Source: a virus. From it: a DNA stretch of 64,000 nt. The position numbers were made by a program, and so were the translations under genes. The notes beneath the pieces are model-generated. The model was not told the DNA's origin and searched no databases. It saw nothing but the letters and a program-made list of their open reading frames with translations. This document shows, in pieces, positions 1-64,000 of the stretch. How positions within the stretch are numbered: position 1 is the first letter of the stretch; each line of letters opens with the position of its first letter. Where the stretch lies: the IMG/VR virus record IMGVR_UViG_3300006163_000001; one strand, given 5' to 3'.

Positions 1-113
1 ACGACGACCTCGTGCGCCGGCTGAACAAGCTCGCCAACGACCCCGAGTTCGCCTCGGTCCTTGAGCGCAAGGACGCGACGCTCCTCGAAGTGCTTGAGAG
101 CGGCACTCTCTGA
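1..113 (+). CDS. 3' end of an unknown plus-strand CDS (partial; ...DDLVRRLNKLANDPEFASVLERKDATLLEVLESGTL*)
   Basis: Open frame from the window edge to TGA at 111-113, with high GC3. It converges on the minus-strand operon. Confidence 0.4.
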   Translation, partial: DDLVRRLNKLANDPEFASVLERKDATLLEVLESGTL

Positions 114-139
114 CTCCACGCCCCTCCTCCCTTCCTCCT

Positions 140-160
140 GGGCCCCGCTGTGCGGGGCCC
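140..160. terminator. Bidirectional hairpin between convergent genes
   Basis: GGGCCCCGC-TGT-GCGGGGCCC, a perfect 9-bp stem between the stops at 113 and 171. Confidence 0.6.
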
Positions 161-170
161 TCGTCGTGTC

Positions 171-1043
171 CTAGGCGGCGAGCTCGGCGTCTGCCGGTTC
201 GTCGGCGGGCTGATGGCCGCGGCGTGCCTGGTGGGCCCTCTTGGCGCGTTCACGGAGCACGACGTTGAGCTGGTCGGTGGTGTACTTCTCGTTGGCGCCG
301 AGCTGCTTGGCGATGGACGGCACGGATTCACCGAGCAGGTAGAGGTGTTCGATCTCCGCTTTGCGCAGGGAGTCTCGGCCGTTCTTCGCGGCCGGCTTGT
401 AGGTGGGCAGCCGTTCGGGCTTCGCGGTGGGGTCGTCGATGTTTCCGTCCCAGGCGAAAGGGCCGCTCCAGCCGCGGCGGCGCGCGAGATAGGGGGCGCG
501 ACGGGAGGGGCCTGGCTGCCAGCGGAGCTTTTCGTAGAGGGCTGCCATGCCCTGGGCGACGGCGGCGCTGACGGTGGTCGGCTCGTGGTAGAGGATCCGG
601 CCGAGGTGGTTGGTCGCCATGGGCACGCCTTCGGCGATGGCGTAGATCGGGTAGCCGATGGCGTGGAGGGCTTGGCCGCGGCGGATGGTGCCGGTGCTGT
701 CTACGCGCGCGTTCATGGGGGTGCCGGTCGGGCCTGGTGAGCGCAGGATGCGGGCGGCGACGCGTGGTGCGATGGTGGGCTGCCCGCGGAGGAGCTTGGA
801 GATGTCGCCGGATTTCTTGCCGACGGCGTCTCCGATCTGCGTCTGGCTGTAGCCCTGGTCGACCCAGTCCTGCAGGCGGGCGCGGACGGGCGTTGCGTCG
901 ACGCGCACGGGCTGGCGGACGGTTCGCATTCGGTACTGCTTGCAGTAGCGCTTGTTGGCGTTGATGCAGGGCAGGCAGCGGCAGCCGCGCATGTAGCGGG
1001 GGCGCTTTCCATGCGGCGGCAGCGGCTTGGCGGCGGTGGTCAT
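171..1043 (-). CDS. DNA-binding protein (N-terminal Cys-rich motif, C-terminal HTH-like region)
   Basis: ATG at 1043 preceded by GGGGGAGAA. Contains CRCLPCINANKRYC and, near the C-terminus, IEHLYLLGESVPSIAKQLG (HTH-like). Confidence 0.6.
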   Translation of the reverse strand: MTTAAKPLPPHGKRPRYMRGCRCLPCINANKRYCKQYRMRTVRQPVRVDATPVRARLQDWVDQGYSQTQIGDAVGKKSGDISKLLRGQPTIAPRVAARILRSPGPTGTPMNARVDSTGTIRRGQALHAIGYPIYAIAEGVPMATNHLGRILYHEPTTVSAAVAQGMAALYEKLRWQPGPSRRAPYLARRRGWSGPFAWDGNIDDPTAKPERLPTYKPAAKNGRDSLRKAEIEHLYLLGESVPSIAKQLGANEKYTTDQLNVVLRERAKRAHQARRGHQPADEPADAELAA

Positions 1044-1342
1044 TTCTCCCCCGTTCGGTGTTGGTTGGTGGCGTTGAGGATTTGCAGGCAGGTGAGGAGG
1101 TCGTCGCTGTTGCTGCCGGGGGCGGTGTCGTGGGCGGGCGGCGCGTCGCACAGCAGCCGCCAGGCTTTGGCCCGGTCGCGGCGTTCCTGACGCCGGGCTT
1201 CGAGCCGCTGCCAGATCCGTCCAACACCCCAGAGGGCGGTGCCGCCGGCGACGGTGATGCCGATGCCGGGCCCGTAGGTGTCGATGGCATGTTGCAGGCC
1301 GGTGAGCCCGTTGGTGACGGCGTCGATCTGTTCGGGGGTCAC
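1040..1342 (-). CDS. Hypothetical membrane-associated protein
   Basis: 100-aa ORF with an ATGA overlap to the downstream gene and a hydrophobic central segment. Confidence 0.55.
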   Translation of the reverse strand: MTPEQIDAVTNGLTGLQHAIDTYGPGIGITVAGGTALWGVGRIWQRLEARRQERRDRAKAWRLLCDAPPAHDTAPGSNSDDLLTCLQILNATNQHRTGEK

Positions 1343-1443
1343 GTCCGCCTCCCGGTGCGTGCGGGGCGGACGATGAGGGCGAAGACGACGGCGGCGACGC
1401 CGATGGTGGCGGCGAAGCAGGCGAGGAAGAGGGCGGCGGTCAT
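1339..1443 (-). CDS. Small single-pass membrane protein (34 aa)
   Basis: MTAALFLACFAATIGVAAVVFALIVRP..., coupled on both sides to neighbouring ORFs. Confidence 0.4.
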   Translation of the reverse strand: MTAALFLACFAATIGVAAVVFALIVRPARTGRRT

Positions 1444-2192
1444 GCGGCGCCTCCGGCGAGCGTCAGCGGTATGGCGGCGAGCCGGAGGGCGGCGGCCTCG
1501 CAGTAGTCCTCGCGGGCTTCGATGCCGATGGCGCGTCGGCCCGCGGCTTGGGCGGCGTCGAGGGTGCTGCCGGATCCGGCGAACGGGTCGATGACGAGGC
1601 CGCCTTCGGGGCATGCGTAGCGGATCAGTTGGTCGAGGATCTCGACGGGTTTCTCGGTGGGGTGGCGCCGCTGGTAGCGGACGGATGCCGCCTGGATGAC
1701 GGAGCGGGCGAGGCGGGTTCCGTCGTCGACATAGGTGTGCGCGCCGATCTTCCCGGTGTGTGGGGTGCGGGAGTCGCGTCCGCGGGCGGATTTGTCGGGT
1801 CCCCTGTAGGCGGTGCGCGGGGTGTCGTGGTGGATGCCCCGCCAGTCGCCGCGGTACCAGTGGGTGACGTGTTCGTGGACGCGGCGGAAGCGGTCGCGGG
1901 CGAAGCCGGAGCCGTTGCGCTTCTCCCACACCACGTCTTGGCTGAGCTTCCAGTCGGTGAACTCGCCTGCCCGGTCGAGGAACATGCGCATGCTGCCGAA
2001 GCACCACATGCTGCTCGCGGCTGTGGCGGCCAGGGTGGGCCATCCGTCGGGCCAGACGTCCCAGCCGAGGCTGGTCGACTGGTACGGCGGGTCGGCGACG
2101 ATCAGGTCCGCGGTGATGCCGAGCGCGGGGAGTATCTCCCGCATGTCGCCGAGGTACAGCTGGACGGTGTCGTCCTCGTAGTAGGCCTCCAT
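1440..2192 (-). CDS. DNA methyltransferase (N6-A/N4-C class, orphan)
   Basis: DPPY motif (IVADPPYQ) and AdoMet motif (DPFAGSGST). No adjacent restriction endonuclease. Confidence 0.9.
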   Translation of the reverse strand: MEAYYEDDTVQLYLGDMREILPALGITADLIVADPPYQSTSLGWDVWPDGWPTLAATAASSMWCFGSMRMFLDRAGEFTDWKLSQDVVWEKRNGSGFARDRFRRVHEHVTHWYRGDWRGIHHDTPRTAYRGPDKSARGRDSRTPHTGKIGAHTYVDDGTRLARSVIQAASVRYQRRHPTEKPVEILDQLIRYACPEGGLVIDPFAGSGSTLDAAQAAGRRAIGIEAREDYCEAAALRLAAIPLTLAGGAA

Positions 2193-2600
2193 CTACGCGG
2201 CCCTCCGCTCGTCGGCGCGGGCTTGCCGCCGTGCGGCGCGTTCGTCGCGGCGTCGGGCGGCGACCATCTCCCGCATGGCGGGCGGTACGCCGATCCACAC
2301 GTGGACCAGGCTGTGGTGGGCGCGGACGCTGGTTCCGGCCGTGTGGTGGCGGATGATGCCCGCGTTCTGCAGGCGGATCGGCAAGCCGCCCCATTGGCTC
2401 TGCGGCTTCGGCGGATCGGGCAGCCGGTGCTTGCTAGAGATCTCGTCGATGGTGAAGGGCTGACGGGTGTCGGCGGCGGCCACGTAGTACGGCCAGACTT
2501 CGTCGACCCACGCCTCGTAGTCGTCGATGACGCGGCGGGTGGTAGCGGGGGCCGGGGCGGTGAGCTCGGTGCCGTCGAAGGCGGGCTGGATGTGGGTCAT
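2193..2600 (-). CDS. Hypothetical protein
   Basis: 135-aa ORF abutting the methyltransferase start, in the operon frame. Confidence 0.6.
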   Translation of the reverse strand: MTHIQPAFDGTELTAPAPATTRRVIDDYEAWVDEVWPYYVAAADTRQPFTIDEISSKHRLPDPPKPQSQWGGLPIRLQNAGIIRHHTAGTSVRAHHSLVHVWIGVPPAMREMVAARRRDERAARRQARADERRAA

Positions 2601-2929
2601 GACGCTGCCTCCTCGGGCGTGCCGTGCTGCTCGAGCTCGGCGTCGGTCATGAGCGGGTGCGGGATCCGGCCGGTACGCAGGACGTCGCGCAGGTCGGCGG
2701 CGGAGGTGCGGAGGGTGTGGTTGCGCTCGATCCGCGCGGACTCGGCGGGTGTGACCTCGTCGACGAACAGGCCCTCACTCGGGTCGGGCTTCGGGCCGGC
2801 GATCTGCTCCCAGCGGTCGGCGAGTGTGGTGAGCGTGGCGCGAAGGTCTGTCTCGGAGTGGGTGGGCAGGTCGTAGCCGGGCCCGGTGTGGGTAAGGCCC
2901 GCGAGGACGCGGCGCCAGACGTTGGTCAT
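2597..2929 (-). CDS. Hypothetical protein
   Basis: 110-aa ORF with an ATGA overlap to the downstream gene. Confidence 0.6.
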   Translation of the reverse strand: MTNVWRRVLAGLTHTGPGYDLPTHSETDLRATLTTLADRWEQIAGPKPDPSEGLFVDEVTPAESARIERNHTLRTSAADLRDVLRTGRIPHPLMTDAELEQHGTPEEAAS

Positions 2930-2989
2930 CTGTGGTCTCCTTGGAGTGGCCGGCCGCGCTGCCCGCGGCCGGCCGTTCGCGTGTGCGGG

Positions 2990-3925
2990 CTACTGCTCGG
3001 CGTCGACGAGTTCGGCGTCGTAGGCGCCGTCCTCGTCCGGTCCGACCGCCTCTGCCTTCTTGCGGTCGGCGATTTCCTTGAGGTCGGCGATGAGCTGGTC
3101 GTTGAGGTGGCCTGCGGCGAAAGCGCGGCGGTAGACGTCGCCGACGTCGTCCGGGGTCAGGGCGCCTTCGGCTTCGGCGAGGTAATCCGGGCGGGGCCCC
3201 TCGATCGCAGCCACGGCCCGGCTGCCGCTCGCCGGATCCAGGGCGACTGCGGCGGTCATCGGTCCGGCCAGCGCCTGCCGCGGGGTCACCCCGCGAAGCT
3301 CGACGACCACGACGGGGAACTTCTTCGTCTGGCCGTCGCGGACGACCTGCCGCGGCTCGATCCGCAGCGTCACCGGCACGAAGCCCTTGCCGTCGGTTCC
3401 GGCGAGGACCATGTCGACCATGCCGCCCCACTCCCCTGCGGCGTAGAAGGAGTGGGTCTCGGCCCGCCACATGCCCATGCCGGACAGATCCGGCAGCATC
3501 ACGTTGAGGCGGGACGTGGTGGAGCAGACGGTGCCCTTCTTCTGCTGGTGCCAGTCCTCGCCGAACCGGGCCGCGCAGATGCACGGCTGACGTGAGAGAA
3601 GCTCGGTGTCGCCGTCGCAGCGGCGCTGGCAGCCACCCGCGGACCACATCTCGTTGTACTGATTCAGCGGGTCCCCGGGGGTGATCAGCGCCTCAATCGA
3701 GGACGCCTTGGTGATGACCCGCCACTGGGTGATCGTCGAGTTGAGCGGCTGCCACTGCTCGGGTTCGCCGCCCCACAGTTCGGCCGCGGCGCGGACGTGC
3801 TCCTCGGAATGGGAGGTGACGACCCACGTGGCGGACCGCATGGGCCGCTTGCCCTGGGTGTAGCCGGTGCGGAGGCGGCCGTGCTCGGCGGCACGGGCCT
3901 GAATGTTGCGGAGTCGGGAGCCCAC
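2990..3925 (-). CDS. Hypothetical protein, possible recombination partner of the adjacent exonuclease
   Basis: GTG at 3925 after AAAGGTGG, 3 nt after the exonuclease stop. The function is inferred only from its position next to a RecB/lambda-Exo-like nuclease. Confidence 0.45.
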   Translation of the reverse strand: MGSRLRNIQARAAEHGRLRTGYTQGKRPMRSATWVVTSHSEEHVRAAAELWGGEPEQWQPLNSTITQWRVITKASSIEALITPGDPLNQYNEMWSAGGCQRRCDGDTELLSRQPCICAARFGEDWHQQKKGTVCSTTSRLNVMLPDLSGMGMWRAETHSFYAAGEWGGMVDMVLAGTDGKGFVPVTLRIEPRQVVRDGQTKKFPVVVVELRGVTPRQALAGPMTAAVALDPASGSRAVAAIEGPRPDYLAEAEGALTPDDVGDVYRRAFAAGHLNDQLIADLKEIADRKKAEAVGPDEDGAYDAELVDAEQ

Positions 3926-3927
3926 GG

Positions 3928-4773
3928 TCAGGCCACCTTTCGGAAGTTGCGCCACCGGGCCGGGACGGGCTGGTCCGGGGCGAGGAGGGCGGGATATGAG
4001 GAGGGGGCGGCGTGGTGCCACAGCGCGTTGACGAGGGCGCCGCGGAACGCCCTGTGGGCTTCACGTCCGGCGGGCATCTCGACGAGGGCGTGGGACTTGG
4101 CCCGCAGGTTGAGGACGCCGGTCCGTTGGATCTCCGGCATCGGTTGCTCGGTGTCGTCCGGAAGGAGGACGGTCTCGCAGTAGCGCAGTGCCGCCAGCTG
4201 CTGGGTGTTCTCCGGGTAGACGGCCTTCGCGGAGCGCGTGGCTGACGTCTTGAAGTCGATCAGCCACAGTTCGAGGGCGCGGCGCTTGCCGGTGGGCAGC
4301 CAGATCATGAGGTCGGCGGTGCCGGCGTAGCCGAGTCGGCGGTGCAGGCAGGTGATCTCGGCGGCTTCGACGTGCTTGTCGATGTCGACGCCCCAGAAGC
4401 CGAGGAAGGCTTCCAGTTGAGCGAGGTAGGGGGCGACTTCGCGGGCGACTGCGAATGGGGCGCCGAGGAGGCGCAGTTCGGCGGCCTTGTGGATGACGGT
4501 GCCGAGGTCTGCGGCCTGGTCGCGGGCGTCGATGTGGATCTGCTTGAGCTGCTTGGTGAGCGCTGCCCGGTCGGTGATCGCTCGGCGGGCGACTTCCATG
4601 CGGTGGTCGAGGATCCACTCGACGGTGAGCTTGACCGCCCACGGCATCAGTGACCGCGTCTTGTTGACCGAGGTGTCGAGGACGTTGGTGACGGAGACGA
4701 GGTCGGGTCCACCAGCTGGGTCGGTGTAGTAGCGGCCGTTTTCGGTTTCGCGGGCGTGGCGTGGCTCGGTCAC
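3928..4773 (-). CDS. PD-(D/E)XK exonuclease (RecB/Cas4/lambda-Exo-like)
   Basis: GTADL...LIDFKTS (D...D/ExK) and QQLAALRY (QxxxY) motifs. GTG start at 4773 in a GTGA overlap. Confidence 0.8.
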   Translation of the reverse strand: MTEPRHARETENGRYYTDPAGGPDLVSVTNVLDTSVNKTRSLMPWAVKLTVEWILDHRMEVARRAITDRAALTKQLKQIHIDARDQAADLGTVIHKAAELRLLGAPFAVAREVAPYLAQLEAFLGFWGVDIDKHVEAAEITCLHRRLGYAGTADLMIWLPTGKRRALELWLIDFKTSATRSAKAVYPENTQQLAALRYCETVLLPDDTEQPMPEIQRTGVLNLRAKSHALVEMPAGREAHRAFRGALVNALWHHAAPSSYPALLAPDQPVPARWRNFRKVA

Positions 4774-5105
4774 GCGACACCGTCCAGCGGCATCGGGCGG
4801 GCGCAGGCCTCGCACAGGCCGGACGGCACGAACGGCCCGTCGTTCTGCTTGCAGCGGGTGCAGCGCCCAGCCGCGATGTCCTGCAGCCGGTCCACGCCGT
4901 CGGGGTCGTAGTGGATGGCGGTGATCGCGGCCACGTACTCGGGGAACCCGGCGGCCAGCCGGTCGAGGTTGGACGGGTCGGCGGTCCCCATGGCGGTGAG
5001 GAGTGCGGTGGTGAAGGAGCCGGCCTGGTAGCCGCCCTCGCGGCCGTAGTGGAACAGGACGTGCGCTGCGACGTCCGGCGGAATGGTGGGGCTGCTGGTG
5101 CTCAT
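4770..5105 (-). CDS. Hypothetical protein with C-terminal CxxC...CxxC zinc ribbon
   Basis: 111-aa ORF containing RCTRCK...GLCEAC. Confidence 0.6.
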   Translation of the reverse strand: MSTSSPTIPPDVAAHVLFHYGREGGYQAGSFTTALLTAMGTADPSNLDRLAAGFPEYVAAITAIHYDPDGVDRLQDIAAGRCTRCKQNDGPFVPSGLCEACARPMPLDGVA

Positions 5106-5232
5106 GTGTCCTCGTTTCTGGGTGCACTAAGGGCGGGCCCGCTCCGCTGGGCGGGGGGTGCTCCGGCGGAGCGGGCCCTGGATGGCCGCGGCGCACAACG
5201 GGGGGAAAGCGCCAGGCGGCCGGTCTGTGTGG

Positions 5233-5778
5233 CTACTTGGCCTTGGCGGCGAGTGCGGCCCTGACTGCGGCGGTGATCTGGTCGCTGACCTTGTTGCCGA
5301 GCTCGCCGGCGACCATTTCGCGGGCCTGCTTGACGGCGTCGGCGATCTCCGCCCCGAACGCCTTGTGGACCTCGTCGCGCACCAGCTTCTGCAGGACGGT
5401 GCCGTCCTCGCGCCGGTACTTGTCGGCGGGCTCCTTCATGAACTTGCGGGCCTCGTCGACGATGACCTCGGACAGTGTGGTGACCTGCCCGGTGGGTTCG
5501 CCGTAGCCGTTGGTTTTCTTGATGGGCCGGGTTACGGCTTCGACGATGGCGGGGCGGATTGCGGCCCGGATCTCCTCGTCGCGGATCTCGGTGACCCGCT
5601 CTTTGAGGCGCGGGTAACGGTCGTCGCGGACGACGCTGGTGACGATCCGTTCAGCGACCAGGTCGGCGACGGTCTTCTCTCGGCCTGCGGGGACAAGGTC
5701 TCCGTCCTCGTCGTAGCTCATGACGTCTGCGACGACGGTCGAGAGGGTGATGTCGTCGACCTTGATTTCGATGTTCAC
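5233..5778 (-). CDS. Hypothetical protein
   Basis: 181-aa charged ORF with good GC3 in the operon frame. Confidence 0.6.
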   Translation of the reverse strand: MNIEIKVDDITLSTVVADVMSYDEDGDLVPAGREKTVADLVAERIVTSVVRDDRYPRLKERVTEIRDEEIRAAIRPAIVEAVTRPIKKTNGYGEPTGQVTTLSEVIVDEARKFMKEPADKYRREDGTVLQKLVRDEVHKAFGAEIADAVKQAREMVAGELGNKVSDQITAAVRAALAAKAK

Positions 5779-5842
5779 GCGTTCTCCTGGGATGCTTGTT
5801 CGGATCCCCGGGTGTCTGCCGCACTCGGGGATTTTGGGCGGG

Positions 5843-6484
5843 TCAAGCGGCGGTCGGCTCAGCGACCGGCTCGTCGCGCTTTGCGGCCTTCCACGCGTCG
5901 AGTTCGCGGCGGAGTTCGAGGTCGGCGCCTTCGCGACGGATCGGCATCTGCCCGCCGAGGAAGTCGGCGGCGACGATCAGCGACATGCGGCCCTCGCCCG
6001 TCGACCACATCTGGACGGGCTTCGGCAGGTTCTTCCAGGCGCCGAAGAACTTCGGGTCCATGGCCATCTGGGCATCGGCGGCGGGCTTCTCCAGGGCGGG
6101 CAGGAGCAGCTTCCGCCAGTCCAACGGGGCCTTGGTGTACGGGCTGAAGTCGACGGCGACCCGGTGCCCGCGCTTCCCCGAAAGGATCAGCTGGCTGTCG
6201 GTGCGCTCCAGTTGGACGGTGTCCGCGTCGAGGAGGCGCACAGCGGCGGCGAGCTCGGGAATCTGGGTGCGGTGGACGATGGCCGCCCACGGTTCGTCGT
6301 CTCCGCCGGTGACCTGCGTGCGGGCTACGGCGATCGTGTACCGGTTGGTGGCCATGGCGTACAGGTGGCGGCCGTCGTGGTCGAAGGTGATGCACTGGAC
6401 GGCTTCGGCGTCGACCAGGTTCCCGACGTGGGGGCGGGTTTGGGCGACGAGGCGACTGAGGGTGTGGTCGGCGATGGTGATCAC
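5843..6484 (-). CDS. Truncated sliding-clamp-like protein (DnaN paralog, 213 aa)
   Basis: AMATNRYTIAVAR parallels LWATDRYRMAERS in the adjacent DnaN. The C-terminal ...LIVAADFLGGQMPIR resembles the clamp C-terminus ...YRHLVMPVRL. Confidence 0.55.
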   Translation of the reverse strand: MITIADHTLSRLVAQTRPHVGNLVDAEAVQCITFDHDGRHLYAMATNRYTIAVARTQVTGGDDEPWAAIVHRTQIPELAAAVRLLDADTVQLERTDSQLILSGKRGHRVAVDFSPYTKAPLDWRKLLLPALEKPAADAQMAMDPKFFGAWKNLPKPVQMWSTGEGRMSLIVAADFLGGQMPIRREGADLELRRELDAWKAAKRDEPVAEPTAA

Positions 6485-6505
6485 AGCTGGGGTCTCCTGG
6501 GCGGG

Positions 6506-7615
6506 TCAGAGGCGGACGGGCATGACGAGGTGGCGGTAGTCGGTGGTGTCGTCGCCGTCTGCGTGGACGAGGGCCGGCTTGGTGGGCGCGGTGAGTCCGA
6601 TGCGGACCTGTTCGGTGCCGGCGACGGTCAGCGCGTCGAGGATCGGCGCGGGCTGGAAGGCGATCTGCAGCGGCGGCCCGTCGATGTGGCGGCCTTCGAT
6701 GTAGTCGAGGGCGACAGCGCCGGTGTCGTCGCCGGCGGCCCGCACGGAGATGTCGTCGGTGCCGAAGCCGATGAGGATTTTCGGCTTGCCGTCTCCGGCG
6801 ACCAGGCAGGCTCGTTTGATGGCGGTGACTAGGCCGTCGACGGGGATGATCGCCTCGGTGGTGAACTGCTCCGGGATGAACTGGTGCGGGTCGAGGCGTC
6901 CGGTCTCGTCGAGCCGGTCCACGGTCGAGTAGCGGATGCTGTCCGCGACCCCGACGGTCTTTCCGGTCAGGGCGAGGCCGATTGTTCCGGTGAGGCCGCG
7001 GACCGCATCGGCGAGGGACTTGCCTGCGATGAGCGCCCCGACCGGGCCCTGTTCCCGGGCCGGTGTCCACGGGATGGAGCGTTCGGCCATGCGGTAGCGG
7101 TCGGTTGCCCACAGCGTCAGCCGGTCGCCGACGGCGGTGAGTTGTACGCCGGCCCGCCACACCTGCAGGTCGTTGACCTTCGGGTCGGTTGCGGACACGG
7201 TCTGCCGGACGGCCTCGGCGAGTTCTGCGGCGTCGACGGTGCCGTCCGCCTCCAGCTGGTCGGCGACCTGCGGGTAGTCGGCGGCCTGCAGCAGCGACAG
7301 CCGGAACCGGTCCCGGCCTGCGGTGATCTCGGCCTGCTGGTGGTCTGTGGCCAGTTCGAGCAGCTCGGACCGGTAGGAGGCGACGACTTGGGCGGCCATG
7401 CGGCCGGGGACGACGATCCGGCCCGGCTCCAGGACGTCGGCGGGCAGGGTGGCCCGTGCGCCTCCGCCGTGGCTGGCGGCGCCGATGGTGACGGTGTCGT
7501 CGGCGGCGTCGATGAGCAGCCCGGCGAAGATGGGCATGGTGGGTTTGGCGTCCAGCTGGGTGGCGGCCCAGGCGAGGAGGTCGGCGAACTGGCGCCGTGT
7601 GACACGGGCCTTCAC
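6506..7615 (-). CDS. dnaN: DNA polymerase III beta sliding clamp
   Basis: GTG at 7615 after GGAGGAGG. 369 aa with clamp-like three-domain length, an ATDRYR motif and a MPVRL C-terminus. Confidence 0.85.
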   Translation of the reverse strand: MKARVTRRQFADLLAWAATQLDAKPTMPIFAGLLIDAADDTVTIGAASHGGGARATLPADVLEPGRIVVPGRMAAQVVASYRSELLELATDHQQAEITAGRDRFRLSLLQAADYPQVADQLEADGTVDAAELAEAVRQTVSATDPKVNDLQVWRAGVQLTAVGDRLTLWATDRYRMAERSIPWTPAREQGPVGALIAGKSLADAVRGLTGTIGLALTGKTVGVADSIRYSTVDRLDETGRLDPHQFIPEQFTTEAIIPVDGLVTAIKRACLVAGDGKPKILIGFGTDDISVRAAGDDTGAVALDYIEGRHIDGPPLQIAFQPAPILDALTVAGTEQVRIGLTAPTKPALVHADGDDTTDYRHLVMPVRL

Positions 7616-7773
7616 GCCGCCTCCTCCGCTCCGGTGTCGTCGAAGGCGAGCTGGTCGGGGTCGGCGGCTGGCGTCTCCGGCTCGGGCTCCGGGGCGGCGA
7701 CGGGCCAGGGCTGGGGCTGTCCGCTGCCGGTGACGGCGGTGTCGGGGAACAGGGCGAGCTGGGTGGCGTCCAT
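7612..7773 (-). CDS. 53-aa acidic protein with N-terminal QLALF clamp-binding-type motif
   Basis: ATG at 7773 after AGGAG. Sequence MDATQLALFPD...FDDTGAEEEAA. Its stop overlaps the dnaN GTG (GTGA). Confidence 0.55.
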   Translation of the reverse strand: MDATQLALFPDTAVTGSGQPQPWPVAAPEPEPETPAADPDQLAFDDTGAEEAA

Positions 7774-7791
7774 GGCGGTCTCCTGGCAGGG

Positions 7792-8457
7792 TCAGGCGGC
7801 CGTGGCCGCGGAAGGGATGGGGGCGCCGGCCTGTTCGGCGGGGACGTCGTCCATGGCGCGGATCAGCTCGCAGCCGGGGCATTCGCAGCGCCAGCCGTTC
7901 TCGCCACTGCCCTTCTGGCCGTGCTCGGCGTGCAGTCGCTGGCCCTGCTCGGCGACGAACTCGCGCAGCCGCCAGATCTCGTCGCGCTGCTTCTCGACGA
8001 GCTGGATTTCCTGGTTCTGGCGGCGAACATCGGCGAGCTGGCTTTCGCCGCCGCCGAACGCGCCAAGTGGCAGATGTCCGGCCTGATCGGCGGCGGCCTT
8101 CAGTTCACGGGTGAGCTCGACCGGCACCCGCCCGTCAGGCAGTTCGGCCGCGCGATGGATCAGTGCGTTGATTTCGCGGGCGGACTGGGAGACGAGGCTG
8201 TTCAGGTAGATTCCGGCCCAGGCCCGCCTGTCCTCGACGGCCGTGCGTCGGGCCGCGGTGCGGGTGGCGCGCTCGCTCTTCGCTCGGTCCTGCAGCAGGT
8301 TGCTGTAGTTGTTCTCGTGGCGGCGGGACTCCTTCCAGGAGCGGTCCACCTCGTTGAGGAGTACCTCGACGTCGCTCAGGCCGGTGACGTTGTCGCCGAG
8401 TCGGGCATGCTCTTCACGTAGGGCGGCGACACGCTCGGCGGCGGATGTGTTGGTCAT
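7792..8457 (-). CDS. Coiled-coil protein with C-terminal CxCxxC
   Basis: ATG at 8457 (the track ORF begins at a TTG at 8466), with GGAGG upstream. Confidence 0.6.
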   Translation of the reverse strand: MTNTSAAERVAALREEHARLGDNVTGLSDVEVLLNEVDRSWKESRRHENNYSNLLQDRAKSERATRTAARRTAVEDRRAWAGIYLNSLVSQSAREINALIHRAAELPDGRVPVELTRELKAAADQAGHLPLGAFGGGESQLADVRRQNQEIQLVEKQRDEIWRLREFVAEQGQRLHAEHGQKGSGENGWRCECPGCELIRAMDDVPAEQAGAPIPSAATAA

Positions 8458-8569
8458 TGCGGGCAACCTCCGTGGGATGCTGGTGGTGGATCCCCGTCGA
8501 CTTCACCTCGACGGGGGTTTCTTCTTGGGCGCCGCCTCGCCGACCGGTGGCATCCGGCGCGGCGGCTAG

Positions 8570-9025
8570 TCAGTGGGTGGCGATGTGCCCGGGGTCGGTG
8601 ACGGGCCCGAGGAGTCCGGCGTCGCGGGCTTCCCAGAGGGCGGTCACGTTGATCGGCCCGGTCGCCTGGTCTTCGATCGCGCTGGTGTCGCGGACCATGG
8701 GCGGCACGTCGACGCGGGCCGCGTTGGCTTCGGCGGCGAGCTGGGGTCCGAAGCGGGCCTGCAGTTGCAGGGCGCGGTCCCGCCACTCGTTGCGGTCGGT
8801 GGTGAGTTCGTCGATGTCGGCCTGCTGCTGCACGACGATGAGTTCGGCGTCGCCCTGCCTGGTCCGGGCTTCGTCGAGGTCTTGGCGAAGGAGTGCGACC
8901 TCGTCTCCCGCGGCGTGCAGGTTGCTGAGGAGGATGACGTTCTCCCGGCGGAGCTCGGCCACCTTGTCGACGGCGCGGCGGCTGCCGGATCCCCGCAGGC
9001 CGGGGATGAGTTCGGTGAGTGTCAC
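8570..9025 (-). CDS. Coiled-coil hypothetical protein
   Basis: 151-aa ORF with heptad-like charged repeats. Confidence 0.6.
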   Translation of the reverse strand: MTLTELIPGLRGSGSRRAVDKVAELRRENVILLSNLHAAGDEVALLRQDLDEARTRQGDAELIVVQQQADIDELTTDRNEWRDRALQLQARFGPQLAAEANAARVDVPPMVRDTSAIEDQATGPINVTALWEARDAGLLGPVTDPGHIATH

Positions 9026-9120
9026 TGCTGTCCCTTCCGGGCTTGGATGCGGGCGGCGATGTACTCGCCGAACAGGAGGAGGAAGACGGCCCCGGCGATC
9101 AGGAGCGCGTTGAGGATCAC
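9022..9120 (-). CDS. Small membrane peptide (32 aa)
   Basis: VILNALLIAGAVFLLLFGEYIAARIQ..., with GTGA coupling. Confidence 0.35.
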   Translation of the reverse strand: MILNALLIAGAVFLLLFGEYIAARIQARKGQQ

Positions 9121-9338
9121 GGCGCCTCCAGTCCGAGCGCGGCGAGGAGTTCGAGGACCCCGGCGGCCACTGCCGGGTCTTTGGCGATGAGCCGGCCGGA
9201 CAGGCGCGGCATGCAGTCGTCCAGCGGGTGCGGGTGTTCGGCGGCGACCCGGTCGGCGCAGTGCACGGCCGCGGCCCGGCGGACGGCTGCCGTGAGGTCG
9301 CCGACGACGAGGGCCTCCTGCTTCAGCTCGGAGCCCAT
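9117..9338 (-). CDS. Hypothetical protein (73 aa)
   Basis: ATG at 9338, in the operon frame. Confidence 0.5.
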   Translation of the reverse strand: MGSELKQEALVVGDLTAAVRRAAAVHCADRVAAEHPHPLDDCMPRLSGRLIAKDPAVAAGVLELLAALGLEAP

Positions 9339-9484
9339 CAGGCCTCCTGGCTGAGTCGTTCGAGGTAGGCCTCGTAGGAGTCGTCGGTGGTGTCGGGTTC
9401 CGGCGGCGTCTGGCCGAGCCAGGCGGCGAGGCCGGGGACGACGATCGTCGGAGGCAGGGCGGCCAGGTCGATGACGGCACTCAC
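9338..9484 (-). CDS. Hypothetical small protein (48 aa)
   Basis: GTG at 9484 after GGAGG, in a GTGA overlap with the upstream ORF. Confidence 0.4.
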   Translation of the reverse strand: MSAVIDLAALPPTIVVPGLAAWLGQTPPEPDTTDDSYEAYLERLSQEA

Positions 9485-9660
9485 GAGGCCTCCGCCCATC
9501 CGAATTCGGCGTGCACGGCGTTGATTTCGTCGAAGTAGTCGCGCCACTGTTGCGGCGTCCACAGGGCTTCGTCGCAGCCGAAGTCGGCGTGCAGGCGCTG
9601 GTCGACACGGGCCAGCTCGGACACCTCGGCGTCCGCAGGGCGGGGAAGGGCGGTCGCCAT
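9481..9660 (-). CDS. Hypothetical small protein (59 aa)
   Basis: ATG at 9660. MATALPRPADAEVSELARVDQRLHADFGCDEALW...; below the ORF-track length cutoff. Confidence 0.4.
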   Translation of the reverse strand: MATALPRPADAEVSELARVDQRLHADFGCDEALWTPQQWRDYFDEINAVHAEFGWAEAS

Positions 9661-9661
9661 C

Positions 9662-9913
9662 TCACGCCACCTCCGGGAGCTTCTTGATCTGCTCCTGCCG
9701 CTGCACCCACGCCTTGAGTTCGGCGACGGCGGTCTCCAGCTCTTCGAGCGCCTCGACGGGCGAGCGGGTGACGGAGATGGCGATGGACTGGGTGCCCTCG
9801 CCGAGGACGAGGCGGGCGTTCGGCTTGCCGTCGAAGTCGCTACGCGAGTACTGGGTGCGGATCGGCCCGTCGAGCAGGTCGAGGGCGATGCCGCCGTACA
9901 GCTGGGCAGTCAC
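9662..9913 (-). CDS. Hypothetical protein (83 aa)
   Basis: GTG at 9913 in a GTGA overlap with the upstream ORF. Confidence 0.5.
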   Translation of the reverse strand: MTAQLYGGIALDLLDGPIRTQYSRSDFDGKPNARLVLGEGTQSIAISVTRSPVEALEELETAVAELKAWVQRQEQIKKLPEVA

Positions 9914-10458
9914 GATGCCTCCTTGGGCGGGAAGATTTCGGGGTGGTCGGCCTTCCACTGCAGCCAGTTGGTCATCGGCTTGTCGGTGATGGTGTGGACG
10001 CGGTCCATGACCTGCTCCAGCGACAGTTGGCCGGTCGCCTCGCGGCTGGGGGATCCGGCCGGGCCGGGCACGAACGTCGGCCCGTAGATCCACGAGCAGC
10101 GGCGGTATCCCCAGTCGTCCACCCCGTACTTGATGAAGACGGTGGTGTTCCAGCCGGAGTCGATGTCGAGGGGCCGCTGGTCCATCTTTCGGGCGTAGCC
10201 CTCGTTGCCGAACCAGTAGTTGCGGTGCTCCAGCAGGAAGGAGACGAGCATCTGGGCCTCGGCGTCCGTGGGGCGCTCGGCGGATGCGAACGGCCACGGC
10301 GGGTCGAAGGTGTTGCCGGTGTCGGCGCTCGTCCCGAGGTAGGCGGCGACGTAGCGCCACGCCGGGTTGAAGCTGGTGACGACCGGGATTCGCAGCGCGG
10401 TCAGCGGGTCGTCCTGGATGGCGTCCGTGCCGAACGGCCACGCCTTGGTTGCGGTCAC
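9910..10458 (-). CDS. Hypothetical protein (182 aa, Trp-rich)
   Basis: Clean ORF with no recognisable motif. Confidence 0.6.
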   Translation of the reverse strand: MTATKAWPFGTDAIQDDPLTALRIPVVTSFNPAWRYVAAYLGTSADTGNTFDPPWPFASAERPTDAEAQMLVSFLLEHRNYWFGNEGYARKMDQRPLDIDSGWNTTVFIKYGVDDWGYRRCSWIYGPTFVPGPAGSPSREATGQLSLEQVMDRVHTITDKPMTNWLQWKADHPEIFPPKEAS

Positions 10459-10655
10459 TTCGTCGCCTCCTTGGGCGTGCAGGCACAGGTTTCGGGGTGG
10501 GCGCAGGCCATCTGGTCGAAGACCCGCTCGTACCAGTCCGCGGGCTGCTGGACCGGGGTGTGGCCGAACGGCGGTGCGGCCAGCAGGGACTGCAGGGCGG
10601 CGTCCGCCTCCACGGCGGGCAGCGGCACATCCAAGGCGGCGATCGGGAGGGTCAT
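10455..10655 (-). CDS. Hypothetical protein (66 aa)
   Basis: ATG at 10655, coupled on both sides. Confidence 0.45.
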   Translation of the reverse strand: MTLPIAALDVPLPAVEADAALQSLLAAPPFGHTPVQQPADWYERVFDQMACAHPETCACTPKEATK

Positions 10656-10933
10656 GACGTGGCCTCCTCGTCGAGGGGCGGACGGCCCGGGATGTCGATG
10701 CCCTCGCCGAGCGCGGGCAGGTTGTAGGAGGCGAGCACGGTCTGCCACTTGCGGCGGAACCGGGCGGCCCGCCACAGCGACCACGCTGTGGTGACCGCCT
10801 CCGACAGCAGCAGCGTCGTCATCAGCGACGGGACATCGCCCGTGGCCGCCAGCCAGACACCGTTCGCGACCAGACCGCCAGCAACGCCGGAGGCGGCAGC
10901 CTCGACGATCAGACGCAGGATCGGGCGCTTCAT
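10652..10933 (-). CDS. Membrane protein (2-3 predicted TM segments)
   Basis: 93 aa with hydrophobic stretches AAASGVAGGLVANGVWLAA and LMTTLLLSEAVTTAWSLW. Confidence 0.55.
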   Translation of the reverse strand: MKRPILRLIVEAAASGVAGGLVANGVWLAATGDVPSLMTTLLLSEAVTTAWSLWRAARFRRKWQTVLASYNLPALGEGIDIPGRPPLDEEATS

Positions 10934-11538
10934 GCGGCCACCGCCTTACGGGCGGCGTCCCACACGTCGATGCCGTGGCGGATCGCGTAGCAGGAGTGCA
11001 GGAAGCCTGGCGTGTAGTCGCTGAAGTCCCATTCCGGCAGATCGCCGAAGTCCCAGCCCTCGTGCCGGAAGTCCGCCAGGGCTGCGCGGGCACCAGCCTC
11101 GTGACTGATGTCGCCCATCTCGAAGATCTCGCGGGTGACCTCGGCGCCGATACCGCGCGGCGCCTCGCCCTCACGGATGGAGTGAACGACGTAACGCTTG
11201 ACTTGCTGCTCGAAGAGGTCGTCACTGAAGCCCTCGACCTCGTCGCGTCCAGCGCGGACCTTCTCCGACCAGTAGCCGGGGTTGATCTGGCCCGTCAGTG
11301 CGGTGCGGCGGAACAGGTCGAACATGTCCGGGGTGGCGTCGATGTCGAAGTGGAACGTCCAGCCCGTCTTGACGACGAGGTTGTACGGCCACGTGATGAG
11401 CTCGAACGCGCCGAACGAGCCGTGCTCCGGGTTCATGAACTTCAGGTGCCGGTAGAGGCCTTCGTCGTGCTTGACGGTCATCTCGTGGGCGGCCGTCTCC
11501 CGGGCGAACCGGGCAGCGATCTCCGGGTAGGCGGTCAT
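10930..11538 (-). CDS. Hypothetical protein (202 aa)
   Basis: Well-behaved ORF with an ATGA overlap to the downstream gene. Confidence 0.6.
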   Translation of the reverse strand: MTAYPEIAARFARETAAHEMTVKHDEGLYRHLKFMNPEHGSFGAFELITWPYNLVVKTGWTFHFDIDATPDMFDLFRRTALTGQINPGYWSEKVRAGRDEVEGFSDDLFEQQVKRYVVHSIREGEAPRGIGAEVTREIFEMGDISHEAGARAALADFRHEGWDFGDLPEWDFSDYTPGFLHSCYAIRHGIDVWDAARKAVAA

Positions 11539-11756
11539 GCCGCACCTCCGGCCGTGTCGGCGGGGTGGTATTCGATGCGGCCGTCGCCGTACACCGTCAC
11601 CGCGGCGACAGCACCCTCCATCGACGCGCCAGGACCGTGAGACCCGAACTGCGCCACCTTCAACAAGCCGCCGAACGACGGCGAGATGTGCAGGTACTCC
11701 GTGTCCGAGTCGATCCGCTCAACCAGCGGAGACTCACCAGGGACCGGGGCGGTCAT
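11535..11756 (-). CDS. Hypothetical protein (73 aa)
   Basis: Coupled ORF. Confidence 0.5.
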   Translation of the reverse strand: MTAPVPGESPLVERIDSDTEYLHISPSFGGLLKVAQFGSHGPGASMEGAVAAVTVYGDGRIEYHPADTAGGAA

Positions 11757-12277
11757 CGGACACCGCCCGACTCGCCGAGGCGGATCAGCGCGGACGGGTA
11801 GTGGCCGCCACCCTTCAGCGGGTCGATCTCGTCGGCCGCGTTACGCATGGTCGACGCGGTCTCGGTCATGGTCCCGAGCGCGCCATCCAGCTTGGCGGCC
11901 GTCATACGCAAGTCCTTCGCGGCTTCCTCGACGGCCCGGTTGCCAATGGCCCGCTGATAGTTCAAGTGCACGTCCTCTGCGAGGCGGGCGGCCAGGAAGC
12001 GGTGCACCTCGGACGGCGTGACGGAGAAGCGGGACAGGTACTGCGCCTCGCCGATGACGTTCTCGTCGATGGAGAGCAGCGAGAGGATCCGGTTCAGCTC
12101 GTACTGAGCGGCGAGCGCCTCGGTGCCCGGGTCGGCGGAGTCGTCCATGAAGTGCTGGAGCTGGACAGAGACGCGCTTCGCTGCGGCGGCCAGCTCGTCA
12201 CGCTCGATCGTGAGGCGCTCGATCTCGCGGGCCATCTCGTTGCCAGCCAGGGTGACGTTCGTCAGCTCGATACTCAT
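11753..12277 (-). CDS. Hypothetical coiled-coil protein (174 aa)
   Basis: Coupled ORF. Confidence 0.55.
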   Translation of the reverse strand: MSIELTNVTLAGNEMAREIERLTIERDELAAAAKRVSVQLQHFMDDSADPGTEALAAQYELNRILSLLSIDENVIGEAQYLSRFSVTPSEVHRFLAARLAEDVHLNYQRAIGNRAVEEAAKDLRMTAAKLDGALGTMTETASTMRNAADEIDPLKGGGHYPSALIRLGESGGVR

Positions 12278-12639
12278 GCGGCACCGTCCGAGCAGGTGCA
12301 GTTGGAGCTGATGCCGCCGACGTAGGCGCAGTCCGAGTCGTGGCCGCCGTTGGGCGGGAAGGGCTCCTCGGTGCGGGCCGCGTACAGGGCTTCGCGGTGG
12401 TCGTCCATCGCGGCGTCGCGGTTGCCCGCCTTCTTGGACGACCTGTTGATCACGTAGCCACCGAGGAGGAACCCGGCGTGCCTCTTGTCGTCGCTCTCGT
12501 CGAAGATGACGGTGTCGTAGTAGCCGCCGCCGATACGGACGGTCGACACGAGCAGGTCCTTGGTCCCGGACTTGACCGGCGTCTGCCGGACGATCTCGGG
12601 AAGTCGGTTACGGGATGAGACCATGTTCATCAGGTCCAC
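12274..12639 (-). CDS. Hypothetical protein (121 aa)
   Basis: GTG at 12639. First long gene after the switch region. Confidence 0.55.
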   Translation of the reverse strand: MDLMNMVSSRNRLPEIVRQTPVKSGTKDLLVSTVRIGGGYYDTVIFDESDDKRHAGFLLGGYVINRSSKKAGNRDAAMDDHREALYAARTEEPFPPNGGHDSDCAYVGGISSNCTCSDGAA

Positions 12640-12736
12640 TCCGGTTTCTCTCAGGGATGTGTGGGTGGATCGGTGCGGCCGAGGCCGCGACGCCCCTGCT
12701 GCCGGTGTGTGAAGGCCCGGCGTGGGGGCGTTTTGC

Positions 12737-12991
12737 CTAGGCGGCGGCGCGGGTGCGGCGCTGGCGGGGCACGGTGGGCCCTATGCGGCTGGCCTCGTAG
12801 TAGGCGGCAATGTCGGTGTCGCTAATGCGGATGACTCCGCCGGGAACTTCCTGGCTGTAGCCGAGGCGGCCGGCCTTCAGGAGGCGGTGCACTGTGCGGA
12901 CGCTGCACTTGAGGATCGCGGCGGTCTCGCGGACGCTGTGGTAGCGCAGGGCGGTCACAGTGGGGGTCTGGGGGGACTGGCTGGTAGCCAT
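12737..12991 (-). CDS. Excisionase/MerR-type HTH DNA-binding protein
   Basis: RETAAILKCSVRTVHRLLKAGRLGY...IRISDTDI, an HTH_17-like pattern. Confidence 0.7.
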   Translation of the reverse strand: MATSQSPQTPTVTALRYHSVRETAAILKCSVRTVHRLLKAGRLGYSQEVPGGVIRISDTDIAAYYEASRIGPTVPRQRRTRAAA

Positions 12992-12992
12992 T

Positions 12993-13238
12993 TCACTTCC
13001 TTTCTGGGGGGTCCGTGTGGGGGGCGAGGAGTTCGGTGTCGGTCGCGTTCAGGGCGGCTCGGAGTGCCTGGTAGGGGCCAGGTCTCATGCGGGTGCGGTC
13101 GCCGCGCTCTACCTTTCGGAGGTAGTTGGCGGTGATGCCGACCTTGTCGGCGAGCTGCTGGACGTCCATCCCCGCGTTCATGCGTCTGGTGCAGATAGCC
13201 GTCCCGTCCACCGTGAAGGTGGTTGGGGTTTGTGCCAT
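12993..13238 (-). CDS. Cro-like XRE-family HTH regulator
   Basis: DVQQLADKVGITANYLRKVERGDR. Divergent from the CI-like gene. Confidence 0.75.
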   Translation of the reverse strand: MAQTPTTFTVDGTAICTRRMNAGMDVQQLADKVGITANYLRKVERGDRTRMRPGPYQALRAALNATDTELLAPHTDPPERK

Positions 13239-13252
13239 GCGTAGAAGTTACC

Positions 13253-13327
13253 CACAGATGCCCACGCTGTCTAGCCATAGATGACCCTAGAGGGTCACCT
13301 GTTGCCACTAGATGGCCGTAGATGCCC
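13253..13327. promoter_or_regulatory. Cro/CI intergenic operator region
   Basis: Perfect 16-bp palindrome TGACCCTAGAGGGTCA (13282-13297) plus four AGATGNCC repeats (AGATG at 13256, 13279, 13309, 13320). Locally low GC. Confidence 0.55.
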
Positions 13328-13414
13328 TCTGAGCTGGGCAAATGGAGGGGCGAGTTTGGGTCTAAGTAGCCCCTAGTCCTGGCTGGTCCCCGCCAGTCCT
13401 GCCAAGATGAGGGC

Positions 13415-13849
13415 ATGCCCTCCGTTGTTGATCACGACTTCGACCGTCTGGCGCGACTCGCCCGCAGCCGTCGCGCCGATCTCGGCCTGGCCCTGAACGA
13501 CATCAACGCCAAAGCCGCCGGCATGTCCAAGCACACGTGGCAGCGCGTCGAGAAGGGCCTGCCTATCCGGGAGACCAACTACGTCAAGATCGATGGAGTC
13601 CTTCAGTGGGCACCTGGCAGCTGCCTGAACGTCCTGAAGGGGGGCGAGCCCACGCCCGTGGAGGAGCTGAAGGACCCGGATGCCGCCAGCGTCCAGAAGT
13701 CGCCTCTCCCTCGGGAGATTCTCGACCGGGAGGCCTTGGACGCCGTGCAGCTGGCGCTCATCGCGACAGCGAAGGGGACACCCGCGGAGGAGATCCGCGA
13801 GATGAGTGAGCGTGTAGTGCGCGACTTGCGTGAACGCGGCCTGATCTAG
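13415..13849 (+). CDS. CI-like XRE-family repressor
   Basis: N-terminal HTH (LNDINAKAAGMSKHTWQRVEKG) with a C-terminal extension. Divergent from the Cro-like gene. Confidence 0.7.
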   Translation: MPSVVDHDFDRLARLARSRRADLGLALNDINAKAAGMSKHTWQRVEKGLPIRETNYVKIDGVLQWAPGSCLNVLKGGEPTPVEELKDPDAASVQKSPLPREILDREALDAVQLALIATAKGTPAEEIREMSERVVRDLRERGLI

Positions 13850-13922
13850 GCGAAGTTCACTCATTCGACGTACAACTATTTGCATTTACCGTTTTGTTAC
13901 TTCAATTGCACAAGCCACTTCG

Positions 13923-13948
13923 GTCCCACATAGTCCCAACAGGTCCCA
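13923..13948 (+). repeat. Three 10-bp-phased GTCCCA direct repeats
   Basis: GTCCCA at 13923, 13933 and 13943, in an AT-richer spacer upstream of the small ORF and int. Confidence 0.6.
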
Positions 13949-14009
13949 AACGTGGCAGAGTCGTGACACGTCCTCGGAGGCTTCCCTACAGGCGACTTAA
14001 GGGGGAGCC

Positions 14010-14213
14010 ATGCTGCAAAACAGCGCGATCGTCGTCGACTACGGGCCAAAGTTTGACGGGACAGCGGTTCGGACCGGCGACGGAATCGTCTGCGTGGTTC
14101 CGAGCCAGATACGCCAGAGACCAGAAGTGCGGGCCTCGATGGCGGAACTGGTGAGGGACCTCGGTGGTGAATGCGGTCACTGTGCAGCCTGCCCCCTCGG
14201 GCAGGCAGGCTGA
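14010..14213 (+). CDS. Small Cys-containing protein (67 aa)
   Basis: ATG after GGGGGAG. GC3 is lower than in neighbours, so coding status is uncertain. Confidence 0.35.
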   Translation: MLQNSAIVVDYGPKFDGTAVRTGDGIVCVVPSQIRQRPEVRASMAELVRDLGGECGHCAACPLGQAG

Positions 14214-14290
14214 GCGACCATGATTGATGCGGAGTCCCGGCAGCAGGGGTGCCTGCCGGACTACCGCACCACCACGACAAGGGGGCGAGT

Positions 14291-15574
14291 ATGGCCAGAC
14301 GAGCGCGAGACGTCTACGTCGAATGGCGCGGCGGCACATGCCGCGTGAAGTGGTGGACCGGCGAGTACCACGACGACGGCCGCAAACGCTTCGAGTCCAA
14401 GGGCGGCTTCACCGACGAGGACGAAGCCTACGACTACGGCCTCGACAAGATGAGCGAGATCCGGCACGGCACTGGGGTCTCCAACCGCGACGGCGCCACC
14501 CTCATGACGGACTGGATCGAGGACTGGTTCGCGGCCACGGACCACACCTATACGACACACAAGAGCTACAAGGCCATCATCAACAAGCACATTCGCCCGT
14601 ACTTCCGCGGCAAGACCGTCGGCGAGGTCGACGTCATCGCCTACCGGGCCTTCCGGATGCACATCCAGAAGAAGCTGCCGGCGGCGGGAAGCGTGCGCAA
14701 CGTCATGATGGTGCTGAATATGATCCTCGACGATGCGGTTCCCCGACTCATCAAGGTTTCGCCCGTCGAGCGCAAGCGGCAGCGCGGCCGGTACGTCAAG
14801 AAGACGCAGCGGGAACGCAAGCGGGACATGGACATCGCCGCCGTCGACCAGCTGGCACGCAACGCCGAGGTCGTCTTCGGCTACCCGGGCTACGTCATGA
14901 TGTGGACGATGGCCGTGACCGGCATGCGGCCTGGCGAGCTCTTCGGCCTGCGCCGCGAGTACTGCTACCCCAACTGGCCGGCCAACGACCCCCGCCCGGA
15001 TCCGGATGAACAGGAACGGTACGAGGACGACGTGCTCCGCTACGGCAAGGGTGAAGGGCTCATGCCGGCCATTCGCGTGCAGCAGCAGGTGCAGCAGGAG
15101 AAGGGGCGACTGGCTGAAGTGCCGCCGAAGTACTTCTCCTACCGGACGCTGGTGGTACCTCAGTTCCTGGCGGACATGCTGGAGAAGCTGCTGGCCTCGC
15201 ACGACAGGCAGTGGGTCTTCCCTGCCATCGAGGGCGGATGCTTGGGGACGGCACGGTTCTCGGCCGACTACTGGCCGCCCATCTCGCAGGGCGCCGAGGA
15301 GCGCAAGAAGGTCCGCGGCGGACGGAATCAGCGGCCCGTGATTCCTGTCGTGCCCGACTTCGACGGCAAGCGCATGTACTTGCTCAGGCACGGCCACAAG
15401 GCATGGCTGGACGAGGACGGGCACAGCCGGTTCGCGGTGGAGTCCCGGATGGGCCACGAGGTGCCGGGAGTTGAGGGCACGTACAGCAGCGTGACCGTGC
15501 CGATGGAGCGTGCGATTATGGCGGCGCTGCAGGAGCGCTGGGAGAGGCACCAGGAGGACCGAGACGGCTCCTGA
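14291..15574 (+). CDS. int: Tyrosine integrase
   Basis: ATG at 14291 after AAGGGGG. C-terminal catalytic pattern LRHGHKAWL...MGHEVPGVEGTYSS (R..HxxR..Y) and an N-terminal SAM-like domain. Confidence 0.9.
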   Translation: MARRARDVYVEWRGGTCRVKWWTGEYHDDGRKRFESKGGFTDEDEAYDYGLDKMSEIRHGTGVSNRDGATLMTDWIEDWFAATDHTYTTHKSYKAIINKHIRPYFRGKTVGEVDVIAYRAFRMHIQKKLPAAGSVRNVMMVLNMILDDAVPRLIKVSPVERKRQRGRYVKKTQRERKRDMDIAAVDQLARNAEVVFGYPGYVMMWTMAVTGMRPGELFGLRREYCYPNWPANDPRPDPDEQERYEDDVLRYGKGEGLMPAIRVQQQVQQEKGRLAEVPPKYFSYRTLVVPQFLADMLEKLLASHDRQWVFPAIEGGCLGTARFSADYWPPISQGAEERKKVRGGRNQRPVIPVVPDFDGKRMYLLRHGHKAWLDEDGHSRFAVESRMGHEVPGVEGTYSSVTVPMERAIMAALQERWERHQEDRDGS

Positions 15575-15635
15575 TGCCGGGCCGATTTCCCAGTTCTTTC
15601 CCATTCCGGGTTGTTTGATCAAGGGAACCCGAGGT

Positions 15636-15821
15636 CAGTCCCCTCCAGTCCCTCACCCTTCGGTGTTCCTGCAGAACAACTGAGCTGATCCAATGGGATC
15701 TTTGCGGCCTGCATGATTGTCGGCCACCAGGCCTGTGAGCAGTACCTTTCCTGCTGCACACTTGCCATGTGTGGCCATGTATTGCCACGTGAAGCCATGA
15801 TCGTTTCCCACTCGTTTCCCA
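15636..15821 (+). repeat. Phased direct-repeat cluster (att arm-type sites or iterons)
   Basis: CAGTCCC x2 (15636, 15646), GCCA[TC]G[TA] x4 with an exact 10-bp period (15764-15800) and CGTTTCCCA x2 (15802, 15813). GC is lower than in flanking DNA. Confidence 0.6.
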
Positions 15822-15860
15822 GTGGCACACTGTGTCCTAGGCGACGCCCCCCACAGAGCG

Positions 15861-15914
15861 CCGGGCCCGACTCCCTGGGATGCCCTCGGAGGCAATGGCA
15901 GGAGTCGGGCCCGG
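15861..15914 (+). terminator. Long hairpin downstream of int
   Basis: CCGGGCCCGACTCC...GGAGTCGGGCCCGG, a 14-bp stem followed by CTTCTATTC. Confidence 0.4.
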
Positions 15915-16348
15915 CTTCTATTCAACGAGTGTCCCATGCGTCGATAACGACACAGGGGCTCCCGTCGAGGTTCACCACACGGCCGCAGACGGGCGCCCGC
16001 GCGGTGAACCTTCGGCGTCGCGGGACCTGAACCCCGCGGCGCCGAAGTCTTCAGTTGTCTCGCCGGCCTGTGTGGCCGCCGTTCCCATCGGATACCACCA
16101 ACATTCGTTGGTGATTCCTCGATTCACCCTTTCGAGCGAACACCAGTTCGACTGCGGACACTACCTGCCGCCCTGCGGCATATGCCAGTCCGCAGGGCTG
16201 CCAGTGGGGGGTTGGCAGTGGTGGTGCTGCGGGCCCGGTACGGGGCTCCGCATGTTCTACGGCGGCGGGCGGCTCGTCCGTCGCCGGGATTTCAAGAGCG
16301 ACAGTTTAGGTACTGACGCAAGATCGCTAGACGCTAACGCTTCGTCGG

Positions 16349-16591
16349 GTGCCAGCTCGCCGCAACCCACGACCCGACTGGGTCCGCATCCGCCAGATCG
16401 CCCTCGGTAAACGCATCGCCGACCTTCGCCGGGCCGCCGACCTCTCCCAGGAGGAGCTCGGCAACCGCATGGGTGTCGAGCGGCGAACCATCCAAAGGTA
16501 TGAGAACGCTGTGACTGATCCGCGCTATGCGGATCTGCTGCTCCTCGCTCGGGCGTTGCGTGTCCCGCTTGGTGATCTCATTGGCGGCTGA
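16349..16591 (+). CDS. XRE-family HTH regulator
   Basis: LSQEELGNRMGVERRTIQRYENAVTDP. Confidence 0.7.
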   Translation: MPARRNPRPDWVRIRQIALGKRIADLRRAADLSQEELGNRMGVERRTIQRYENAVTDPRYADLLLLARALRVPLGDLIGG

Positions 16592-16794
16592 GTTGCGGTG
16601 CGCGGCTACGGTTCCGAACCGCGCGCTGCTTTGATTTGTATTCAACGACACGTACCCGCCAAGTGACGGCGCTTTCTGCATATATCTGCGCGGGTCCTGT
16701 GGGCCGGATGTGAACGTCTCGCCGACCGTGATCCGTTGGCCAAACGTTCCGCCCGGTAACCCGTCCCGCCGCACCGCCCGCGACGGGGCGGGCG

Positions 16795-17040
16795 CTATGT
16801 CGTCCCGCGGTTGTACCGGCGGAGCGCCTCCCCGTCGGCCTTCTGGTAGGCGCTGTACAGGTCCTCGGCTTCGGTGCACTTCACGGCGTCGCGGCTGCGG
16901 CAGCTGGGGCAGTGGGTGGCGTGTTCGACGTAGGCACCCCAGGCTTCTTGTGGCGGGGTGAGGTGGGCGCCGGAGGCTATGAGACCGGATGGCGGCAGGC
17001 CGCTTTCGTACTCGGCGGGCGGGTCTCTACGATCGTCCAT
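16795..17040 (-). CDS. Hypothetical protein (81 aa, CPSC motif)
   Basis: ORF with high GC3. Confidence 0.45.
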   Translation of the reverse strand: MDDRRDPPAEYESGLPPSGLIASGAHLTPPQEAWGAYVEHATHCPSCRSRDAVKCTEAEDLYSAYQKADGEALRRYNRGTT

Positions 17041-17204
17041 GGCGGCGCTCCAGCGGTGTCGTCCACGCCCCTGGGCCGTTGTCGGCGGTCGCAGGGGTCT
17101 TTCTGTGAATTTGCAGGCTAGCCCGACTTGTATCGCTCTGTCTCGCGACGTCTCGATACGTAGCCCGAGATGCCGCCTTGTAGGTGGCTGCCTAGCTTCG
17201 GATC

Positions 17205-17468
17205 ATGACCGCTGATCCTGATGCCGAGATCGACCACGAAGGCCCGGTGACGCCATACCGGCAGCTCGCGGCCATCCTGAAGGCCAGGATCGCCCGCGGC
17301 GACTGGGCGGAAGGCAGGCCGATCGCGTCCGAGACGCGGCTGGTGCAGGAGTACGGGATCGCCCGGACGACCGTGCGGCGCGCCCTTGACGTCCTCGTCG
17401 ACGAGCGGGTCGTGTGGAAGGTGCAGGGGCGCGGCACCTACGTGGGACAGCCGCCCGCCGAGGGCTGA
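17205..17468 (+). CDS. GntR-family winged-HTH protein (DNA-binding domain only, 87 aa)
   Basis: YRQLAAILKARI...ETRLVQEYGIARTTVRRALDVLVDERVVWKVQGRGTYV. Confidence 0.8.
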   Translation: MTADPDAEIDHEGPVTPYRQLAAILKARIARGDWAEGRPIASETRLVQEYGIARTTVRRALDVLVDERVVWKVQGRGTYVGQPPAEG

Positions 17469-17504
17469 CGTGCCGAAGCCCCGCCGTAGCGGGGCTCGGG
17501 GGCA

Positions 17505-17696
17505 CTACGGTCGGGGTCCGAGGCGGTCGTCCCACGCCTTGGTGGGCAGGTCCTTCAGCCAGCGGGCGATGCATTCGCGGGCATAGTCGGCCTCGATGTC
17601 CTCGTCGTCCCACTGCTCGACCAGGCGCCCTGCGGCTTTGACGAGATGCTCGGCGACTTCGCGCTTCTGCCATGGCTTGCTCATCCCGACGGACAT
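17505..17696 (-). CDS. Hypothetical protein (63 aa)
   Basis: ATG at 17696 in a TGATG overlap with the upstream stop. Confidence 0.45.
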   Translation of the reverse strand: MSVGMSKPWQKREVAEHLVKAAGRLVEQWDDEDIEADYARECIARWLKDLPTKAWDDRLGPRP

Positions 17697-17908
17697 CAAC
17701 GAGTCTCCTTCTCGATCTCTTTGCATCTCCGGCAGGTGGGGAACTCGTTGAGCGCTTCCCAGCTGTTCACACGGCGCGGGAGCGGAGTGCCGCAGAGGGC
17801 GACGTTCTCCGCCCTGTCCTGCCACAGGCCACCCGCCACGAGGTGCTTGGTGCGCCCCCGGCGGGTCAGCCCCATGGACGGGTCCCAGTAGACGAGGTTC
17901 CGGCTCAT
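17696..17908 (-). CDS. Small zinc-ribbon-like protein (70 aa)
   Basis: ATGA coupling. Contains ...LCGTPLP...FPTCRRCKE. Confidence 0.5.
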   Translation of the reverse strand: MSRNLVYWDPSMGLTRRGRTKHLVAGGLWQDRAENVALCGTPLPRRVNSWEALNEFPTCRRCKEIEKETR

Positions 17909-18771
17909 CGGACGAAGTTGAGTTGGGCCGCCTTCGCGTCGGCTTCCTCGCGGCTCGTGCGCGTGCCGACGGCAAGGTCTGTCCGGGTGTCGCGGATCTC
18001 GAAGTAGTTCGGGCCCAGCTCCATCACCACGTAGCGCTTGTTCAGGCGCCCGCGAAGCCACGTGTGCGGGTCGACCAGGAAGCCGGTGTCCTTCGTCGCC
18101 TCCTCCACTTCTGGGCGCTTCCAGCCGCCGTGCTCGTTCTTCTCCGGCAGCTCGTAGCCCTCCGGCAGGCCGGGCTCCCACGGCTTCTCACCGGACCCCG
18201 GGCAGATGTCGCCGTCCGACTGCTGCGGCAGGCCGCCCGCGAGGGTGACGTGACCCATGTCGACGGACTCCCGGTGCTTGCGCATGGTGCCGTCCTTGCG
18301 GAGCTTGCCCGCCCACTTGCAGCGCGGGCAGGTGGCGTAGCTGTTGTCGGCGGTAGCGAAGTCGTCGGTCACTGCAACTTCCTGGTTGGTGTTGTCGTCG
18401 GTGGTAGGCGTCTCGGCAAGGTGCGGCTTCATGCAGTAGTGGCAGACGCAGACGCCGCCAGCCGTAATGTTCTGGCACGAGTTCCAAGGTTCGGTCTTGC
18501 AGCGGTCACAGGAGCAGACGCCCCCGGGGGCTGCAACATGCCCGATCTCGTTGAGCTCGTAGGTGCCGGGCTCGTACCAGCACTCGGCCCAGCGGCCCTC
18601 GAAGGGGCGGGAGTCGACGTCGTCGACGGTGCGCTTGGCCCACTCGATGACGTCCGCCTGGGTGCCGAGCCATTCGCCGCACTCGGTGCCGTTCACAGAG
18701 ATCCGCGACTTGCCGTAGGCCTTGCCCTTGACGGCCTTGAGCTGGCGGCCCTTGTAGGTCTCGCGGATCAT
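17905..18771 (-). CDS. Cys-rich hypothetical protein (288 aa)
   Basis: ATG at 18771 after GGGGAG. Several CxxC pairs (CSCDRC, CVCHYC, CPRC). Confidence 0.6.
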   Translation of the reverse strand: MIRETYKGRQLKAVKGKAYGKSRISVNGTECGEWLGTQADVIEWAKRTVDDVDSRPFEGRWAECWYEPGTYELNEIGHVAAPGGVCSCDRCKTEPWNSCQNITAGGVCVCHYCMKPHLAETPTTDDNTNQEVAVTDDFATADNSYATCPRCKWAGKLRKDGTMRKHRESVDMGHVTLAGGLPQQSDGDICPGSGEKPWEPGLPEGYELPEKNEHGGWKRPEVEEATKDTGFLVDPHTWLRGRLNKRYVVMELGPNYFEIRDTRTDLAVGTRTSREEADAKAAQLNFVR

Positions 18772-18798
18772 TTTGTCTCCCCTGTTCGGCGCTTGTTT

Positions 18799-18874
18799 CT
18801 GTTTAACAAGAATGACGCACACGGCACCCCTTGTCAACCCATCGCGCCAGATGGATGCTAGATTCTGTTAAACA
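18799..18874. promoter_or_regulatory. Divergent promoter region with two TGTT(T/A)AACA palindromes
   Basis: TGTTTAACA at 18799 and TGTTAAACA at 18866, between the divergent genes starting at 18771 and 18892. Confidence 0.45.
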
Positions 18875-18891
18875 CTTACCGAGGGGGAACG

Positions 18892-19074
18892 ATGGGACGA
18901 CCCGCCACCGGGCAGACCAAGGTCATGGGCTTCCGGCCGCCCAAGCCGCTACGCGACAGGTTCGAAGCGCTCGCCGAAGCCGAGGAGCGCACGCCCTCAG
19001 ACGCGCTCGTCGAGGCCATGCACGACTGGGTGAAGAAGAAGGAGCGCGAGCACCCCCAGCCGCCCGCCGACTGA
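18892..19074 (+). CDS. Ribbon-helix-helix (CopG/Arc-like) protein
   Basis: KVMGFRPPKPLRDRFEALAEAEERTPSDALVEAMHDWV. Confidence 0.65.
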   Translation: MGRPATGQTKVMGFRPPKPLRDRFEALAEAEERTPSDALVEAMHDWVKKKEREHPQPPAD

Positions 19075-19102
19075 ACGCTCTGACAGTGGCCGCGACTAGA
19101 CT

Positions 19103-19300
19103 TTGGCCATGCCCCCCACGCCCCAACCGTCTGGCCGTGTGCGCCCGTCTGACGTGGTGAACGCGGCGATCCGGGCACTGCTGCTACGCACCGGCGGCTG
19201 GCTGTACGGGGACACCCGCGCCGAGTACGAGCAGCTGCGGGACGAGTGGACGGTGGCTGTCGCGGCCGAGCGGCGGGTCGACGTCGTCGAAGCGGCGTGA
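19103..19300 (+). CDS. Hypothetical protein (65 aa)
   Basis: ORF immediately after the RHH gene. Confidence 0.45.
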   Translation: MAMPPTPQPSGRVRPSDVVNAAIRALLLRTGGWLYGDTRAEYEQLRDEWTVAVAAERRVDVVEAA

Positions 19301-19843
19301 TCAGATGTCGAGGATGATCCCGAGGCTCATCAGGCGGTAGCTCATCGCGGCGGAGCTCACCTCAAAGCGCGGGGCCAGCAAGTCGACCAGCTGCGCGGCC
19401 GTGTCGAAGTCCGCCTCTCGCGCCATACGCCGGACCGCCCCCTCTGGCATCAACAGGGCGCCAGCGAATCGGTTCGCCTCCGCCTCCTCGCGATCCGTCG
19501 GCATGCACAACAGGTTGCCGTGCCGATGTCGGGCCATTCCGTCGAGGATGAGTTCCCGGCGCCGATGAATCTTGAGGTGCCCCACGAGGTGAGCCAGGGC
19601 GAACCGCTCACCGGCAGTACCCAGGTTTGCGTTCAGGCCGATCACGAGTTGCCCGTCGCGTCGCAGCAGCATGCCCGATACATCGTTGTCGGTTGGATGC
19701 CGCGCGACTGTGGCGCCCAGTTCCCGGGCGACCTTCTCGGGGTCGACCGGTAGATCCGCCAGGGCGAACTCGGCTACGAACTCGCGGGCGGCGACGTCGG
19801 CTCTGGACACAGCCCCTCCCTCCCACGGCAACAACCCCAGCAT
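19301..19843 (-). CDS. ImmA/IrrE-family (M78) peptidase-like protein with HLVGH in place of HExxH
   Basis: GERFALAHLVGHLKIH...EEAEANRFAGALLMPEGAV. The family signature is present but the catalytic Glu is replaced by Leu. Confidence 0.7.
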   Translation of the reverse strand: MLGLLPWEGGAVSRADVAAREFVAEFALADLPVDPEKVARELGATVARHPTDNDVSGMLLRRDGQLVIGLNANLGTAGERFALAHLVGHLKIHRRRELILDGMARHRHGNLLCMPTDREEAEANRFAGALLMPEGAVRRMAREADFDTAAQLVDLLAPRFEVSSAAMSYRLMSLGIILDI

Positions 19844-19854
19844 AAGATCCCCCA

Positions 19855-20076
19855 GTGCCTCACACGTTCGAAGACCTCGTGACCCTGGAGCGGGCCGCGG
19901 TCGACGCCCTCGCCGCCATCGCCACCGCCGACGACCCCGACACGGCGCGGGCTGCGGCCGTCGACGCCGCAGCTGCGTTCCAGGCCGCCGTCACCCAATA
20001 CGCGGCAGACAAAAACGAGTCGCGGGTTGAGGTGGAGATGCGGGCCAAGCGGGCCGTGCGGCACGGGGAGGGTTAG
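19855..20076 (+). CDS. Hypothetical Ala-rich protein (73 aa)
   Basis: ORF with high GC3. Confidence 0.4.
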   Translation: MPHTFEDLVTLERAAVDALAAIATADDPDTARAAAVDAAAAFQAAVTQYAADKNESRVEVEMRAKRAVRHGEG

Positions 20077-20246
20077 CGGCGCCGTCCACCTTCAGCCTCG
20101 ACCTGGCGGGCGCGGTCGTACATGTCCCGGGCTGGCTTCGCCTCGACCGGAGCGAGGAGCCCATGCATGGCGAGCGTGTTCGACAGATAGAGGAGCGCAT
20201 CCTCCAGCTCCTTCACCCGCGCCCGCAGCGCGTCGACCTCGTCCAC
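20073..20246 (-). CDS. Hypothetical coiled-coil peptide (57 aa)
   Basis: GTG after GGAGGGG. VDEVDALRARVKELEDALLYL...; below the ORF-track cutoff. Confidence 0.3.
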   Translation of the reverse strand: MDEVDALRARVKELEDALLYLSNTLAMHGLLAPVEAKPARDMYDRARQVEAEGGRRR

Positions 20247-20638
20247 GGCCCCTCCAAGTTCGAGGCCCCGCCCGGCATCACTCGGGCGGGGCAGCGCGTG
20301 CAGCCATGCAGCGCGGATGTGATGGGGCCAGCCTACTGGCGGGGACCGACAGCTCCGGCTACAGCGTCACGAGTCGGATCCCGGCGAGGCCCGGCCCCAC
20401 GCGACGGAGGCCGTACTGCGGGCCAGTCCTCAATACCTCAGCCAGCTCACGCATGGCCTGGGCGGCGTCACGAATCTTCTCTGCGGTGGTCTTTTCCATG
20501 CCGCCAGCATGGCAGACGTCACCCGTCCTGCGGCCACTCGTCGAGGGTTTCGTCGGTCTCCTCGTCGACGAGCGTCACCCGGGCATCCGCCATGCTGCAC
20601 GGGGCGGCCGGCGGAGAAGAGGGTGACGTGGAAGTGGG

Positions 20639-20860
20639 TCACGTCAGCCGGATCCCTCGCGGCCGGCCGGGTTCGCGGACGATCGCGCCCTTGGTCTCCA
20701 GTTCCCGCAGCTGGTAGTGGACGCTGCCGACCGCCAGGCCCACGGCGGCGCAGATCTCCTTCACCGTCGGCGCCTCACCGTCATCGACGATCGCCCGGCG
20801 GATGACGTGCAGGATGCGCTCCTGGGTTTCGGTCAGGTAGTCGACCTTGTAGCGGACCAT
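20639..20860 (-). CDS. LexA N-terminal DNA-binding-domain-only protein (73 aa)
   Basis: LTETQERILHVIRRAIVDDGEAPTVKEICAAVGLAVGSVHYQLRELETKGAIVRE. No S24 peptidase domain. Confidence 0.7.
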   Translation of the reverse strand: MVRYKVDYLTETQERILHVIRRAIVDDGEAPTVKEICAAVGLAVGSVHYQLRELETKGAIVREPGRPRGIRLT

Positions 20861-20868
20861 GCAGGCAT

Positions 20869-20884
20869 TAGAGCGCGTGTTCGA
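20869..20884. promoter_or_regulatory. SOS-box-like imperfect palindrome
   Basis: TAGAGC-GCGT-GTTCGA compared with the actinobacterial TCGAAC-N4-GTTCGA. It lies 9 nt upstream of the LexA-like start codon. Confidence 0.4.
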
Positions 20885-20972
20885 ATTATGGGGCAAGTCG
20901 GCAGGCAGCAGAACGCCCGGTCCGACGGGGGTGACAGACCGGGCGCACGGTCAGCATGGCAGAAGGAGACGA

Positions 20973-21989
20973 CTACAGGCCGATGTCCTCGGATGCGGCG
21001 TCGGTCCATTTGTCGGCTTCGCGGATGTAGCCCCAGAAGGCGGGGCTGTTGGCGGCATGCCCGGACTGAGCGCGGATCTTCTCCTCGCGCTTCCCGGCTC
21101 GGCGGCTGGTGGTGATGAACCCGGCTCGCATGCTGTGCCCGGTCAGCCGTACCGACAGGCCGGCGCGTTCGGCGTTGCGGGCGATGATCTCGCGGACGGC
21201 TTCCGGGGAGAGCGCGCGGTCGCCGATCCGACCGTGGACAGTGATGGGCAGGAAGGCGGGCCCGCCGGTGATTCCGGCGGCCGCGCGCCAGGTCGACCAG
21301 GCGCGGACGGGGCAAGTGTCGGGGTCCTTGCCGTAGGCGACGACGACGTCCCGGGGCGGCCGCCCTTTCACCGCGGGGACGTGGACGTCGAGTCCTTGGC
21401 TGACGAGGCTGATGCCGTCGGCGGTTAGGGCGGCGACTTCGGCGGAGCGTCCGGCGATGCCGAAGGCCATGAGCCAGAGCGCCCGGTCGCGGAGTCCGGT
21501 GAGTCCGGCGGCCGCGGCCGCGCTCATCTTGCGGAGTTGGTCTGGGGTGGCGGCGGCCGCCGGTCCGCGGCCGCGGGCTTGGCGTTCGGGGTTGGCCTTC
21601 ATCGGCTTGAGGGCCTGCCGCGCTGCAACGGTCACGGCCTTGGGGACTTCGATGCCGCGGCCGCGAAGGGTGACGGTGACGCCGGTGATGCGCCGGTCGA
21701 TCGAGTTGGGCGCGGCCGCCTTGATGGTGTCGAGCCAGACGACGAACCCAACGAGGGTGCCCTTGGTGACGGCGGTCAACGGCAACGGCTGCCCGGTACG
21801 TTCGGCGAGCCAGTCGTGGAACTCCTCCCAGAGCGCCCAGTCGTTGGCGTAGCTGCGTTTGGTGTTGTGGGGGCGGATGGCGTCGAGGTGCTTCTCGGCT
21901 GCCTCTTCCATGGCGGCCAGGACAGCGAGTGTCGCAGCGTCGTAGGCGGCGGGGGTGGCGTCCGGCTGGCGGGGGACGAGGTCGGTCAT
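20973..21989 (-). CDS. Tyrosine recombinase (Cre/XerD-like, 338 aa)
   Basis: ATG at 21989 (ATGA overlap). Contains RSYANDWALWEEF (core-binding domain), GRSAEV, GHSMRAGF and FWGYI (Tyr). Confidence 0.85.
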   Translation of the reverse strand: MTDLVPRQPDATPAAYDAATLAVLAAMEEAAEKHLDAIRPHNTKRSYANDWALWEEFHDWLAERTGQPLPLTAVTKGTLVGFVVWLDTIKAAAPNSIDRRITGVTVTLRGRGIEVPKAVTVAARQALKPMKANPERQARGRGPAAAATPDQLRKMSAAAAAGLTGLRDRALWLMAFGIAGRSAEVAALTADGISLVSQGLDVHVPAVKGRPPRDVVVAYGKDPDTCPVRAWSTWRAAAGITGGPAFLPITVHGRIGDRALSPEAVREIIARNAERAGLSVRLTGHSMRAGFITTSRRAGKREEKIRAQSGHAANSPAFWGYIREADKWTDAASEDIGL

Positions 21990-22369
21990 GCCGACGCCTC
22001 GTTTTCGGAAGCCTCGTCGGCCATGCGGCGCAGCAGGTCGGCGGCGTCCATGACTCCGCCGTTCCATGCGTCGCGGTAGGTGTCGTAGCCGTAGTCGTTG
22101 CAGTCGGTGTCGTAGTCCATGCGACCGAGCTGGTCGGCAGCCTCGCGCAGCACGGCAGCCCGCCCGTCACTCGCGGGTAGCAGGCCCAGCCGCCGAGCCA
22201 CGGGGTCCTGGTCGAGAGGCGGAAGCGCCGGGTCTCGACCGGCCAGCGCCCTCACGATCTCGAACTGCCCCTCGATCGCCTCCCGCTGCTCCGGCGGCAA
22301 ACTCGACAGGTCCGGCTCGGGGCCGAGGCCGCGCAGGAACCGCAGGTACTCCTCGATCAGGTCAAGCAT
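21986..22369 (-). CDS. Hypothetical protein (127 aa)
   Basis: Coupled to the recombinase. Confidence 0.55.
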   Translation of the reverse strand: MLDLIEEYLRFLRGLGPEPDLSSLPPEQREAIEGQFEIVRALAGRDPALPPLDQDPVARRLGLLPASDGRAAVLREAADQLGRMDYDTDCNDYGYDTYRDAWNGGVMDAADLLRRMADEASENEASA

Positions 22370-22427
22370 CGGATGCTCCTTCGGGAGGCCGACTGCCCCG
22401 CGAACAGGACAGCCGGGGGTGGGGTGG

Positions 22428-23165
22428 TCAGCGGGCTGGTGGTGCGATGTGGTCGTCCATCAACTGGACGGTGACGGTGCCGTCTGCCTCGGCCAGGTAC
22501 TCGTCGAGGAGGCCGCGGTGATGACGGCGGCAGCCGAACCGAAGCCGCCAACGGCCCTCGACCTGAAAGCGGTAGCGGTAGTCCCCGTCATGGCCGCCCC
22601 CGCCAAGCACGCCCGCGCTGCCGCCGCCGCAGGGCCGGTAGGTGCCTACCGGGTAGCGGGCGAGAGTGCGGCGCTGCACGAAGTTGTGGCCGTCCTCGTA
22701 CAGGGCGCAGTCCCCGTCGTGGGCCAGGCAGACGATCGCGTACTCGGGTAGCCACTCATCGACGGTCAGCCGGTCACCGAGCGGCATACGGCCGGGCTGG
22801 ACGAACTCGTTGAGGACACGCACGGCCCGCTCCCACGAACCCGACATCTCGCGCACCCCGGCCGGTTCGCCGACGATCCCCTGCTGGACGGTCCATTCCG
22901 AGCTGAGGCGACCGGGCGCTGCAACCCACAGGGCGTGCCGGGTGTCGCCGTGCTGGTAGGAGATCCGCAGGGCGTGACCGCGCATGGCGTGGAGTTGGGC
23001 GCCGGTGAGCGTGGGCCCGAGGTGGCGGCTGGTGATCGGCCAGCCGGTAGGCGGCTGGGGTGCAGGGCGCGGGGTGTTGCATGCGGCGAGTGCGGCGCGG
23101 GCGCCCTCAATGAACGCGGCGGCCTCGGGATCCACGGTCACGAGACTCTGCGGGCTGAGGGTCAC
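22428..23165 (-). CDS. Hypothetical protein (245 aa)
   Basis: GTG in a GTGA overlap with the upstream ORF. No motif recognised. Confidence 0.6.
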   Translation of the reverse strand: MTLSPQSLVTVDPEAAAFIEGARAALAACNTPRPAPQPPTGWPITSRHLGPTLTGAQLHAMRGHALRISYQHGDTRHALWVAAPGRLSSEWTVQQGIVGEPAGVREMSGSWERAVRVLNEFVQPGRMPLGDRLTVDEWLPEYAIVCLAHDGDCALYEDGHNFVQRRTLARYPVGTYRPCGGGSAGVLGGGGHDGDYRYRFQVEGRWRLRFGCRRHHRGLLDEYLAEADGTVTVQLMDDHIAPPAR

Positions 23166-23368
23166 GTGGAGTCTCCTTCGCGGACGACCTCTGGCTTGTA
23201 CAGGAACTGGTAGAGGGCTTGTTGGAGGTTGAGGAAGTCCAGCCCGTTGGTGATCTCCGGGTAGCCGTGGGCTTGCAGGACGTCGGCAACGTCCTTGGCG
23301 AGGCCGAACGTGAACCGCAGGTCGTCGTCGGGAGCGGGGCTGATGGGGTACTGGCGCAGGGCGGTCAT
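23162..23368 (-). CDS. Hypothetical protein (68 aa)
   Basis: First gene of the leftward operon from the divergent promoter hub. Confidence 0.5.
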   Translation of the reverse strand: MTALRQYPISPAPDDDLRFTFGLAKDVADVLQAHGYPEITNGLDFLNLQQALYQFLYKPEVVREGDST

Positions 23369-23402
23369 TGAGGTCTCCGTTCAGGGCCAGTTGCCGAATC
23401 GT

Positions 23403-23452
23403 GGTGGCTTGCCACCATGATTGCGCACACCTTTGACCGGTGGCAAGCCACC
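23403..23452. promoter_or_regulatory. Operator pair: GGTGGCTTGCCACC / GGTGGCAAGCCACC
   Basis: Two copies of the 14-bp palindrome at 23403 and 23439, each followed by CATGATT(G)CGCACA. They lie between divergent genes. Confidence 0.65.
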
Positions 23453-23467
23453 TGCCATGATTCGCAC

Positions 23468-23701
23468 ATGACCAGCGAAGAGGAACGCCGCCGACAGCAC
23501 CGCCACCGGCACAAGCAGCGCGTGCTGCGCGGAATCGACGACGACCTGGTCAACGACTTCGACGCCGCCGCCCACGCAGCAGGCAGCGACCGCAGCCGCA
23601 TCACGCGACAGTTGTGGGAATGGTTTGCCAGACGGCCCGGAGCGGAGCTACCTGAGCGGCCGGAGCAACCTCAGGCCGAGTCGGACAATCCCCCCAAATA
23701 A
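23468..23701 (+). CDS. Ribbon-helix-helix regulator (paralog 1)
   Basis: KQRVLRGIDDDLVNDFDAAAHAAGSDRSRITRQLWEWFARRPGAELPERP. About 55% identical to the 63188..63391 product. Confidence 0.7.
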   Translation: MTSEEERRRQHRHRHKQRVLRGIDDDLVNDFDAAAHAAGSDRSRITRQLWEWFARRPGAELPERPEQPQAESDNPPK

Positions 23702-23799
23702 TGCCCGCGATATGGCATGTTATCGAGAGCCGTTCCGCACGATCGGGGTCAGCCGGCGCAGGGCTGGGCTACCGTGAACCCAGCGCGCTTCCCAGCGGC

Positions 23800-23839
23800 A
23801 CGACGCCCCGCCCCTACCTCGACAGGAGCGGGGCGTCGT
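23800..23839 (+). terminator. Hairpin terminator after RHH paralog 1
   Basis: CGACGCCCCGC...GCGGGGCGTCG, an 11-bp stem. Confidence 0.55.
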
Positions 23840-23894
23840 CGCGTCTGCGGGCAGGGCGCACCCAAGGGAACGTTATGCGCTAGCCACACCCTTG

Positions 23895-23930
23895 CATGTC
23901 CATCACTGGACATGTACCGTACTGGACATG
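23895..23930 (+). promoter_or_regulatory. TGGACATG operator-like repeats
   Basis: CATGTCCA-TCAC-TGGACATG inverted repeat plus a third TGGACATG that overlaps the start codon at 23928. Confidence 0.5.
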
Positions 23931-24521
23931 ACGCGACAGACCAGTGCACCCCTCGAACACCTGAGCCTGAACGCGGCCGACCGCCAAGCCCGCGAGATCG
24001 CCCGCTCGTTCACCGAGTTCGGCCTCGACCTCAACCCGCCCTACCAGCGCGGCCGAGTCTGGACCGAGGACCAGCAGATCGCCCTCATCCGGTCGTGGCT
24101 CACCGGCACCCCCACCGGAGTAGTCATCTTCAACGACCGCTGCACGCCCGAGTGGAAGGACGCCAACGGCTACGACCCTGCCGAGCGCGACGAGGCTATC
24201 TACGCGTGCATCGACGGCCAGCAGCGCATCAGCGCCGCCCGCGCCTGGTTCGGTGATGAGCTCGCGGTGCCCGTCTCGTGGTTCGCCCCCGAGGACGTCG
24301 CGCAGACCGAAGACACCGACGACGGCCCCTACGTCCGGTGGAGCGGACTCACCCTCCCCCGGCAGCGGCACTTCGCCAACCGGGCGCACCTCACCGTCGC
24401 GACCGCCCGCGTCGCCACGGTGCAGGACGAGGCCGCGATCTACCTCCTCGTCAACGGCGGCGGTACCCCGCAGACCGATGCCGACATGCAGAACGCGGCC
24501 GACGTGGCGGCGCAGCGATGA
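23928..24521 (+). CDS. DUF262/ParB-like nuclease-superfamily protein (standalone, 197 aa)
   Basis: PPYQRGRVWTEDQQIALIRSW and CIDGQQRISA (DGQQR signature). No DUF1524/HNH partner domain. Confidence 0.7.
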   Translation: MTRQTSAPLEHLSLNAADRQAREIARSFTEFGLDLNPPYQRGRVWTEDQQIALIRSWLTGTPTGVVIFNDRCTPEWKDANGYDPAERDEAIYACIDGQQRISAARAWFGDELAVPVSWFAPEDVAQTEDTDDGPYVRWSGLTLPRQRHFANRAHLTVATARVATVQDEAAIYLLVNGGGTPQTDADMQNAADVAAQR

Positions 24522-24736
24522 GCGAACAGCGCGACAAGCTGACCCACCGCGCCGAGGAACTGCGAGACCAGTACGCCTCGATCCCGTTGCAGTTGAAGGA
24601 TGTGGCGGCCGAGTTGTGGCGAGACGGCCTGGAGAACGTCCGTGAACTCAGGCGGCTCACCGGGTTGTCCCGCACCACCCTGTACGCCGCCCTCCGTGAA
24701 CGCGGCATCGAGCCCACCGACCGCACCGACAAGTAG
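24518..24736 (+). CDS. Small HTH protein (72 aa)
   Basis: ATGA coupling. Contains RELRRLTGLSRTTLYAALRERGI. Confidence 0.6.
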   Translation: MSEQRDKLTHRAEELRDQYASIPLQLKDVAAELWRDGLENVRELRRLTGLSRTTLYAALRERGIEPTDRTDK

Positions 24737-24836
24737 GAGGCTGGGAGGAGTGCCCGCGTGGCTGCGGCTACGTCGGCGCCCCCGCCAGCGTCACCAACCA
24801 CATCCGCAAGCACCATCCGACCAAGGAGAGTTGAGC

Positions 24837-25079
24837 ATGACCGATGTTCTGGCCCGGCGGATGGCGGACAATCAGGTCCGCCTGTTCGCCGAGTCTCTGG
24901 CCCGGGACGCTGACCGGCTCGCCCAGTCAGCCCGGCAGTACGCCGACGACACGGCGGACGGCAAGCCGGAGTCTGGCGGCGCCTATCGGCTCGCCCAGGC
25001 TGCCGCCGACCTACTTCGGCAGGCATCCCGCCTCGACGGCATGCGCGACATCGCCGCACTCATCGACAAGGAGGCCTGA
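24837..25079 (+). CDS. Hypothetical protein (80 aa)
   Basis: ATG after AAGGAGAG. Confidence 0.55.
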   Translation: MTDVLARRMADNQVRLFAESLARDADRLAQSARQYADDTADGKPESGGAYRLAQAAADLLRQASRLDGMRDIAALIDKEA

Positions 25080-25081
25080 CC

Positions 25082-25288
25082 GTGCAGACGAAGCCCCGTA
25101 AGCCGTGGCGGGTGATCCTCACCCAGAACGGCGTCCAGCTCGTCGAGATCGACCACAGCAGCGAGGCCAAGGCCTTCGAGCACGTGCGGACGGCGCTCAA
25201 GGCTGGCGCCGACACCGCGAAGGTCATGCAGTGGGAAGACGGACGCTGGTGGCACTTCGAGACCATGCACGCCGAGGAGGTGCAATGA
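25082..25288 (+). CDS. Hypothetical protein (68 aa)
   Basis: GTG start 3 nt after the previous stop. Confidence 0.5.
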   Translation: MQTKPRKPWRVILTQNGVQLVEIDHSSEAKAFEHVRTALKAGADTAKVMQWEDGRWWHFETMHAEEVQ

Positions 25289-25467
25289 CCCGCGAGGAGT
25301 ACGAGGCCCAACTCCGCCGCCTCGACAACGACATCGAAGCCGCCTACGCCACATTCAACCGCGCCCGCGACCACTGGGACGCACTCAGCAAGGAACGCCG
25401 CGAACTCCACTGGCAGTGGCGACGCCAGCAGCAAGCCGACGCCCTGGATGCCGCCGCCGAGACGTGA
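25285..25467 (+). CDS. Hypothetical coiled-coil protein (60 aa)
   Basis: ATGA coupling. Confidence 0.5.
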   Translation: MTREEYEAQLRRLDNDIEAAYATFNRARDHWDALSKERRELHWQWRRQQQADALDAAAET

Positions 25468-25469
25468 GC

Positions 25470-25500
25470 GGTCCCCGCCTGCCGTTAACAGGCGGGGACC
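25470..25500. terminator. Bidirectional terminator hairpin
   Basis: GGTCCCCGCCTG-CCGTTAA-CAGGCGGGGACC, a perfect 12-bp stem between convergent operons. Confidence 0.7.
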
Positions 25501-25585
25501 ACCCCGAAGCGTAGCCGCACAACGAAGCCGCCCCCGCTCCCCCGCCGCCATCGGCAGCGAGAGGAACGAGGGCGGCTCTGTTCGG

Positions 25586-27214
25586 TCAGGCGGCCTGGTT
25601 CTCCCACGGCCAGGCGGCGTCGCGCCCGCGCGAGAGCAGGTCGACCATGGTGAACAGCTTGTCGGAGAAGCCGGCCACCTCGTACCGGTTGGGCTTGCTG
25701 CTGTCGATGGTGGCCTGCGCGTAGCCGGTGGTGTTGATGCCGAACATGGGGACGTGCGCCGGGATCGCGTCGGACACAGATACGTCGGAACGTCGGCCGT
25801 AGCCCCAGCCCAGACCACGTGTTCCGTAGCCGGGGTGAGCAAATGCCTGCATGTCGGAGATGATGACGACCCGGTCGTGGCCCCTGAACGACGCCTGCAG
25901 TGCGACCACCGTCTCGGTTCCATGGCCGACTTCGCCGATCCGGTTGCAGAACGCCTCAGCCTGACGGAGGACGGTGCCGCCCTTGGTGAGCGAGTGCTGG
26001 AAGGCGCCGTCTGCGTAGCCGACGAGGTCTACATCGCAGCCGCGCGCGGCGAGAGCGACACCGAAGAGGGAGCCTACGTCGACGTGCCGGATCTGACTCT
26101 TGCCGGACACGCTGTTCCGCATCGACGCCGACGTGTCGACGAGCACGAGGGTGCGGCCCGTCAGGGCGGGGATGTTTGCCGTCGACTCGGACAGCGCCTG
26201 CTCGAGCGCATGCCCCCAGCGCAGCGACGGCGCGGCGCGGTAGGCGGACAGGAACCGGTACGGGAACTGCCGCGAGCGGCGGACCTCTTCCCGGTCAGCC
26301 AGCCGTGCACACACCTGGGCTGCGACCTCATCCGGGACGCCGGCCTCGTCGAAGTTCCTGAGATTCCTCGTCAAGGCCATCAGCCCCATCTGCGGGATGA
26401 TCGCCGACCAGGCGGCAGCATCCATCTTCCCGAGGGACGACAGTTGCTCCCACGTCATGCCGGCGTCGCCGAGCCGCGCCGGATCGGCGAGGAACCAGGC
26501 GCGCCGCTCCGCCTCGGGCATCTCCATGGCGGCCCGGTAGGCGGACAGGATCGGGAGCCGATCGGTGACGCGGACCGTGCCGCGGTTCCAGCGCCGGTCG
26601 GCCAGGTAGTCGAACAGGTCGGCCTGCCACTGTCCGCGGGGCTCCGGCTTGGCCAGGGCCACGATGTCCGCCATCCGCCACTGCGACGCGGCGCCGTCGT
26701 ACTTGAGCGCCGACTTCTCCGTGTACAGGCGCGCCACCGCATCCGCGACACCCCGCTGCACACCGCCGGGCAGCGTCTTCTTGCCGGTGCGCTGCTTCCA
26801 GTAGGCGAGGAACTCGGCGGGCTCGTCGGCCCGCAGCATGGCGTCGGCGACCATCTTCCGCACCGGGATGGTTGGTTCGCGGTCGCAGCCCGTCTTGCGG
26901 GCGAGCGCGGACTCTGCGGCCATGACGATGGCCGCGGACCGCATGTTCATCTGGCCGCGCAGATACGGGACGAACGCGGCGACCCAGTCGGGGTCCTGCT
27001 TGGTGGCCGCGTGGACGAGGTTCCGGAAGCGCTGGTCGCGGTCGCCGGCCTTCTCGTAGAAGGTGTCCTCGCCGACCATGTTGGTGGCGGCGAAGATGAA
27101 CAGGTCGCTCTTCACGTCGCGGGTGAAGGCGGCGCCGCCCTCAAAGGTGGCCGTCGTCCCGGTCGTAGTCACGGGGCTGGAGGGTGCGGTGCGGGTGCGG
27201 GCGAACTTCGCCAT
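25586..27214 (-). CDS. rsr: Ro60 ortholog (TROVE domain + vWA/MIDAS domain)
   Basis: ATG at 27214 after GAGGAG. N-terminal TROVE-like region (FAATNMVGEDTFYEKAGDRDQRF...DPDWVAAFVPYLRGQMNMRSAAIV) and C-terminal vWA with LVLVDTSASM (DxSxS). Confidence 0.88.
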   Translation of the reverse strand: MAKFARTRTAPSSPVTTTGTTATFEGGAAFTRDVKSDLFIFAATNMVGEDTFYEKAGDRDQRFRNLVHAATKQDPDWVAAFVPYLRGQMNMRSAAIVMAAESALARKTGCDREPTIPVRKMVADAMLRADEPAEFLAYWKQRTGKKTLPGGVQRGVADAVARLYTEKSALKYDGAASQWRMADIVALAKPEPRGQWQADLFDYLADRRWNRGTVRVTDRLPILSAYRAAMEMPEAERRAWFLADPARLGDAGMTWEQLSSLGKMDAAAWSAIIPQMGLMALTRNLRNFDEAGVPDEVAAQVCARLADREEVRRSRQFPYRFLSAYRAAPSLRWGHALEQALSESTANIPALTGRTLVLVDTSASMRNSVSGKSQIRHVDVGSLFGVALAARGCDVDLVGYADGAFQHSLTKGGTVLRQAEAFCNRIGEVGHGTETVVALQASFRGHDRVVIISDMQAFAHPGYGTRGLGWGYGRRSDVSVSDAIPAHVPMFGINTTGYAQATIDSSKPNRYEVAGFSDKLFTMVDLLSRGRDAAWPWENQAA

Positions 27215-27243
27215 GCGTCGGTCTCCTCGGCAAGTTGAGGGTT

Positions 27244-27422
27244 CCGGGCCGACGGTCAACTGCTGGGCGCCGCGAGTACCTGTCGCGTGAGCTACATAGC
27301 GTGCTGCCGTTACACCACAGCCAGGATCACCTGGCCACCAGGATTCGAACCTGGACTACTCGAACCAGAATCGAAGTATGCCCCTGCTGCGCTTCGCGGC
27401 GCCTATGCAGTTGTCGGCCCGG
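27244..27422 (-). ncRNA. Y-RNA-like RNA B (YrlA-type: long terminal stem plus circularly permuted tRNA-Gln-like core)
   Basis: The 5' CCGGGCCGA/CAACTGC/GGCGCCGCG pairs with the 3' CGCGGCGCC/GCAGTTG/TCGGCCCGG. Core at 27300-27376: hairpin with a UUCUGGU loop, T arm CCAGG-TTCGAAT-CCTGG, 7-bp acceptor stem closed by GTGATC, then a D arm GTGT-AACGGCA-GCAC. It ends 30 nt upstream of the Ro ATG. Confidence 0.7.
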
Positions 27423-27445
27423 CCGCGAGGCGACCAGAACGAGGG

Positions 27446-27625
27446 CGGCGACTGAACACGGGAGGCTGGCGAGTACCAGGCGCGCGAGCTACGTAAGCGC
27501 TCTAGCCAACTGAGCTACACCGACCGAGGTCGGCGACAGGACTCGAACCTGCGACCTCTCGCTTAACAGGCGAAGTAGGCCCGCACTGCGCTTCGTCAGC
27601 CACCCGTATCCAGTTGTCGTCCCCG
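27446..27625 (-). ncRNA. Y-RNA-like RNA A (YrlA-type: terminal stem plus circularly permuted tRNA-Asn-like core)
   Basis: Terminal stem in the same register as unit B but with a different sequence (GGCTGACG/CGCCAGCC, ATAC/GTGT, CAACTGG/TCAGTCG). Core at 27498-27575: hairpin with a CUGUUAA loop, T arm GCAGG-TTCGAGT-CCTGT, acceptor CGCCGAC/GTCGGTG closed by CTCG, and a D arm GCTC-AGTTGGCTA-GAGC. Confidence 0.7.
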
Positions 27626-27782
27626 AAGGGTGCTGCGAGTACCTGGCGCCTGAGGAACTGATTCCAGAGCAGGGAAGTAACCCCAGGCTTCGCTTCGCGG
27701 CGATCGCCACCGTAGCAACAGGGCACGCCAGACGTCTCCACCTTTTGCCCTTTTCGCAACATGACTTGCCGAACGTGCGAAT

Positions 27783-27814
27783 CGCCCCGCCCTCCCCGAT
27801 GGGAGAGCGGGGCG
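27783..27814 (-). terminator. Hairpin terminator ending the late operon upstream of the Y-RNA/Ro unit
   Basis: CGCCCCGC(C)CTCCCC-GAT-GGGAG(A)GCGGGGCG, followed on the minus strand by an AT-richer spacer. Confidence 0.55.
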
Positions 27815-27827
27815 AACACCTGTCGGT

Positions 27828-27884
27828 TCAGAGGCCGAGTGCGACGGACAGGCTGACGTAGAGATGGACGAGAACGGACAGCAT
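27828..27884 (-). CDS. Tiny hydrophobic ORF (18 aa, MLSVLVHLYVSLSVALGL)
   Basis: ATG 5 nt after GAGGGGGTG. Speculative. Confidence 0.2.
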   Translation of the reverse strand: MLSVLVHLYVSLSVALGL

Positions 27885-27946
27885 CGGTTCACCCCCTCTC
27901 CCGGCTGGTGGGGCAGTCGGGCTGCGGCCGGTGGGGCGGCCGACGG

Positions 27947-28264
27947 TCACAGGGTGGGCGCGGGCGTGAGTCCGTGTTCGGCGGCGATCGCGAGACCCTG
28001 CTTGGCCAGGGCGACGCAGCGGCGCGGGATCGCCGACACGTCCCGGCCTGCCAGGATGGCGTCTATCGAGGCGTGAACATCGCCATGACATGACGGGCAG
28101 ATCGCGACGATAGGCGTGGCCACCGGCACTCCGGCCGCCTCCCACCAGCTGAGCGGGGCGACATGGTGCCGGTTCAGCACCGCACAGCCGTGCCCCTTAT
28201 ATAGGGAGCAGGCCTGCAGTAGGACGCGGCCGTCGGCGACGACCAGCTCCCGCGGCGTGCTCAC
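27947..28264 (-). CDS. Small HNH endonuclease
   Basis: NRHHVAPLSWW...CPSCHGDVH. Confidence 0.7.
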   Translation of the reverse strand: MSTPRELVVADGRVLLQACSLYKGHGCAVLNRHHVAPLSWWEAAGVPVATPIVAICPSCHGDVHASIDAILAGRDVSAIPRRCVALAKQGLAIAAEHGLTPAPTL

Positions 28265-28428
28265 TCCGCCTCCGCCGTGTCGAAGGGCGGCAGGTCGGGT
28301 TCGAGGAACGGCTGGATCGATGGCGCCGGCAGGGGCTGCGGGTCGAGGCGGCCGAGGCGTTCCAGCGAGCTGGCATCGGCGGCCGTGGTGTCGCGGCGCG
28401 GTGTGCGGGCGACGGGCGGTTCAGGCAT
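28261..28428 (-). CDS. Hypothetical Pro-rich protein (55 aa)
   Basis: GTGA coupling to the HNH gene. Below the ORF-track cutoff. Confidence 0.4.
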   Translation of the reverse strand: MPEPPVARTPRRDTTAADASSLERLGRLDPQPLPAPSIQPFLEPDLPPFDTAEAE

Positions 28429-29182
28429 CGGCACTCCTATCGGTCTGAGCTACCGGTGTCGCCAGCCGGGGAACGCGGGCAGCCTGTTGGACGCGCCGGT
28501 ACGAGGCGGTCGCCGTGAACATGGCCGCGCCCAGCAGTCCCTGCGGTGACGGCGACGGATTCGGCGTCGAGGAGCCGGTCTCAGGGCAGTCGTACTGCGG
28601 CGCGCTGTCCGGCGAATCCGCGGTGCGCTGGCAGGTGTAGGTGTGGGTGACCCCGGCCGCATCCGTCCACTGCCACGTCCAGCCGGCGGGCGGATGCCCG
28701 TCTGTTCCGTCCTGGCCGTCGACGCCGGCCGGTCCCGGCACGCCTTGCGGTCCGGGAGGCCCGGGGCTGCCTTGGGCTCCGTCGGCGCCGTTGGCTCCGG
28801 CGGCCCCTGACGCGCCGGGGGACGGCGTAATCGTGGGTGCGGCCTTGCCGGGATCCCCCTTGTCGCCCTTCGGTCCGGGAGGCCCAGGAATTGGTACGGG
28901 CACTGCGGCCCGGTCAGGCAGATTTTTGACGGCCTTCGTCGGATCCGGTGCGACCGGCGTCGAGCCCGCGGACTTGATCTGCTGCCGCAGTGATCGGACG
29001 TCGCCAGCGAGGACGCTGACTGCATTGCCGCGCAGGTTCGCCTCAGACTCGAGGCCATCGGCGCGATGCGACTCCTGGGCGATCAGTAGCAGTGCGACTG
29101 TTACGCCGCCGCCCACGAACAGCAGGCCTGCGGTGAGAAGTCCCAGCCAGCGGCGGCGCCATAGCTGTTCGCCGCGCGTCAT
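28421..29182 (-). CDS. Membrane-anchored collagen-like repeat protein
   Basis: N-terminal TM (LGLLTAGLLFVGGGVTVALLLIA), a coiled coil, then G-x-y tracts (GPPGPKGDKGDPG; GAAGANGADGAQGSPGPPGPQGVPGPAGVDGQDGTDG). Confidence 0.8.
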   Translation of the reverse strand: MTRGEQLWRRRWLGLLTAGLLFVGGGVTVALLLIAQESHRADGLESEANLRGNAVSVLAGDVRSLRQQIKSAGSTPVAPDPTKAVKNLPDRAAVPVPIPGPPGPKGDKGDPGKAAPTITPSPGASGAAGANGADGAQGSPGPPGPQGVPGPAGVDGQDGTDGHPPAGWTWQWTDAAGVTHTYTCQRTADSPDSAPQYDCPETGSSTPNPSPSPQGLLGAAMFTATASYRRVQQAARVPRLATPVAQTDRSADA

Positions 29183-29466
29183 GGCGTGCCCCCGAGTTGC
29201 GTCACCAGCAGCCTCAGGCGGGCGATCTCAAGTTCTGCGGCGGCGAACCGCTGCTCTGCGGCCAGGGCTCGTTGTTCCGCTTTCTGCTCGTCGGCTTCGG
29301 CTTTGTCGCGTTCGGCGACGAGCTTCTGTGTCAGGTTGTCGTACCCGGTCAACGCTCCGCCTTCCCGCTGCACGCGAGACGCGCCCCGGGTGCTGTACAC
29401 GGTTGCCGCCGCGGCCACGGGGCCGCCGATGAAGGCGGCTAGCGCCGTGACCATCGCGGCATCCAT
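29179..29466 (-). CDS. Membrane/coiled-coil lysis-cassette protein (95 aa)
   Basis: N-terminal TM followed by a charged coiled coil. ATGA coupling. Confidence 0.55.
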   Translation of the reverse strand: MDAAMVTALAAFIGGPVAAAATVYSTRGASRVQREGGALTGYDNLTQKLVAERDKAEADEQKAEQRALAAEQRFAAAELEIARLRLLVTQLGGTP

Positions 29467-29496
29467 GCCGCCTCCAAGACGCTTGCAAGGGGCAGG

Positions 29497-29817
29497 TCAG
29501 GCGCCCTGCGGCGTGCGGGCGGTGACCAGCGTGTCTTGCGCCTTGCCGGAGATTCCGGTGGGCTTCAGGAGCCCGAAGTGGACGGCGACGGCGGTGACGA
29601 AGCTGACGGCCGCATAGAAGACGCCGTTGGCGACGTTGTAGCCGGGGCCCGCGCTGCCGAGTTCTACGAGGAAGCCGTTCGCCGCGGTGAGGAGCAGGAG
29701 GAGGACGGCCTTGGTTCCGGCCGAGGTGACGCGGGTCGTGACCAGGCCGACGAGGACCGGCAGGACCAGGGTGACGAGCAGGCCGATGATCTGGGCCTTG
29801 GAAATGTCGAGGTTCAT
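29497..29817 (-). CDS. Holin-like membrane protein (106 aa, about 3 TM)
   Basis: ATG at 29817. MNLDISKAQIIGLLVTLVLPVLVGLVTT... and two further hydrophobic segments. Confidence 0.6.
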   Translation of the reverse strand: MNLDISKAQIIGLLVTLVLPVLVGLVTTRVTSAGTKAVLLLLLTAANGFLVELGSAGPGYNVANGVFYAAVSFVTAVAVHFGLLKPTGISGKAQDTLVTARTPQGA

Positions 29818-29830
29818 GGGTGTTCTCGTT

Positions 29831-30172
29831 TCAGACGGGCTGCGCGAGCTGTCTGCAGCCGATGACTGTGCCGGTGCTGTTGCGCACCTCGCGGTAGGGG
29901 ACGAGCAGGTCGCTGCGCCGGTCGGCGAGCGCCAGCGCGACGACCAGGGAGACGATGTGCTGGACGCCATCCCGCTTCGGCGGGAGGTTCTGGGCGTGCC
30001 CGAACTCGACCAGCACGGGCCACATGCCGCTACTGACTTCGAACGTGGCCAGCCGGGCGGGCGTCTCCTCGGGCGGAATGACCTCGCGCAGGCCCGGTTC
30101 GAGGTCGTCGATGCCGTCGGGCCGGTCGCTGCTGTACAGGCGGATCGGGTGCGGGGTCAGGTTGAGGATCAC
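29831..30172 (-). CDS. Hypothetical protein (113 aa)
   Basis: ORF in the lysis region. No motif recognised. Confidence 0.55.
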   Translation of the reverse strand: MILNLTPHPIRLYSSDRPDGIDDLEPGLREVIPPEETPARLATFEVSSGMWPVLVEFGHAQNLPPKRDGVQHIVSLVVALALADRRSDLLVPYREVRNSTGTVIGCRQLAQPV

Positions 30173-30561
30173 GTTGCCTCCCGCTGCCGCACGGGCTCGA
30201 TGTCGACAGCGGTGAGCGCGTCGGGCCAGTTGGTGAACCGCACGGCGCGGTCGTCGATGTACGCGATCGCGGCCAGCTTCCGGTCCGTGACCAGCAGGAC
30301 GCCCTGCTCATTCCAGAACCCGGAGCGCGGCACGCGGGTGGTGCACTCGAAGGCGTAGCCGGACTTCTGCTCGATCCACCGCGCGACCTGCTTGGCATCG
30401 CGGGTGGTGTGGATGAACACGGCGTACCGCTGCATGAGCTGCGACAGGGCGACAACTGCGCCGGGCTTCCAGTCGCCGTAGATCGTGCCGTCGTGCCAGC
30501 CCTTGTCGTAGCTGTGCAGGACGCCATCGAAGTCCACGGCGACCGTCTGGACAGCGGTCAC
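30169..30561 (-). CDS. HAD-superfamily phosphatase/nucleotidase-like protein
   Basis: GTG at 30561 (GTGA). VAVDFDGVLH (DxDG motif I), then IHTTR and YIDDR. Confidence 0.6.
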   Translation of the reverse strand: MTAVQTVAVDFDGVLHSYDKGWHDGTIYGDWKPGAVVALSQLMQRYAVFIHTTRDAKQVARWIEQKSGYAFECTTRVPRSGFWNEQGVLLVTDRKLAAIAYIDDRAVRFTNWPDALTAVDIEPVRQREAT

Positions 30562-31436
30562 TCGACCACCGTGAACCCGTGCTTCGCGCCGAGCTTCGAC
30601 AGGCTGGTCTGGCCCGGGATGCCGTCGGCTGCACTTCCGGTGTAGTTGAGGCGCTGCTGCCACGCCTTGTAGGCGGAGACCGTCTTCGATCCGAAACTGC
30701 CGTCGACATACTGGCTGGCCAGCAGGCCCTCCGCCTGCAGCGCCTTCTCGACGAGAAGGACTTCGGCCTTGTAGCTGGCGTGTCCCTGCGCGGCGGCCGG
30801 GTCGTGCTCCGCGGCGTACACGGCGTGCGCGAGGCTGACCTTGGGCTTCGTCGTCGGAGTGACCGGCGTGGGGCCGACGGCGAACAGGTCCGGCATCGGT
30901 CCCGGATCGACATGACTGTTCCCAGGGATCTGGTGGTGCCCGTAGTGCCCGCCGTGGTTCAGCCAGGTGTCCAGCGGGACGGTGTCGCGGGCGAACGCGG
31001 TCGGCGCACCGCCGGGCCAGGTGTCGGCGATACCCAGCGACCGCAGCCACGCCATGATGCCGTCGAGGCCCTTACATGGGGTGTCGCGGACAGTGGCGTA
31101 CTTCTTGCCGTTCACGGTCTCGCCCGCGGTGAACACGGTCTCGATCTGGATGCAGTAGGCGCCCGTGCGGTTCGTCCGCACCGTGCCGTCGTTCTGCAGC
31201 GACAGGCTGCGGCTGTCAGCCGGGAACATCTGCGCGATCTCGCCGGTGAACGGCTCCCACAGCAGGTGGGGGGCCATGTCGGCGCCGCCTCCGGTGAACC
31301 AGCCGAGCTCGTTCTTGAACGACCAGTCCTTGTCGTTGCTGGTGATGTGCCAGACGGCCCGCGCCGGGCCGCCGTCCATCGCACCGGTGTTGCCGAGCGA
31401 GTGCCGGGCCGCGCCGGGCATCCACAGGTCGACCAT
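30558..31436 (-). CDS. Endolysin: N-acetylmuramoyl-L-alanine amidase plus C-terminal peptidoglycan-binding domain
   Basis: GHHQIPGNSHVDPG (amidase_2/PGRP signature). C-terminal LVEKALQAEGLL...VDGSFGSKTVSAYKAWQ (PG_binding_1-like). Confidence 0.88.
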   Translation of the reverse strand: MVDLWMPGAARHSLGNTGAMDGGPARAVWHITSNDKDWSFKNELGWFTGGGADMAPHLLWEPFTGEIAQMFPADSRSLSLQNDGTVRTNRTGAYCIQIETVFTAGETVNGKKYATVRDTPCKGLDGIMAWLRSLGIADTWPGGAPTAFARDTVPLDTWLNHGGHYGHHQIPGNSHVDPGPMPDLFAVGPTPVTPTTKPKVSLAHAVYAAEHDPAAAQGHASYKAEVLLVEKALQAEGLLASQYVDGSFGSKTVSAYKAWQQRLNYTGSAADGIPGQTSLSKLGAKHGFTVVE

Positions 31437-31705
31437 CAGACACGCTCCCAGTCGTCAGCGAGTGCGTCGCTCTGGCTGATGACCCACGGGACAAAGTCGT
31501 CCTGCGCGGTCTTCATCATCAGATACGGCCGGAAGATGCAGACGGTGCCCTGCGGGATGCCCGTCGCCTCGGCCGTGTTGGCGTTGATCGGGATACCGTC
31601 GGGGTAGCCCTTCTGGTGCACCACGAACATGCCCGTGCCGTTCCAGCCGGACCGGGAGATACGGGCGCCGTCCTTGGCCGCCCTGAGCGCTTCACCGAAA
31701 TCCAT
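31436..31705 (-). CDS. DUF2829-family protein (Tad2-like candidate anti-Thoeris sponge)
   Basis: ATG at 31705 after GGGAG. MDFGEALRAAKDGARISRSGWNGTGMFVV...PYLMMKTAQDDFVPWVISQSDALADDWERV. Confidence 0.7.
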   Translation of the reverse strand: MDFGEALRAAKDGARISRSGWNGTGMFVVHQKGYPDGIPINANTAEATGIPQGTVCIFRPYLMMKTAQDDFVPWVISQSDALADDWERV

Positions 31706-31707
31706 GG

Positions 31708-32658
31708 TCAGGCTCCCGTCACGTTGTTGTCGTGCGCCCACGCCTTCATCGCCTGCCACGCCTGAACCAGGTGAGGATCCAGGACAGGAGCCGGAGAAGG
31801 AGCGGGCGACGGAGGAGGGGAAGGCGCCGGGGCCGGCTGCGGCGGGGCGACGACCGGGAACGGCTTGCCGTTGGTCAGCACCGCGTAGTCCGCGGCCATC
31901 GCGGCCAGGTCGATGCCCTCCTGGAACGCAGGGTGCTTGAGGTGCTCGTCGAAGATGGCGACCCAGGCCTCTTCGACCTTCCGCGACCAGTACTGGTCGG
32001 TGAACGAGGTCTCCTGCGCCCAGGTGATGAAGCGTTCGTCACCGCCGAGCGGGCCTGCGCCCGGGGCACCGTAGCCGCCGGTGATGACGGAGTGGCCGCC
32101 GTCGTCCGGCGACGAGCGGTGGTAGTCCCAGGGCTTCCCGTCGTTGAAGTCCTGCATGTTGGCGTTCTGGACGATGAGGCCGGTCCAGACGAAACCGAAG
32201 ATACTGATGGCGGCCTTGACCTCGTCCGGGCTGGAGGGATCGACCTTGGCGAAGGCGAGGACCTTCTTGCCGTCCGGGCCGCCGTGCTTGTGGAGGTATT
32301 CCAGCAGGGTCTGGATGTCCATGCCGTTGTCGTGCGACGAGCCGGGCCCGTTGGTGTCGGCGGTGCCGTTCGGGTCGAAGCCCGAGTTCTGCGTCTTGTA
32401 GACGGTCCACACCTCGTCCTGCGAGGGGTAGTCCTCGACGCCGGCAACGTAGCTGACGAGGCGGCGGACGTTGGCCCATGTGACCGCCACGCAGTCCCCG
32501 GCGACGTCGTTGCCAAGCATGTCCCACGCGGAGAGCCGGGCCAGGTAGTCGGCCGCGACCGGGTGTGCCGGAATCTTCCCCGTGAAGATGCGGGAGAACT
32601 TCAAGGCCGGCGTGTTCTTCGGCGCGCGGCGGCCGTACTGCAGAGAGGAGGTGGGCAT
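31708..32658 (-). CDS. Papain-fold cysteine peptidase-like protein (possible second lytic enzyme)
   Basis: ATG at 32658 after AGGAG. GNDVAGDCVAV (Cys), GGHSVITGGYG (His), a Pro-rich linker and a small C-terminal domain. Confidence 0.55.
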   Translation of the reverse strand: MPTSSLQYGRRAPKNTPALKFSRIFTGKIPAHPVAADYLARLSAWDMLGNDVAGDCVAVTWANVRRLVSYVAGVEDYPSQDEVWTVYKTQNSGFDPNGTADTNGPGSSHDNGMDIQTLLEYLHKHGGPDGKKVLAFAKVDPSSPDEVKAAISIFGFVWTGLIVQNANMQDFNDGKPWDYHRSSPDDGGHSVITGGYGAPGAGPLGGDERFITWAQETSFTDQYWSRKVEEAWVAIFDEHLKHPAFQEGIDLAAMAADYAVLTNGKPFPVVAPPQPAPAPSPPPSPAPSPAPVLDPHLVQAWQAMKAWAHDNNVTGA

Positions 32659-32722
32659 GGTGCTCCTGGGCATGGGAAAGGCCCCGTTGCGGGGCCTTGG
32701 GGTGGAAGGTTGCGCCGGAAGT

Positions 32723-32932
32723 TCAGGAGACTTCGGGCTGCGGGTCGAGGAGGGTGGCGGTGAGGATTTCCATGTGCTGGCCGCACTTCCCGCACTGCAC
32801 GAAGCAGTTGGTGCCCGCGTTGGAGTAGAACTGCGGGACGTCGAAGACCTGCTCGTAGTTCACACAGTCCGGGTTCGTGTCCTGTGCGGTCACGTCGTAG
32901 TACAGGGCAGGCTGGAACGTCACATCGCTCAT
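32723..32932 (-). CDS. Small Cys-containing protein (69 aa)
   Basis: ATGA overlap with the upstream tail gene. Contains FVQCGKCGQH. Confidence 0.5.
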   Translation of the reverse strand: MSDVTFQPALYYDVTAQDTNPDCVNYEQVFDVPQFYSNAGTNCFVQCGKCGQHMEILTATLLDPQPEVS

Positions 32933-33741
32933 AGGCCGATCACCATCCAATTGCAGGTGGTTGTGGTCGTGTTGGTGCGGGTCAGCCACACAGTGAGGCC
33001 GCTCGACGTCAAGTTGTTGAAGGAGACGCCGGTGACTTGCGTGCCGGGCACGCTCGTATTCGGTGCGACGAGGGCCATGAAGGTGCTGCCGGCGACGCTC
33101 AGGCCCGTCACGGCGCCCGACGTGGGCGTGTTCGCAGCGCTGGGGGTGATGTTGATGGTGCCCCACGCGAAGTTGCTCGTCGTGAAGACGCCTTGCACGT
33201 TCATGTTGCAGTTGCCGCTTGCCCCGGCGCCGCCCACCTCGCGGAAGCCGCTCACGCCCACGTTGGGTGTGCTTCCGCTGGTCGAGCCGATGTCGACCAC
33301 GGCGCGCCAGTCCGTTGCCCCGATCGCCCCGGATTCGATGGTCAGGTCGCTGGAGGTGCCCTCGATCTCGTCGTAGGAGATGCTGGCAGGGACTCCAACC
33401 AGGCCGTCTTGGACAGGCCTGAAGCTGAGTTCGCCGCTGCTCAGGTACGAGGAGATGTTGTCTGGGTCCTGCCTGCCGCGCGTCCACAGGCCGCCGCCTC
33501 CGCTGGCGTCCGGGCCGAGTTCCGCCAGCAGGGTGACGCCGTCGTCGCCGTATACCTGCAGCGACTGGGAGGACTGCTGCAGGAGGACGCGGGCGCCGGA
33601 CGGGGCGGTCTGTACGAGGCCGATCGTCGCCGAGGTCAGTCGGCGTGCCGCCCGCAGTTCTTTGAGTTCGCGTTCCAGGCTTTGCACCCGTCGGGCGAGG
33701 CTGGTCATGTCGGGCGGCAGCTGGTCGAGTTGGCGGGGCAT
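32929..33741 (-). CDS. Minor tail/tail fibre-like protein
   Basis: N-terminal coiled coil (RRVQSLERELKELRAARR) and a Gly/Ser/Thr-rich beta-type C-terminus. Confidence 0.6.
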   Translation of the reverse strand: MPRQLDQLPPDMTSLARRVQSLERELKELRAARRLTSATIGLVQTAPSGARVLLQQSSQSLQVYGDDGVTLLAELGPDASGGGGLWTRGRQDPDNISSYLSSGELSFRPVQDGLVGVPASISYDEIEGTSSDLTIESGAIGATDWRAVVDIGSTSGSTPNVGVSGFREVGGAGASGNCNMNVQGVFTTSNFAWGTINITPSAANTPTSGAVTGLSVAGSTFMALVAPNTSVPGTQVTGVSFNNLTSSGLTVWLTRTNTTTTTCNWMVIGL

Positions 33742-34826
33742 CAGGTCTCCTCGACGATGATCGGCCGAATCTTGTCGGAGCCCGGGTCGAGCTCCCAGGA
33801 CCAGCAGCGGGCGACCACGTCGGCGCCCTGTGGGTGCCTAGGTGAGCGTTCCACGGCGAGGTGGACGCTGTCGCCGAGGAACCAGTCGCTGCCCAGCCGG
33901 GGGGCTTTGGAGGCGACGGCTTCGATCGACCACACCTGCGCGCCCTGCGCCATCAGGGTGAGGGTTTTTGCCGCGCTGCCGTCGAGTTTGTCGGGGTCGG
34001 TGACGCCGGTGGCGGGGGTGTAGCGGTATTCCCACACTGGCCAGCCGTTCGCGACGAGCGCGTTGGCGTCGTGCACGCCCGAGGTGAGCCGCGATGTGCC
34101 TTCGCCTTCGCCGCGGGCGATGACACGGGTGGCCCCTTTGCCGGACTCATACGATTCGGCGAGCGAGTAGCTGTTGACGCAGCCGGGGAAATCGAAGGTT
34201 CCCTCGGGGGTGCTGCTCTGTGTGCCGATCGCGGGGCGCACTCGCAGCGGGAACTGGAAGCCGCTGTGGGACGAGTTCCAGGCGACGTCGATGGTCCACT
34301 CGGGGCCGCCGTCCAACCCCATGATCTCTTTGAGGCAGGACAGGATCGACTTGTCGTCGCCGTTGTCGGTCAGGTAGTTCATGGTGACGCCCGTGCTGGG
34401 GGCGTCGATGACGATCGGCGGCCCTGCCGTCAGTGCGGGTGTGACCAGCGCGGAGACGACTGCGGCCTGGTCGGTGCCGATGAGGGTCTGGGTGCCGGGA
34501 AACCGGGCGTCGAGGTAGGCCTCCAGGGTGGCCGCGCCGAGGGAGACGGTCTGTGTGCTGCCGCCGGTGCGGGGCAGGATGACTCCGGCCCAGATGGGTG
34601 TGTCGGTGGTGGTGTCGACGGCGACGAGCATGCTGCGTCCGGGTGCGGTGGCGCCGTCCCAGCCGCTGGGGGCGCCGGGCAGGTTGAGGTCGAACTGCAG
34701 TGTTGTCGCGTCGCCGAGTTTCCTGGTCAGGGCCCCGGTGGGTTTGATCGACGGGAGGTCTTCGACGATGCCGCCGGTGAGCATGTCGCAGCCGTACCAG
34801 GCCAGCCGGTAGGGGCCGAGGGTCAC
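33741..34826 (-). CDS. Minor tail protein (361 aa)
   Basis: GTG at 34826 in a GTGA overlap. Positioned after the Dit-like and other minor tail genes. Confidence 0.6.
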   Translation of the reverse strand: MTLGPYRLAWYGCDMLTGGIVEDLPSIKPTGALTRKLGDATTLQFDLNLPGAPSGWDGATAPGRSMLVAVDTTTDTPIWAGVILPRTGGSTQTVSLGAATLEAYLDARFPGTQTLIGTDQAAVVSALVTPALTAGPPIVIDAPSTGVTMNYLTDNGDDKSILSCLKEIMGLDGGPEWTIDVAWNSSHSGFQFPLRVRPAIGTQSSTPEGTFDFPGCVNSYSLAESYESGKGATRVIARGEGEGTSRLTSGVHDANALVANGWPVWEYRYTPATGVTDPDKLDGSAAKTLTLMAQGAQVWSIEAVASKAPRLGSDWFLGDSVHLAVERSPRHPQGADVVARCWSWELDPGSDKIRPIIVEET

Positions 34827-35887
34827 GAGGTGGCCTCGTACTGGCCGGTGACCAGGAGCCTGCTGCCGGAGGCCCACACCCATGGGGAGACGCTGTCGAC
34901 GTTGCCGCTGGCGGCTGCCGCACCGCCCACGGTCGCCGAGTCGATGGTGAGCTGCAAGTTGAGGCCGGCAGCGTCCGTCTGCGCAGTTCCGGATACGCCC
35001 CGACTGGTGCCCGGCTCGTAGGCCGCTTTGCCTATCGGGAAGGTCCCGACCGCTGCAGTGACCGGCAACGTGAACTGCCAGTTGTCGCTTGAGACTGCAC
35101 CGCTGCCGAAGTTCGTGGTGCTGCCGAACGTGATGTTCATCGAGAACAGGACCAGGCGGCCGAGCTTGAAATATCTGCAGTCCACGGTTGCATTGCCGAA
35201 GCTTGGCGAGTGCAGGCCGGTGCTGGTGGACCAGGTCGGGGTCCACGGCGTGGAGGCGCCCGGGGTTTTGAGGTAGGTGTCCCAGGTGGTGCCGTTCCAG
35301 CGGCGCAGGTTTGTGCCGTCGTCCCAGTACTGGCCGACGAACATGGCCGTCGGGGTTGCCGTCTGCGGCAGGATGCCGCCCGGGGCGACCGCCACCGGCT
35401 TCACCGCTGTCGACACCGAGGCGGTGCTGCCGTTGGACACCGACAGTACGGTGATCGTGGCCAGCGGCATGTAGATCTGGGTGCCGGCTGGTGTGGGGGC
35501 GACGGGTGTCGATGACGGCGTTCCGGCGAGGTAGACGATGTCGGCCTTGTTCAGGCCGGAGGCGTCGACGCTGTTGTCCCACACTCGCAGGTAGACGAGG
35601 TCGATTCGGTTGAGGGTGGCGTGCGGCGCCGTGTACGTGCCGGGCGACACCGACGACGGGAACGCGCACCGGTAGACGCCCTGTCCGGCGTAGGCGACGG
35701 TGGCGACACCGGCCGAGCAGTTGATGGTCGTGCCTGCGAGGGTGACGGTGAGGCCCGGGTCGCCGGGGCGGACTCCCGAGGTCGACCCCAAGGCGCTGCC
35801 GTTGCCCATGGCGAACGCGGAGTCTGCGTTGCGTGCCTGCAGTCCGGTGAAGGCGAGTGTGTCGATGGCCCACGGGTTTACCGGCAT
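34823..35887 (-). CDS. Minor tail protein (354 aa)
   Basis: Gly/Thr/Ser-rich ORF in the tail module. Confidence 0.6.
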   Translation of the reverse strand: MPVNPWAIDTLAFTGLQARNADSAFAMGNGSALGSTSGVRPGDPGLTVTLAGTTINCSAGVATVAYAGQGVYRCAFPSSVSPGTYTAPHATLNRIDLVYLRVWDNSVDASGLNKADIVYLAGTPSSTPVAPTPAGTQIYMPLATITVLSVSNGSTASVSTAVKPVAVAPGGILPQTATPTAMFVGQYWDDGTNLRRWNGTTWDTYLKTPGASTPWTPTWSTSTGLHSPSFGNATVDCRYFKLGRLVLFSMNITFGSTTNFGSGAVSSDNWQFTLPVTAAVGTFPIGKAAYEPGTSRGVSGTAQTDAAGLNLQLTIDSATVGGAAAASGNVDSVSPWVWASGSRLLVTGQYEATS

Positions 35888-35897
35888 GGAGGTCTCC

Positions 35898-36770
35898 TCA
35901 CATCCAGGCCGAGCGCCACGTGGCGGTCAGCGTCGCGCTTGAGTTGTAGGTGGAGCTCTGGAACTGGTAGGTGACGGAGGCGCCGGCCGGGACGGTGGGC
36001 CAGCCGGAGGCGACGGTCATGAACCGGCGGCGGGAGACGCCGCCGTTGAGGATGACAGTGTGGGCGTCGGTGTCGATGGTGAGAACGTCCCCGGTTTGCA
36101 GATCGAGCGAGTAGATGAGCTGTTTGACGGTGCCGTCCGGGTAGAGGGCGGCCACGCTGGGGGCGGTGACCGGCCCGGCGATCGTCAGAACGGGCCGGGT
36201 CTCGATAGTTCCGCTGTTCAAGGCGTTGATGACGCCGGACACGGTCGTCGCCGAAAACGTGACGGGGAACGTGACCGGCCAGGTCAGGCCGCCTGTCGTC
36301 GACGGGAGCATCGCCGTCCCGGACTGCAGGGTGCTGCTGTAGCGGCGCGGGTCGGCGGCCGTCACCATCACGCTGTACGTAGCAATCCGGTCCGTGACAT
36401 AGGCCATCAGCGGCTTCCCCGAGCGGCGCACGGTCGCCTGCTTCGCCCCGGCCAGCTCGTACACCACCAGCGTCGTATCAGACAGGGCTGCCGCACTGCG
36501 CAGCTGCTCCAGCGCACCCTCGAGGGTGACGCGGTCCGGGGCGGTGATGGTGCCGGCGAGGGTGATGGGCCGGGCGCCGAGATACACCGGGGACGCCCAC
36601 GCCCCATGATCAGCTTCCCGGTCGGTGTACTCCGCGCGGACTTCGGCACCGTCCCAGCCGTCGAGGGTCTGGAGTGCCCAGGCGACTCCGAGACTGTCGA
36701 CCCTTCCAAGCTGCACTGTCCCAAGGTCGGCCCACAGGCCGCCGAGATCCTGGCCCGCTGTGAACGGCAC
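35898..36770 (-). CDS. Distal tail (Dit)-like minor tail protein (290 aa)
   Basis: GTG at 36770, directly downstream of the tape measure gene. Confidence 0.55.
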   Translation of the reverse strand: MPFTAGQDLGGLWADLGTVQLGRVDSLGVAWALQTLDGWDGAEVRAEYTDREADHGAWASPVYLGARPITLAGTITAPDRVTLEGALEQLRSAAALSDTTLVVYELAGAKQATVRRSGKPLMAYVTDRIATYSVMVTAADPRRYSSTLQSGTAMLPSTTGGLTWPVTFPVTFSATTVSGVINALNSGTIETRPVLTIAGPVTAPSVAALYPDGTVKQLIYSLDLQTGDVLTIDTDAHTVILNGGVSRRRFMTVASGWPTVPAGASVTYQFQSSTYNSSATLTATWRSAWM

Positions 36771-36784
36771 CGCGGCCCCCTTCC

Positions 36785-39700
36785 TCAGCCGACGAACGTC
36801 ATGTGGCGTGCGATGTCGGCGGCCTGCTCGGCACTGGTCTGCTTGGCGCCGTTGAGGGTGATATTGGTAATGCGGTCGCCTCCCCGTCCCGCCGCGCTGT
36901 CCCCGTAGCTGTGGCTGGCGTACCGGCTGGCCGGCACGAGGTGATAGCCGAGTGCTGCGGCAGACGCGGCTAGCAGCGCACGCGAGCGGGCCGTGCTGGT
37001 GAGCGGGATGAACGCCTCCGCCACGCCCGCCTCGCCGGCCAGTACCGCGGTGGGCCTGGTGAGGATCCCTCCGGCTGCCATCGCTTTGCCGCCCTGCGAC
37101 ACCCACTGCCTGACGAACACGTCTTTGTTCGCATGGGGCAGTGCGGCGATCTGGGCGGTCATCTTGGGGACGATCGACTTGATGACGTCGGGGCCGAGTC
37201 CGGCGGCGATCAGGTCGGCGTAGCCGCGTCCGGGTCCGCCTCGCAGGGTGGACAGCAGGATCAGGCTGTTGGTGAGGTCGTCTCCGGTGAGCGTGGCCTG
37301 TGCTTTGCCGACCGTCTTGTTGGCGGTCGCTGCGGCTTTGCTGTCGCCTGCAGCCTGGTGGGCGAGCGCCTGCGCGTTGGAGTCGCCCTGCGCGGCCAGA
37401 GCCTGCGCCAGATCGCCGTAGCCCTCGGCAGCCAGTTTTTGCAGGTCGGCGGCAAACTGCTGGTTCGTCTTGGTCGACGCGTTCAGCTGCTTGTCGAAGT
37501 CCGCCAGGGTCGCTTTGGCGACGTCGCCGGTCTTCTGCAGCTTGGCGACGATGTCCTTGAACTGCTTCGCCGACGCCCCGGCGAGGGAGTTGACGAGGGC
37601 GTAGCCGTCCTGGCCCATGTTCTCCAGGAGGGATTCGACCTCCGCCCCACCCCGCTTGGAGATCTTCGCGAGGTTGCCGCGCCACTTCTCCGTCGCCGCC
37701 ACCGACGCGTTGAGCTGCTTCTCGTAGGCCTTCAGGTCGAACCCGGTCGGCGGCTTCGCGCCCCGCCTCACCCCGAGGGCCTTGTCGGCGTCGTAGACAT
37801 GCTGCCGGTCCTTGGCGACCGTCTTGTCGGCGGCCCTCTTCGCCCCCTCCGCCTTCCCGACCCGCTGCTCCGCGGCCCGCAACTGGGCGGCGGTGTGATG
37901 GTGATGGCGGACGTAGGACAGGTTCTTTTCGGCAGCCGACAGGGCGTCGGCAGCCTTCCTCTGCTCCTTCACCGCCGAGGTCAGCGTGTTCCAGGCGTCC
38001 TTGAGGGCCTGGACCGCATTGTCGTAGCGGGTCTTCGCATCCGACGGGCCGCCTAGGACGGGCTGCCCTGTCGGCGCGTAGGTGAAGCCGGCGAGACCGC
38101 CCGATGCATACCGTCCGGCGTTGAGCCGGTCGAACATGCCCACGCCGTACTTGGCGACGGCCGCCGCCTTGATGACGTACTCGCCGTTGGAGATGAGTGC
38201 CGGGATGCTGTCAGATGTGCCCGTGCCGGGGCCTGCGACGGGGCCTCCGTAGGGGATGTATTGGACGATGCCGCCGTCGGCGCGGTGGATGAGGCCGCCG
38301 TCCTTGTGGGGGCCCTGGCTGTAGTACTTGGACGGGTCGACGCCTGTTGCCACACCGTTGATCTGCACGGTGACGGTCTTGCCGTGCACGCTGTTGATCG
38401 CACCCTGGATCGCGCTAGCCGCCGCGATCGGCCCGCCGGCTGGCAGGGTGATGGTGACCTGCTTGCCGTGGGTGCGGGAGATGTGGAAGCCGAGCGCGGA
38501 CAGGGCAGCCTCTGCGCCCCTGGTGAGGGCGCTGACGGTGACGCTTTTGCCGTGCGTGGCGGCGACCTTGCGCTGTACCGCCTGCAGTTCTGCGATCGTT
38601 GCCGCCACATCGGCACCCACCACGACCGTCTTGCCCGGCATCTTCTTGGCGATCAGCGCATCAAGGGCCGCGGCTGCCTTACCCGTCGGCGCGGTGATCT
38701 CCATCTGTCGGCCGCCCGGCAGCGTCTTGACCTTGAAGCCGACCGATTCGATCGCCTTGAGGGCGTCGCCGGTCAGCGCCGACACCTTGATCGTGGAGCC
38801 CTTCGGCATGTGCCCGGCCAGGCCCTGCACGTACAGCAGCTGCTTCTGGGTGTCCGAGAGGCCAGGCGTGGACATGGTGATGGCCAGGCTGCTCGGGATG
38901 AACCCCATCTGATTCGCGAGCACCTTCGCTTGGTCGGCGGACAGGCCGAACGCCCCGCCCGCCTTGACCGCCGCAGACCAGGCCGTCTGCATGTGCTTTT
39001 CGGCCTGCTGCAAGGCCGGGACCGTGCCGACGTTGTTGGCGCGCGCGAAATCGTAGGTGGCCTGCGCCGCGCTTGCGGTCTGCTCGTTCAGCGCCTGCAG
39101 CTTCGTCCACAGGCTCTGCCCGTTCTGGCTGGTCGTGTTGAGGCTGCCGTCGACCTGCAGAAGAGCCTTGCCGTAGCCCTGCGAATGGTTGACGCCGTCC
39201 TTCCATGAGGAGTTGAGGTCAAGGATCGCGGCGTTCATGTTCGCAACCGCCGCCTGGACGTCCAGCTCGCCGCCCGAGAGCAGATCGAGGGCAGTGTGCA
39301 GGGCCGTCGCCTTCGTGTCCGCGTCCGACGCCGAGTCGCCGAGGGTCTTGATGGCGTTCTGTAGCCGCCCCGTCGGGTCGGTGGCGTCCAGGGCGGCAGC
39401 CCCCGAGCCCTTGGTGGCGTCGGCGAGATCCTTCTGCCTGTTCCGGGCCGTCTCGAACTCGCCGGACAGGCTGCCGAGCGCGTCCCCCGCCTTCTTGTAC
39501 GTCTCCCCCAGCGGCGTGTACACCTTCTGCGTGGTGCGGCCGTTGGAGACGAACCTGACGTTCTCCTCGGCGGCCGAAGCGAGCCGCTTCCGCAGGGCGT
39601 CGATGCTGGTGCCCTGTCCGAGGTAGGCGTTCGTGAGTTCGGTCGTGCCGACGTGAGCCTGCTGCATCACGGTCAGCAGCTGAGTTTTGCCGTCCCTCAG

Positions 39701-42064
39701 CTTTGCGTCCGCCAGGGTCTGCACGGCGGCGGCGCGGACGCTGCCGTCTGCCACGCCGGCGGACTGCTGGAGTGCCTGGGTGAGGCTGGAGATCCGCTGC
39801 TGGTGCGCGGCTGCCGCTGCGGCGGCTTCCTGCTGTTTCCGGGCCAGCATGTCGAGGCCGATCATGGCGCCGGCGATGGCGACGCCCCACGGGCCGCCGA
39901 GGAATCCCCACAGGCCGCGGGCCGCGCCCATCAGGCCGCGCCCGGCGCCCGTGCCGATGGCGGCCACCGCGCCGCCGGCCGCCGACCGGAATCCGACCAG
40001 CCGACCACCCGCCTCCTGAATGCCAGCGGAGGCGCTGCGGAAGCTCGTGCCCATGGCGGCGATCGTCGGAGAGCGGGCTTCCAGGGCCGCGAGTCCCGAC
40101 CCCCAGCGGCCCAGCGACACCCCGGCCTGCGAGGCAAGGATGGCCTGCGTCTGCATGGCGCCGCGCACACCGTTGAACGACGCCACAGCCGAACGGCCGT
40201 AGCCGGCGACGGCGTCACGCATGCCCTGGATCTGCCCGCGGAACGGCCGCATCGCCAGCATCGACAGGACGGTCAGCTGGATCGGGCCCGGCAGGGCTCC
40301 GAAGGCGTGGGCGATGCCGCCCACCAACTCCCCGATCGGCCGCAGAATGCCGGACATGTCACCGATCAGGCCGACGCCGACCTGCAGTCGCCCTGTGGCC
40401 ACGCCAAGGGCGCCCGCCCCCGAAGAGACGGACGTGAGCAGATCGTGCATGCCGCCCACCAGGGGGGCGGCTGCCGCGCCGGCGTTGCCGAGCACCTTCT
40501 CCAGCGACTGCACGGACGTGATGGCCAGCGGCACCGCGGCGACAAGCGCCCCCGACAGCGCCGCCTTCACCGGGGTTGCCAGACCGGCTACGGCTCGCCC
40601 GATGCCGCCCTCCGCAGCATGCAGCTTCGCCTCGACGGCGGGCCCGTAGATGTCCCACAGGTCCCCGGCGATACGGATCCCCGACTTGATGTACGGGATT
40701 GCGTCCGAGACGCCCTTCGACATGCCGCGCGTAATCTTCTCCAGGCCGGGTGCGACCCCGAGGTACACCTGCAGGAATGCCGACTGGAGTTGCTTGCCCA
40801 GGCCGCGCATCGCGCCGCCCAGCCCCTTCGACTCCGCCGCGGCCAGGGCTGCGGCGCCGCCCACACGGCCCACCTGGATCCCGAACTGCTGGAAAGCCGT
40901 CCCGCCCTGGTGCGCGAGCGCCACCATGCCAGCGAGCGCCGGCTTGCCGAACGCCATCGCGGCGGCGGCCGTGAACTGCTGCGTCGACAGGTGCTCGGAT
41001 GCGGTGCCGAGCTGGGTGATGACGTAGCCGAGGCCCTTGAACTTGCCGTTCGAGTCGAACGCCTGGATGCCGAGTTCGTGCAGGCCTTTCTGGGCGAGCT
41101 TGGTCGGCTTGGCCATGTTGACCAGCGCAGACCGAAGGGCGGTGCCCGCGGTTTCGCCGATGATTCCGGACTTGCCGAGCAGGCCGACTGCGGTGGCCGT
41201 GTCCTTGATGGAGATGCCCATGGTGTGGGCGATGGGGCCCACGTATTTCATGGCGTAGTAGATGTCCATGAGTTCGCCGGACGCCGAGTTGGCCGTGTTG
41301 GCGAGGACGTCCGCTACATGGGTGGCCTCGGTCGACTTGAGGGCGAACTGGTCCATGACGTCGCCCTCGATCTTCGCCGCCGTAGCGACGTCGGTTCGGG
41401 CGGCGGCAGAGAGCTGGATGGTGCCCCGCGCGGCCTTGATGGCGTCCTGTGCGCTGAGACCAGCCTTCGCCAGCTCCACCATCGCGTCCGCGGCCTCCGC
41501 CGCGTTCGCCGACGGAAGCTTCATGTCCGCGCCGAGGGCCTGCGCCTCCCGGCCCGCCGACGACATCTGCGCCCCCGAGGCCCTGGTGACCTCGAGGAAC
41601 TTGTTCATCGCGTCGGTGTACTCATTGCCCGCATGCACGATGTCGTGCAGGCCGAACAGGATCGCGCCGCCCGCCAGGAGCGCGCCAAGGTGCTTGACCG
41701 GGCCCAGAACCGACTCGACGCCGGAGCGCACCGAACCCATTCCTGTACGGGCTGCGGCGCCCATGCGCCCGAACGCAGGCGTGGCAAGTGCGGTCTCGTC
41801 TCGCACGGCCCGCGCGCCGCGGCTGGCGGCCAATGCTGCGGCCTCGGCTTCGCCGACGCCAGCCGCGCCGCCGCGCGCTCCCGCGCCCATGGCCATCAGC
41901 CCTGTGCGGGCCGCTGCCCCGTCGACGCCGAGGGCCCGAATGCCGCGTCCGGCGACGAGGGAGGCTTCCCCGAGGGCGAGGAGTTCGCCGGTGCCGGTGC
42001 GCACGACGGTGCCGAAGCCGGGCATCTCGGCGATGACGCGAACCCGCACGGTACGGTCGGTCAC
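36785..42064 (-). CDS. Tape measure protein (1759 aa)
   Basis: Very long Ala/Gly-rich helical ORF in the canonical position, with internal hydrophobic segments. Confidence 0.95.
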   Translation of the reverse strand: MTDRTVRVRVIAEMPGFGTVVRTGTGELLALGEASLVAGRGIRALGVDGAAARTGLMAMGAGARGGAAGVGEAEAAALAASRGARAVRDETALATPAFGRMGAAARTGMGSVRSGVESVLGPVKHLGALLAGGAILFGLHDIVHAGNEYTDAMNKFLEVTRASGAQMSSAGREAQALGADMKLPSANAAEAADAMVELAKAGLSAQDAIKAARGTIQLSAAARTDVATAAKIEGDVMDQFALKSTEATHVADVLANTANSASGELMDIYYAMKYVGPIAHTMGISIKDTATAVGLLGKSGIIGETAGTALRSALVNMAKPTKLAQKGLHELGIQAFDSNGKFKGLGYVITQLGTASEHLSTQQFTAAAAMAFGKPALAGMVALAHQGGTAFQQFGIQVGRVGGAAALAAAESKGLGGAMRGLGKQLQSAFLQVYLGVAPGLEKITRGMSKGVSDAIPYIKSGIRIAGDLWDIYGPAVEAKLHAAEGGIGRAVAGLATPVKAALSGALVAAVPLAITSVQSLEKVLGNAGAAAAPLVGGMHDLLTSVSSGAGALGVATGRLQVGVGLIGDMSGILRPIGELVGGIAHAFGALPGPIQLTVLSMLAMRPFRGQIQGMRDAVAGYGRSAVASFNGVRGAMQTQAILASQAGVSLGRWGSGLAALEARSPTIAAMGTSFRSASAGIQEAGGRLVGFRSAAGGAVAAIGTGAGRGLMGAARGLWGFLGGPWGVAIAGAMIGLDMLARKQQEAAAAAAAHQQRISSLTQALQQSAGVADGSVRAAAVQTLADAKLRDGKTQLLTVMQQAHVGTTELTNAYLGQGTSIDALRKRLASAAEENVRFVSNGRTTQKVYTPLGETYKKAGDALGSLSGEFETARNRQKDLADATKGSGAAALDATDPTGRLQNAIKTLGDSASDADTKATALHTALDLLSGGELDVQAAVANMNAAILDLNSSWKDGVNHSQGYGKALLQVDGSLNTTSQNGQSLWTKLQALNEQTASAAQATYDFARANNVGTVPALQQAEKHMQTAWSAAVKAGGAFGLSADQAKVLANQMGFIPSSLAITMSTPGLSDTQKQLLYVQGLAGHMPKGSTIKVSALTGDALKAIESVGFKVKTLPGGRQMEITAPTGKAAAALDALIAKKMPGKTVVVGADVAATIAELQAVQRKVAATHGKSVTVSALTRGAEAALSALGFHISRTHGKQVTITLPAGGPIAAASAIQGAINSVHGKTVTVQINGVATGVDPSKYYSQGPHKDGGLIHRADGGIVQYIPYGGPVAGPGTGTSDSIPALISNGEYVIKAAAVAKYGVGMFDRLNAGRYASGGLAGFTYAPTGQPVLGGPSDAKTRYDNAVQALKDAWNTLTSAVKEQRKAADALSAAEKNLSYVRHHHHTAAQLRAAEQRVGKAEGAKRAADKTVAKDRQHVYDADKALGVRRGAKPPTGFDLKAYEKQLNASVAATEKWRGNLAKISKRGGAEVESLLENMGQDGYALVNSLAGASAKQFKDIVAKLQKTGDVAKATLADFDKQLNASTKTNQQFAADLQKLAAEGYGDLAQALAAQGDSNAQALAHQAAGDSKAAATANKTVGKAQATLTGDDLTNSLILLSTLRGGPGRGYADLIAAGLGPDVIKSIVPKMTAQIAALPHANKDVFVRQWVSQGGKAMAAGGILTRPTAVLAGEAGVAEAFIPLTSTARSRALLAASAAALGYHLVPASRYASHSYGDSAAGRGGDRITNITLNGAKQTSAEQAADIARHMTFVG

Positions 42065-42129
42065 GGCAGCCCCCGATCTTCAGTTATGGAGGCGTGCACG
42101 CGCGCGGCGTCGGGCGGGAGAATGTCGGC

Positions 42130-42528
42130 ATGGACGATCTGGTGCAGTGGCTCGGCGAGCAACTCGACATCGATACGGCCCGCGCCACGGCTGCGGCCGA
42201 GGAGGACGGCCCCGACTGGCATTACGACGGACATGCCGTCATCACGCGCCGCGAGGGTGACCTCGTGGCGGTCGGATCTCAGGACTACATGGACCCGGAG
42301 CGCGGGGCGTACATCGCGGAGCATGATCCGGCCCGGGTGCTGCGTGAGATCGACGCCGACCGAAAGCTGCTCGCCCTGTTCATCGAGGTAGGCGCCCGCG
42401 AGGTCGACCTCGACGACGCCGTCGAGTACGCGCACGGATGGGTGAACGCACTCGGCATGGCGGTACGCCTGCGCGCGTCAGCGTTCAGCGACCGGCCCGG
42501 CTTCCGCGAGGAATGGCGCCCGAACTGA
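42130..42528 (+). CDS. DUF6221-like protein encoded opposite to the tail operon
   Basis: MDDLVQWLGEQLDIDTARATAA...AYIAEHDPARVLREIDADRKLL...DRPGFREEWRPN. The overlapping minus-strand ORF looks like a shadow ORF. Confidence 0.65.
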   Translation: MDDLVQWLGEQLDIDTARATAAAEEDGPDWHYDGHAVITRREGDLVAVGSQDYMDPERGAYIAEHDPARVLREIDADRKLLALFIEVGAREVDLDDAVEYAHGWVNALGMAVRLRASAFSDRPGFREEWRPN

Positions 42529-42546
42529 CCCATCTGGAACTTCAGG

Positions 42547-43149
42547 TCAGCCGGTGGCCATCCCGAAGGAGCGCAGGATGTCGGCGGCGGCCTGCGAGGG
42601 CGGCCCGAGCTCGCCGGTCTGGAACTGGATGGCGATGGCGGCTTGCCACAACTGCCCGAGCTGGCCGTCGGAAAGATCGTCCCAGAACGCGGCGAACTCT
42701 TCCGGCGTCTCCGGCTTCGGCTCGACGAGTTGGGCTTCGACGAGGGCAGGGGCGAACGCGTCCGGATCGAAGGCCGGTTCCTCACTGCCACCGCGGCCTG
42801 CCGCCGTCTCGATCTGTTCCTTCGTCGGCGGATTTTCTGCCCGGAGTCCCTGGTAGGCGCGGTGCGTGATCGCTTCCAGGGTGAACCGCACCCGCGAGGC
42901 CTCGGCTTGCACCTCCGCCTCTTGAAGGCGTTTGGCGACATCCCGGGCTGTCTCTGTGCCGTTCGCCGCGTCGTGCCGCTGCGCCCGTTCCAGGAGCTGT
43001 TCCAGGGCGCCGATCTCGGCGGCGGCCTCGGCGTCCAGCACCATGTCGACGATCTGCCGGGGCCGCTGAATCTTGGCCCGCACGGCGGCGAACGTCAGCG
43101 CGGGCTTCGCCGCCCGGCGCGCGGGCGGCTTCCTGCTCGAAGTGGTCAT
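42547..43149 (-). CDS. Tail-module protein of unknown function (200 aa)
   Basis: Clean ORF between the gp10-like gene and the tape measure. Possibly chaperone-like. Confidence 0.5.
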   Translation of the reverse strand: MTTSSRKPPARRAAKPALTFAAVRAKIQRPRQIVDMVLDAEAAAEIGALEQLLERAQRHDAANGTETARDVAKRLQEAEVQAEASRVRFTLEAITHRAYQGLRAENPPTKEQIETAAGRGGSEEPAFDPDAFAPALVEAQLVEPKPETPEEFAAFWDDLSDGQLGQLWQAAIAIQFQTGELGPPSQAAADILRSFGMATG

Positions 43150-43174
43150 GGGGATCCCTGTCCGTCAATTGCTT

Positions 43175-43552
43175 CTACATGGCCTGATGCACGGCGATTT
43201 CGATTCCGGTGACCAGGTCGTCGGCGTTCGCATCCAGCGCGGGGCCAAGGTGTGGCAGCGGTGCGTTCTTGCTGGTGCCGTACTCGATGATGTTTCCGAG
43301 CGGCCCCTGCGCCCGACCCTTGTCCGGGCCGATCTCGCCCTCGACGCCTACAGGCGTGACCTTGACGTCGTAGGTGATGGAGTTCGGGTAGGCGGGCAGG
43401 TACTTGTGGCCCCTGATGCGACTACGGGCGTCGTCCCGCACCTTCTGGCTGGTGACCTTCACAGCCTTCGCGGCATTCGCCCTCAGCCGCTCCGCGAAGG
43501 CCCCAAGGTCGTCCACGACCACGGTGAGTCCAATCACGTCAACGCCCGCCAT
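43175..43552 (-). CDS. HK97 gp10-like tail-completion/head-tail joining protein
   Basis: ATG at 43552 (TAATG overlap). Contains PLGNIIEYGTSKNAPLPHLGPAL. Confidence 0.55.
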   Translation of the reverse strand: MAGVDVIGLTVVVDDLGAFAERLRANAAKAVKVTSQKVRDDARSRIRGHKYLPAYPNSITYDVKVTPVGVEGEIGPDKGRAQGPLGNIIEYGTSKNAPLPHLGPALDANADDLVTGIEIAVHQAM

Positions 43553-43812
43553 TACGACTCCCTCCGGAACACACTGACCTTCAGGCCGTCGGTTTTGCCA
43601 CCGTCCTCCTGGTGCGCCGCCACCCGCCGGGCCCCGGCGAGGCAGGCATGGCATTTCGTGATCGACGCGTCGTAGGCGTACTCGTTGTCCGCATGCGTCG
43701 TCTCGGCCAGCGGATGCCCGCAGTCCCCACACAGCCCCGACTCGGCCTCCATCAGCGCCATCGCCCACCAGCGATCCTCCGGCAGCCACAACGGCTCACC
43801 AGGAACAGGCAT
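43552..43812 (-). CDS. T segment of the tail assembly chaperone (reached by -1 frameshift), with CxxC...CxxC
   Basis: In the -1 frame relative to 43905..44381, open all the way back to the slippery site, and with no RBS before its own ATG. Confidence 0.55.
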   Translation of the reverse strand: MPVPGEPLWLPEDRWWAMALMEAESGLCGDCGHPLAETTHADNEYAYDASITKCHACLAGARRVAAHQEDGGKTDGLKVSVFRRES

Positions 43813-43904
43813 CGGACGACCGAGAAGGATGCTGCGCGGAATCCCCCAGGCTCGCGCCGCCTCAACCTCCCGCCGGTACGGGAGCCGCGAATCCCGCAGG
43901 CGGG

Positions 43905-44381
43905 CTACGAGAAAGGGACCGGCGACGGCTCCTCGTTCACCGCCAGCGCCGCAGCGAACAGCATCCGCGCCGTCCCGTCGTTCACCACATCCAGCAGCCG
44001 GTCCACCTGCGCCGGCGTCAGCGACGGCTCGATGCAGCAGGTGGCCAGCACCGCTGGCAGGAACGTCCCCGCGTCATACGGCTCTTTCGAGCCCTCAGGT
44101 GCGGGATGGGCGGCGATCAGGTTGCTGTAGCCGCGGTGGCCCAGTGCCCGGAATCGGAACTCGACGGACTCCTCGCGCACCCGCTTCCGGGCCGCGTCGA
44201 TGCGCTCCTGCAGTTCGAACGCAGGGTTTGCCTCGCCAAGCGACGTGGGCTGCCACTCCCCCAACTGCCCCAACTCTTCTTCCAGCGCCTCCAGTTCGGC
44301 GCCCGCGTCGCCCGCAAGACACACCTTGACGGTGACCTCACGAGGCGACGCCCCTGCCAAGAGCTCCGAAATATCCGGCAT
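43905..44381 (-). CDS. Tail assembly chaperone (G form)
   Basis: Acidic 158-aa ORF immediately after the tail tube gene. A slippery heptamer sits 2 codons before its stop. Confidence 0.7.
   Translation of the reverse strand: MPDISELLAGASPREVTVKVCLAGDAGAELEALEEELGQLGEWQPTSLGEANPAFELQERIDAARKRVREESVEFRFRALGHRGYSNLIAAHPAPEGSKEPYDAGTFLPAVLATCCIEPSLTPAQVDRLLDVVNDGTARMLFAAALAVNEEPSPVPFS
43911..43917 (-). other. Programmed -1 frameshift slippery heptamer C_CCU_UUC
   Basis: Zero-frame codons are GTC CCT TTC TCG TAG. The -1 frame runs 33 sense codons into the ORF at 43552..43812. Confidence 0.6.
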
Positions 44382-44860
44382 CAGGCGACGACAGCCCGCG
44401 TCGCCGGGTCGCTGGTGACCTTCATCGGCGACATGAACTTGTTGACCTCATTCGCCGCCGGGGCGATGTTCTGCGCCTCGCCCGCGGTCACCGGGTAGAC
44501 CTCGCACTTGTCGCCGGTGGCGTAGGCGGTCGTGTACGCGGTACCGCGGCGCACCACCAGGTAGCCGGACGCCCCGTACACCAGCGTCGTGAACGGCTGA
44601 TCCTCGATCGTCGTCGAGCCGCGCTTGAACGTCAGCTCGACGGTGTAGGCGCGGCGGCCGGGCTGGTTGGTCGTGAACGTCGAACCGAGCGAACTGGTGT
44701 CGACATCCGCGGTGGACGGGTCGGTCTTCAACCCGTCGGGGGTGATCCGCAGCGTCCAGTCGGAGCCACCGTTGAGCTCCGTCGCCGTAGGCGCGTTGAT
44801 GTTCGCGATGGAACCCACCCAGCTCACCTTGGTGTTGCCATCGCTGATCAGGTCAGACAT
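44381..44860 (-). CDS. Major tail (tail tube) protein
   Basis: 159 aa, upstream of the chaperone pair, with beta-rich composition and a strong RBS (GAGGAGGG). Confidence 0.65.
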   Translation of the reverse strand: MSDLISDGNTKVSWVGSIANINAPTATELNGGSDWTLRITPDGLKTDPSTADVDTSSLGSTFTTNQPGRRAYTVELTFKRGSTTIEDQPFTTLVYGASGYLVVRRGTAYTTAYATGDKCEVYPVTAGEAQNIAPAANEVNKFMSPMKVTSDPATRAVVA

Positions 44861-44878
44861 GAACCCTCCTCAGGGCAC

Positions 44879-44902
44879 AAAAAAAGCCCCGAGCAGCGGG
44901 GC
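44879..44902 (-). terminator. Canonical intrinsic terminator (GCCCCG-CUGCU-CGGGGC-U7) on the coding strand
   Basis: The only 7-nt T run noticed in the late operon. It lies between the 44924 stop and the 44860 start. Confidence 0.6.
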
Positions 44903-44923
44903 GGACGAGAGACGGGGCGGAGG

Positions 44924-45253
44924 TCAGATGCGCACGGCGGCGACGGTCACCGACGTCGTCGACGAGTAGGTGACGGCAGCCAGGCCGTCCGAGACGCCGG
45001 CGAACAGATCCTGCGTGATCGGACCGATCATCATGTCGCCGTTGGTCGCGGGGACGGTGACGACGACGTCGGCGGCGGCCTGCCCGCGGACCTTCGCCGT
45101 CGAGGACAGGGTGACGGTCATCGAACTGCCCGCCGTGTTCTTCACGTGGAGGAAGGTCCGCTCACCACACACGATCTTCGTGGATGCGGCGGCGGCACCG
45201 TAGGTCACGCCGAGGCCGGCGAGATTGATGACCTGCGTCGTCAGGGTTGCCAT
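44924..45253 (-). CDS. Structural-module protein of unknown function (109 aa)
   Basis: Clean ORF. Confidence 0.55.
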   Translation of the reverse strand: MATLTTQVINLAGLGVTYGAAAASTKIVCGERTFLHVKNTAGSSMTVTLSSTAKVRGQAAADVVVTVPATNGDMMIGPITQDLFAGVSDGLAAVTYSSTTSVTVAAVRI

Positions 45254-45264
45254 CGGGGAACTCC

Positions 45265-45675
45265 TTACTGGGGGATGGAGCGCAGCCGGTACCGGGCTAC
45301 GGCGTAGTAGTTGGGGGGAGTTACATCGTCGTCGCGCTGTACCGGCTGCCCGTCGAGGAACTCCGGCTTCCAGGACACGCGCCCAGCAACGGAGAGCCTC
45401 ACAGCGAGTGCCGCCATGGCCCGGTCCGATACGGATGCCGCCTGCTCGGCGGTGAGACCGACACAGGTGAGCTGCACCTCGCCGGCGAAGTCGACGAGGT
45501 CATCGCCGAGCGAAGCGGCCACCGCCCTGCCCGGGGTCGGATACAGCACCGCATACGGCTGGGTGGCCGTAGGCGCGATGCCCGGAGGCGCCCCGCCGAA
45601 GTAGACGGTCAGCCCTGCATCCGTAAGGGCGCCGGTGACCGCATCAATGTGCGGCAGAACCGCGGGAATCGTCAC
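45265..45675 (-). CDS. Tail terminator/tail completion-like protein
   Basis: 136 aa. Its position and pattern are typical of siphovirus tail terminators. Confidence 0.5.
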   Translation of the reverse strand: MTIPAVLPHIDAVTGALTDAGLTVYFGGAPPGIAPTATQPYAVLYPTPGRAVAASLGDDLVDFAGEVQLTCVGLTAEQAASVSDRAMAALAVRLSVAGRVSWKPEFLDGQPVQRDDDVTPPNYYAVARYRLRSIPQ

Positions 45676-45688
45676 AGGCGCACCCCCG

Positions 45689-46099
45689 TCACGTGATGCC
45701 TTCGACGGTGATCCGCCACGCCGTCGCCGTACTGCTGAAGTCGACGGCCATCACCGCGAACAGCTGATTTACGAGCCGGGTGTCGCCGGACGCGGTGATA
45801 GTGACCGTGTCGCCGACCTGCAAGTCATCCGTGGCCAGGGAGGCAAACGGCAGCGCCAACTCGTAGCGGGCCACCACTGTCAGCCGCTCCCCCGCCTCCT
45901 GGTTCCTGGGGACGCGCTGAGTCTTCAACCGGCAGGCACCCGAATACAGCACCGTCGAAGTCCCCGGCGTGAGAACGCTGGTGGTGCGGTTGAGGGTCGG
46001 CGTCCCGGGCCGGCTGATGGTGCACGAGTCCACCATCAACTGTTCGTGCGCGAGGCGACCCGCGGCGAGCAGCGGCTGGATGTCGATGGCCGTCATCAC
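45689..46099 (-). CDS. Head closure / head-tail joining protein
   Basis: 136 aa, positioned after the connector. Confidence 0.5.
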   Translation of the reverse strand: MMTAIDIQPLLAAGRLAHEQLMVDSCTISRPGTPTLNRTTSVLTPGTSTVLYSGACRLKTQRVPRNQEAGERLTVVARYELALPFASLATDDLQVGDTVTITASGDTRLVNQLFAVMAVDFSSTATAWRITVEGIT

Positions 46100-46725
46100 G
46101 TCACCGGGGCCACAGAGAATGAGCCGCCGCGATACTGCCGCAGCGCTTCCTTGTGCTCTGCGGTCAGCAGTGCGCCGCCGATGGTCTCGGAGGCGAACAC
46201 GCGCTGATAGTCGTCGATCGACTCGCTGCGCAAGCCCTGCGGGTTCGTCATGTTCATCTGCGCCAGATCCAGCACGATGTCGACGACATCGTCCGGGACT
46301 TCGGTGTAGCCATGGCTATAGGTGACCCGGACCCGCTGTGCCCAGATGCCCTGCGGGCGCAGCCACGGCCAGCCCATCAGCCGGGTCGGAGCCCACCACT
46401 GCTCCCCGCGGGTCAGCTCGGTGCCGAGCCGCGTGAAGTCCCGGCCCTCCAAGGCCGTGTACTCCTCGTTGCTGATCCCGAACAGCTCGACGATCGTCAG
46501 CGGATGCATGCCGTCGACGACGACAGGCCGCTGCGGCAGCCGGAGAATCCGGCTGCCGCCAGGAAGAGTGACCGTCTCGTTCTCCACCAGCGTGAACTGC
46601 TGGCGGCAGTGCTTGCGGACCCGCGCGGACGCCCGGCGAATCGCCATCGCCGCCTGCGCAGGGTCCAGCGTCCGCTGCAAGGCCGCCTCAAGGTCCGCCT
46701 GAGTGGCCAGAGGGGTCGGGGACAT
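46096..46725 (-). CDS. Head-tail connector (adaptor) protein
   Basis: 209 aa with an ATGA overlap, downstream of the capsid gene. Confidence 0.55.
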   Translation of the reverse strand: MSPTPLATQADLEAALQRTLDPAQAAMAIRRASARVRKHCRQQFTLVENETVTLPGGSRILRLPQRPVVVDGMHPLTIVELFGISNEEYTALEGRDFTRLGTELTRGEQWWAPTRLMGWPWLRPQGIWAQRVRVTYSHGYTEVPDDVVDIVLDLAQMNMTNPQGLRSESIDDYQRVFASETIGGALLTAEHKEALRQYRGGSFSVAPVT

Positions 46726-46735
46726 GCGGGCCCCC

Positions 46736-47107
46736 TTACTTCTCGGCGCCGGCTATCGCCGTCAGCCGCTTCACGACCGTCGAACGCGGCTTGTCCTTCG
46801 CCTGCTCCGCCTGCAGCGCCGCGGCGGCGCGGGCCGGGTCGTCGTTCACCCACGCCATGAGGTCGTCGATGGTGCCGTCCACCGGCGGCTCGTCGCCGTC
46901 GCCCGGGGACTCCGGCCTAGGGGCTTCGGCGGGCGCCTCCGGCTCCGGCTCGAGTTCCGGGTCAGCCTCCAGCACCTCCACCGTGCCCTCGGGCGTGTTG
47001 TCGGTGAGGTGGCGGGCGAGGTCGCCGAAGAACTCCTCACCCTCCTTGAACTCCTGCACGGCGTAGTTCCAGTAGCCCTTCGCCGCCTTCAGCATGCGCA
47101 CGCGCAT
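46736..47107 (-). CDS. Acidic capsid-associated protein (123 aa)
   Basis: ATG at 47107 after AAGGAGGAG, with an acidic Pro/Glu-rich centre. Confidence 0.55.
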   Translation of the reverse strand: MRVRMLKAAKGYWNYAVQEFKEGEEFFGDLARHLTDNTPEGTVEVLEADPELEPEPEAPAEAPRPESPGDGDEPPVDGTIDDLMAWVNDDPARAAAALQAEQAKDKPRSTVVKRLTAIAGAEK

Positions 47108-47126
47108 GTGCTCCTCCTTCAGAAGG

Positions 47127-47166
47127 CCCGTCGGCGCGGGCGGACAGGGTTGCCCGCACCGACGGG
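47127..47166 (-). terminator. Long hairpin after the major capsid gene
   Basis: CCCGTCGG(C)GCGGGC...GCCCGC(A)CCGACGGG. Confidence 0.5.
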
Positions 47167-47174
47167 AGACGGTG

Positions 47175-48509
47175 TCAGGCGTGCTCGATGACGCAGCCGC
47201 GCTTGAACAGCGCCGCATCGCCAGAGCCCGCATCGGACGGAACACCGAAGTCGCCCACCCACGACCAGGTCGTGGAGATGACCTGCTGCAGACGGTCCTG
47301 CGGCGGACGCACCAGCAGGGTGACGTCCACGCCAGGCGCGGCATTGATGGTGCGGATCTCCGGCACGTCCTCGACGCCGGTACCGGCGATGAGGTTGCCG
47401 GTGCCCTCCAGCGGCGAGTTCATCAGCGCGTTCGCACCGAGCACGATCGGCCGGTGAACCGTCAGCGTGCCCGCCGAGCCGCCCAGGATGGTCGGCGCCT
47501 CGATGTTGCGGACCCAGTCGATGCCGCCGAACCGGCCGATCGACAGATCCCGGAAGATCGGGGAATCGACACGGCCCTGCAGAGCCTGCTTGAAGTCGGC
47601 GTCCGAGAACAGCTCGGCCTCCGTGTCCGCATCGATGTGCGCCACGTAGTAGCCGCCCGGCAGAGTCGGAACGTTCATCTTCCGCAGCCGCGCCACCGCG
47701 CTACGGAAGTTCGCGAACGTCACTGTGTTCGACGACGACAGGTCGTAGGCCGAGTTGCCGGTCGCCCGGATCGAGGTGGGAGCGTTCGCCGCCACCACGG
47801 AGTCGCCGACCACGTCCGCGCGGGCCGTACCCAGCGTCAGCGTGCCCGGCGTACCCGGGGTGACACCGACCACAGTGTTCGCCGAGCCGGCAATGCTGAC
47901 GGTGAGCGGGTTCGCACCCGACACCGGCGTCGGAACGCCGTTGACCAGCACGTTCTCGAAGCCGTTCGTCGACTGCACGATGATCGAGGTGTCCGAGGAT
48001 CCGGCCGTGGTGCACCAGGTCCGGCCACCCGCGTAGGCGGTGTACAGCTTGTTCCGCGCCACCTGGTTGACGGTCTGGCCCGCGTTGATGCCCAGCGTCG
48101 CCGCATCCGACAGGAACTTGTTCGCCAGCGCCAGCGCGCTGCCCAGCATGTTCGTGTCCATGCTGTTGCTGTACTGGTCCATCACGACAGACCACTGCTC
48201 GAGACTGTAGGTCGCCGCCGACGGATCCGAGCCGGTCACCGGCGTGGTCACCGGCGCCAGCAGCCCCTTGCGGGTGAACGTCTTCTTATCGCCCAGCCCG
48301 CCCATCCAGGGCTCGCTGTCGGCGATCTGCGGGAACAGGAACTGCGGCACGAGCGCGTCACGGAAGACACGGTCGAGCATGCCGTTCTGCAGCATCGCCT
48401 GGAGCGCTGCAGGAAGGGACGACCGGACACCAGCGTGCCGGTCGAGGTGGAACCACGGCCGCGGGGCGCGGTTGAGCCGCGGGCGAACCGCGGACATGGT
48501 GGGGGTCAT
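47175..48509 (-). CDS. Major capsid protein (444 aa)
   Basis: Position after the scaffold/Prp genes, size, a strong RBS (AGGAG) and a hairpin downstream. Confidence 0.85.
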   Translation of the reverse strand: MTPTMSAVRPRLNRAPRPWFHLDRHAGVRSSLPAALQAMLQNGMLDRVFRDALVPQFLFPQIADSEPWMGGLGDKKTFTRKGLLAPVTTPVTGSDPSAATYSLEQWSVVMDQYSNSMDTNMLGSALALANKFLSDAATLGINAGQTVNQVARNKLYTAYAGGRTWCTTAGSSDTSIIVQSTNGFENVLVNGVPTPVSGANPLTVSIAGSANTVVGVTPGTPGTLTLGTARADVVGDSVVAANAPTSIRATGNSAYDLSSSNTVTFANFRSAVARLRKMNVPTLPGGYYVAHIDADTEAELFSDADFKQALQGRVDSPIFRDLSIGRFGGIDWVRNIEAPTILGGSAGTLTVHRPIVLGANALMNSPLEGTGNLIAGTGVEDVPEIRTINAAPGVDVTLLVRPPQDRLQQVISTTWSWVGDFGVPSDAGSGDAALFKRGCVIEHA

Positions 48510-48512
48510 TCG

Positions 48513-48701
48513 TCACTCCTCAGTGATCTCTACGGACACGTCGTCCGGGAATTGCTGCGCGACCTGCTCCAGGCCCAGCAGCGCGGTTTGGGTGATGGCC
48601 GACACGGCAGCGCAGACGCGACCCCCAGCGGCAAGCTCGTCGTGACCAGTCACCTCAATCGAGGTGCGCCCGTCGCCCAACCGGGCGCGAATCCTGATCA
48701 C
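48513..48701 (-). CDS. Minimal Prp-like cysteine protease (62 aa)
   Basis: VTGHDELAAGGRVCAAVSAITQTALLGL...FPDDVSVEI matches the Prp GH...VCAxxSA His/Cys dyad region. It lacks the middle roughly 45 aa of canonical Prp. Confidence 0.6.
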   Translation of the reverse strand: MIRIRARLGDGRTSIEVTGHDELAAGGRVCAAVSAITQTALLGLEQVAQQFPDDVSVEITEE

Positions 48702-49474
48702 TAGAAGCGCTTCCGGAAGCCGATCTTCGCCAGCTCGGCCTGCACGTCCTCCTCCGACGCAGTGCGGAAGTCGACCTTGGCGCTCCCGCCACGCGAGCCC
48801 TGGCCCGGATCGGGCTTCAGCTTCTGCTTCTTCACCTCGGGCTCCACCTCAGCCACCGGCTCCGGCATCGCCCAGTGCGGCTTGCGCTCCAGCAGATCCG
48901 CAAGGTCGGCCTCAATCGCGTCGGTGTCGATCTCGCCGTCGGCGTCGACGTACTTGCTGGGGTCGCGCATCAGCACGTCGATGGCGTCCGAGGTGTCGGC
49001 GAACGTGTCGCTCGCCGCGACCTTGATCTCGGACCGCACCGAGCGGGCGACCGCGCTGGCCGCCTGCTTCTCTGAGCGCTCGGCCTTCGCCTGAGCCTTC
49101 TCCAGCTCCGATTTGTCGCGATCCTCGAACTCAGCCACCTTGCGGGCCAGTTCAGCGGCCTTCCGGCGCTCCTCCGCAGCCGACTTCTTCGCCGCAGCAG
49201 CTTCCTTCTTTGCCGCAGCACGCTCGGCCTTCATGCGGTCGAGAGCCCGCTTGCCCTCATCGCCGAGCTTGTCGGCGCCCTCCGGATCGGCGTCGGCGTC
49301 GTCTTCTTCGACGGCGTCGGCCAGGAGCTCCTCGGCCTCAGAGTCCTCGTCTGCGCCCTCGGTCGACTCATCGACCTCGGGGGCTCCGTCGCCGTCGCCC
49401 TCTTCGCCGTCGTGGCGGTGCAGGTTGAACCAGGTGGCTCCGATTGCCGGAACCTTCATCTCGTTGGTGGACAT
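48701..49474 (-). CDS. Scaffolding protein
   Basis: ATG at 49474. Highly charged Ala/Glu/Lys helical protein between the MuF and capsid genes. Confidence 0.75.
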   Translation of the reverse strand: MSTNEMKVPAIGATWFNLHRHDGEEGDGDGAPEVDESTEGADEDSEAEELLADAVEEDDADADPEGADKLGDEGKRALDRMKAERAAAKKEAAAAKKSAAEERRKAAELARKVAEFEDRDKSELEKAQAKAERSEKQAASAVARSVRSEIKVAASDTFADTSDAIDVLMRDPSKYVDADGEIDTDAIEADLADLLERKPHWAMPEPVAEVEPEVKKQKLKPDPGQGSRGGSAKVDFRTASEEDVQAELAKIGFRKRF

Positions 49475-49544
49475 TGCGTCCGCCCCTTCGTGTGCATGCG
49501 AAAGGGGCCCCATTGCGAGGCCCCTGCGAGTTCTTCGATCTCGG

Positions 49545-49814
49545 TCAGCCCTTCAGAGAGCCGTCCGCGTTCCAGGAGTCAGGCACGGCATCCAGGGCGC
49601 CCAGCGCCTTCGCCCGCGCCAGGATGAACCGGCGCACCTTGGCGCGCGCCTCCTCAGTGTTGGGGCGCACGCGTCCAACCGCGAGGATTGCCCGATCCAA
49701 GTCGGCCCGGTTTTCGATCTGGAAGCGCCCCGGCCGGTCCTGCCCGGGGGCGGGCATCGCCTTGCCCTGCTTCACCAGCTGCCGCATCTGCTTGGCCGGC
49801 ACGGACTGCGCCAT
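49545..49814 (-). CDS. Hypothetical head-module protein (89 aa)
   Basis: Clean ORF. Confidence 0.55.
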   Translation of the reverse strand: MAQSVPAKQMRQLVKQGKAMPAPGQDRPGRFQIENRADLDRAILAVGRVRPNTEEARAKVRRFILARAKALGALDAVPDSWNADGSLKG

Positions 49815-49825
49815 GTGTTCCTCCC

Positions 49826-50863
49826 CTACGACAAGTACCCAAAGCGCTTGAGCAAGCGGAGCAACTCGTCACGGTCCTCGGACAGGCGCAGGATCTCGCC
49901 CGGCGTCAGGCGCGGCGTCCGCAGATGAAAACGGGGCAGACCCTGCTCGACGTCGGCGCCCGTGCGGGCAAACCGCTGCCCGGTGCGCTGCTCCGCCTCA
50001 CGGCGCATCTGCTGGTAGAACTCGCCGCGCCGCGTGGTGCCTTCGAGCGTGGCGGCGACCTTCTGCCCGTAGGCGTCCAGCGTCTGCACGCCACGACTCG
50101 CGTTCACGACCTTGTAGATGTCCGCGCCGTTCCGGATCGCCTCCGCGCCACCGATCGTGAACCGGCGATCCTGCTCCGCGCGCGAGAGGTTGCTGAAGAA
50201 CGACATCGGGCTCAGGTGTCGGCCTGGATTGGCCTCCGTCGCGGGCCGGCCATAACACTGGCAGCGTTTATGACGTTGGAAGTCGGCGTTGTACCGATAC
50301 CAGCGCCCGGCGAGGATCACGCACCTCGAGCACGCGCCCGCCCGGACCACCCTCACGTAGCCGGTCACCTTACGGTTCGCGACCATCGCCACCCCAGCCG
50401 CGCCCCGGCCCGCATCGGCGACCTCCGACACCGCCATCCGCAGCAGATCCGCCTGCCCGGCAAGCATCGCCTCCTGCAACGTCAGACCATTGCCGATCAA
50501 CGTCTTCGTGCGGATCACCGGCAGATACAGCAGGCTGTCCAACGGTCGGCCATCCGAAGCCACCCCGGAAAACTCCCGCGGGCTGACCCGCGTGGCGCCC
50601 TCGCTGTAGTCGTTATGGAGCCCATCCGCGCGCACCATCGCCTCGATGTACGGCTGCCCGGTGCTCGCAGCCGCAAGCTGACCGGCCGCTACCGCCCGCA
50701 CCATCGCCGACCCCAGACCATGCAGCCACGACCGCGACAGATCCTGACCCTGAAGCCGCTTCCACAGCTTCTCCAACGTCACCGTCGTCTGGATGACGGC
50801 CCGCTGCTGAGCCCGCCCGTAGGCGTCCACAACGTCCTGGTGCGCCTGCGTCTGGACGGCCAC
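49826..50863 (-). CDS. MuF/SPP1 gp7-like head morphogenesis protein
   Basis: 345 aa after the portal gene, with a CSRC...HKRCQC Zn-type motif typical of actinophage MuF-like proteins. Confidence 0.75.
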   Translation of the reverse strand: MAVQTQAHQDVVDAYGRAQQRAVIQTTVTLEKLWKRLQGQDLSRSWLHGLGSAMVRAVAAGQLAAASTGQPYIEAMVRADGLHNDYSEGATRVSPREFSGVASDGRPLDSLLYLPVIRTKTLIGNGLTLQEAMLAGQADLLRMAVSEVADAGRGAAGVAMVANRKVTGYVRVVRAGACSRCVILAGRWYRYNADFQRHKRCQCYGRPATEANPGRHLSPMSFFSNLSRAEQDRRFTIGGAEAIRNGADIYKVVNASRGVQTLDAYGQKVAATLEGTTRRGEFYQQMRREAEQRTGQRFARTGADVEQGLPRFHLRTPRLTPGEILRLSEDRDELLRLLKRFGYLS

Positions 50864-50865
50864 GA

Positions 50866-52254
50866 TCAGCCACCGACAGGAGGCGCCTCGACGGGCTGCG
50901 GCTCAGGCTGCACCGTCGACAGCTGATGCAGGTCCATCGCTGTCATCCGGGTCAGGGCATCGTCCTGCATGCCCCGCATCCGGTCCCGCTGCACCGCCGA
51001 GTAGCCGAGGTCTTCCCACGCCTGCTCCGTCGGCAGAATCCCCGACGCGTGCAGCTTCACCACCGCGTCGGCCTTCTGCGCGAACGTCGGCGTCGACGGA
51101 TCCCGCCACACCGTCTCCAGCTTCCGGGTCCGAGGATCCAACTCGCCGTCCCGCACCAGGAGAACGAGCCGCATCACCCGCTCCCACGCCTCACCGAACG
51201 CCCGCTGACGCCGCTCCGCACGCTTCACCAAACGGGCCTCCGACGCACGGATCGCATCCGCAGACGGCGGCTGATCCGTCGCCAGACCGAGGAACGCCGG
51301 CGGCAGACCCGTCAGGGCGGCCACCAGACGCGCCAACACGTTGATCGTCTCGTGGAAGTTGGAGAGCTGAGCCTCAGGGAACTGCCCGAACTTCACCTCG
51401 GTGCTCTCGTTCGCCCACAAGCGGCCCGCCAGCGACGACATGGCACCCAGCGGCTGCCCGTTCTCGTCGGCAAAATCGTCCCGGGACATGCCCGTCGCCC
51501 ACCGGCGCGGCATCGCGTGAAACTCCGCACTGACCATCATGTCCGAGGCGATCTTGCAGGCGGCATCCGAAATCGGAATCACCGACCGCAACTCCGACGT
51601 GCCATCCAGATGCCGCAGCCGCGGCCGATTCGCCAACGGCACCACCAGCACCTGACCCAGATCGTGCTCATCCCGGTCAACCTCGACCCAAGCACCCTTC
51701 TGCTGCTCGAACGTGCACCGCATGGCGGGCAGATAAAGCTGCGCCCACTTCACCGGCGCCACCCCGGCCGCGGCCGGCTCATCCCAGCGCTTCACCGCAG
51801 CCGTCACCTGACGCGTCCGCGGATCCCGCTCAGCGAACACCTCCAGGGCGGATTCCGCAGTGACGATTGGAGTCGACTCGTCGTCCTCGTTCGCTCCGAC
51901 GATCACATACGACCGCTTCAACGCCAGCGCGTCTACGTGGGCCTGCTGGGAGCCCTCATCCATGTCCGAGGCCTGCCACACCGACCACAAGTCGTCAGCC
52001 GTCGTCTCCGAGTCCGCGTACCGGAACCCCTCCACATCCAGCCGCTCATCCAGAGCATCCACGACCAGCTGCGGCCAGTTGATGACCAACTGCCGCATCC
52101 GATCCGACAACTCCGACTGAATCTCCGGCGCCAGATACGACAGCGGCTGCGTGCCCTCGTAGTACGAATCCATCAACCTGAGCTGCGGCAAATCGGAGTC
52201 ATGCGCCGCAATCAGCCGCTTCAACCAGCCTTCGGGCTCCAAATCGAGGGCCAC
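50866..52254 (-). CDS. Portal protein
   Basis: 462 aa between TerL and MuF, in SPP1-type portal order. Confidence 0.88.
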   Translation of the reverse strand: MALDLEPEGWLKRLIAAHDSDLPQLRLMDSYYEGTQPLSYLAPEIQSELSDRMRQLVINWPQLVVDALDERLDVEGFRYADSETTADDLWSVWQASDMDEGSQQAHVDALALKRSYVIVGANEDDESTPIVTAESALEVFAERDPRTRQVTAAVKRWDEPAAAGVAPVKWAQLYLPAMRCTFEQQKGAWVEVDRDEHDLGQVLVVPLANRPRLRHLDGTSELRSVIPISDAACKIASDMMVSAEFHAMPRRWATGMSRDDFADENGQPLGAMSSLAGRLWANESTEVKFGQFPEAQLSNFHETINVLARLVAALTGLPPAFLGLATDQPPSADAIRASEARLVKRAERRQRAFGEAWERVMRLVLLVRDGELDPRTRKLETVWRDPSTPTFAQKADAVVKLHASGILPTEQAWEDLGYSAVQRDRMRGMQDDALTRMTAMDLHQLSTVQPEPQPVEAPPVGG

Positions 52255-52269
52255 AAGTCACCCCCGTCA

Positions 52270-53889
52270 TCAGCGCATCACAGTCGTCTTCCGGGAGCGC
52301 GGCGGCTCATTGCCGCCCGCCTTGATCGCGTCCCGCCGGGCTTCCCAGGACAGGCACCCCGCCATGGAGAGGTCGATCTTCCGAGGGGAGTCGTGGCGAT
52401 CCTTCTGAATCGTCCACATCGGCTTGCCCTCGTCGTCCTTCACGCCGGCATTCCGCTTCACCGCATTCGCGATATGCCGGGCGAAGACGTCACTGCCGTC
52501 ATGCGACAACTCGCCGCCCGTCATCGCTGTCTTGTACGCGCGCAAGGCGAATGCCATCTGCCTGCGCCGATGCGTCCACCACTCCGTGACGACCTTCGGG
52601 CCGTACTTGCCGGCCCAACCCGCGATCGTCTCCTCGTAGTACGCCGGGTCCGCGTAGAGGCGCACGACCCGCCACGTCCGCATCGTCTCGTCCAGAACCG
52701 CGTTCACCTCGGCTTCGGGAACCTCCCACGCCTCGGCTTCCTGCTTATTCGCCGGGCACTCCCACACACCGAGCACCCACTGGTGGCCCGTCTCCAGGTG
52801 GGTTGCGACGAAGCCCGTCGAGTCGCTCCACTTCGAGCCGTCGAAGCCGACCGCGATCGCTTCCTTCGCCGGGACGACGAAACGCGAGTCCGCCAACTCC
52901 CGCCAACGGCCCGGGTCGAACGCCTTCGCCGAGGCGGTTCCGGGCTGGTTGAGGAAGTACCTGCGGGCGTCTGCCGGATCGGTGTCCGGCTCGCGCATGT
53001 CGCTGGCGATGCGCTCCAGGTCCATCCACTTCGCGGCGTCGCCGTACACGAACTCCAGCGCAGGCAGCAGCTGGTCGTCGTCGTGCAGGTCTTCCACGTG
53101 CGGGGCTTCGCGGTGGTCGAAGAGCAGGCCGCCATCGCGCACCCGGCCCGCAGCGACCGCCTTGTGGTACTCGTGCGTGGCCTCCGCGACTGAGTTCTCG
53201 CCGACCGCGTACATCGTCGACGTCTCCAGTGACCACGGCTCCGCCGCACGGCGCTTCACCAGATTGCGGCGCACCGTCTTGTGCATCGCCCGCAGCTCGG
53301 GCAGGACGTACAGGTGCGTCTCGTCGAAGACGCTGAACGTCTCCTTGCCGCCGTCCTTCGCGGCGCCGGACGACGTCGACGGGACGATCTCGCCGCCGCC
53401 CTCGATGAAGATGCGGCTCGACGTCTGCGCCGAACGCCCCAGGTCGATTCCCGGGAACTCGTCGCCGGCGTATTCGACGAGGTGCTCGAGCATCGCCGTG
53501 ACGTTGTCGTAGGTGTTGCCGGACTGGTTCTCCTCCGTCGCCAGGCAGCGAATGAAGGGGTACACCTGCGCGCGGCCCACCGGATCACCGGCAGCGTCCC
53601 AGCCGTCGAACCTGCACGGCCCCAGCGCCTCGAAGCACACCAGCGCGCCGGCGAGCTCGCTCTTCGCCCTGCCCTTCGGCCGGGACAGGAACGCGCGGTT
53701 GACCTTCCGGCGGCCCGTCACCGGGTCGAGCTGGTAGGCCTTCACGATGAAGGCGGCCATCTCGTCGTCGATGAGCAGGGGCTCGCCCTGCACGTCGCCG
53801 GGGCCGTGACAGAGGTAGTGCTCGATCCAGTCGATGGCCTCGAAGCCGAGCGAGACGAAGCGGTCCGGGTCAGCTATCCGCCTGGCCAT
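52270..53889 (-). CDS. terL: Terminase large subunit
   Basis: 539 aa with an ATPase N-terminal half (LSRPKGRAKSELAG, Walker A-like; VFDETH, Walker B-like) and a nuclease C-terminal half. Confidence 0.93.
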   Translation of the reverse strand: MARRIADPDRFVSLGFEAIDWIEHYLCHGPGDVQGEPLLIDDEMAAFIVKAYQLDPVTGRRKVNRAFLSRPKGRAKSELAGALVCFEALGPCRFDGWDAAGDPVGRAQVYPFIRCLATEENQSGNTYDNVTAMLEHLVEYAGDEFPGIDLGRSAQTSSRIFIEGGGEIVPSTSSGAAKDGGKETFSVFDETHLYVLPELRAMHKTVRRNLVKRRAAEPWSLETSTMYAVGENSVAEATHEYHKAVAAGRVRDGGLLFDHREAPHVEDLHDDDQLLPALEFVYGDAAKWMDLERIASDMREPDTDPADARRYFLNQPGTASAKAFDPGRWRELADSRFVVPAKEAIAVGFDGSKWSDSTGFVATHLETGHQWVLGVWECPANKQEAEAWEVPEAEVNAVLDETMRTWRVVRLYADPAYYEETIAGWAGKYGPKVVTEWWTHRRRQMAFALRAYKTAMTGGELSHDGSDVFARHIANAVKRNAGVKDDEGKPMWTIQKDRHDSPRKIDLSMAGCLSWEARRDAIKAGGNEPPRSRKTTVMR

Positions 53890-54334
53890 CGACGACCTTC
53901 AAAACCCGGTCCCTGCGTGATGCCCCGCCGCGGGCGCCGCCGGAGCGCCGGACCGTCGGTTCGATCTCCGGCTCGGCAACCGTCCAACGCAGTCGGATCC
54001 GGTCCGCCGCCGTACCGCCGATCGACGCCTCGTTCAATCGGATCTCCGCCAGCAGATCCTTCTTGGGCTCTTCCCAGTACTGCTGCACCAGCTCGGCCAG
54101 CATGTGCAGGCGCTGCCAGTCCGTCGGCAGGAACGTTGCCGCCTGCGGGCTCGACCGCCACGTCTCGTACCAGGCGAGCGTGCGACTGTCGTAGTCGTGT
54201 CCGCCGGGCAGTTCCGGCGTGGGTCCATCCGGTCCGTTCGCCGGGAGGATGGTCGTCGTGACCGCGTCGGCGTTGCGCCGGCGCCGCTGAGACGGATCCT
54301 TCGGCAGGGGGCCGTTTCCGGGCATTGTGATCAC
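53870..54334 (-). CDS. terS: Terminase small subunit
   Basis: 154 aa overlapping the terL start. Contains WYETWRSSPQAATFLPTDW, typical of actinophage TerS. Confidence 0.75.
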   Translation of the reverse strand: MITMPGNGPLPKDPSQRRRRNADAVTTTILPANGPDGPTPELPGGHDYDSRTLAWYETWRSSPQAATFLPTDWQRLHMLAELVQQYWEEPKKDLLAEIRLNEASIGGTAADRIRLRWTVAEPEIEPTVRRSGGARGGASRRDRVLKVVDGQADS

Positions 54335-54526
54335 CTCTGTTGGTGCCGTTGCGGCATCAGATCGGCGGCCATTGCGGCACGCCGGTAACTACACAGGGTT
54401 ATGTGGTGAAGATCGACTTCCGGGACCCAAGATCCCGAGTCCCGTACAGAATTCGACAGCCCTCCCCGTAGGTCCGGATTGTGACCCCGGGGGGAGGGTA
54501 ACGGCCCTGGGGTAGCTGGCGCGTCG
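54335..54526. other. Candidate cos/packaging-initiation region
   Basis: 192-bp non-coding, lower-GC gap between the HNH and terS genes, with the inverted repeat CCCTCCCC...GGGGGGAGGG. Confidence 0.4.
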
Positions 54527-55051
54527 TCACGCTGCGTGGTCCTGCTTGGCGCTGTTGCATCCCAGGCAGCAGCAGCGGACGTTGGTCAGGCTGTGCTCTC
54601 CGCCTTTCGACAGCGGCACGACGTGGTCGACGGTCGGGCTCATCACGTCGAACGGGGAGGCGTCCGGGTCGGTCGGCTGCTCGCACCGATAGCAGACCCA
54701 GGCGTCACGCTCGAAGACCTGGAGCCGGTCGAACCGGTCGATGACCGTCGCGCCGGCAAGCTCTGCTCGCTTCGCAGCGTCCGTGCTCCAGTCGTAGCTG
54801 CCTGTCCGTGCGGCTGCTGGTCCGAACTGCACGATGCGACGGCAGGCTATGGAGCAGGTGGGTCGGCGGTCGGCCTTGCGTGGCCGACGGATCGGGGTGG
54901 CGCATGCGGTACACGCGGTGGGCACGGCGGCGTGCCGGTTGGGCTGGTGCTTGCGGTTGTAGTGGGTCGAGCAGAGGCCGAGAGCGCGATGCTTGTTCGG
55001 ACATCCGGGTTCGGTGCAGGTCTTGGTGCGTGGGGCGGCGAGCGTCGTCAT
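54527..55051 (-). CDS. HNH endonuclease (174 aa)
   Basis: ATG at 55051. Contains VDHVVPLSKGGEHSLTNVRCCCLGCNSAK and N-terminal Cys clusters. Confidence 0.85.
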   Translation of the reverse strand: MTTLAAPRTKTCTEPGCPNKHRALGLCSTHYNRKHQPNRHAAVPTACTACATPIRRPRKADRRPTCSIACRRIVQFGPAAARTGSYDWSTDAAKRAELAGATVIDRFDRLQVFERDAWVCYRCEQPTDPDASPFDVMSPTVDHVVPLSKGGEHSLTNVRCCCLGCNSAKQDHAA

Positions 55052-55140
55052 GGTGGTCTCCGGGTATGGCGAAGCCCCCAACGCCCGGAGCGTCGGGGGC
55101 TTCTGCTCGCCGGGATCAGGGGCGAGTACTGGTGGGTTGG

Positions 55141-55536
55141 TCAGCGGATGCCGAAGTCTCCGGGCATCTCGTTGGCGGTGCTGCTCGCATGGCAGAGCCC
55201 GCACAAGCCGCGTCCGCGCGCCGGGTCGTTGTGGTCGAGTCCGCGCAGGATCAGCTCGCGCTTGCTCAGCGGCCAGTGGTCGGCGTGCTCGCTGTCGCGA
55301 CCGCATGCGGAGTCCGCGTCGCTACACATCGGGCAACCAGGGCAGACACAGATGGGATCGCGGGCTAGGACACCGGGCCGGAACCGCGTCTCGTGCCCAC
55401 CGCCGTACCCGCGTTGCCGTGCCGTACCGCGCCGCTGCTCTGCCTCACGACGGTGGTCGTCGCACTTCCCGCCGCGGTCGCTGAACTCAGGACATCCCGG
55501 CGTTGAACAGACGCGCCAGCCGGTTCGTCTGGGCAT
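55141..55536 (-). CDS. HNH endonuclease (131 aa)
   Basis: CPGCP...ADHWPLSKRELILRGLDHNDP...LCGLCH. Confidence 0.8.
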   Translation of the reverse strand: MPRRTGWRVCSTPGCPEFSDRGGKCDDHRREAEQRRGTARQRGYGGGHETRFRPGVLARDPICVCPGCPMCSDADSACGRDSEHADHWPLSKRELILRGLDHNDPARGRGLCGLCHASSTANEMPGDFGIR

Positions 55537-55583
55537 GGCGGCCTCCGTCCTGGGTCGCCCTTGTGTGCTGCGAGAATCAGGGC

Positions 55584-55862
55584 ATGACGTCTGACTATCC
55601 GCGCTATGCCAGTCCGGTCATGCGGATCGTGCGCCCGGAGCTTGGCTCGCTGCCGCTCAGCAATCCGCGCATCGCGCACAACTCGTGGCTGGCTATCAAC
55701 TTCATGCCTCCCGAGTATCACGACGAGCTGTCGCGGCGGCTGGATGAGATCCAGCGGCAAGCCCTGCACATGGCTGCGGTGCAGCTGCGCGAGGCGGGCA
55801 TGGGCGAGGCTGCCGACCTCATCGATCCCGGAGACGGAAGCGGTGGCGAGGCAGGAGCCTAG
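55584..55862 (+). CDS. Hypothetical plus-strand protein (92 aa)
   Basis: ATG at 55584. Reasonable GC3, opposite to the surrounding operon. Confidence 0.4.
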   Translation: MTSDYPRYASPVMRIVRPELGSLPLSNPRIAHNSWLAINFMPPEYHDELSRRLDEIQRQALHMAAVQLREAGMGEAADLIDPGDGSGGEAGA

Positions 55863-55864
55863 CC

Positions 55865-56158
55865 TCAGTCTGGCCAGGACCGCGTCGTGCACGGGCATCC
55901 GGCGGCGGGGTGTGCGGGGACGTGGGCGACGAGGTCGCATGGGCATTCGTCGTACTGGTGCCAGCAGGCGCAGGCGTGGATGTTGTGGGTCCACCACGGG
56001 TCGTTGCTGACTTCCGGGTACAGGTTGGGTCCGCATGGCGGGGGTGCGGCGTGTGCCGGTCGTGGGAGTGTGGCGCGTGGCCCGCGCGGCTGCCGATGCG
56101 GCGGCTTGTGCTTCTTCACGTCAGTTCGTGGCCTGGCAGGTGGCCGCAGTGTTCGCAC
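55865..56158 (-). CDS. Cys/His-rich small protein
   Basis: The C-terminal half has good codon usage (HACACWHQYDECPCD...GCPC). The start is uncertain. Confidence 0.4.
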   Translation of the reverse strand: MRTLRPPARPRTDVKKHKPPHRQPRGPRATLPRPAHAAPPPCGPNLYPEVSNDPWWTHNIHACACWHQYDECPCDLVAHVPAHPAAGCPCTTRSWPD

Positions 56159-56370
56159 CGCGCTGGCGCGAGGCGCCGCATCGCTTCCCAGAACCGGGTG
56201 GCTGCTTCGTCGGGCGTGTAGCCGGGCCCGTAGTCGAGCGTCCCGTTGGGGTGGATGGTGACGAGGGGGGTGTTGTCCGCGCCCATGATGGTGATCGTCG
56301 GCGGGGGTGGTGCGGCGACGAGGTGCCCGCCGTCGAGCAGGTAGGTGATCGCGTTCGTATCGTTCATCAC
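56116..56370 (-). CDS. Hypothetical protein (84 aa)
   Basis: Clean ORF, coupled upstream. Confidence 0.5.
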   Translation of the reverse strand: MMNDTNAITYLLDGGHLVAAPPPPTITIMGADNTPLVTIHPNGTLDYGPGYTPDEAATRFWEAMRRLAPARCEHCGHLPGHELT

Positions 56371-56969
56371 GGCTTCACCGTCGGCTCGTTGCGCGGACGT
56401 AGGGCTGACTTCGCGGCGAGGACACCGATCTCGTAGCCGTGCAGCCAGATGTCGGCACGCTCCTGATCGGCGTTCATGACCTCCGGCGTGGTCGACACGG
56501 CACGCACGCGGGCGATGGTCTCATCCAACTCCGCAGCGCGCTTCAGGTGTTCACAGGAGTCGAAGTGCGGCGGCCAGCCTTCGGTGAGCCACGCGGGTGC
56601 GACGCCGTGGTCGGTCCAGTCGCAGTGGCGTTGCCCGATCTCGTAGCCGTGGCGCGCCCATTGACGGGCCTCGTCGGGGTCCGTGAAGTCGCCGACGCGC
56701 AGCAGGGGTTCTGTATGCGCGCCAGCCTCGCTCGCGGGGATGTCGACGGTCTCTCGGAAGGCGAGGACGGCTCGGGCGCCGATCTGTTCGGCGAGGGTCA
56801 GGCTGGCGAGTCTGGCGATCGCGGTCTCGTAGGGGCTGCCGCCTGCTTCCGGGGCGCTGAGCGTGTCGATCGTCTCCTCGCCAGCCTGATCGATGATGAG
56901 GACAAAGGGCGTGACCGTGTCGTCGCCGTGGTGCTCGGCCGGGAGTTGGAGGATCTGCAAGCGGGCCAT
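56367..56969 (-). CDS. Hypothetical protein (200 aa)
   Basis: Clean ORF preceded by two hairpins. Confidence 0.55.
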   Translation of the reverse strand: MARLQILQLPAEHHGDDTVTPFVLIIDQAGEETIDTLSAPEAGGSPYETAIARLASLTLAEQIGARAVLAFRETVDIPASEAGAHTEPLLRVGDFTDPDEARQWARHGYEIGQRHCDWTDHGVAPAWLTEGWPPHFDSCEHLKRAAELDETIARVRAVSTTPEVMNADQERADIWLHGYEIGVLAAKSALRPRNEPTVKP

Positions 56970-57071
56970 GTTCTTCTCCTGGGGGTGCGGGAGCCCCGGC
57001 GCCAGGAACGCCGGGGCTTCCTTCCTGCGGTAGCTGGCCGCAGGCGTATGGGGGGGGTGGGTTGTCGCCTG

Positions 57072-57356
57072 CTACTCGGCGCGTTCGGGCCAGTGCCAGG
57101 TGCCGCCCGGGTGGTTGAGTGCGCCGCCGCTGGGGGTCTGGTCGTGGGTCTCTGCGGCTTCGTGATGCACGCATCCGCGGTTGAAGAAGAAACCTGTGGG
57201 GTTCAGGACGGCTAGGCCTACGATCTCCTGGCCCTCGCCCTTCGACTCCGGCGAGATCTCCGTGACGATGGCGGCGCGGCGCTCCTTGCTGTATTCGCCG
57301 CCCGGGGTGCCGTAGCTGACGTAGTGGACGACGCGTCCGACGCTTGGGGTAGCCAC
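57072..57356 (-). CDS. Hypothetical protein (94 aa)
   Basis: GTG start, clean ORF. Confidence 0.5.
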   Translation of the reverse strand: MATPSVGRVVHYVSYGTPGGEYSKERRAAIVTEISPESKGEGQEIVGLAVLNPTGFFFNRGCVHHEAAETHDQTPSGGALNHPGGTWHWPERAE

Positions 57357-57371
57357 GGTTCTGGTCTCCGT

Positions 57372-57680
57372 TCAGGTGATGCTGAGGTATCCGGACAGCC
57401 TCACGATGTTCTCGCTGCCGGGCGGGTCGAAGGAGACGTAGACGCGGTAGTCGCCTGCGGTGAGGGTGATGGCTCCGCCGTCGGGTCCGACGAGCAGTAG
57501 CGCTTCCGGTCCGCTGGCCCATGTTCCGGTCATCCAGTCGCCTGCGGCCGGGTTGTTCCGGTTGGAGACGGGCAGGATGGCGAGCTTGGGCGGGGTGCCG
57601 GTGATGTCGACTCCGGTGGGCGGGGTGACGGTGACGTGGATGTATTCGGTGGTGGTGGCGGGGAGTTCCATGGTCGCCAC
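57372..57680 (-). CDS. Hypothetical beta-rich protein (102 aa)
   Basis: Immediately downstream of the LamG-like gene. Confidence 0.5.
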   Translation of the reverse strand: MATMELPATTTEYIHVTVTPPTGVDITGTPPKLAILPVSNRNNPAAGDWMTGTWASGPEALLLVGPDGGAITLTAGDYRVYVSFDPPGSENIVRLSGYLSIT

Positions 57681-57683
57681 CTC

Positions 57684-58994
57684 TCACTGGGGCTGGCCGA
57701 CGAGCCAGGGCTCGGCTTGCGGCGCACTCGTGGGCCAGGTGTCGCCGTGCGGAGGGCCTGCCGTCCACGGGCTGTACGGTGCGCCAACGGCGACGTCGAT
57801 GTCGTCGTGTGCGGACTGGATTGTGCCGCTGGCCGTGAGCGTGGCTGTGGCGGCGAGGCCTGCCGTGCCGGCGAGTGCTGTGGCGCCTGCCGCGGTGAGC
57901 GTGGCGGTCGCAGTGAGGCTGGCCGCTGCGGAGGCTGTTCGGACGCCGGCTGCGGTCAGGTCTGCCGTGGCCGAGAGGGCCGCGTCGGCCGTGGTGCTGC
58001 GGGTGCCGGTTGCGGACAGGGCGGCGGCGGCGGCAAGGCCTGCATCAGCAGTGGTGGAACGCTGCCCGTCCGCCGTGAGCGTTGCGGTGGCAGCGAGCGC
58101 AGCATCGCTGGTGGTGGTCCGTTGCCCGTCAGCGGTCAGGGTGACCGTTGCAGCGAGGGCCGCGCCGGTAGAGGTTGTGCGGGTGCCGTCAGCGGTGAGA
58201 GTCGCCGTGGCGGTCAGCGCGCTGTCGCCGCTGGTGGAGCGCACCCCGGACGCGGTGAGACTGGCGGTGGCCGCGAGTGCCGTATCGCCTGCCGTGGTGC
58301 GGGTACCGGAGGCGGTCAGGGTGGCGGTTGTGTTGAGAGCTGCGTCGCCGGTGGTGGACCGCACGCCCGCCGCGGTGAAGGCTGCGGTGGAGGCGAGGGC
58401 CGCGTCACCACTGGTGGAGCGGACGCCGCCGGCGGTGAGGGTGGCGGTGGCAGACAGTGCCGCGTCACCCGAGACGCCGGAGGTGACGTCGGCGCCAGTG
58501 AAGTCATCGAAGCGGAGCAGGCTCGACGATTCGGCGCGGAGGCCGACGCTGGTTCCGGTTGTGACGGCCGTGTTGGTGACCGTGACGCGGGCTACGCCGC
58601 CGACGAAGCCCTTGATCGTGCTGCCTATGGCCTGCACTTTCGCCACGTCGCCTGCGACGGCGGCCCCGGAGAACGAGCCGAGCGACGTGAACGATCCGCC
58701 CACGTTGCTGAAGAGGTTCCAGCTGGTGCCGTCGTTGCGCCACAGATAGCCGCTGGTGAAGGTGGAGTTGCCGCGGCACCATACGCCGTGGCTGACGGCT
58801 CCGGTGGCGGCGATCGTGATCTGGGCGCTGTTGTCGTTGGTGGCCATCGTCGTGGCGGCCCGGATGATGATTGTGCCGCCCGCGCTCCCTGATGAGAGCT
58901 GGTTGGAGACGATCGTCCAGAGGCCGGATGAGTCAACCCAGTTGGCTCCCGGAGCGCCGTTCGACCTGTTGAAGTCGTCGGTGAAGGTCGTCAC
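57684..58994 (-). CDS. LamG/concanavalin-like N-terminal domain protein with about 11-13 tandem 20-aa repeats
   Basis: N-terminus FTDDFNRSNG...WVDSSGLWTIVSNQL...GVWCRG...GYLWRNDGTSWNLF, then repeats of the form GDAALxATATLTAxGxRSTS. Confidence 0.7.
   Translation of the reverse strand: MTTFTDDFNRSNGAPGANWVDSSGLWTIVSNQLSSGSAGGTIIIRAATTMATNDNSAQITIAATGAVSHGVWCRGNSTFTSGYLWRNDGTSWNLFSNVGGSFTSLGSFSGAAVAGDVAKVQAIGSTIKGFVGGVARVTVTNTAVTTGTSVGLRAESSSLLRFDDFTGADVTSGVSGDAALSATATLTAGGVRSTSGDAALASTAAFTAAGVRSTTGDAALNTTATLTASGTRTTAGDTALAATASLTASGVRSTSGDSALTATATLTADGTRTTSTGAALAATVTLTADGQRTTTSDAALAATATLTADGQRSTTADAGLAAAAALSATGTRSTTADAALSATADLTAAGVRTASAAASLTATATLTAAGATALAGTAGLAATATLTASGTIQSAHDDIDVAVGAPYSPWTAGPPHGDTWPTSAPQAEPWLVGQPQ
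57830..58490. repeat. Imperfect 60-bp tandem repeat, about 11 copies, in-frame inside the CDS
   Basis: The period equals the 60-nt line length, so columns such as GTGGCGGT.. / ..GCGGTGAG. align from 57841 to 58441. Confidence 0.85.
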
Positions 58995-59042
58995 GGCGAC
59001 GCCTCCGATCAGCCGCTACGCCGCCGCAGGGGTAGCCCGGGC

Positions 59043-60296
59043 CTACGGCACCAGAGGGGCGGCGGCCACGTTGTGCGATCCGCAGTCCAGGCAGGCGAGC
59101 CGAACGCCCTTGCCGTGATTGCCGTTACGAAGCTGCAAGTTCTCCAGGCGGTTGTCCCGCTTTTCGCCGTTGATGTGGTGAACCGTCTCTTGACGCGTCA
59201 GCGGACGCCCGAGGGACCTCGCCATTACCAGCCGATGCTCAAGTACGTAACCGGTCACGAAGGCCATGGGCGCCGCGATCGGATCATCGGGGTCGGCTGC
59301 GACTGCCGTGTAGCCACCCGACGCGGCAACTCGACCGCCGCGCCACGCCTTGTCGCGAAACTCGACTCCGGCCGCTTTGAGGATCGACCAAATCAACTGC
59401 GGCTGGGCATCGAAGACCTTTGCGATCTTGTAGATGGAGTCGCCTGATTCGTAGCGGGACGCCATCTCTCGCTTCTGATCCATGGTGTAGCGGGCGCCGA
59501 CTCGCTCAAACCCCTTCGGGGAGATCCATACGCCTAGTCTCTGCAGCATCCGATCGATCGTGGACTGACTACACCGGAAGTCTCGGGCAAGCTGCGAGGG
59601 CTTGGAGCCCGCCTGGTAGCGGGCAACAATCTCGTCACGCTCCTCGGGGGTAAATCCCTGGAACCGCTTCGATTGGTAGACGCCATGCCGCGTCAGCACG
59701 GTGACGACCGGTCCCCGATTGCAGCCATAACTCCGGCGCAGGCTCTCCACTGACTCCCGCGCCTGGTAGCGGGTCACCATGTCGGCTTCCTGCTCCGCCG
59801 TGAAGCCGTCGAACTCGCGAGGCTGATAGCTGCCGTGCGTTTTGAGGACTCGCTCGACAGCGCTACCCGTCCTTAGGCCGAAGGACAGGGCGATCGCGCG
59901 CGCCGACTCCCCGTTCTCGTACCGCTTGGCCGCTTCCTGCTCCTGGCCGGGCGTCAGGCCTCTAAGGCGCTTCCTGCCCTGATAGATGCCACGCTCCCGC
60001 AGCACTCGATGCACAACGTCTCTACTGCACTCGTAGCTCCTGCTGATCGCGTTGGCGTCTTCACCCGATGCATAGCGGCTGACGATGTCTGCCACCTGCG
60101 AGCCAGAGAAACGGAGTCGCGGGCCGCCACTCCAAGGCTTGGGGTTGTACACCTCGCGCCGCTTCAAGACTCTGATGATCGGCCCGTTACTGCAGCCGTA
60201 TACCTTGCCGATGGACTCTGCGCTCTCGCCGGATTGATACCTGCGGACCACGTCCGCTTCCTGGTCCTCGGTGAACGTGACCTGCGTTCTTCCCAT
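59043..60296 (-). CDS. Six tandem HTH modules fused to a C-terminal HNH endonuclease
   Basis: Six repeats of the form xxRYxxGESxxxIxxxYGCSxxxVxRVLxxxGVY, then HHINGEKRDNRLENLQLRNGNHGKG. Confidence 0.75.
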   Translation of the reverse strand: MGRTQVTFTEDQEADVVRRYQSGESAESIGKVYGCSNGPIIRVLKRREVYNPKPWSGGPRLRFSGSQVADIVSRYASGEDANAISRSYECSRDVVHRVLRERGIYQGRKRLRGLTPGQEQEAAKRYENGESARAIALSFGLRTGSAVERVLKTHGSYQPREFDGFTAEQEADMVTRYQARESVESLRRSYGCNRGPVVTVLTRHGVYQSKRFQGFTPEERDEIVARYQAGSKPSQLARDFRCSQSTIDRMLQRLGVWISPKGFERVGARYTMDQKREMASRYESGDSIYKIAKVFDAQPQLIWSILKAAGVEFRDKAWRGGRVAASGGYTAVAADPDDPIAAPMAFVTGYVLEHRLVMARSLGRPLTRQETVHHINGEKRDNRLENLQLRNGNHGKGVRLACLDCGSHNVAAAPLVP

Positions 60297-60327
60297 AACG
60301 CCATGATAGATCAGGACGCTTGAGAAA

Positions 60328-60726
60328 CTATGACCCTTGCGGAGATAGGCTTACGCCCAAAGACTGCAATGTGAATGTGTCGCCCGACGCCCACGCCTTG
60401 CTCGCCGTGAGTGCCACCGAGAACAGGAACGTGCCGCCGGTCACGGCGGTCCACACGGAGATGTCCGTGATGGTTTCCGAGGTGCCGCCGTTGGTCCACG
60501 CGGGGTTGGTGCCGGTGAGGGCGAGCGCGGAACCTGCGGACGATGCGGCGTGCGTGAAGATGACCCGGGTCGCGGAGCCGGCAGAGATGGCGGTCGTGCC
60601 GGCCGCGCCCGGGTTGGCGGTGTGGAGCTGCGCGTACTCGGCTGCGACCGGGCCGAAGGCCGCACCCGCCGCGCGCAGGGTGTTGAGCCAGTTGGAAACC
60701 AGGGTGGTGGACAGGCCTTCAGCCAT
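60328..60726 (-). CDS. Hypothetical phage protein (132 aa, Ala/Thr/Gly-rich beta type)
   Basis: Clean ORF. Resembles widespread small phage structural-like proteins, but the family was not identified. Confidence 0.5.
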   Translation of the reverse strand: MAEGLSTTLVSNWLNTLRAAGAAFGPVAAEYAQLHTANPGAAGTTAISAGSATRVIFTHAASSAGSALALTGTNPAWTNGGTSETITDISVWTAVTGGTFLFSVALTASKAWASGDTFTLQSLGVSLSPQGS

Positions 60727-60850
60727 CGGTCAGTTCCTCGTCTTCTGCGGGAGGCTGGGCCTCGTCTGTCTGCTCCGGTTCGGCGGCGGCTGCGGGGGTG
60801 ACTTCGCCGGAGGCTTCGAGGCTGAGGGCGAAGACGTGTTCGTCGGCCAC
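60719..60850 (-). CDS. Acidic peptide (43 aa)
   Basis: GTG after AAGGAGG. Confidence 0.4.
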   Translation of the reverse strand: MADEHVFALSLEASGEVTPAAAAEPEQTDEAQPPAEDEELTDG

Positions 60851-60928
60851 GGGGCCTCCTTTGGCGGGCTGTTCACGATGTGTGCGTTGGCGTGTACGCC
60901 GCGCGTCTGGCCTGTCATGATTCGGCGC

Positions 60929-61426
60929 ATGTCTGAGCTGACTGATGCGTCTGCTGTTCCGCCGGCGCCGGGGAATCCGCCTGCCGCACCGCGCCGTTGG
61001 CCTCACCCGCTGATAACGGGGCTGGCCGGTCTCGTCGTTGGGGCGGGCGCCGTGGGGCTGGCGTGGGGCCTGTCTGGCGGCGGCTCGGCTGCTCCGAAGT
61101 CGTTCACGCTGACCGGCTCGATGACGTTGACGGGCGACAGCGTTCCGTCCGGCGATACGAGCGAGGACTGCACCGGCTATCAGGGGTACGACGACATCGC
61201 GGCGGGTGCCGGGGTGACGGTGTACGACTCGGCGGGGAAGGTCGTCGCGTCCGGGTCGCTGGGCACGGGCAAGCCGAAGGGGGCTGCCTGCGTGTTCCCG
61301 GTGCGGGTTCCTGGCGTGCCGGAGGGCTCGAAGTTCTACCGGGTCGAGGTGAGCCACCGGGGCCAGATCACCGTGTCGGCGGCCGAGGCGAAGGCCGGGG
61401 AGTTCGCAGCGTCGCTCGGTAGCTGA
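60929..61426 (+). CDS. Single-pass membrane-anchored extracytoplasmic protein (165 aa)
   Basis: ATG at 60929. TM segment LITGLAGLVVGAGAVGLAW followed by a beta-rich ectodomain. Opposite strand to its neighbours. Confidence 0.6.
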   Translation: MSELTDASAVPPAPGNPPAAPRRWPHPLITGLAGLVVGAGAVGLAWGLSGGGSAAPKSFTLTGSMTLTGDSVPSGDTSEDCTGYQGYDDIAAGAGVTVYDSAGKVVASGSLGTGKPKGAACVFPVRVPGVPEGSKFYRVEVSHRGQITVSAAEAKAGEFAASLGS

Positions 61427-61430
61427 GGCG

Positions 61431-61583
61431 TCAGTGCGCCTGCAGCGTGTGCACGGTCGTGGGCAGCAGCCACAGGGCGAGTCCGGCGTAGGCCATGCGG
61501 TCGCGGTGGGGGACGGCCGCCGGGAGGACCGCGGCGAGCAGCAGCAGGGCGAAGGCGATCGTGTAGCAGAACACTTCCAGCAC
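61431..61583 (-). CDS. Small two-TM membrane peptide (50 aa)
   Basis: GTG 3 nt after the upstream stop. VLEVFCYTIAFALLLLAAVLPAAV...LALWLLPTTV. Confidence 0.35.
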   Translation of the reverse strand: MLEVFCYTIAFALLLLAAVLPAAVPHRDRMAYAGLALWLLPTTVHTLQAH

Positions 61584-61586
61584 GGC

Positions 61587-61787
61587 TCAGCTCCGTTCGG
61601 CGAGGGTGCGGGCGACGGCGATCCACGAGTCGGCGAGATGTTCCAACCGCTCCATGAGCGGCAGGTTCGTCTCCAGCTCGGCGTTGTGGAGGAGCCGGGC
61701 CGCGTTGGTGAGGGCGATGTCGACGGTGAGCGGCGGTTCCTGGGTCGTCGGCTGTGTGCCTTCGTCGTCCGGTCCGTTCGGCTCCAT
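61587..61787 (-). CDS. Hypothetical protein (66 aa)
   Basis: ATG after GGGAGG. Confidence 0.5.
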   Translation of the reverse strand: MEPNGPDDEGTQPTTQEPPLTVDIALTNAARLLHNAELETNLPLMERLEHLADSWIAVARTLAERS

Positions 61788-61799
61788 GGCCGCCTCCCG

Positions 61800-62048
61800 C
61801 TAGGACGTCCCGGAGGCGGCCGTGCTGCTCGGTGTCGGCTCGCTTGGGGTCGGCTCGGGTGATGTGGGCGCGATGGTCGGCGTGGCCGAAGTGCGGGACG
61901 GGCTCGGCGAACTCGGCGGCACCGTGGGCGTCTTGCTGGGCGTCGGCCTTGCGGTGGTAGGCGCCGGCGTCGGTGCGCTGTGGCTGCAGGCGACGGGCCC
62001 GATCATCCATGCGGCGACGAACACGGCGACAAGGGCGGGTCGGCGCAT
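61800..62048 (-). CDS. Secreted Pro/Thr/Ser-rich protein, possible lipoprotein
   Basis: MRRPALVAVFVAAWMIGPVAC-S signal-peptide-like N-terminus (imperfect lipobox). RBS GAGGAG. Confidence 0.55.
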   Translation of the reverse strand: MRRPALVAVFVAAWMIGPVACSHSAPTPAPTTARPTPSKTPTVPPSSPSPSRTSATPTIAPTSPEPTPSEPTPSSTAASGTS

Positions 62049-62184
62049 GCTGCTCCTCGATGTCGGCCCGCAGTCCGGGGCGTAGGTTCCGGACTGCGGG
62101 TGCTTGGCGGTCCCGCCGCCTGCGTCGGGGTTGGCGCAGACGGCGGGACGTTCGGGGCCCGGGTTGAGCGGCCAGCCCCGGGCT

Positions 62185-62445
62185 TCAGGCGGTTTCCATG
62201 AGGTGCCAGACGAGTTGTCCGCCGGGTGCTAGCGCGGTGCCGACGTACTGCAGGTTGTCCGGGAGCGGCTGGCCGGTGCCGTACACGCGGAAGCTGCGCA
62301 CCTGCGCGGGCCGGTCGGTGTGGCGGGCCCAGACTTCGACGACGTGCATGTTGCGGCAGTCGACGTGCAGGATCTCGCCGGAGAGCTGCAGGGGATGCCA
62401 TTGGTCGTCGACGGGGACCTCGTAGCGGTAGATCGCGTCCGGCAC
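62185..62445 (-). CDS. Hypothetical protein (86 aa)
   Basis: GTG at 62445 after GGAG. Confidence 0.5.
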   Translation of the reverse strand: MPDAIYRYEVPVDDQWHPLQLSGEILHVDCRNMHVVEVWARHTDRPAQVRSFRVYGTGQPLPDNLQYVGTALAPGGQLVWHLMETA

Positions 62446-62453
62446 GGCAGCTC

Positions 62454-62711
62454 CTACTCGGTGATGTCGTGGCGCCGCAATGTCAGGGCGTAGTCGAGGA
62501 GACCCATCACCCGGTGGTACGGGACAGCGTCGCCGCCACCGGGAAGCCACTGCCCGATCTGTACGAGCTGTTCGCCGTCGTCGGCATAGCGCTGGTGCGA
62601 GGTGACCACGACCCATTCGGTGAGGACGCCCTCGGCTCCTTCGAGGCTGGCTACCTCGGTGATGGCTTCTGCGAGTCGCGCGTAGGCCGCCTTCAGCTCC
62701 TGGTCGCTCAC
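62454..62711 (-). CDS. Hypothetical protein (85 aa)
   Basis: GTG after GGAGGGG. Confidence 0.5.
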   Translation of the reverse strand: MSDQELKAAYARLAEAITEVASLEGAEGVLTEWVVVTSHQRYADDGEQLVQIGQWLPGGGDAVPYHRVMGLLDYALTLRRHDITE

Positions 62712-62822
62712 TGCAGGCCCCTCCGTCGGATTGTGGTCCGCCCGGCCCTGGAGGGGGCCGGGCGGACGGGGCCCGAGCGCGTGGCGCTACGAGGGCCCGG
62801 CCTGCGCACCGCCGCGCAGGAG

Positions 62823-63068
62823 TCAGGCGGCCAGCGGGAGTGACGCCCCGATGACAGGCGGCGTATTGCCGGGTTCGATCAGCTTGAGGGTGTCCTTGTC
62901 GCGCTTGGCCTCGGGGATCTGGTCGATGTCGTAGAGGACACCGTTCTTGCGGCGGGACGAGTCCGGGTAGCGGGTGAGGCGCCCTTCGCAGGCCCATCGC
63001 CTGATGGTGGCTTGGGGGTGTCCGGCGACGTGTGCTGCGAGGTCGACGGGGATGAGGAGTCCGGGCAT
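62823..63068 (-). CDS. Excisionase/MerR-type HTH protein
   Basis: LAAHVAGHPQATIRRWACEGRLTRY. Confidence 0.6.
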   Translation of the reverse strand: MPGLLIPVDLAAHVAGHPQATIRRWACEGRLTRYPDSSRRKNGVLYDIDQIPEAKRDKDTLKLIEPGNTPPVIGASLPLAA

Positions 63069-63092
63069 TCGGTCACCCCCCGGGCACGCGAA

Positions 63093-63117
63093 AGGGGCCG
63101 CTGTGGTGGCGGCCCCT
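63093..63117 (-). terminator. Hairpin terminator after RHH paralog 2
   Basis: On the minus strand, AGGGGCCGC-CACCACA-GCGGCCCCT followed by TTCGCG. An AT-richer promoter-like spacer lies on its upstream (RHH-proximal) side. Confidence 0.55.
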
Positions 63118-63187
63118 CAAGACAGTTAGATCAAGTTGAGCACAGAATAAGCTCGCTGCACGTCAGGACACAAGTGACTCCTGAATC

Positions 63188-63391
63188 TCACCTGTCGCGG
63201 CCTGATTCCCCGGCCGACCCGGGTCGCTCGGGAAGTTCGGCGCCAGGCTGACCCGAGAACCATGCCCACAACTGCCGGGTGATTGCGGATCGGTCGCCGC
63301 CACCCCTGCGTGCGGCCTTGTCGAACGCGTCGACTTCCTCATCTGGGACGCCTCGGATTACTCGCTGCCTGTGCTTGTGGACGTTGGCCAT
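63188..63391 (-). CDS. Ribbon-helix-helix regulator (paralog 2)
   Basis: ATG at 63391. HRQRVIRGVPDEEVDAFDKAARRGGGDRSAITRQLWAWFSGQPGAELPERP. Confidence 0.7.
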   Translation of the reverse strand: MANVHKHRQRVIRGVPDEEVDAFDKAARRGGGDRSAITRQLWAWFSGQPGAELPERPGSAGESGRDR

Positions 63392-63406
63392 GGAGGGATC
63401 ATCCCA

Positions 63407-63458
63407 GGTGGCTTGCCACCCGTCAAACGGTGTGCCATAGTGGAGGTGGCAAGCCACC
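63407..63458. promoter_or_regulatory. Operator pair identical to the 23.4-kb locus
   Basis: GGTGGCTTGCCACC at 63407 and GGTGGCAAGCCACC at 63445. The 15-nt gap from the proximal site to the RHH start codon is the same as at 23452/23468. Confidence 0.65.
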
Positions 63459-63493
63459 CGTGAACAGGGCGAACGACGATAGAGGAGCAGGGC

Positions 63494-64000
63494 ATGGACG
63501 TCGACGACAGGGCGCACCTCCGCTGCATGGTCTTCGAGGCCACCTCCGTCGTCGCCCGCGAGGCCTTCGGCTCCCAGGAAGACAACATGTGGGACACCCA
63601 GGCGGAGGCGGAGCGCGGCATCACCGACGTCACCCCGTTCGGCTACTGCACCATCTGGGATCAGTTGGAATCCGAGGAGTACGAGTCCAGGGCCGCTGGT
63701 TGGGACATGGACCCGGAAGAGATCCGCGCCGCCTACAAGCTGGTCGGTGAACTGGACGACGCCACCCTGGACGCCTGGGACCACAAGGAGGCCGACGAAC
63801 TGGTCCCCTCCATCAAGGAGAAGGCCGCCGCCATCGCCAAGGCGCAGCGGGAGGACGGAGATCAGGACGACCAGGAGTACGTCACCTGCCCCAAGTGCAA
63901 CGGCAAGCAGGGGTTCGCCAACTTCCGCCACGTTCCCCACAAGCACGTCGGCGGCCTCTGCTTCGAGTGCGACGGCTACGGAGTCATCCCGGTCGCCAAC
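63494..64000 (+). CDS. Partial CDS with DnaJ-type CxxCxGxG zinc-finger repeats (5' part; runs off the window)
   Basis: ATG at 63494, open to the window end with very high GC3. Contains CPKCNGKQG and CFECDGYG. Confidence 0.6.
   Translation, partial: MDVDDRAHLRCMVFEATSVVAREAFGSQEDNMWDTQAEAERGITDVTPFGYCTIWDQLESEEYESRAAGWDMDPEEIRAAYKLVGELDDATLDAWDHKEADELVPSIKEKAAAIAKAQREDGDQDDQEYVTCPKCNGKQGFANFRHVPHKHVGGLCFECDGYGVIPVAN

What the first reader, a model, noticed from the sequence alone, without database searches (positions are those of the whole stretch)
27244..27720. Circularly permuted tRNA-like cores that keep anticodon-type hairpins, with covarying terminal stems and a degenerate third copy
Seen, unit B: 5' CCGGGCCGA-CAACTGC-ATA-GGCGCCGCG pairs with 3' CGCGGCGCC-CA-GCAGTTG-ACCG-TCGGCCCGG (9+7+9 bp, with an internal loop and a 4-nt bulge). 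Unit A uses the same register with different sequence (GGCTGACG/CGCCAGCC, ATAC/GTGT, CAACTGG/TCAGTCG), which amounts to compensatory changes. In each core the order along the RNA is: anticodon-like hairpin (7-nt loops CUGUUAA with GUU, and UUCUGGU with CUG), a 5-nt variable region, a T arm with GGTTCGA(A/G)TCC, and a 7-bp acceptor stem whose two strands are joined by a short linker (CTCG or GTGATC) instead of being free ends. The 5' half with a normal D arm follows. The units therefore look like tRNA-Asn(GUU) and tRNA-Gln(CUG) permuted at position 26/27. Conserved boxes flank both units: CGACAACTG, CGAAGCGCAG, GTAGCTCNCGCG and GGTACTCGC. A truncated third set of boxes lies at 27626-27720. An anticodon hairpin retained in a Y-RNA-like scaffold is unusual to my knowledge. 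An alternative reading is that these are substrates for processing into tRNA-like fragments.
Basis: seen in the sequence. Interest (0 to 1): 0.8.

Follow-up and report, generated by a model that had tools for sequence, protein, structure and literature searches.

The report
Phage Y RNAs that mimic tRNA
Three small non-coding Y RNAs lie in tandem just upstream of a Ro60-like (Rsr) gene in a Streptomyces-type prophage; two carry a tRNA-shaped module, so this is a new example of the known bacterial YrlA/YrlB class, notable mainly for a well-kept anticodon-arm look-alike.

Summary
On the minus strand, 27720-27244 holds three tandem structured RNAs. The last ends 30 nt before the start codon of a TROVE-domain Ro60/Rsr gene (27214-25586).

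Units A (27614-27451) and B (27422-27244) each have a long terminal stem with a CGAAGCG / GGUACUCGC module. That stem encloses, in order:
- a 5-bp, 7-nt-loop hairpin
- a 4-5-nt variable region
- a T arm
- a closed 7-bp acceptor-like hairpin
- U8-N9
- a D arm

In 14 orthologous loci, 91-95% of pair cells are standard pairs, against 34-47% in shifted controls, and 17-25 pairs show compensatory changes.

This is the architecture of YrlA-type bacterial Y RNAs (Chen et al. 2014).

It does look like an anticodon arm. Of 124 actinobacterial units, 65 have exactly a 5-bp stem and a 7-nt loop. The loop consensus is Y32-U33-NNN-R37-A38. The triplet is hypervariable, even between close orthologs, so the Asn and Gln identities are not conserved.

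Unit C is a conserved YrlB-like short Y RNA, not a decaying copy. Verdict: a new member of a known class, with a modest new twist.

The parts
27632..27701 (-). Unit C: a short YrlB-like Y RNA. It has the Rsr-binding module (GCGAAGCG 27698-27691 facing GGUACUCGC 27643-27635), the 8-bp helix GCCUGGGG (27688-27681) / CCUCAGGC (27655-27648), the UUACUUC motif, and a variable pyrimidine-rich apex. It has no T, acceptor or D arms.
   Evidence: RNAalifold on 14 orthologs predicts 16 pairs, 3 with compensatory changes. The GCGA/UCGC pairs are invariant. Boxes confirmed.
27451..27614 (-). Unit A: a YrlA-type Y RNA. Terminal stem 27614-27603 / 27462-27451 and 27601-27597 / 27468-27464. Rsr-binding module ACGAAGCGCAG (27596-27586) facing GGUACUCGC (27477-27469). 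Inner helix 27586-27579 / 27489-27482, which encloses the tRNA-like module.
   Evidence: 14 orthologs: 94.6% of pair cells are standard pairs against 34-47% when slid, 17 pairs have double changes, and 0 of 500 shuffles reach this. MFE fold. Rfam YrlA partial hit of 36.4 bits, E = 5e-6.
27558..27574 (-). Unit A anticodon-arm mimic: UUCGC-CUGUUAA-GCGAG. It is followed by the 5-nt variable region AGGUC (27557-27553).
   Evidence: The loop-closing pair covaries (AU 5, UA 4, CG 2). C48 pairs with G15 (Levitt pair; UA 9 and CG 5 across orthologs).
27499..27552 (-). Unit A T arm (27552-27536, loop UUCGAGU), closed 7-bp acceptor-like hairpin (27535-27518, CGCCGAC-CUCG-GUCGGUG), U8-A9 (27517-27516) and D arm (27515-27499). 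If it behaves like M. smegmatis YrlA, RNase P would cut between 27525 and 27524.
   Evidence: Rfam YrlA alignment to model positions 24-84. The acceptor strands differ in sequence between orthologs but keep 7 of 7 pairs. The RNase P site is inferred from PMC4201824.
27244..27422 (-). Unit B: a second YrlA-type Y RNA. Stems of 9 + 7 + 9 bp (27422-27414 / 27252-27244; 27413-27407 / 27263-27257; 27403-27395 / 27274-27266). CGAAGCGCAG at 27396-27387, GGUACUCGC at 27280-27272. Inner helix 27387-27380 / 27292-27285. It ends 30 nt before the rsr start codon.
   Evidence: 14 orthologs: 91.4% of pair cells are standard pairs against 34-42% when slid, 25 pairs have double changes, and 0 of 500 shuffles reach this. 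MFE z = -4.25.
27301..27375 (-). Unit B tRNA-like module: anticodon-arm mimic UUCGA-UUCUGGU-UCGAG (27375-27359), V region UAGU (27358-27355), T arm (27354-27338), closed acceptor-like hairpin UGGCCAG-GUGAUC-CUGGCUG (27337-27318), U-G (27317-27316) and D arm GUGUAACGGCAGCAC (27315-27301).
   Evidence: Weak RF00005 hit of 16.9 bits.
25586..27214 (-). rsr: a Ro60 orthologue of 542 aa with a TROVE domain.
   Evidence: Pfam PF05731, E = 5e-17. PHROG 850 'RNA-binding protein', E = 8.5e-55. 4507 homologues, named TROVE-domain proteins in Streptomyces where a source gives a name. About 40% identical to the 'Ro-like RNA binding protein' of Streptomyces phages.

Best explanation
The region encodes a tandem array of three bacterial-type Y RNAs, probably co-transcribed with the downstream Ro60 orthologue rsr in a temperate Streptomyces-type siphophage or prophage.

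Shown here:
- The gene arrangement, the secondary structures and their covariation.
- The tRNA-like module with a covarying Levitt pair (15:48).
- The anticodon-arm geometry of the extra hairpin.

Inferred from work on Salmonella, M. smegmatis and D. radiodurans:
- Each RNA closes its 5' and 3' ends into a stem. An internal bulged module in that stem (CGAAGCG facing GGUACUCG) is the binding site for the Rsr ring.
- In units A and B the distal part folds into a tRNA-like L-shape.
- That module is the effector-binding domain. It is recognised by tRNA enzymes (TruB, Dus, RNase P, the CCA-adding enzyme). It would tether Rsr to a partner such as PNPase or an RNA-repair or tRNA-handling factor.
- With a 7-bp acceptor stem, as in M. 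smegmatis YrlA, the closed loop is probably opened by RNase P and given CCA.
- Unit C is the YrlB-type partner, with the same Rsr module but no tRNA domain.

The hairpin is best read as the anticodon arm of an ancestral tRNA, kept as a structural mimic without decoding identity. This fits the published proposal that YrlA arose from a dimeric tRNA transcript.
For: - **Position next to rsr.** The TROVE/Rsr gene starts 30 nt downstream on the same strand.
- **Family match.** Rfam YrlA aligns to unit A over the T arm, acceptor hairpin and D arm (36.4 bits, E = 5e-6).
- **Published hallmarks are present.** These are a GNCGAAN0-1G-like motif near the 5' end, YUAY before a stem-loop upstream of the T arm, the order T-AS-D, and a position upstream of Ro60 on the same strand (PMC4201824).
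- **Covariation in 14 orthologous loci.** Unit A is 94.6% paired and unit B 91.4%, against 34-47% in slid controls. 17 and 25 pairs have changes on both sides, and 0 of 500 shuffles reach these values.
- **Levitt pair.** UA in 9 and CG in 5 sequences, no exceptions.
- **Acceptor-like stem.** It is 7-8 bp in 76 of 107 units, and U8 is conserved.
- **Unit C.** It is conserved and structured.
- **Anticodon-arm mimic.**
  - 65 of 124 unique units have a perfect 5-bp stem and exactly a 7-nt loop, 4-5 nt before the T stem.
  - Other loop lengths give 2-15 units, and shuffles give 2.6.
  - The loop is Y32 in 60/65, U33 in 59/65, R37 in 60/65 and A38 in 60/65.
  - This replicates in 33 viral contigs: 19 of 44 units.
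  - In 43 sequences chosen by spacing alone, the arm is 87.9% paired and the two inner pairs covary.
- **Phage context.** Streptomyces phages GiJojo and BRock carry a Ro-like gene preceded by 4-5 tandem TACTTC-type units.
Against: - No expression, end-mapping or Rsr-binding data exist for this locus.
- The Rfam YrlA score (36.4) is well below the gathering score (69). None of 20 actinobacterial or phage loci reached it either, so this may reflect the model's make-up rather than non-membership.
- In units B and C the Rsr motif reads CGCGAAG, which is not a strict GNCGAA.
- No sigma-70-like promoter or intrinsic terminator was found, so the transcript limits are unknown.
- The comparative structures are 10-15 kcal/mol above the MFE.
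- The effector of any YrlA is still unknown in the literature.
Confidence: 0.88

Rival explanations
1. These are genuine circularly permuted or split tRNA genes. After RNase P cleavage, CCA addition or circularisation they would yield decoding tRNA-Asn(GUU) and tRNA-Gln(CUG) for the phage.
For: - All four tRNA arms are present, with a 7-bp acceptor stem, a canonical 7-nt loop and a Levitt pair.
- M. smegmatis YrlA is cut by RNase P and receives CCA in vivo (PMC4201824).
- Related phages place the Ro gene inside tRNA arrays.
Against: - The anticodon triplet is not conserved among close orthologs. Unit A reads GUU, GAG, GUG, CAG, UGG, GCG or AUG, and unit B's hairpin is deleted in L002-L004.
- 33 different triplets occur among 65 arms.
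- The de-permuted sequences do not preferentially match Asn or Gln tRNAs.
- A large helix carrying the Rsr module is inserted at the 26/27 junction and is itself under covariation.
- Bacteria are not reported to have the splicing endonuclease used for permuted tRNAs.
Confidence: 0.04
2. The region is a decaying tandem tRNA array or tRNA pseudogenes next to a phage gene, with no function of its own.
For: - RF00005 gives a sub-threshold non-permuted hit of 26 bits in the window. The ortholog L097 scores 31.4 bits, above the gathering score.
- ARAGORN calls 'tRNAs' over such units in many loci.
- tRNA arrays flank rsr in L044, L077, GiJojo and BRock.
Against: - The non-permuted acceptor pairing is not maintained: a mean of 2.8 pairs within a locus against 2.9 across loci.
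- The permuted acceptor hairpin keeps 7 of 7 pairs with different sequences.
- The Y-RNA stems covary strongly.
- The layout C-A-B-rsr is kept in about 16 loci with 75-94% Rsr identity.
Confidence: 0.03
3. The structures act only in cis as a long structured 5' leader that controls rsr expression, for example as a tRNA-mimicking leader sensed by a tRNA-binding factor, rather than as separate Y RNAs.
For: - Unit B ends 30 nt before the rsr ATG, with the Shine-Dalgarno sequence just after it.
- No promoter or terminator was found between the units and rsr.
Against: - In M. smegmatis, YrlA and YrlB lie upstream of rsr in the same way. They are processed from one precursor and bind Rsr in trans (PMC4201824).
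- Three independently closed units, each with its own copy of the Rsr module, suit discrete RNPs better than one leader.
Confidence: 0.05

Closest known systems
YrlA (Y RNA-like A; Rfam RF02553) of S. Typhimurium, M. smegmatis and mycobacteriophages (Chen et al. 2014, PMC4201824; Wang et al. 2018, bioRxiv 10.1101/312249)
   Same: - It lies next to rsr on the same strand, and the 5' and 3' ends pair.
- It has a GNCGAA-type Rsr motif near the 5' end and a YUAY motif.
- The module runs T arm, closed acceptor-like stem-loop, U8-N9, D arm, with a covarying Levitt pair.
- It has a stem-loop upstream of the T arm (the 'V' stem-loop).
- The acceptor stem is 7 bp, as in M. smegmatis.
- Several Y RNAs sit in one locus.
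   Different: - It scores only 36 bits against the Rfam gathering score of 69.
- The Rsr module has its own sequence (CGAAGCGCAG / GGUACUCGC).
- A 4-8-nt linker, rather than 1 nt, separates the D arm from the enclosing helix.
- The upstream stem-loop has full anticodon-arm geometry followed by a class-I-type 4-5-nt variable region. The solved Salmonella YrlA is described as lacking an anticodon loop.
- Two YrlA-type units lie in tandem in a phage.
YrlB / Yrn2-type short Y RNAs
   Same: Unit C keeps the Rsr module and a long hairpin with a variable pyrimidine-rich apex. It lies in the same precursor region as the YrlA units (PMC4201824).
   Different: Unit C lies distal to rsr, whereas M. smegmatis YrlB lies between YrlA and rsr. 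It keeps the UUACUUC motif of the YrlA units, which suggests it arose from one of them by deletion. L099 and L081 show such deletions in unit A.
Circularly permuted tRNA genes of Cyanidioschyzon merolae and some archaea (Soma et al. 2007, as cited)
   Same: The 3' half of the tRNA comes before the 5' half. The acceptor stem starts as a closed loop, and the transcript ends pair.
   Different: In those genes the ends pair to form the extended anticodon stem, as described. They are processed into real decoding tRNAs through a circular intermediate made by the splicing endonuclease. Here the formal break is at the 26/27 junction, the anticodon is not conserved, and the paired ends carry a conserved Ro-binding module.
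Deinococcus radiodurans Yrn1 and metazoan Y RNAs
   Same: Both are Ro60-bound RNAs whose terminal stem carries the Ro-binding motif and whose distal domain binds an effector. Yrn1 was modelled with a possible anticodon arm (5-bp stem, 6-nt loop).
   Different: Yrn1 has the arms in another orientation and lacks a clear D arm. Metazoan Y RNAs have no tRNA-like module.

Membership tests
YrlA-type bacterial Y RNA | Encoded within 4 kb of a Ro60/Rsr (TROVE) gene, on the same strand | tested here: met
   Unit B ends 30 nt upstream of the rsr ATG (27214). TROVE domain E = 5e-17.
YrlA-type bacterial Y RNA | Terminal stem formed by the 5' and 3' ends, with a GNCGAAN0-1G motif near the 5' end | tested here: met
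   The stems covary. Unit A has GACGAAG, an exact match. Units B and C have CGCGAAG, with the first G replaced by C.
YrlA-type bacterial Y RNA | T arm, closed acceptor-like stem-loop and D arm in that order, with tRNA-like conserved loop nucleotides | tested here: met
   Alignment to RF02553 positions 24-84. Helices supported.
YrlA-type bacterial Y RNA | Compensatory Levitt pair (15:48) | tested here: met
   UA in 9 and CG in 5 orthologs of unit A, none unpaired.
YrlA-type bacterial Y RNA | Reaches the Rfam RF02553 gathering score | tested here: not met
   36.4 bits against 69. None of 20 actinobacterial or phage rsr loci reached it either, so this may reflect the model's make-up rather than non-membership.
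YrlA-type bacterial Y RNA | Bound by Rsr in vivo, carries pseudouridine-55 and dihydrouridine, and is cut by RNase P when the acceptor stem is 7 bp | not testable with these tools
   Needs immunoprecipitation, modification mapping and cleavage assays. The precedent is in PMC4201824.
Canonical tRNA gene | Detected by standard tRNA finders, with the acceptor stem formed by the 5' and 3' ends | tested here: not met
   ARAGORN finds 0 in the window. RF00005 scores 26 and 16.9 bits, below the gathering score of 29. The non-permuted acceptor pairing is no better within a locus than between loci.
Circularly permuted tRNA gene (functional tRNA precursor) | Anticodon and identity conserved among orthologs | tested here: not met
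   At least 7 different triplets occur in close orthologs of unit A, and the hairpin is deleted from unit B in three loci. 33 different triplets occur among 65 arms.
Circularly permuted tRNA gene (functional tRNA precursor) | Processed through a circular intermediate by a splicing endonuclease acting on a bulge-helix-bulge motif | not tested
   No bulge-helix-bulge search was done. Such enzymes are not reported in bacteria.
YrlB-type short Y RNA (unit C) | [quoted passage not shown] | tested here: met
   Consensus structure on 14 orthologs. No T-loop or D-arm motifs in 27701-27632.

The most novel reading that the evidence does not exclude
The stem-loop that the YrlA literature labels 'V' would, in actinobacterial and actinophage Y RNAs, be a selected anticodon stem-loop mimic: a 5-bp stem with a Y-U-NNN-R-A loop and free drift or diversification of the triplet. 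These Y RNAs would then be complete tRNA mimics with the Ro-binding helix inserted at the 26/27 junction. In a phage, such RNAs could act as decoys or competitive inhibitors of host anticodon nucleases. A competitive-inhibitor role was suggested for Salmonella YrlA (PMC7790460). [quoted passage not shown]
Probability: 0.2. Interest if true: 0.7.

Novelty: new member of a known kind. Interest (0 to 1): 0.35.

Why it matters
- **Family reach.** The locus extends YrlA/YrlB Y RNAs to a temperate Streptomyces-type phage, where they form a three-gene array.
- **Annotation.** Current Rfam thresholds miss this actinobacterial and phage branch. tRNA finders partly misread it as tRNA genes, which affects phage tRNA counts.
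- **Origin of YrlA.** About half of the 168 actinobacterial and actinophage units surveyed keep an anticodon-arm look-alike with a conserved loop frame and a free triplet. This is direct sequence support for the proposed origin of YrlA from tRNA (dimeric transcripts).
- **A testable question.** It can now be asked whether the anticodon-loop mimic is recognised by anticodon nucleases or by modification enzymes.
- **Limit.** It does not reveal a new kind of system.

Tried and rejected
- **Standard scans.** ARAGORN and Rfam at gathering thresholds found nothing in the window.
- **Known phages.** Megablast of 25000-29000 against GenBank phages found no match.
- **Metagenome pattern scan.** CGAAGCGCAGNNNGGNNNTACTTC gave 14 loci, but only 3 were real Y-RNA loci (L081, L082, and L091, which is nearly identical to L082). 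The rest were chance matches in coding DNA.
- **Non-permuted tRNA reading.** I considered it because of the RF00005 and ARAGORN hits. I rejected it because the 5' strand does not covary with the first acceptor strand.
- **Extension of the inner helix (UAC/GUA).** Rejected. It is unpaired in 5-6 of 14 orthologs.
- **Asn and Gln identity.** De-permuted sequences were compared with 46 reference tRNAs. There was no specific match, though the reference set is small and mostly from phages or phage-like tRNA arrays.
- **Promoter and terminator scan.** Nothing was found. A TANNNT box about 7 nt upstream of unit C has no convincing -35 partner, so the 5' end is undetermined.
- **Literature.** The Sim & Wolin 2018 review (PMC6047535) was not available, and Chen et al.'s supplements are not held. 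I therefore could not see how the 'V' stem-loops were drawn for each species.
- **Covariance model.** I did not build one. Motif-anchored parsing and MAFFT alignments were enough.
Full report
**1. What is in the sequence**

The feature lies on the minus strand. ARAGORN finds no tRNA in the 64-kb window. Rfam at curated thresholds finds nothing.

With permissive thresholds on 26900-28100, three sub-threshold hits appear:
- YrlA (RF02553) at 27559-27496, 36.4 bits against a gathering score of 69, E = 5e-6. It covers model positions 24-84: T arm, closed acceptor-like hairpin, D arm.
- tRNA (RF00005) at 27600-27528, 26 bits against a gathering score of 29.
- tRNA (RF00005) at 27382-27332, 16.9 bits.

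The ORF immediately downstream on the same strand (27214-25586, 542 aa) is a TROVE-domain protein:
- Pfam PF05731, E = 5e-17.
- PHROG 850 "RNA-binding protein", E = 8.5e-55.
- It has thousands of homologues. Where a source names them, they are TROVE-domain proteins, mostly from Streptomyces.

It is therefore an orthologue of Ro60/Rsr.

**2. Check of the observation**

- Unit B (27422-27244) has stems of 9 + 7 + 9 bp with an AUA internal loop and an ACCG bulge. The unconstrained MFE fold recovers them (dG -89.6 kcal/mol, z = -4.25).
- Unit A (27614-27451) has a terminal stem of 12 + 5 + 3 bp (z = -2.7).
- Both cores run in this order: 5-bp hairpin with 7-nt loop (CUGUUAA; UUCUGGU), variable region (AGGUC; UAGU), T arm (UUCGAGU; UUCGAAU), closed 7-bp acceptor-like hairpin, U8-N9, D arm.
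- The four boxes are confirmed. GGTACTCGC occurs in all three units, with 4 matches in the window against 0.52 expected.
- My comparative structures lie 10-15 kcal/mol above the MFE. That is not unusual for a multi-branched tRNA-like fold whose tertiary contacts the energy model ignores.

**3. Comparative evidence**

I collected rsr loci from these sources:
- 80 actinobacterial genomes
- 9 further contigs encoding Rsr proteins 78-94% identical to the window's (L095-L104)
- 3 metagenome contigs
- 33 viral contigs

About 16 loci share the same layout, C-A-B-rsr.

| Unit | Orthologs | Cells that form standard pairs | Same, partner slid 1-3 columns | Pairs changed on both sides | Shuffles reaching this |
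|---|---|---|---|---|---|
| A (45 pairs) | 14 | 94.6% | 34-47% | 17 | 0 of 500 |
| B (43 pairs) | 14 | 91.4% | 34-42% | 25 | 0 of 500 |

Further points:
- In unit A the tertiary Levitt pair (15:48) is UA in 9 sequences and CG in 5, with no exception.
- The acceptor-like hairpin has a different sequence in almost every ortholog and still keeps 7 of 7 pairs.
- Unit C folds into a conserved module: GCGA/UCGC, an 8-bp helix, and a variable apex. It is a maintained short RNA, not a decaying copy.
- In L099 and L081, unit A has lost its tRNA module by internal deletion while keeping the outer stem. This shows how a C-type unit can arise.

**4. Identification**

Chen et al. 2014 (PMC4201824) define YrlA RNAs by these features:
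- They lie within 4 kb of Ro60 on the same strand.
- They have a GNCGAAN0-1G motif near the 5' end.
- They have a conserved YUAY.
- They then have the T arm, an acceptor-like stem-loop and the D arm, with a compensatory Levitt pair.

The same paper reports that M. smegmatis has YrlA and YrlB upstream of rsr, processed from one precursor. Its YrlA has a 7-bp acceptor stem, is cut by RNase P and receives CCA in vivo.

The window's units match on every feature I could test. The exception is the Rfam gathering score. None of 20 actinobacterial or phage loci reached that score either. This may reflect the model's make-up rather than the RNAs; I did not examine the seed.

The likeness to circularly permuted tRNAs, and a proposed origin from dimeric tRNA transcripts, have already been discussed (bioRxiv 10.1101/312249).

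**5. The "anticodon" hairpin**

Main set: 124 unique units from the actinobacterial loci. I recognised them only by a T arm and an upstream TACTTC-like motif.
- 65 have a perfect 5-bp stem with exactly a 7-nt loop, ending 4-5 nt before the T stem.
- Any other loop length gives 2-15 units. Shuffled sequence gives 2.6.
- The loop is Y32 (60/65), U33 (59/65), NNN, R37 (60/65), A38 (60/65).
- The middle triplet takes 33 different values.

Two further checks agree:
- In 43 sequences chosen by spacing alone, the arm is 87.9% paired in a fixed register. The two inner pairs covary: CG 21, GC 13 and AU 1 at one; AU 20, GC 7, CG 3 and UA 2 at the other.
- In the independent viral set, 19 of 44 units have the 7-nt-loop arm, and no other loop length gives more than 3.

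The geometry is that of an anticodon arm followed by a class-I variable loop: no nucleotide before the hairpin, and 4-5 nt after it ending in the Levitt partner. It is not the geometry of a class-II variable arm. The helix that encloses the module is separated from the D arm by a 4-8-nt linker.

The tRNA identities are not real:
- Close orthologs of unit A read GUU, GAG, GUG, CAG, UGG, GCG or AUG.
- Unit B's hairpin is deleted in L002-L004.
- The de-permuted sequences do not specifically match Asn or Gln tRNAs.

The solved Salmonella YrlA is described as lacking an anticodon loop. The actinobacterial and phage branch is therefore a fuller tRNA mimic than the structural prototype.

**6. The non-permuted reading**

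RF00005 and ARAGORN read the 5' strand of the Y stem, the hairpin, the V region, the T arm and the first acceptor strand as a tRNA.
- The window scores 26 bits. The ortholog L097 scores 31.4 bits, above the gathering score.
- ARAGORN calls such "tRNAs" in about 17 loci.

That acceptor pairing is no better within a locus than between loci (means of 2.8 and 2.9 pairs). The competing Y-stem and closed acceptor hairpin both covary. The tRNA calls are therefore false positives. It remains untested whether they are relics of the proposed tRNA ancestry.

**7. Context**

The window is a temperate siphophage or prophage:
- large terminase, 52273-53889
- head protease, 49829-50863
- major head protein, 47178-48509
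- tape measure protein, 36788-42064
- endolysin, 30561-31436
- integrase, 14249-15571

Known Streptomyces phages (GiJojo, BRock and others) carry a Ro-like gene about 40% identical to this one, placed inside tRNA arrays. In GiJojo and BRock it is preceded by 4-5 tandem TACTTC-type units.

**8. Mechanism**

Shown here:
- the arrangement of the genes
- the structures and their covariation
- the tRNA-like tertiary pair
- the anticodon-arm geometry

Inferred from Salmonella, M. smegmatis and D. radiodurans:
- Rsr binds at the CGAAGCG / GGUACUCG module.
- The module folds into an L-shape.
- tRNA enzymes modify it.
- RNase P opens the 7-bp acceptor loop, and CCA is added.
- The RNA tethers Rsr to an effector such as PNPase or an RNA-repair factor.

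The effector of YrlA is unknown in the literature. A competitive-inhibitor role against an anticodon nuclease has been suggested for Salmonella YrlA (PMC7790460). The anticodon-loop mimic in a phage makes that idea more attractive, but nothing here tests it.

**9. Verdict**

This is a new member of the known YrlA/YrlB class. One feature is worth noting: an anticodon-arm mimic that is widespread in actinobacteria and their phages and has been under-described.

Noticed in passing
window 14249-59000: The window is a temperate siphophage or prophage. It holds an integrase (14249-15571, +), endolysin (30561-31436), tape measure protein (36788-42064, 1759 aa), major head protein (47178-48509), head protease (49829-50863) and large terminase (52273-53889). 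Nearly all genes are on the minus strand. The Y-RNA/rsr module sits between the lysis genes and the integrase.
   Followed up: partly
L105 1269-1343 (Streptomyces phage GiJojo, PP725410.1 9796-9870): The feature annotated as tRNA-Arg(cct) just upstream of the Ro-like gene overlaps a YrlA-like unit. That unit has a CGAUGCGUAG motif, TACTTC, a T arm, then a closed acceptor hairpin and a D arm (GGTGTAATTGGCAACAC). It looks like a misread Y RNA. GiJojo and BRock each have 4-5 tandem TACTTC-type units upstream of Ro.
   Followed up: partly
L097 815-887: The ortholog of unit A, which differs from the window's copy by a few bases, scores 31.4 bits with Rfam tRNA (gathering score 29). It would be annotated as a tRNA gene, although the comparative evidence is against that fold.
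   Followed up: yes
20 loci: L001-L003, L005, L006, L012, L024, L025, L035, L047, L061, L063, L066, L069, L075, L078, L097, L101, L105, L106: The Rfam YrlA model (RF02553) reaches its gathering score in none of these actinobacterial or phage rsr loci. All of them have obvious YrlA-like units upstream of rsr.
   Followed up: partly
L044 467-2317 and L077 910-2170: Arrays of 12-13 tRNA genes lie directly upstream of the YrlA-like unit and rsr in two metagenome-assembled actinobacterial genomes. The layout resembles the phage arrangement.
   Followed up: no
L099 (S. spectabilis chromosome) and L081, unit A position: Unit A has an internal deletion that removes the tRNA-like module but keeps the outer Y stem and boxes. 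These are natural intermediates between YrlA-type and YrlB-type units.
   Followed up: partly
window 27630-27621 (minus strand): A small hairpin, CCCUUCGGGG, lies between units C and A. It is conserved in most orthologs (CCCUUCGGGG or CCCUGCGGGG). It could be a processing signal or a spacer structure.
   Followed up: no
window 28424-29182 (minus strand); L104 1-611: A collagen-triple-helix-repeat protein is encoded just upstream of the Y-RNA array in the window, and also upstream of it in the related locus L104. BRock has a collagen-repeat protein downstream of its Ro gene.
   Followed up: no
broad set of loci: Many Streptosporangiales loci carry three kinds of unit. One has a GUAGCUCA-type D arm. 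One has a GUCGUCUAGUGGCC-type D arm and a 4-nt V region. One has a T arm only, with a different hairpin in place of the D arm and no anticodon-like arm. GUU is the commonest triplet (9 of 65).
   Followed up: partly
window 26905-26986 (+): A weak Rfam RT-15 match (18.3 bits against a gathering score of 82, E = 0.09) lies inside the rsr coding region on the opposite strand. It is most likely a chance match.
   Followed up: no
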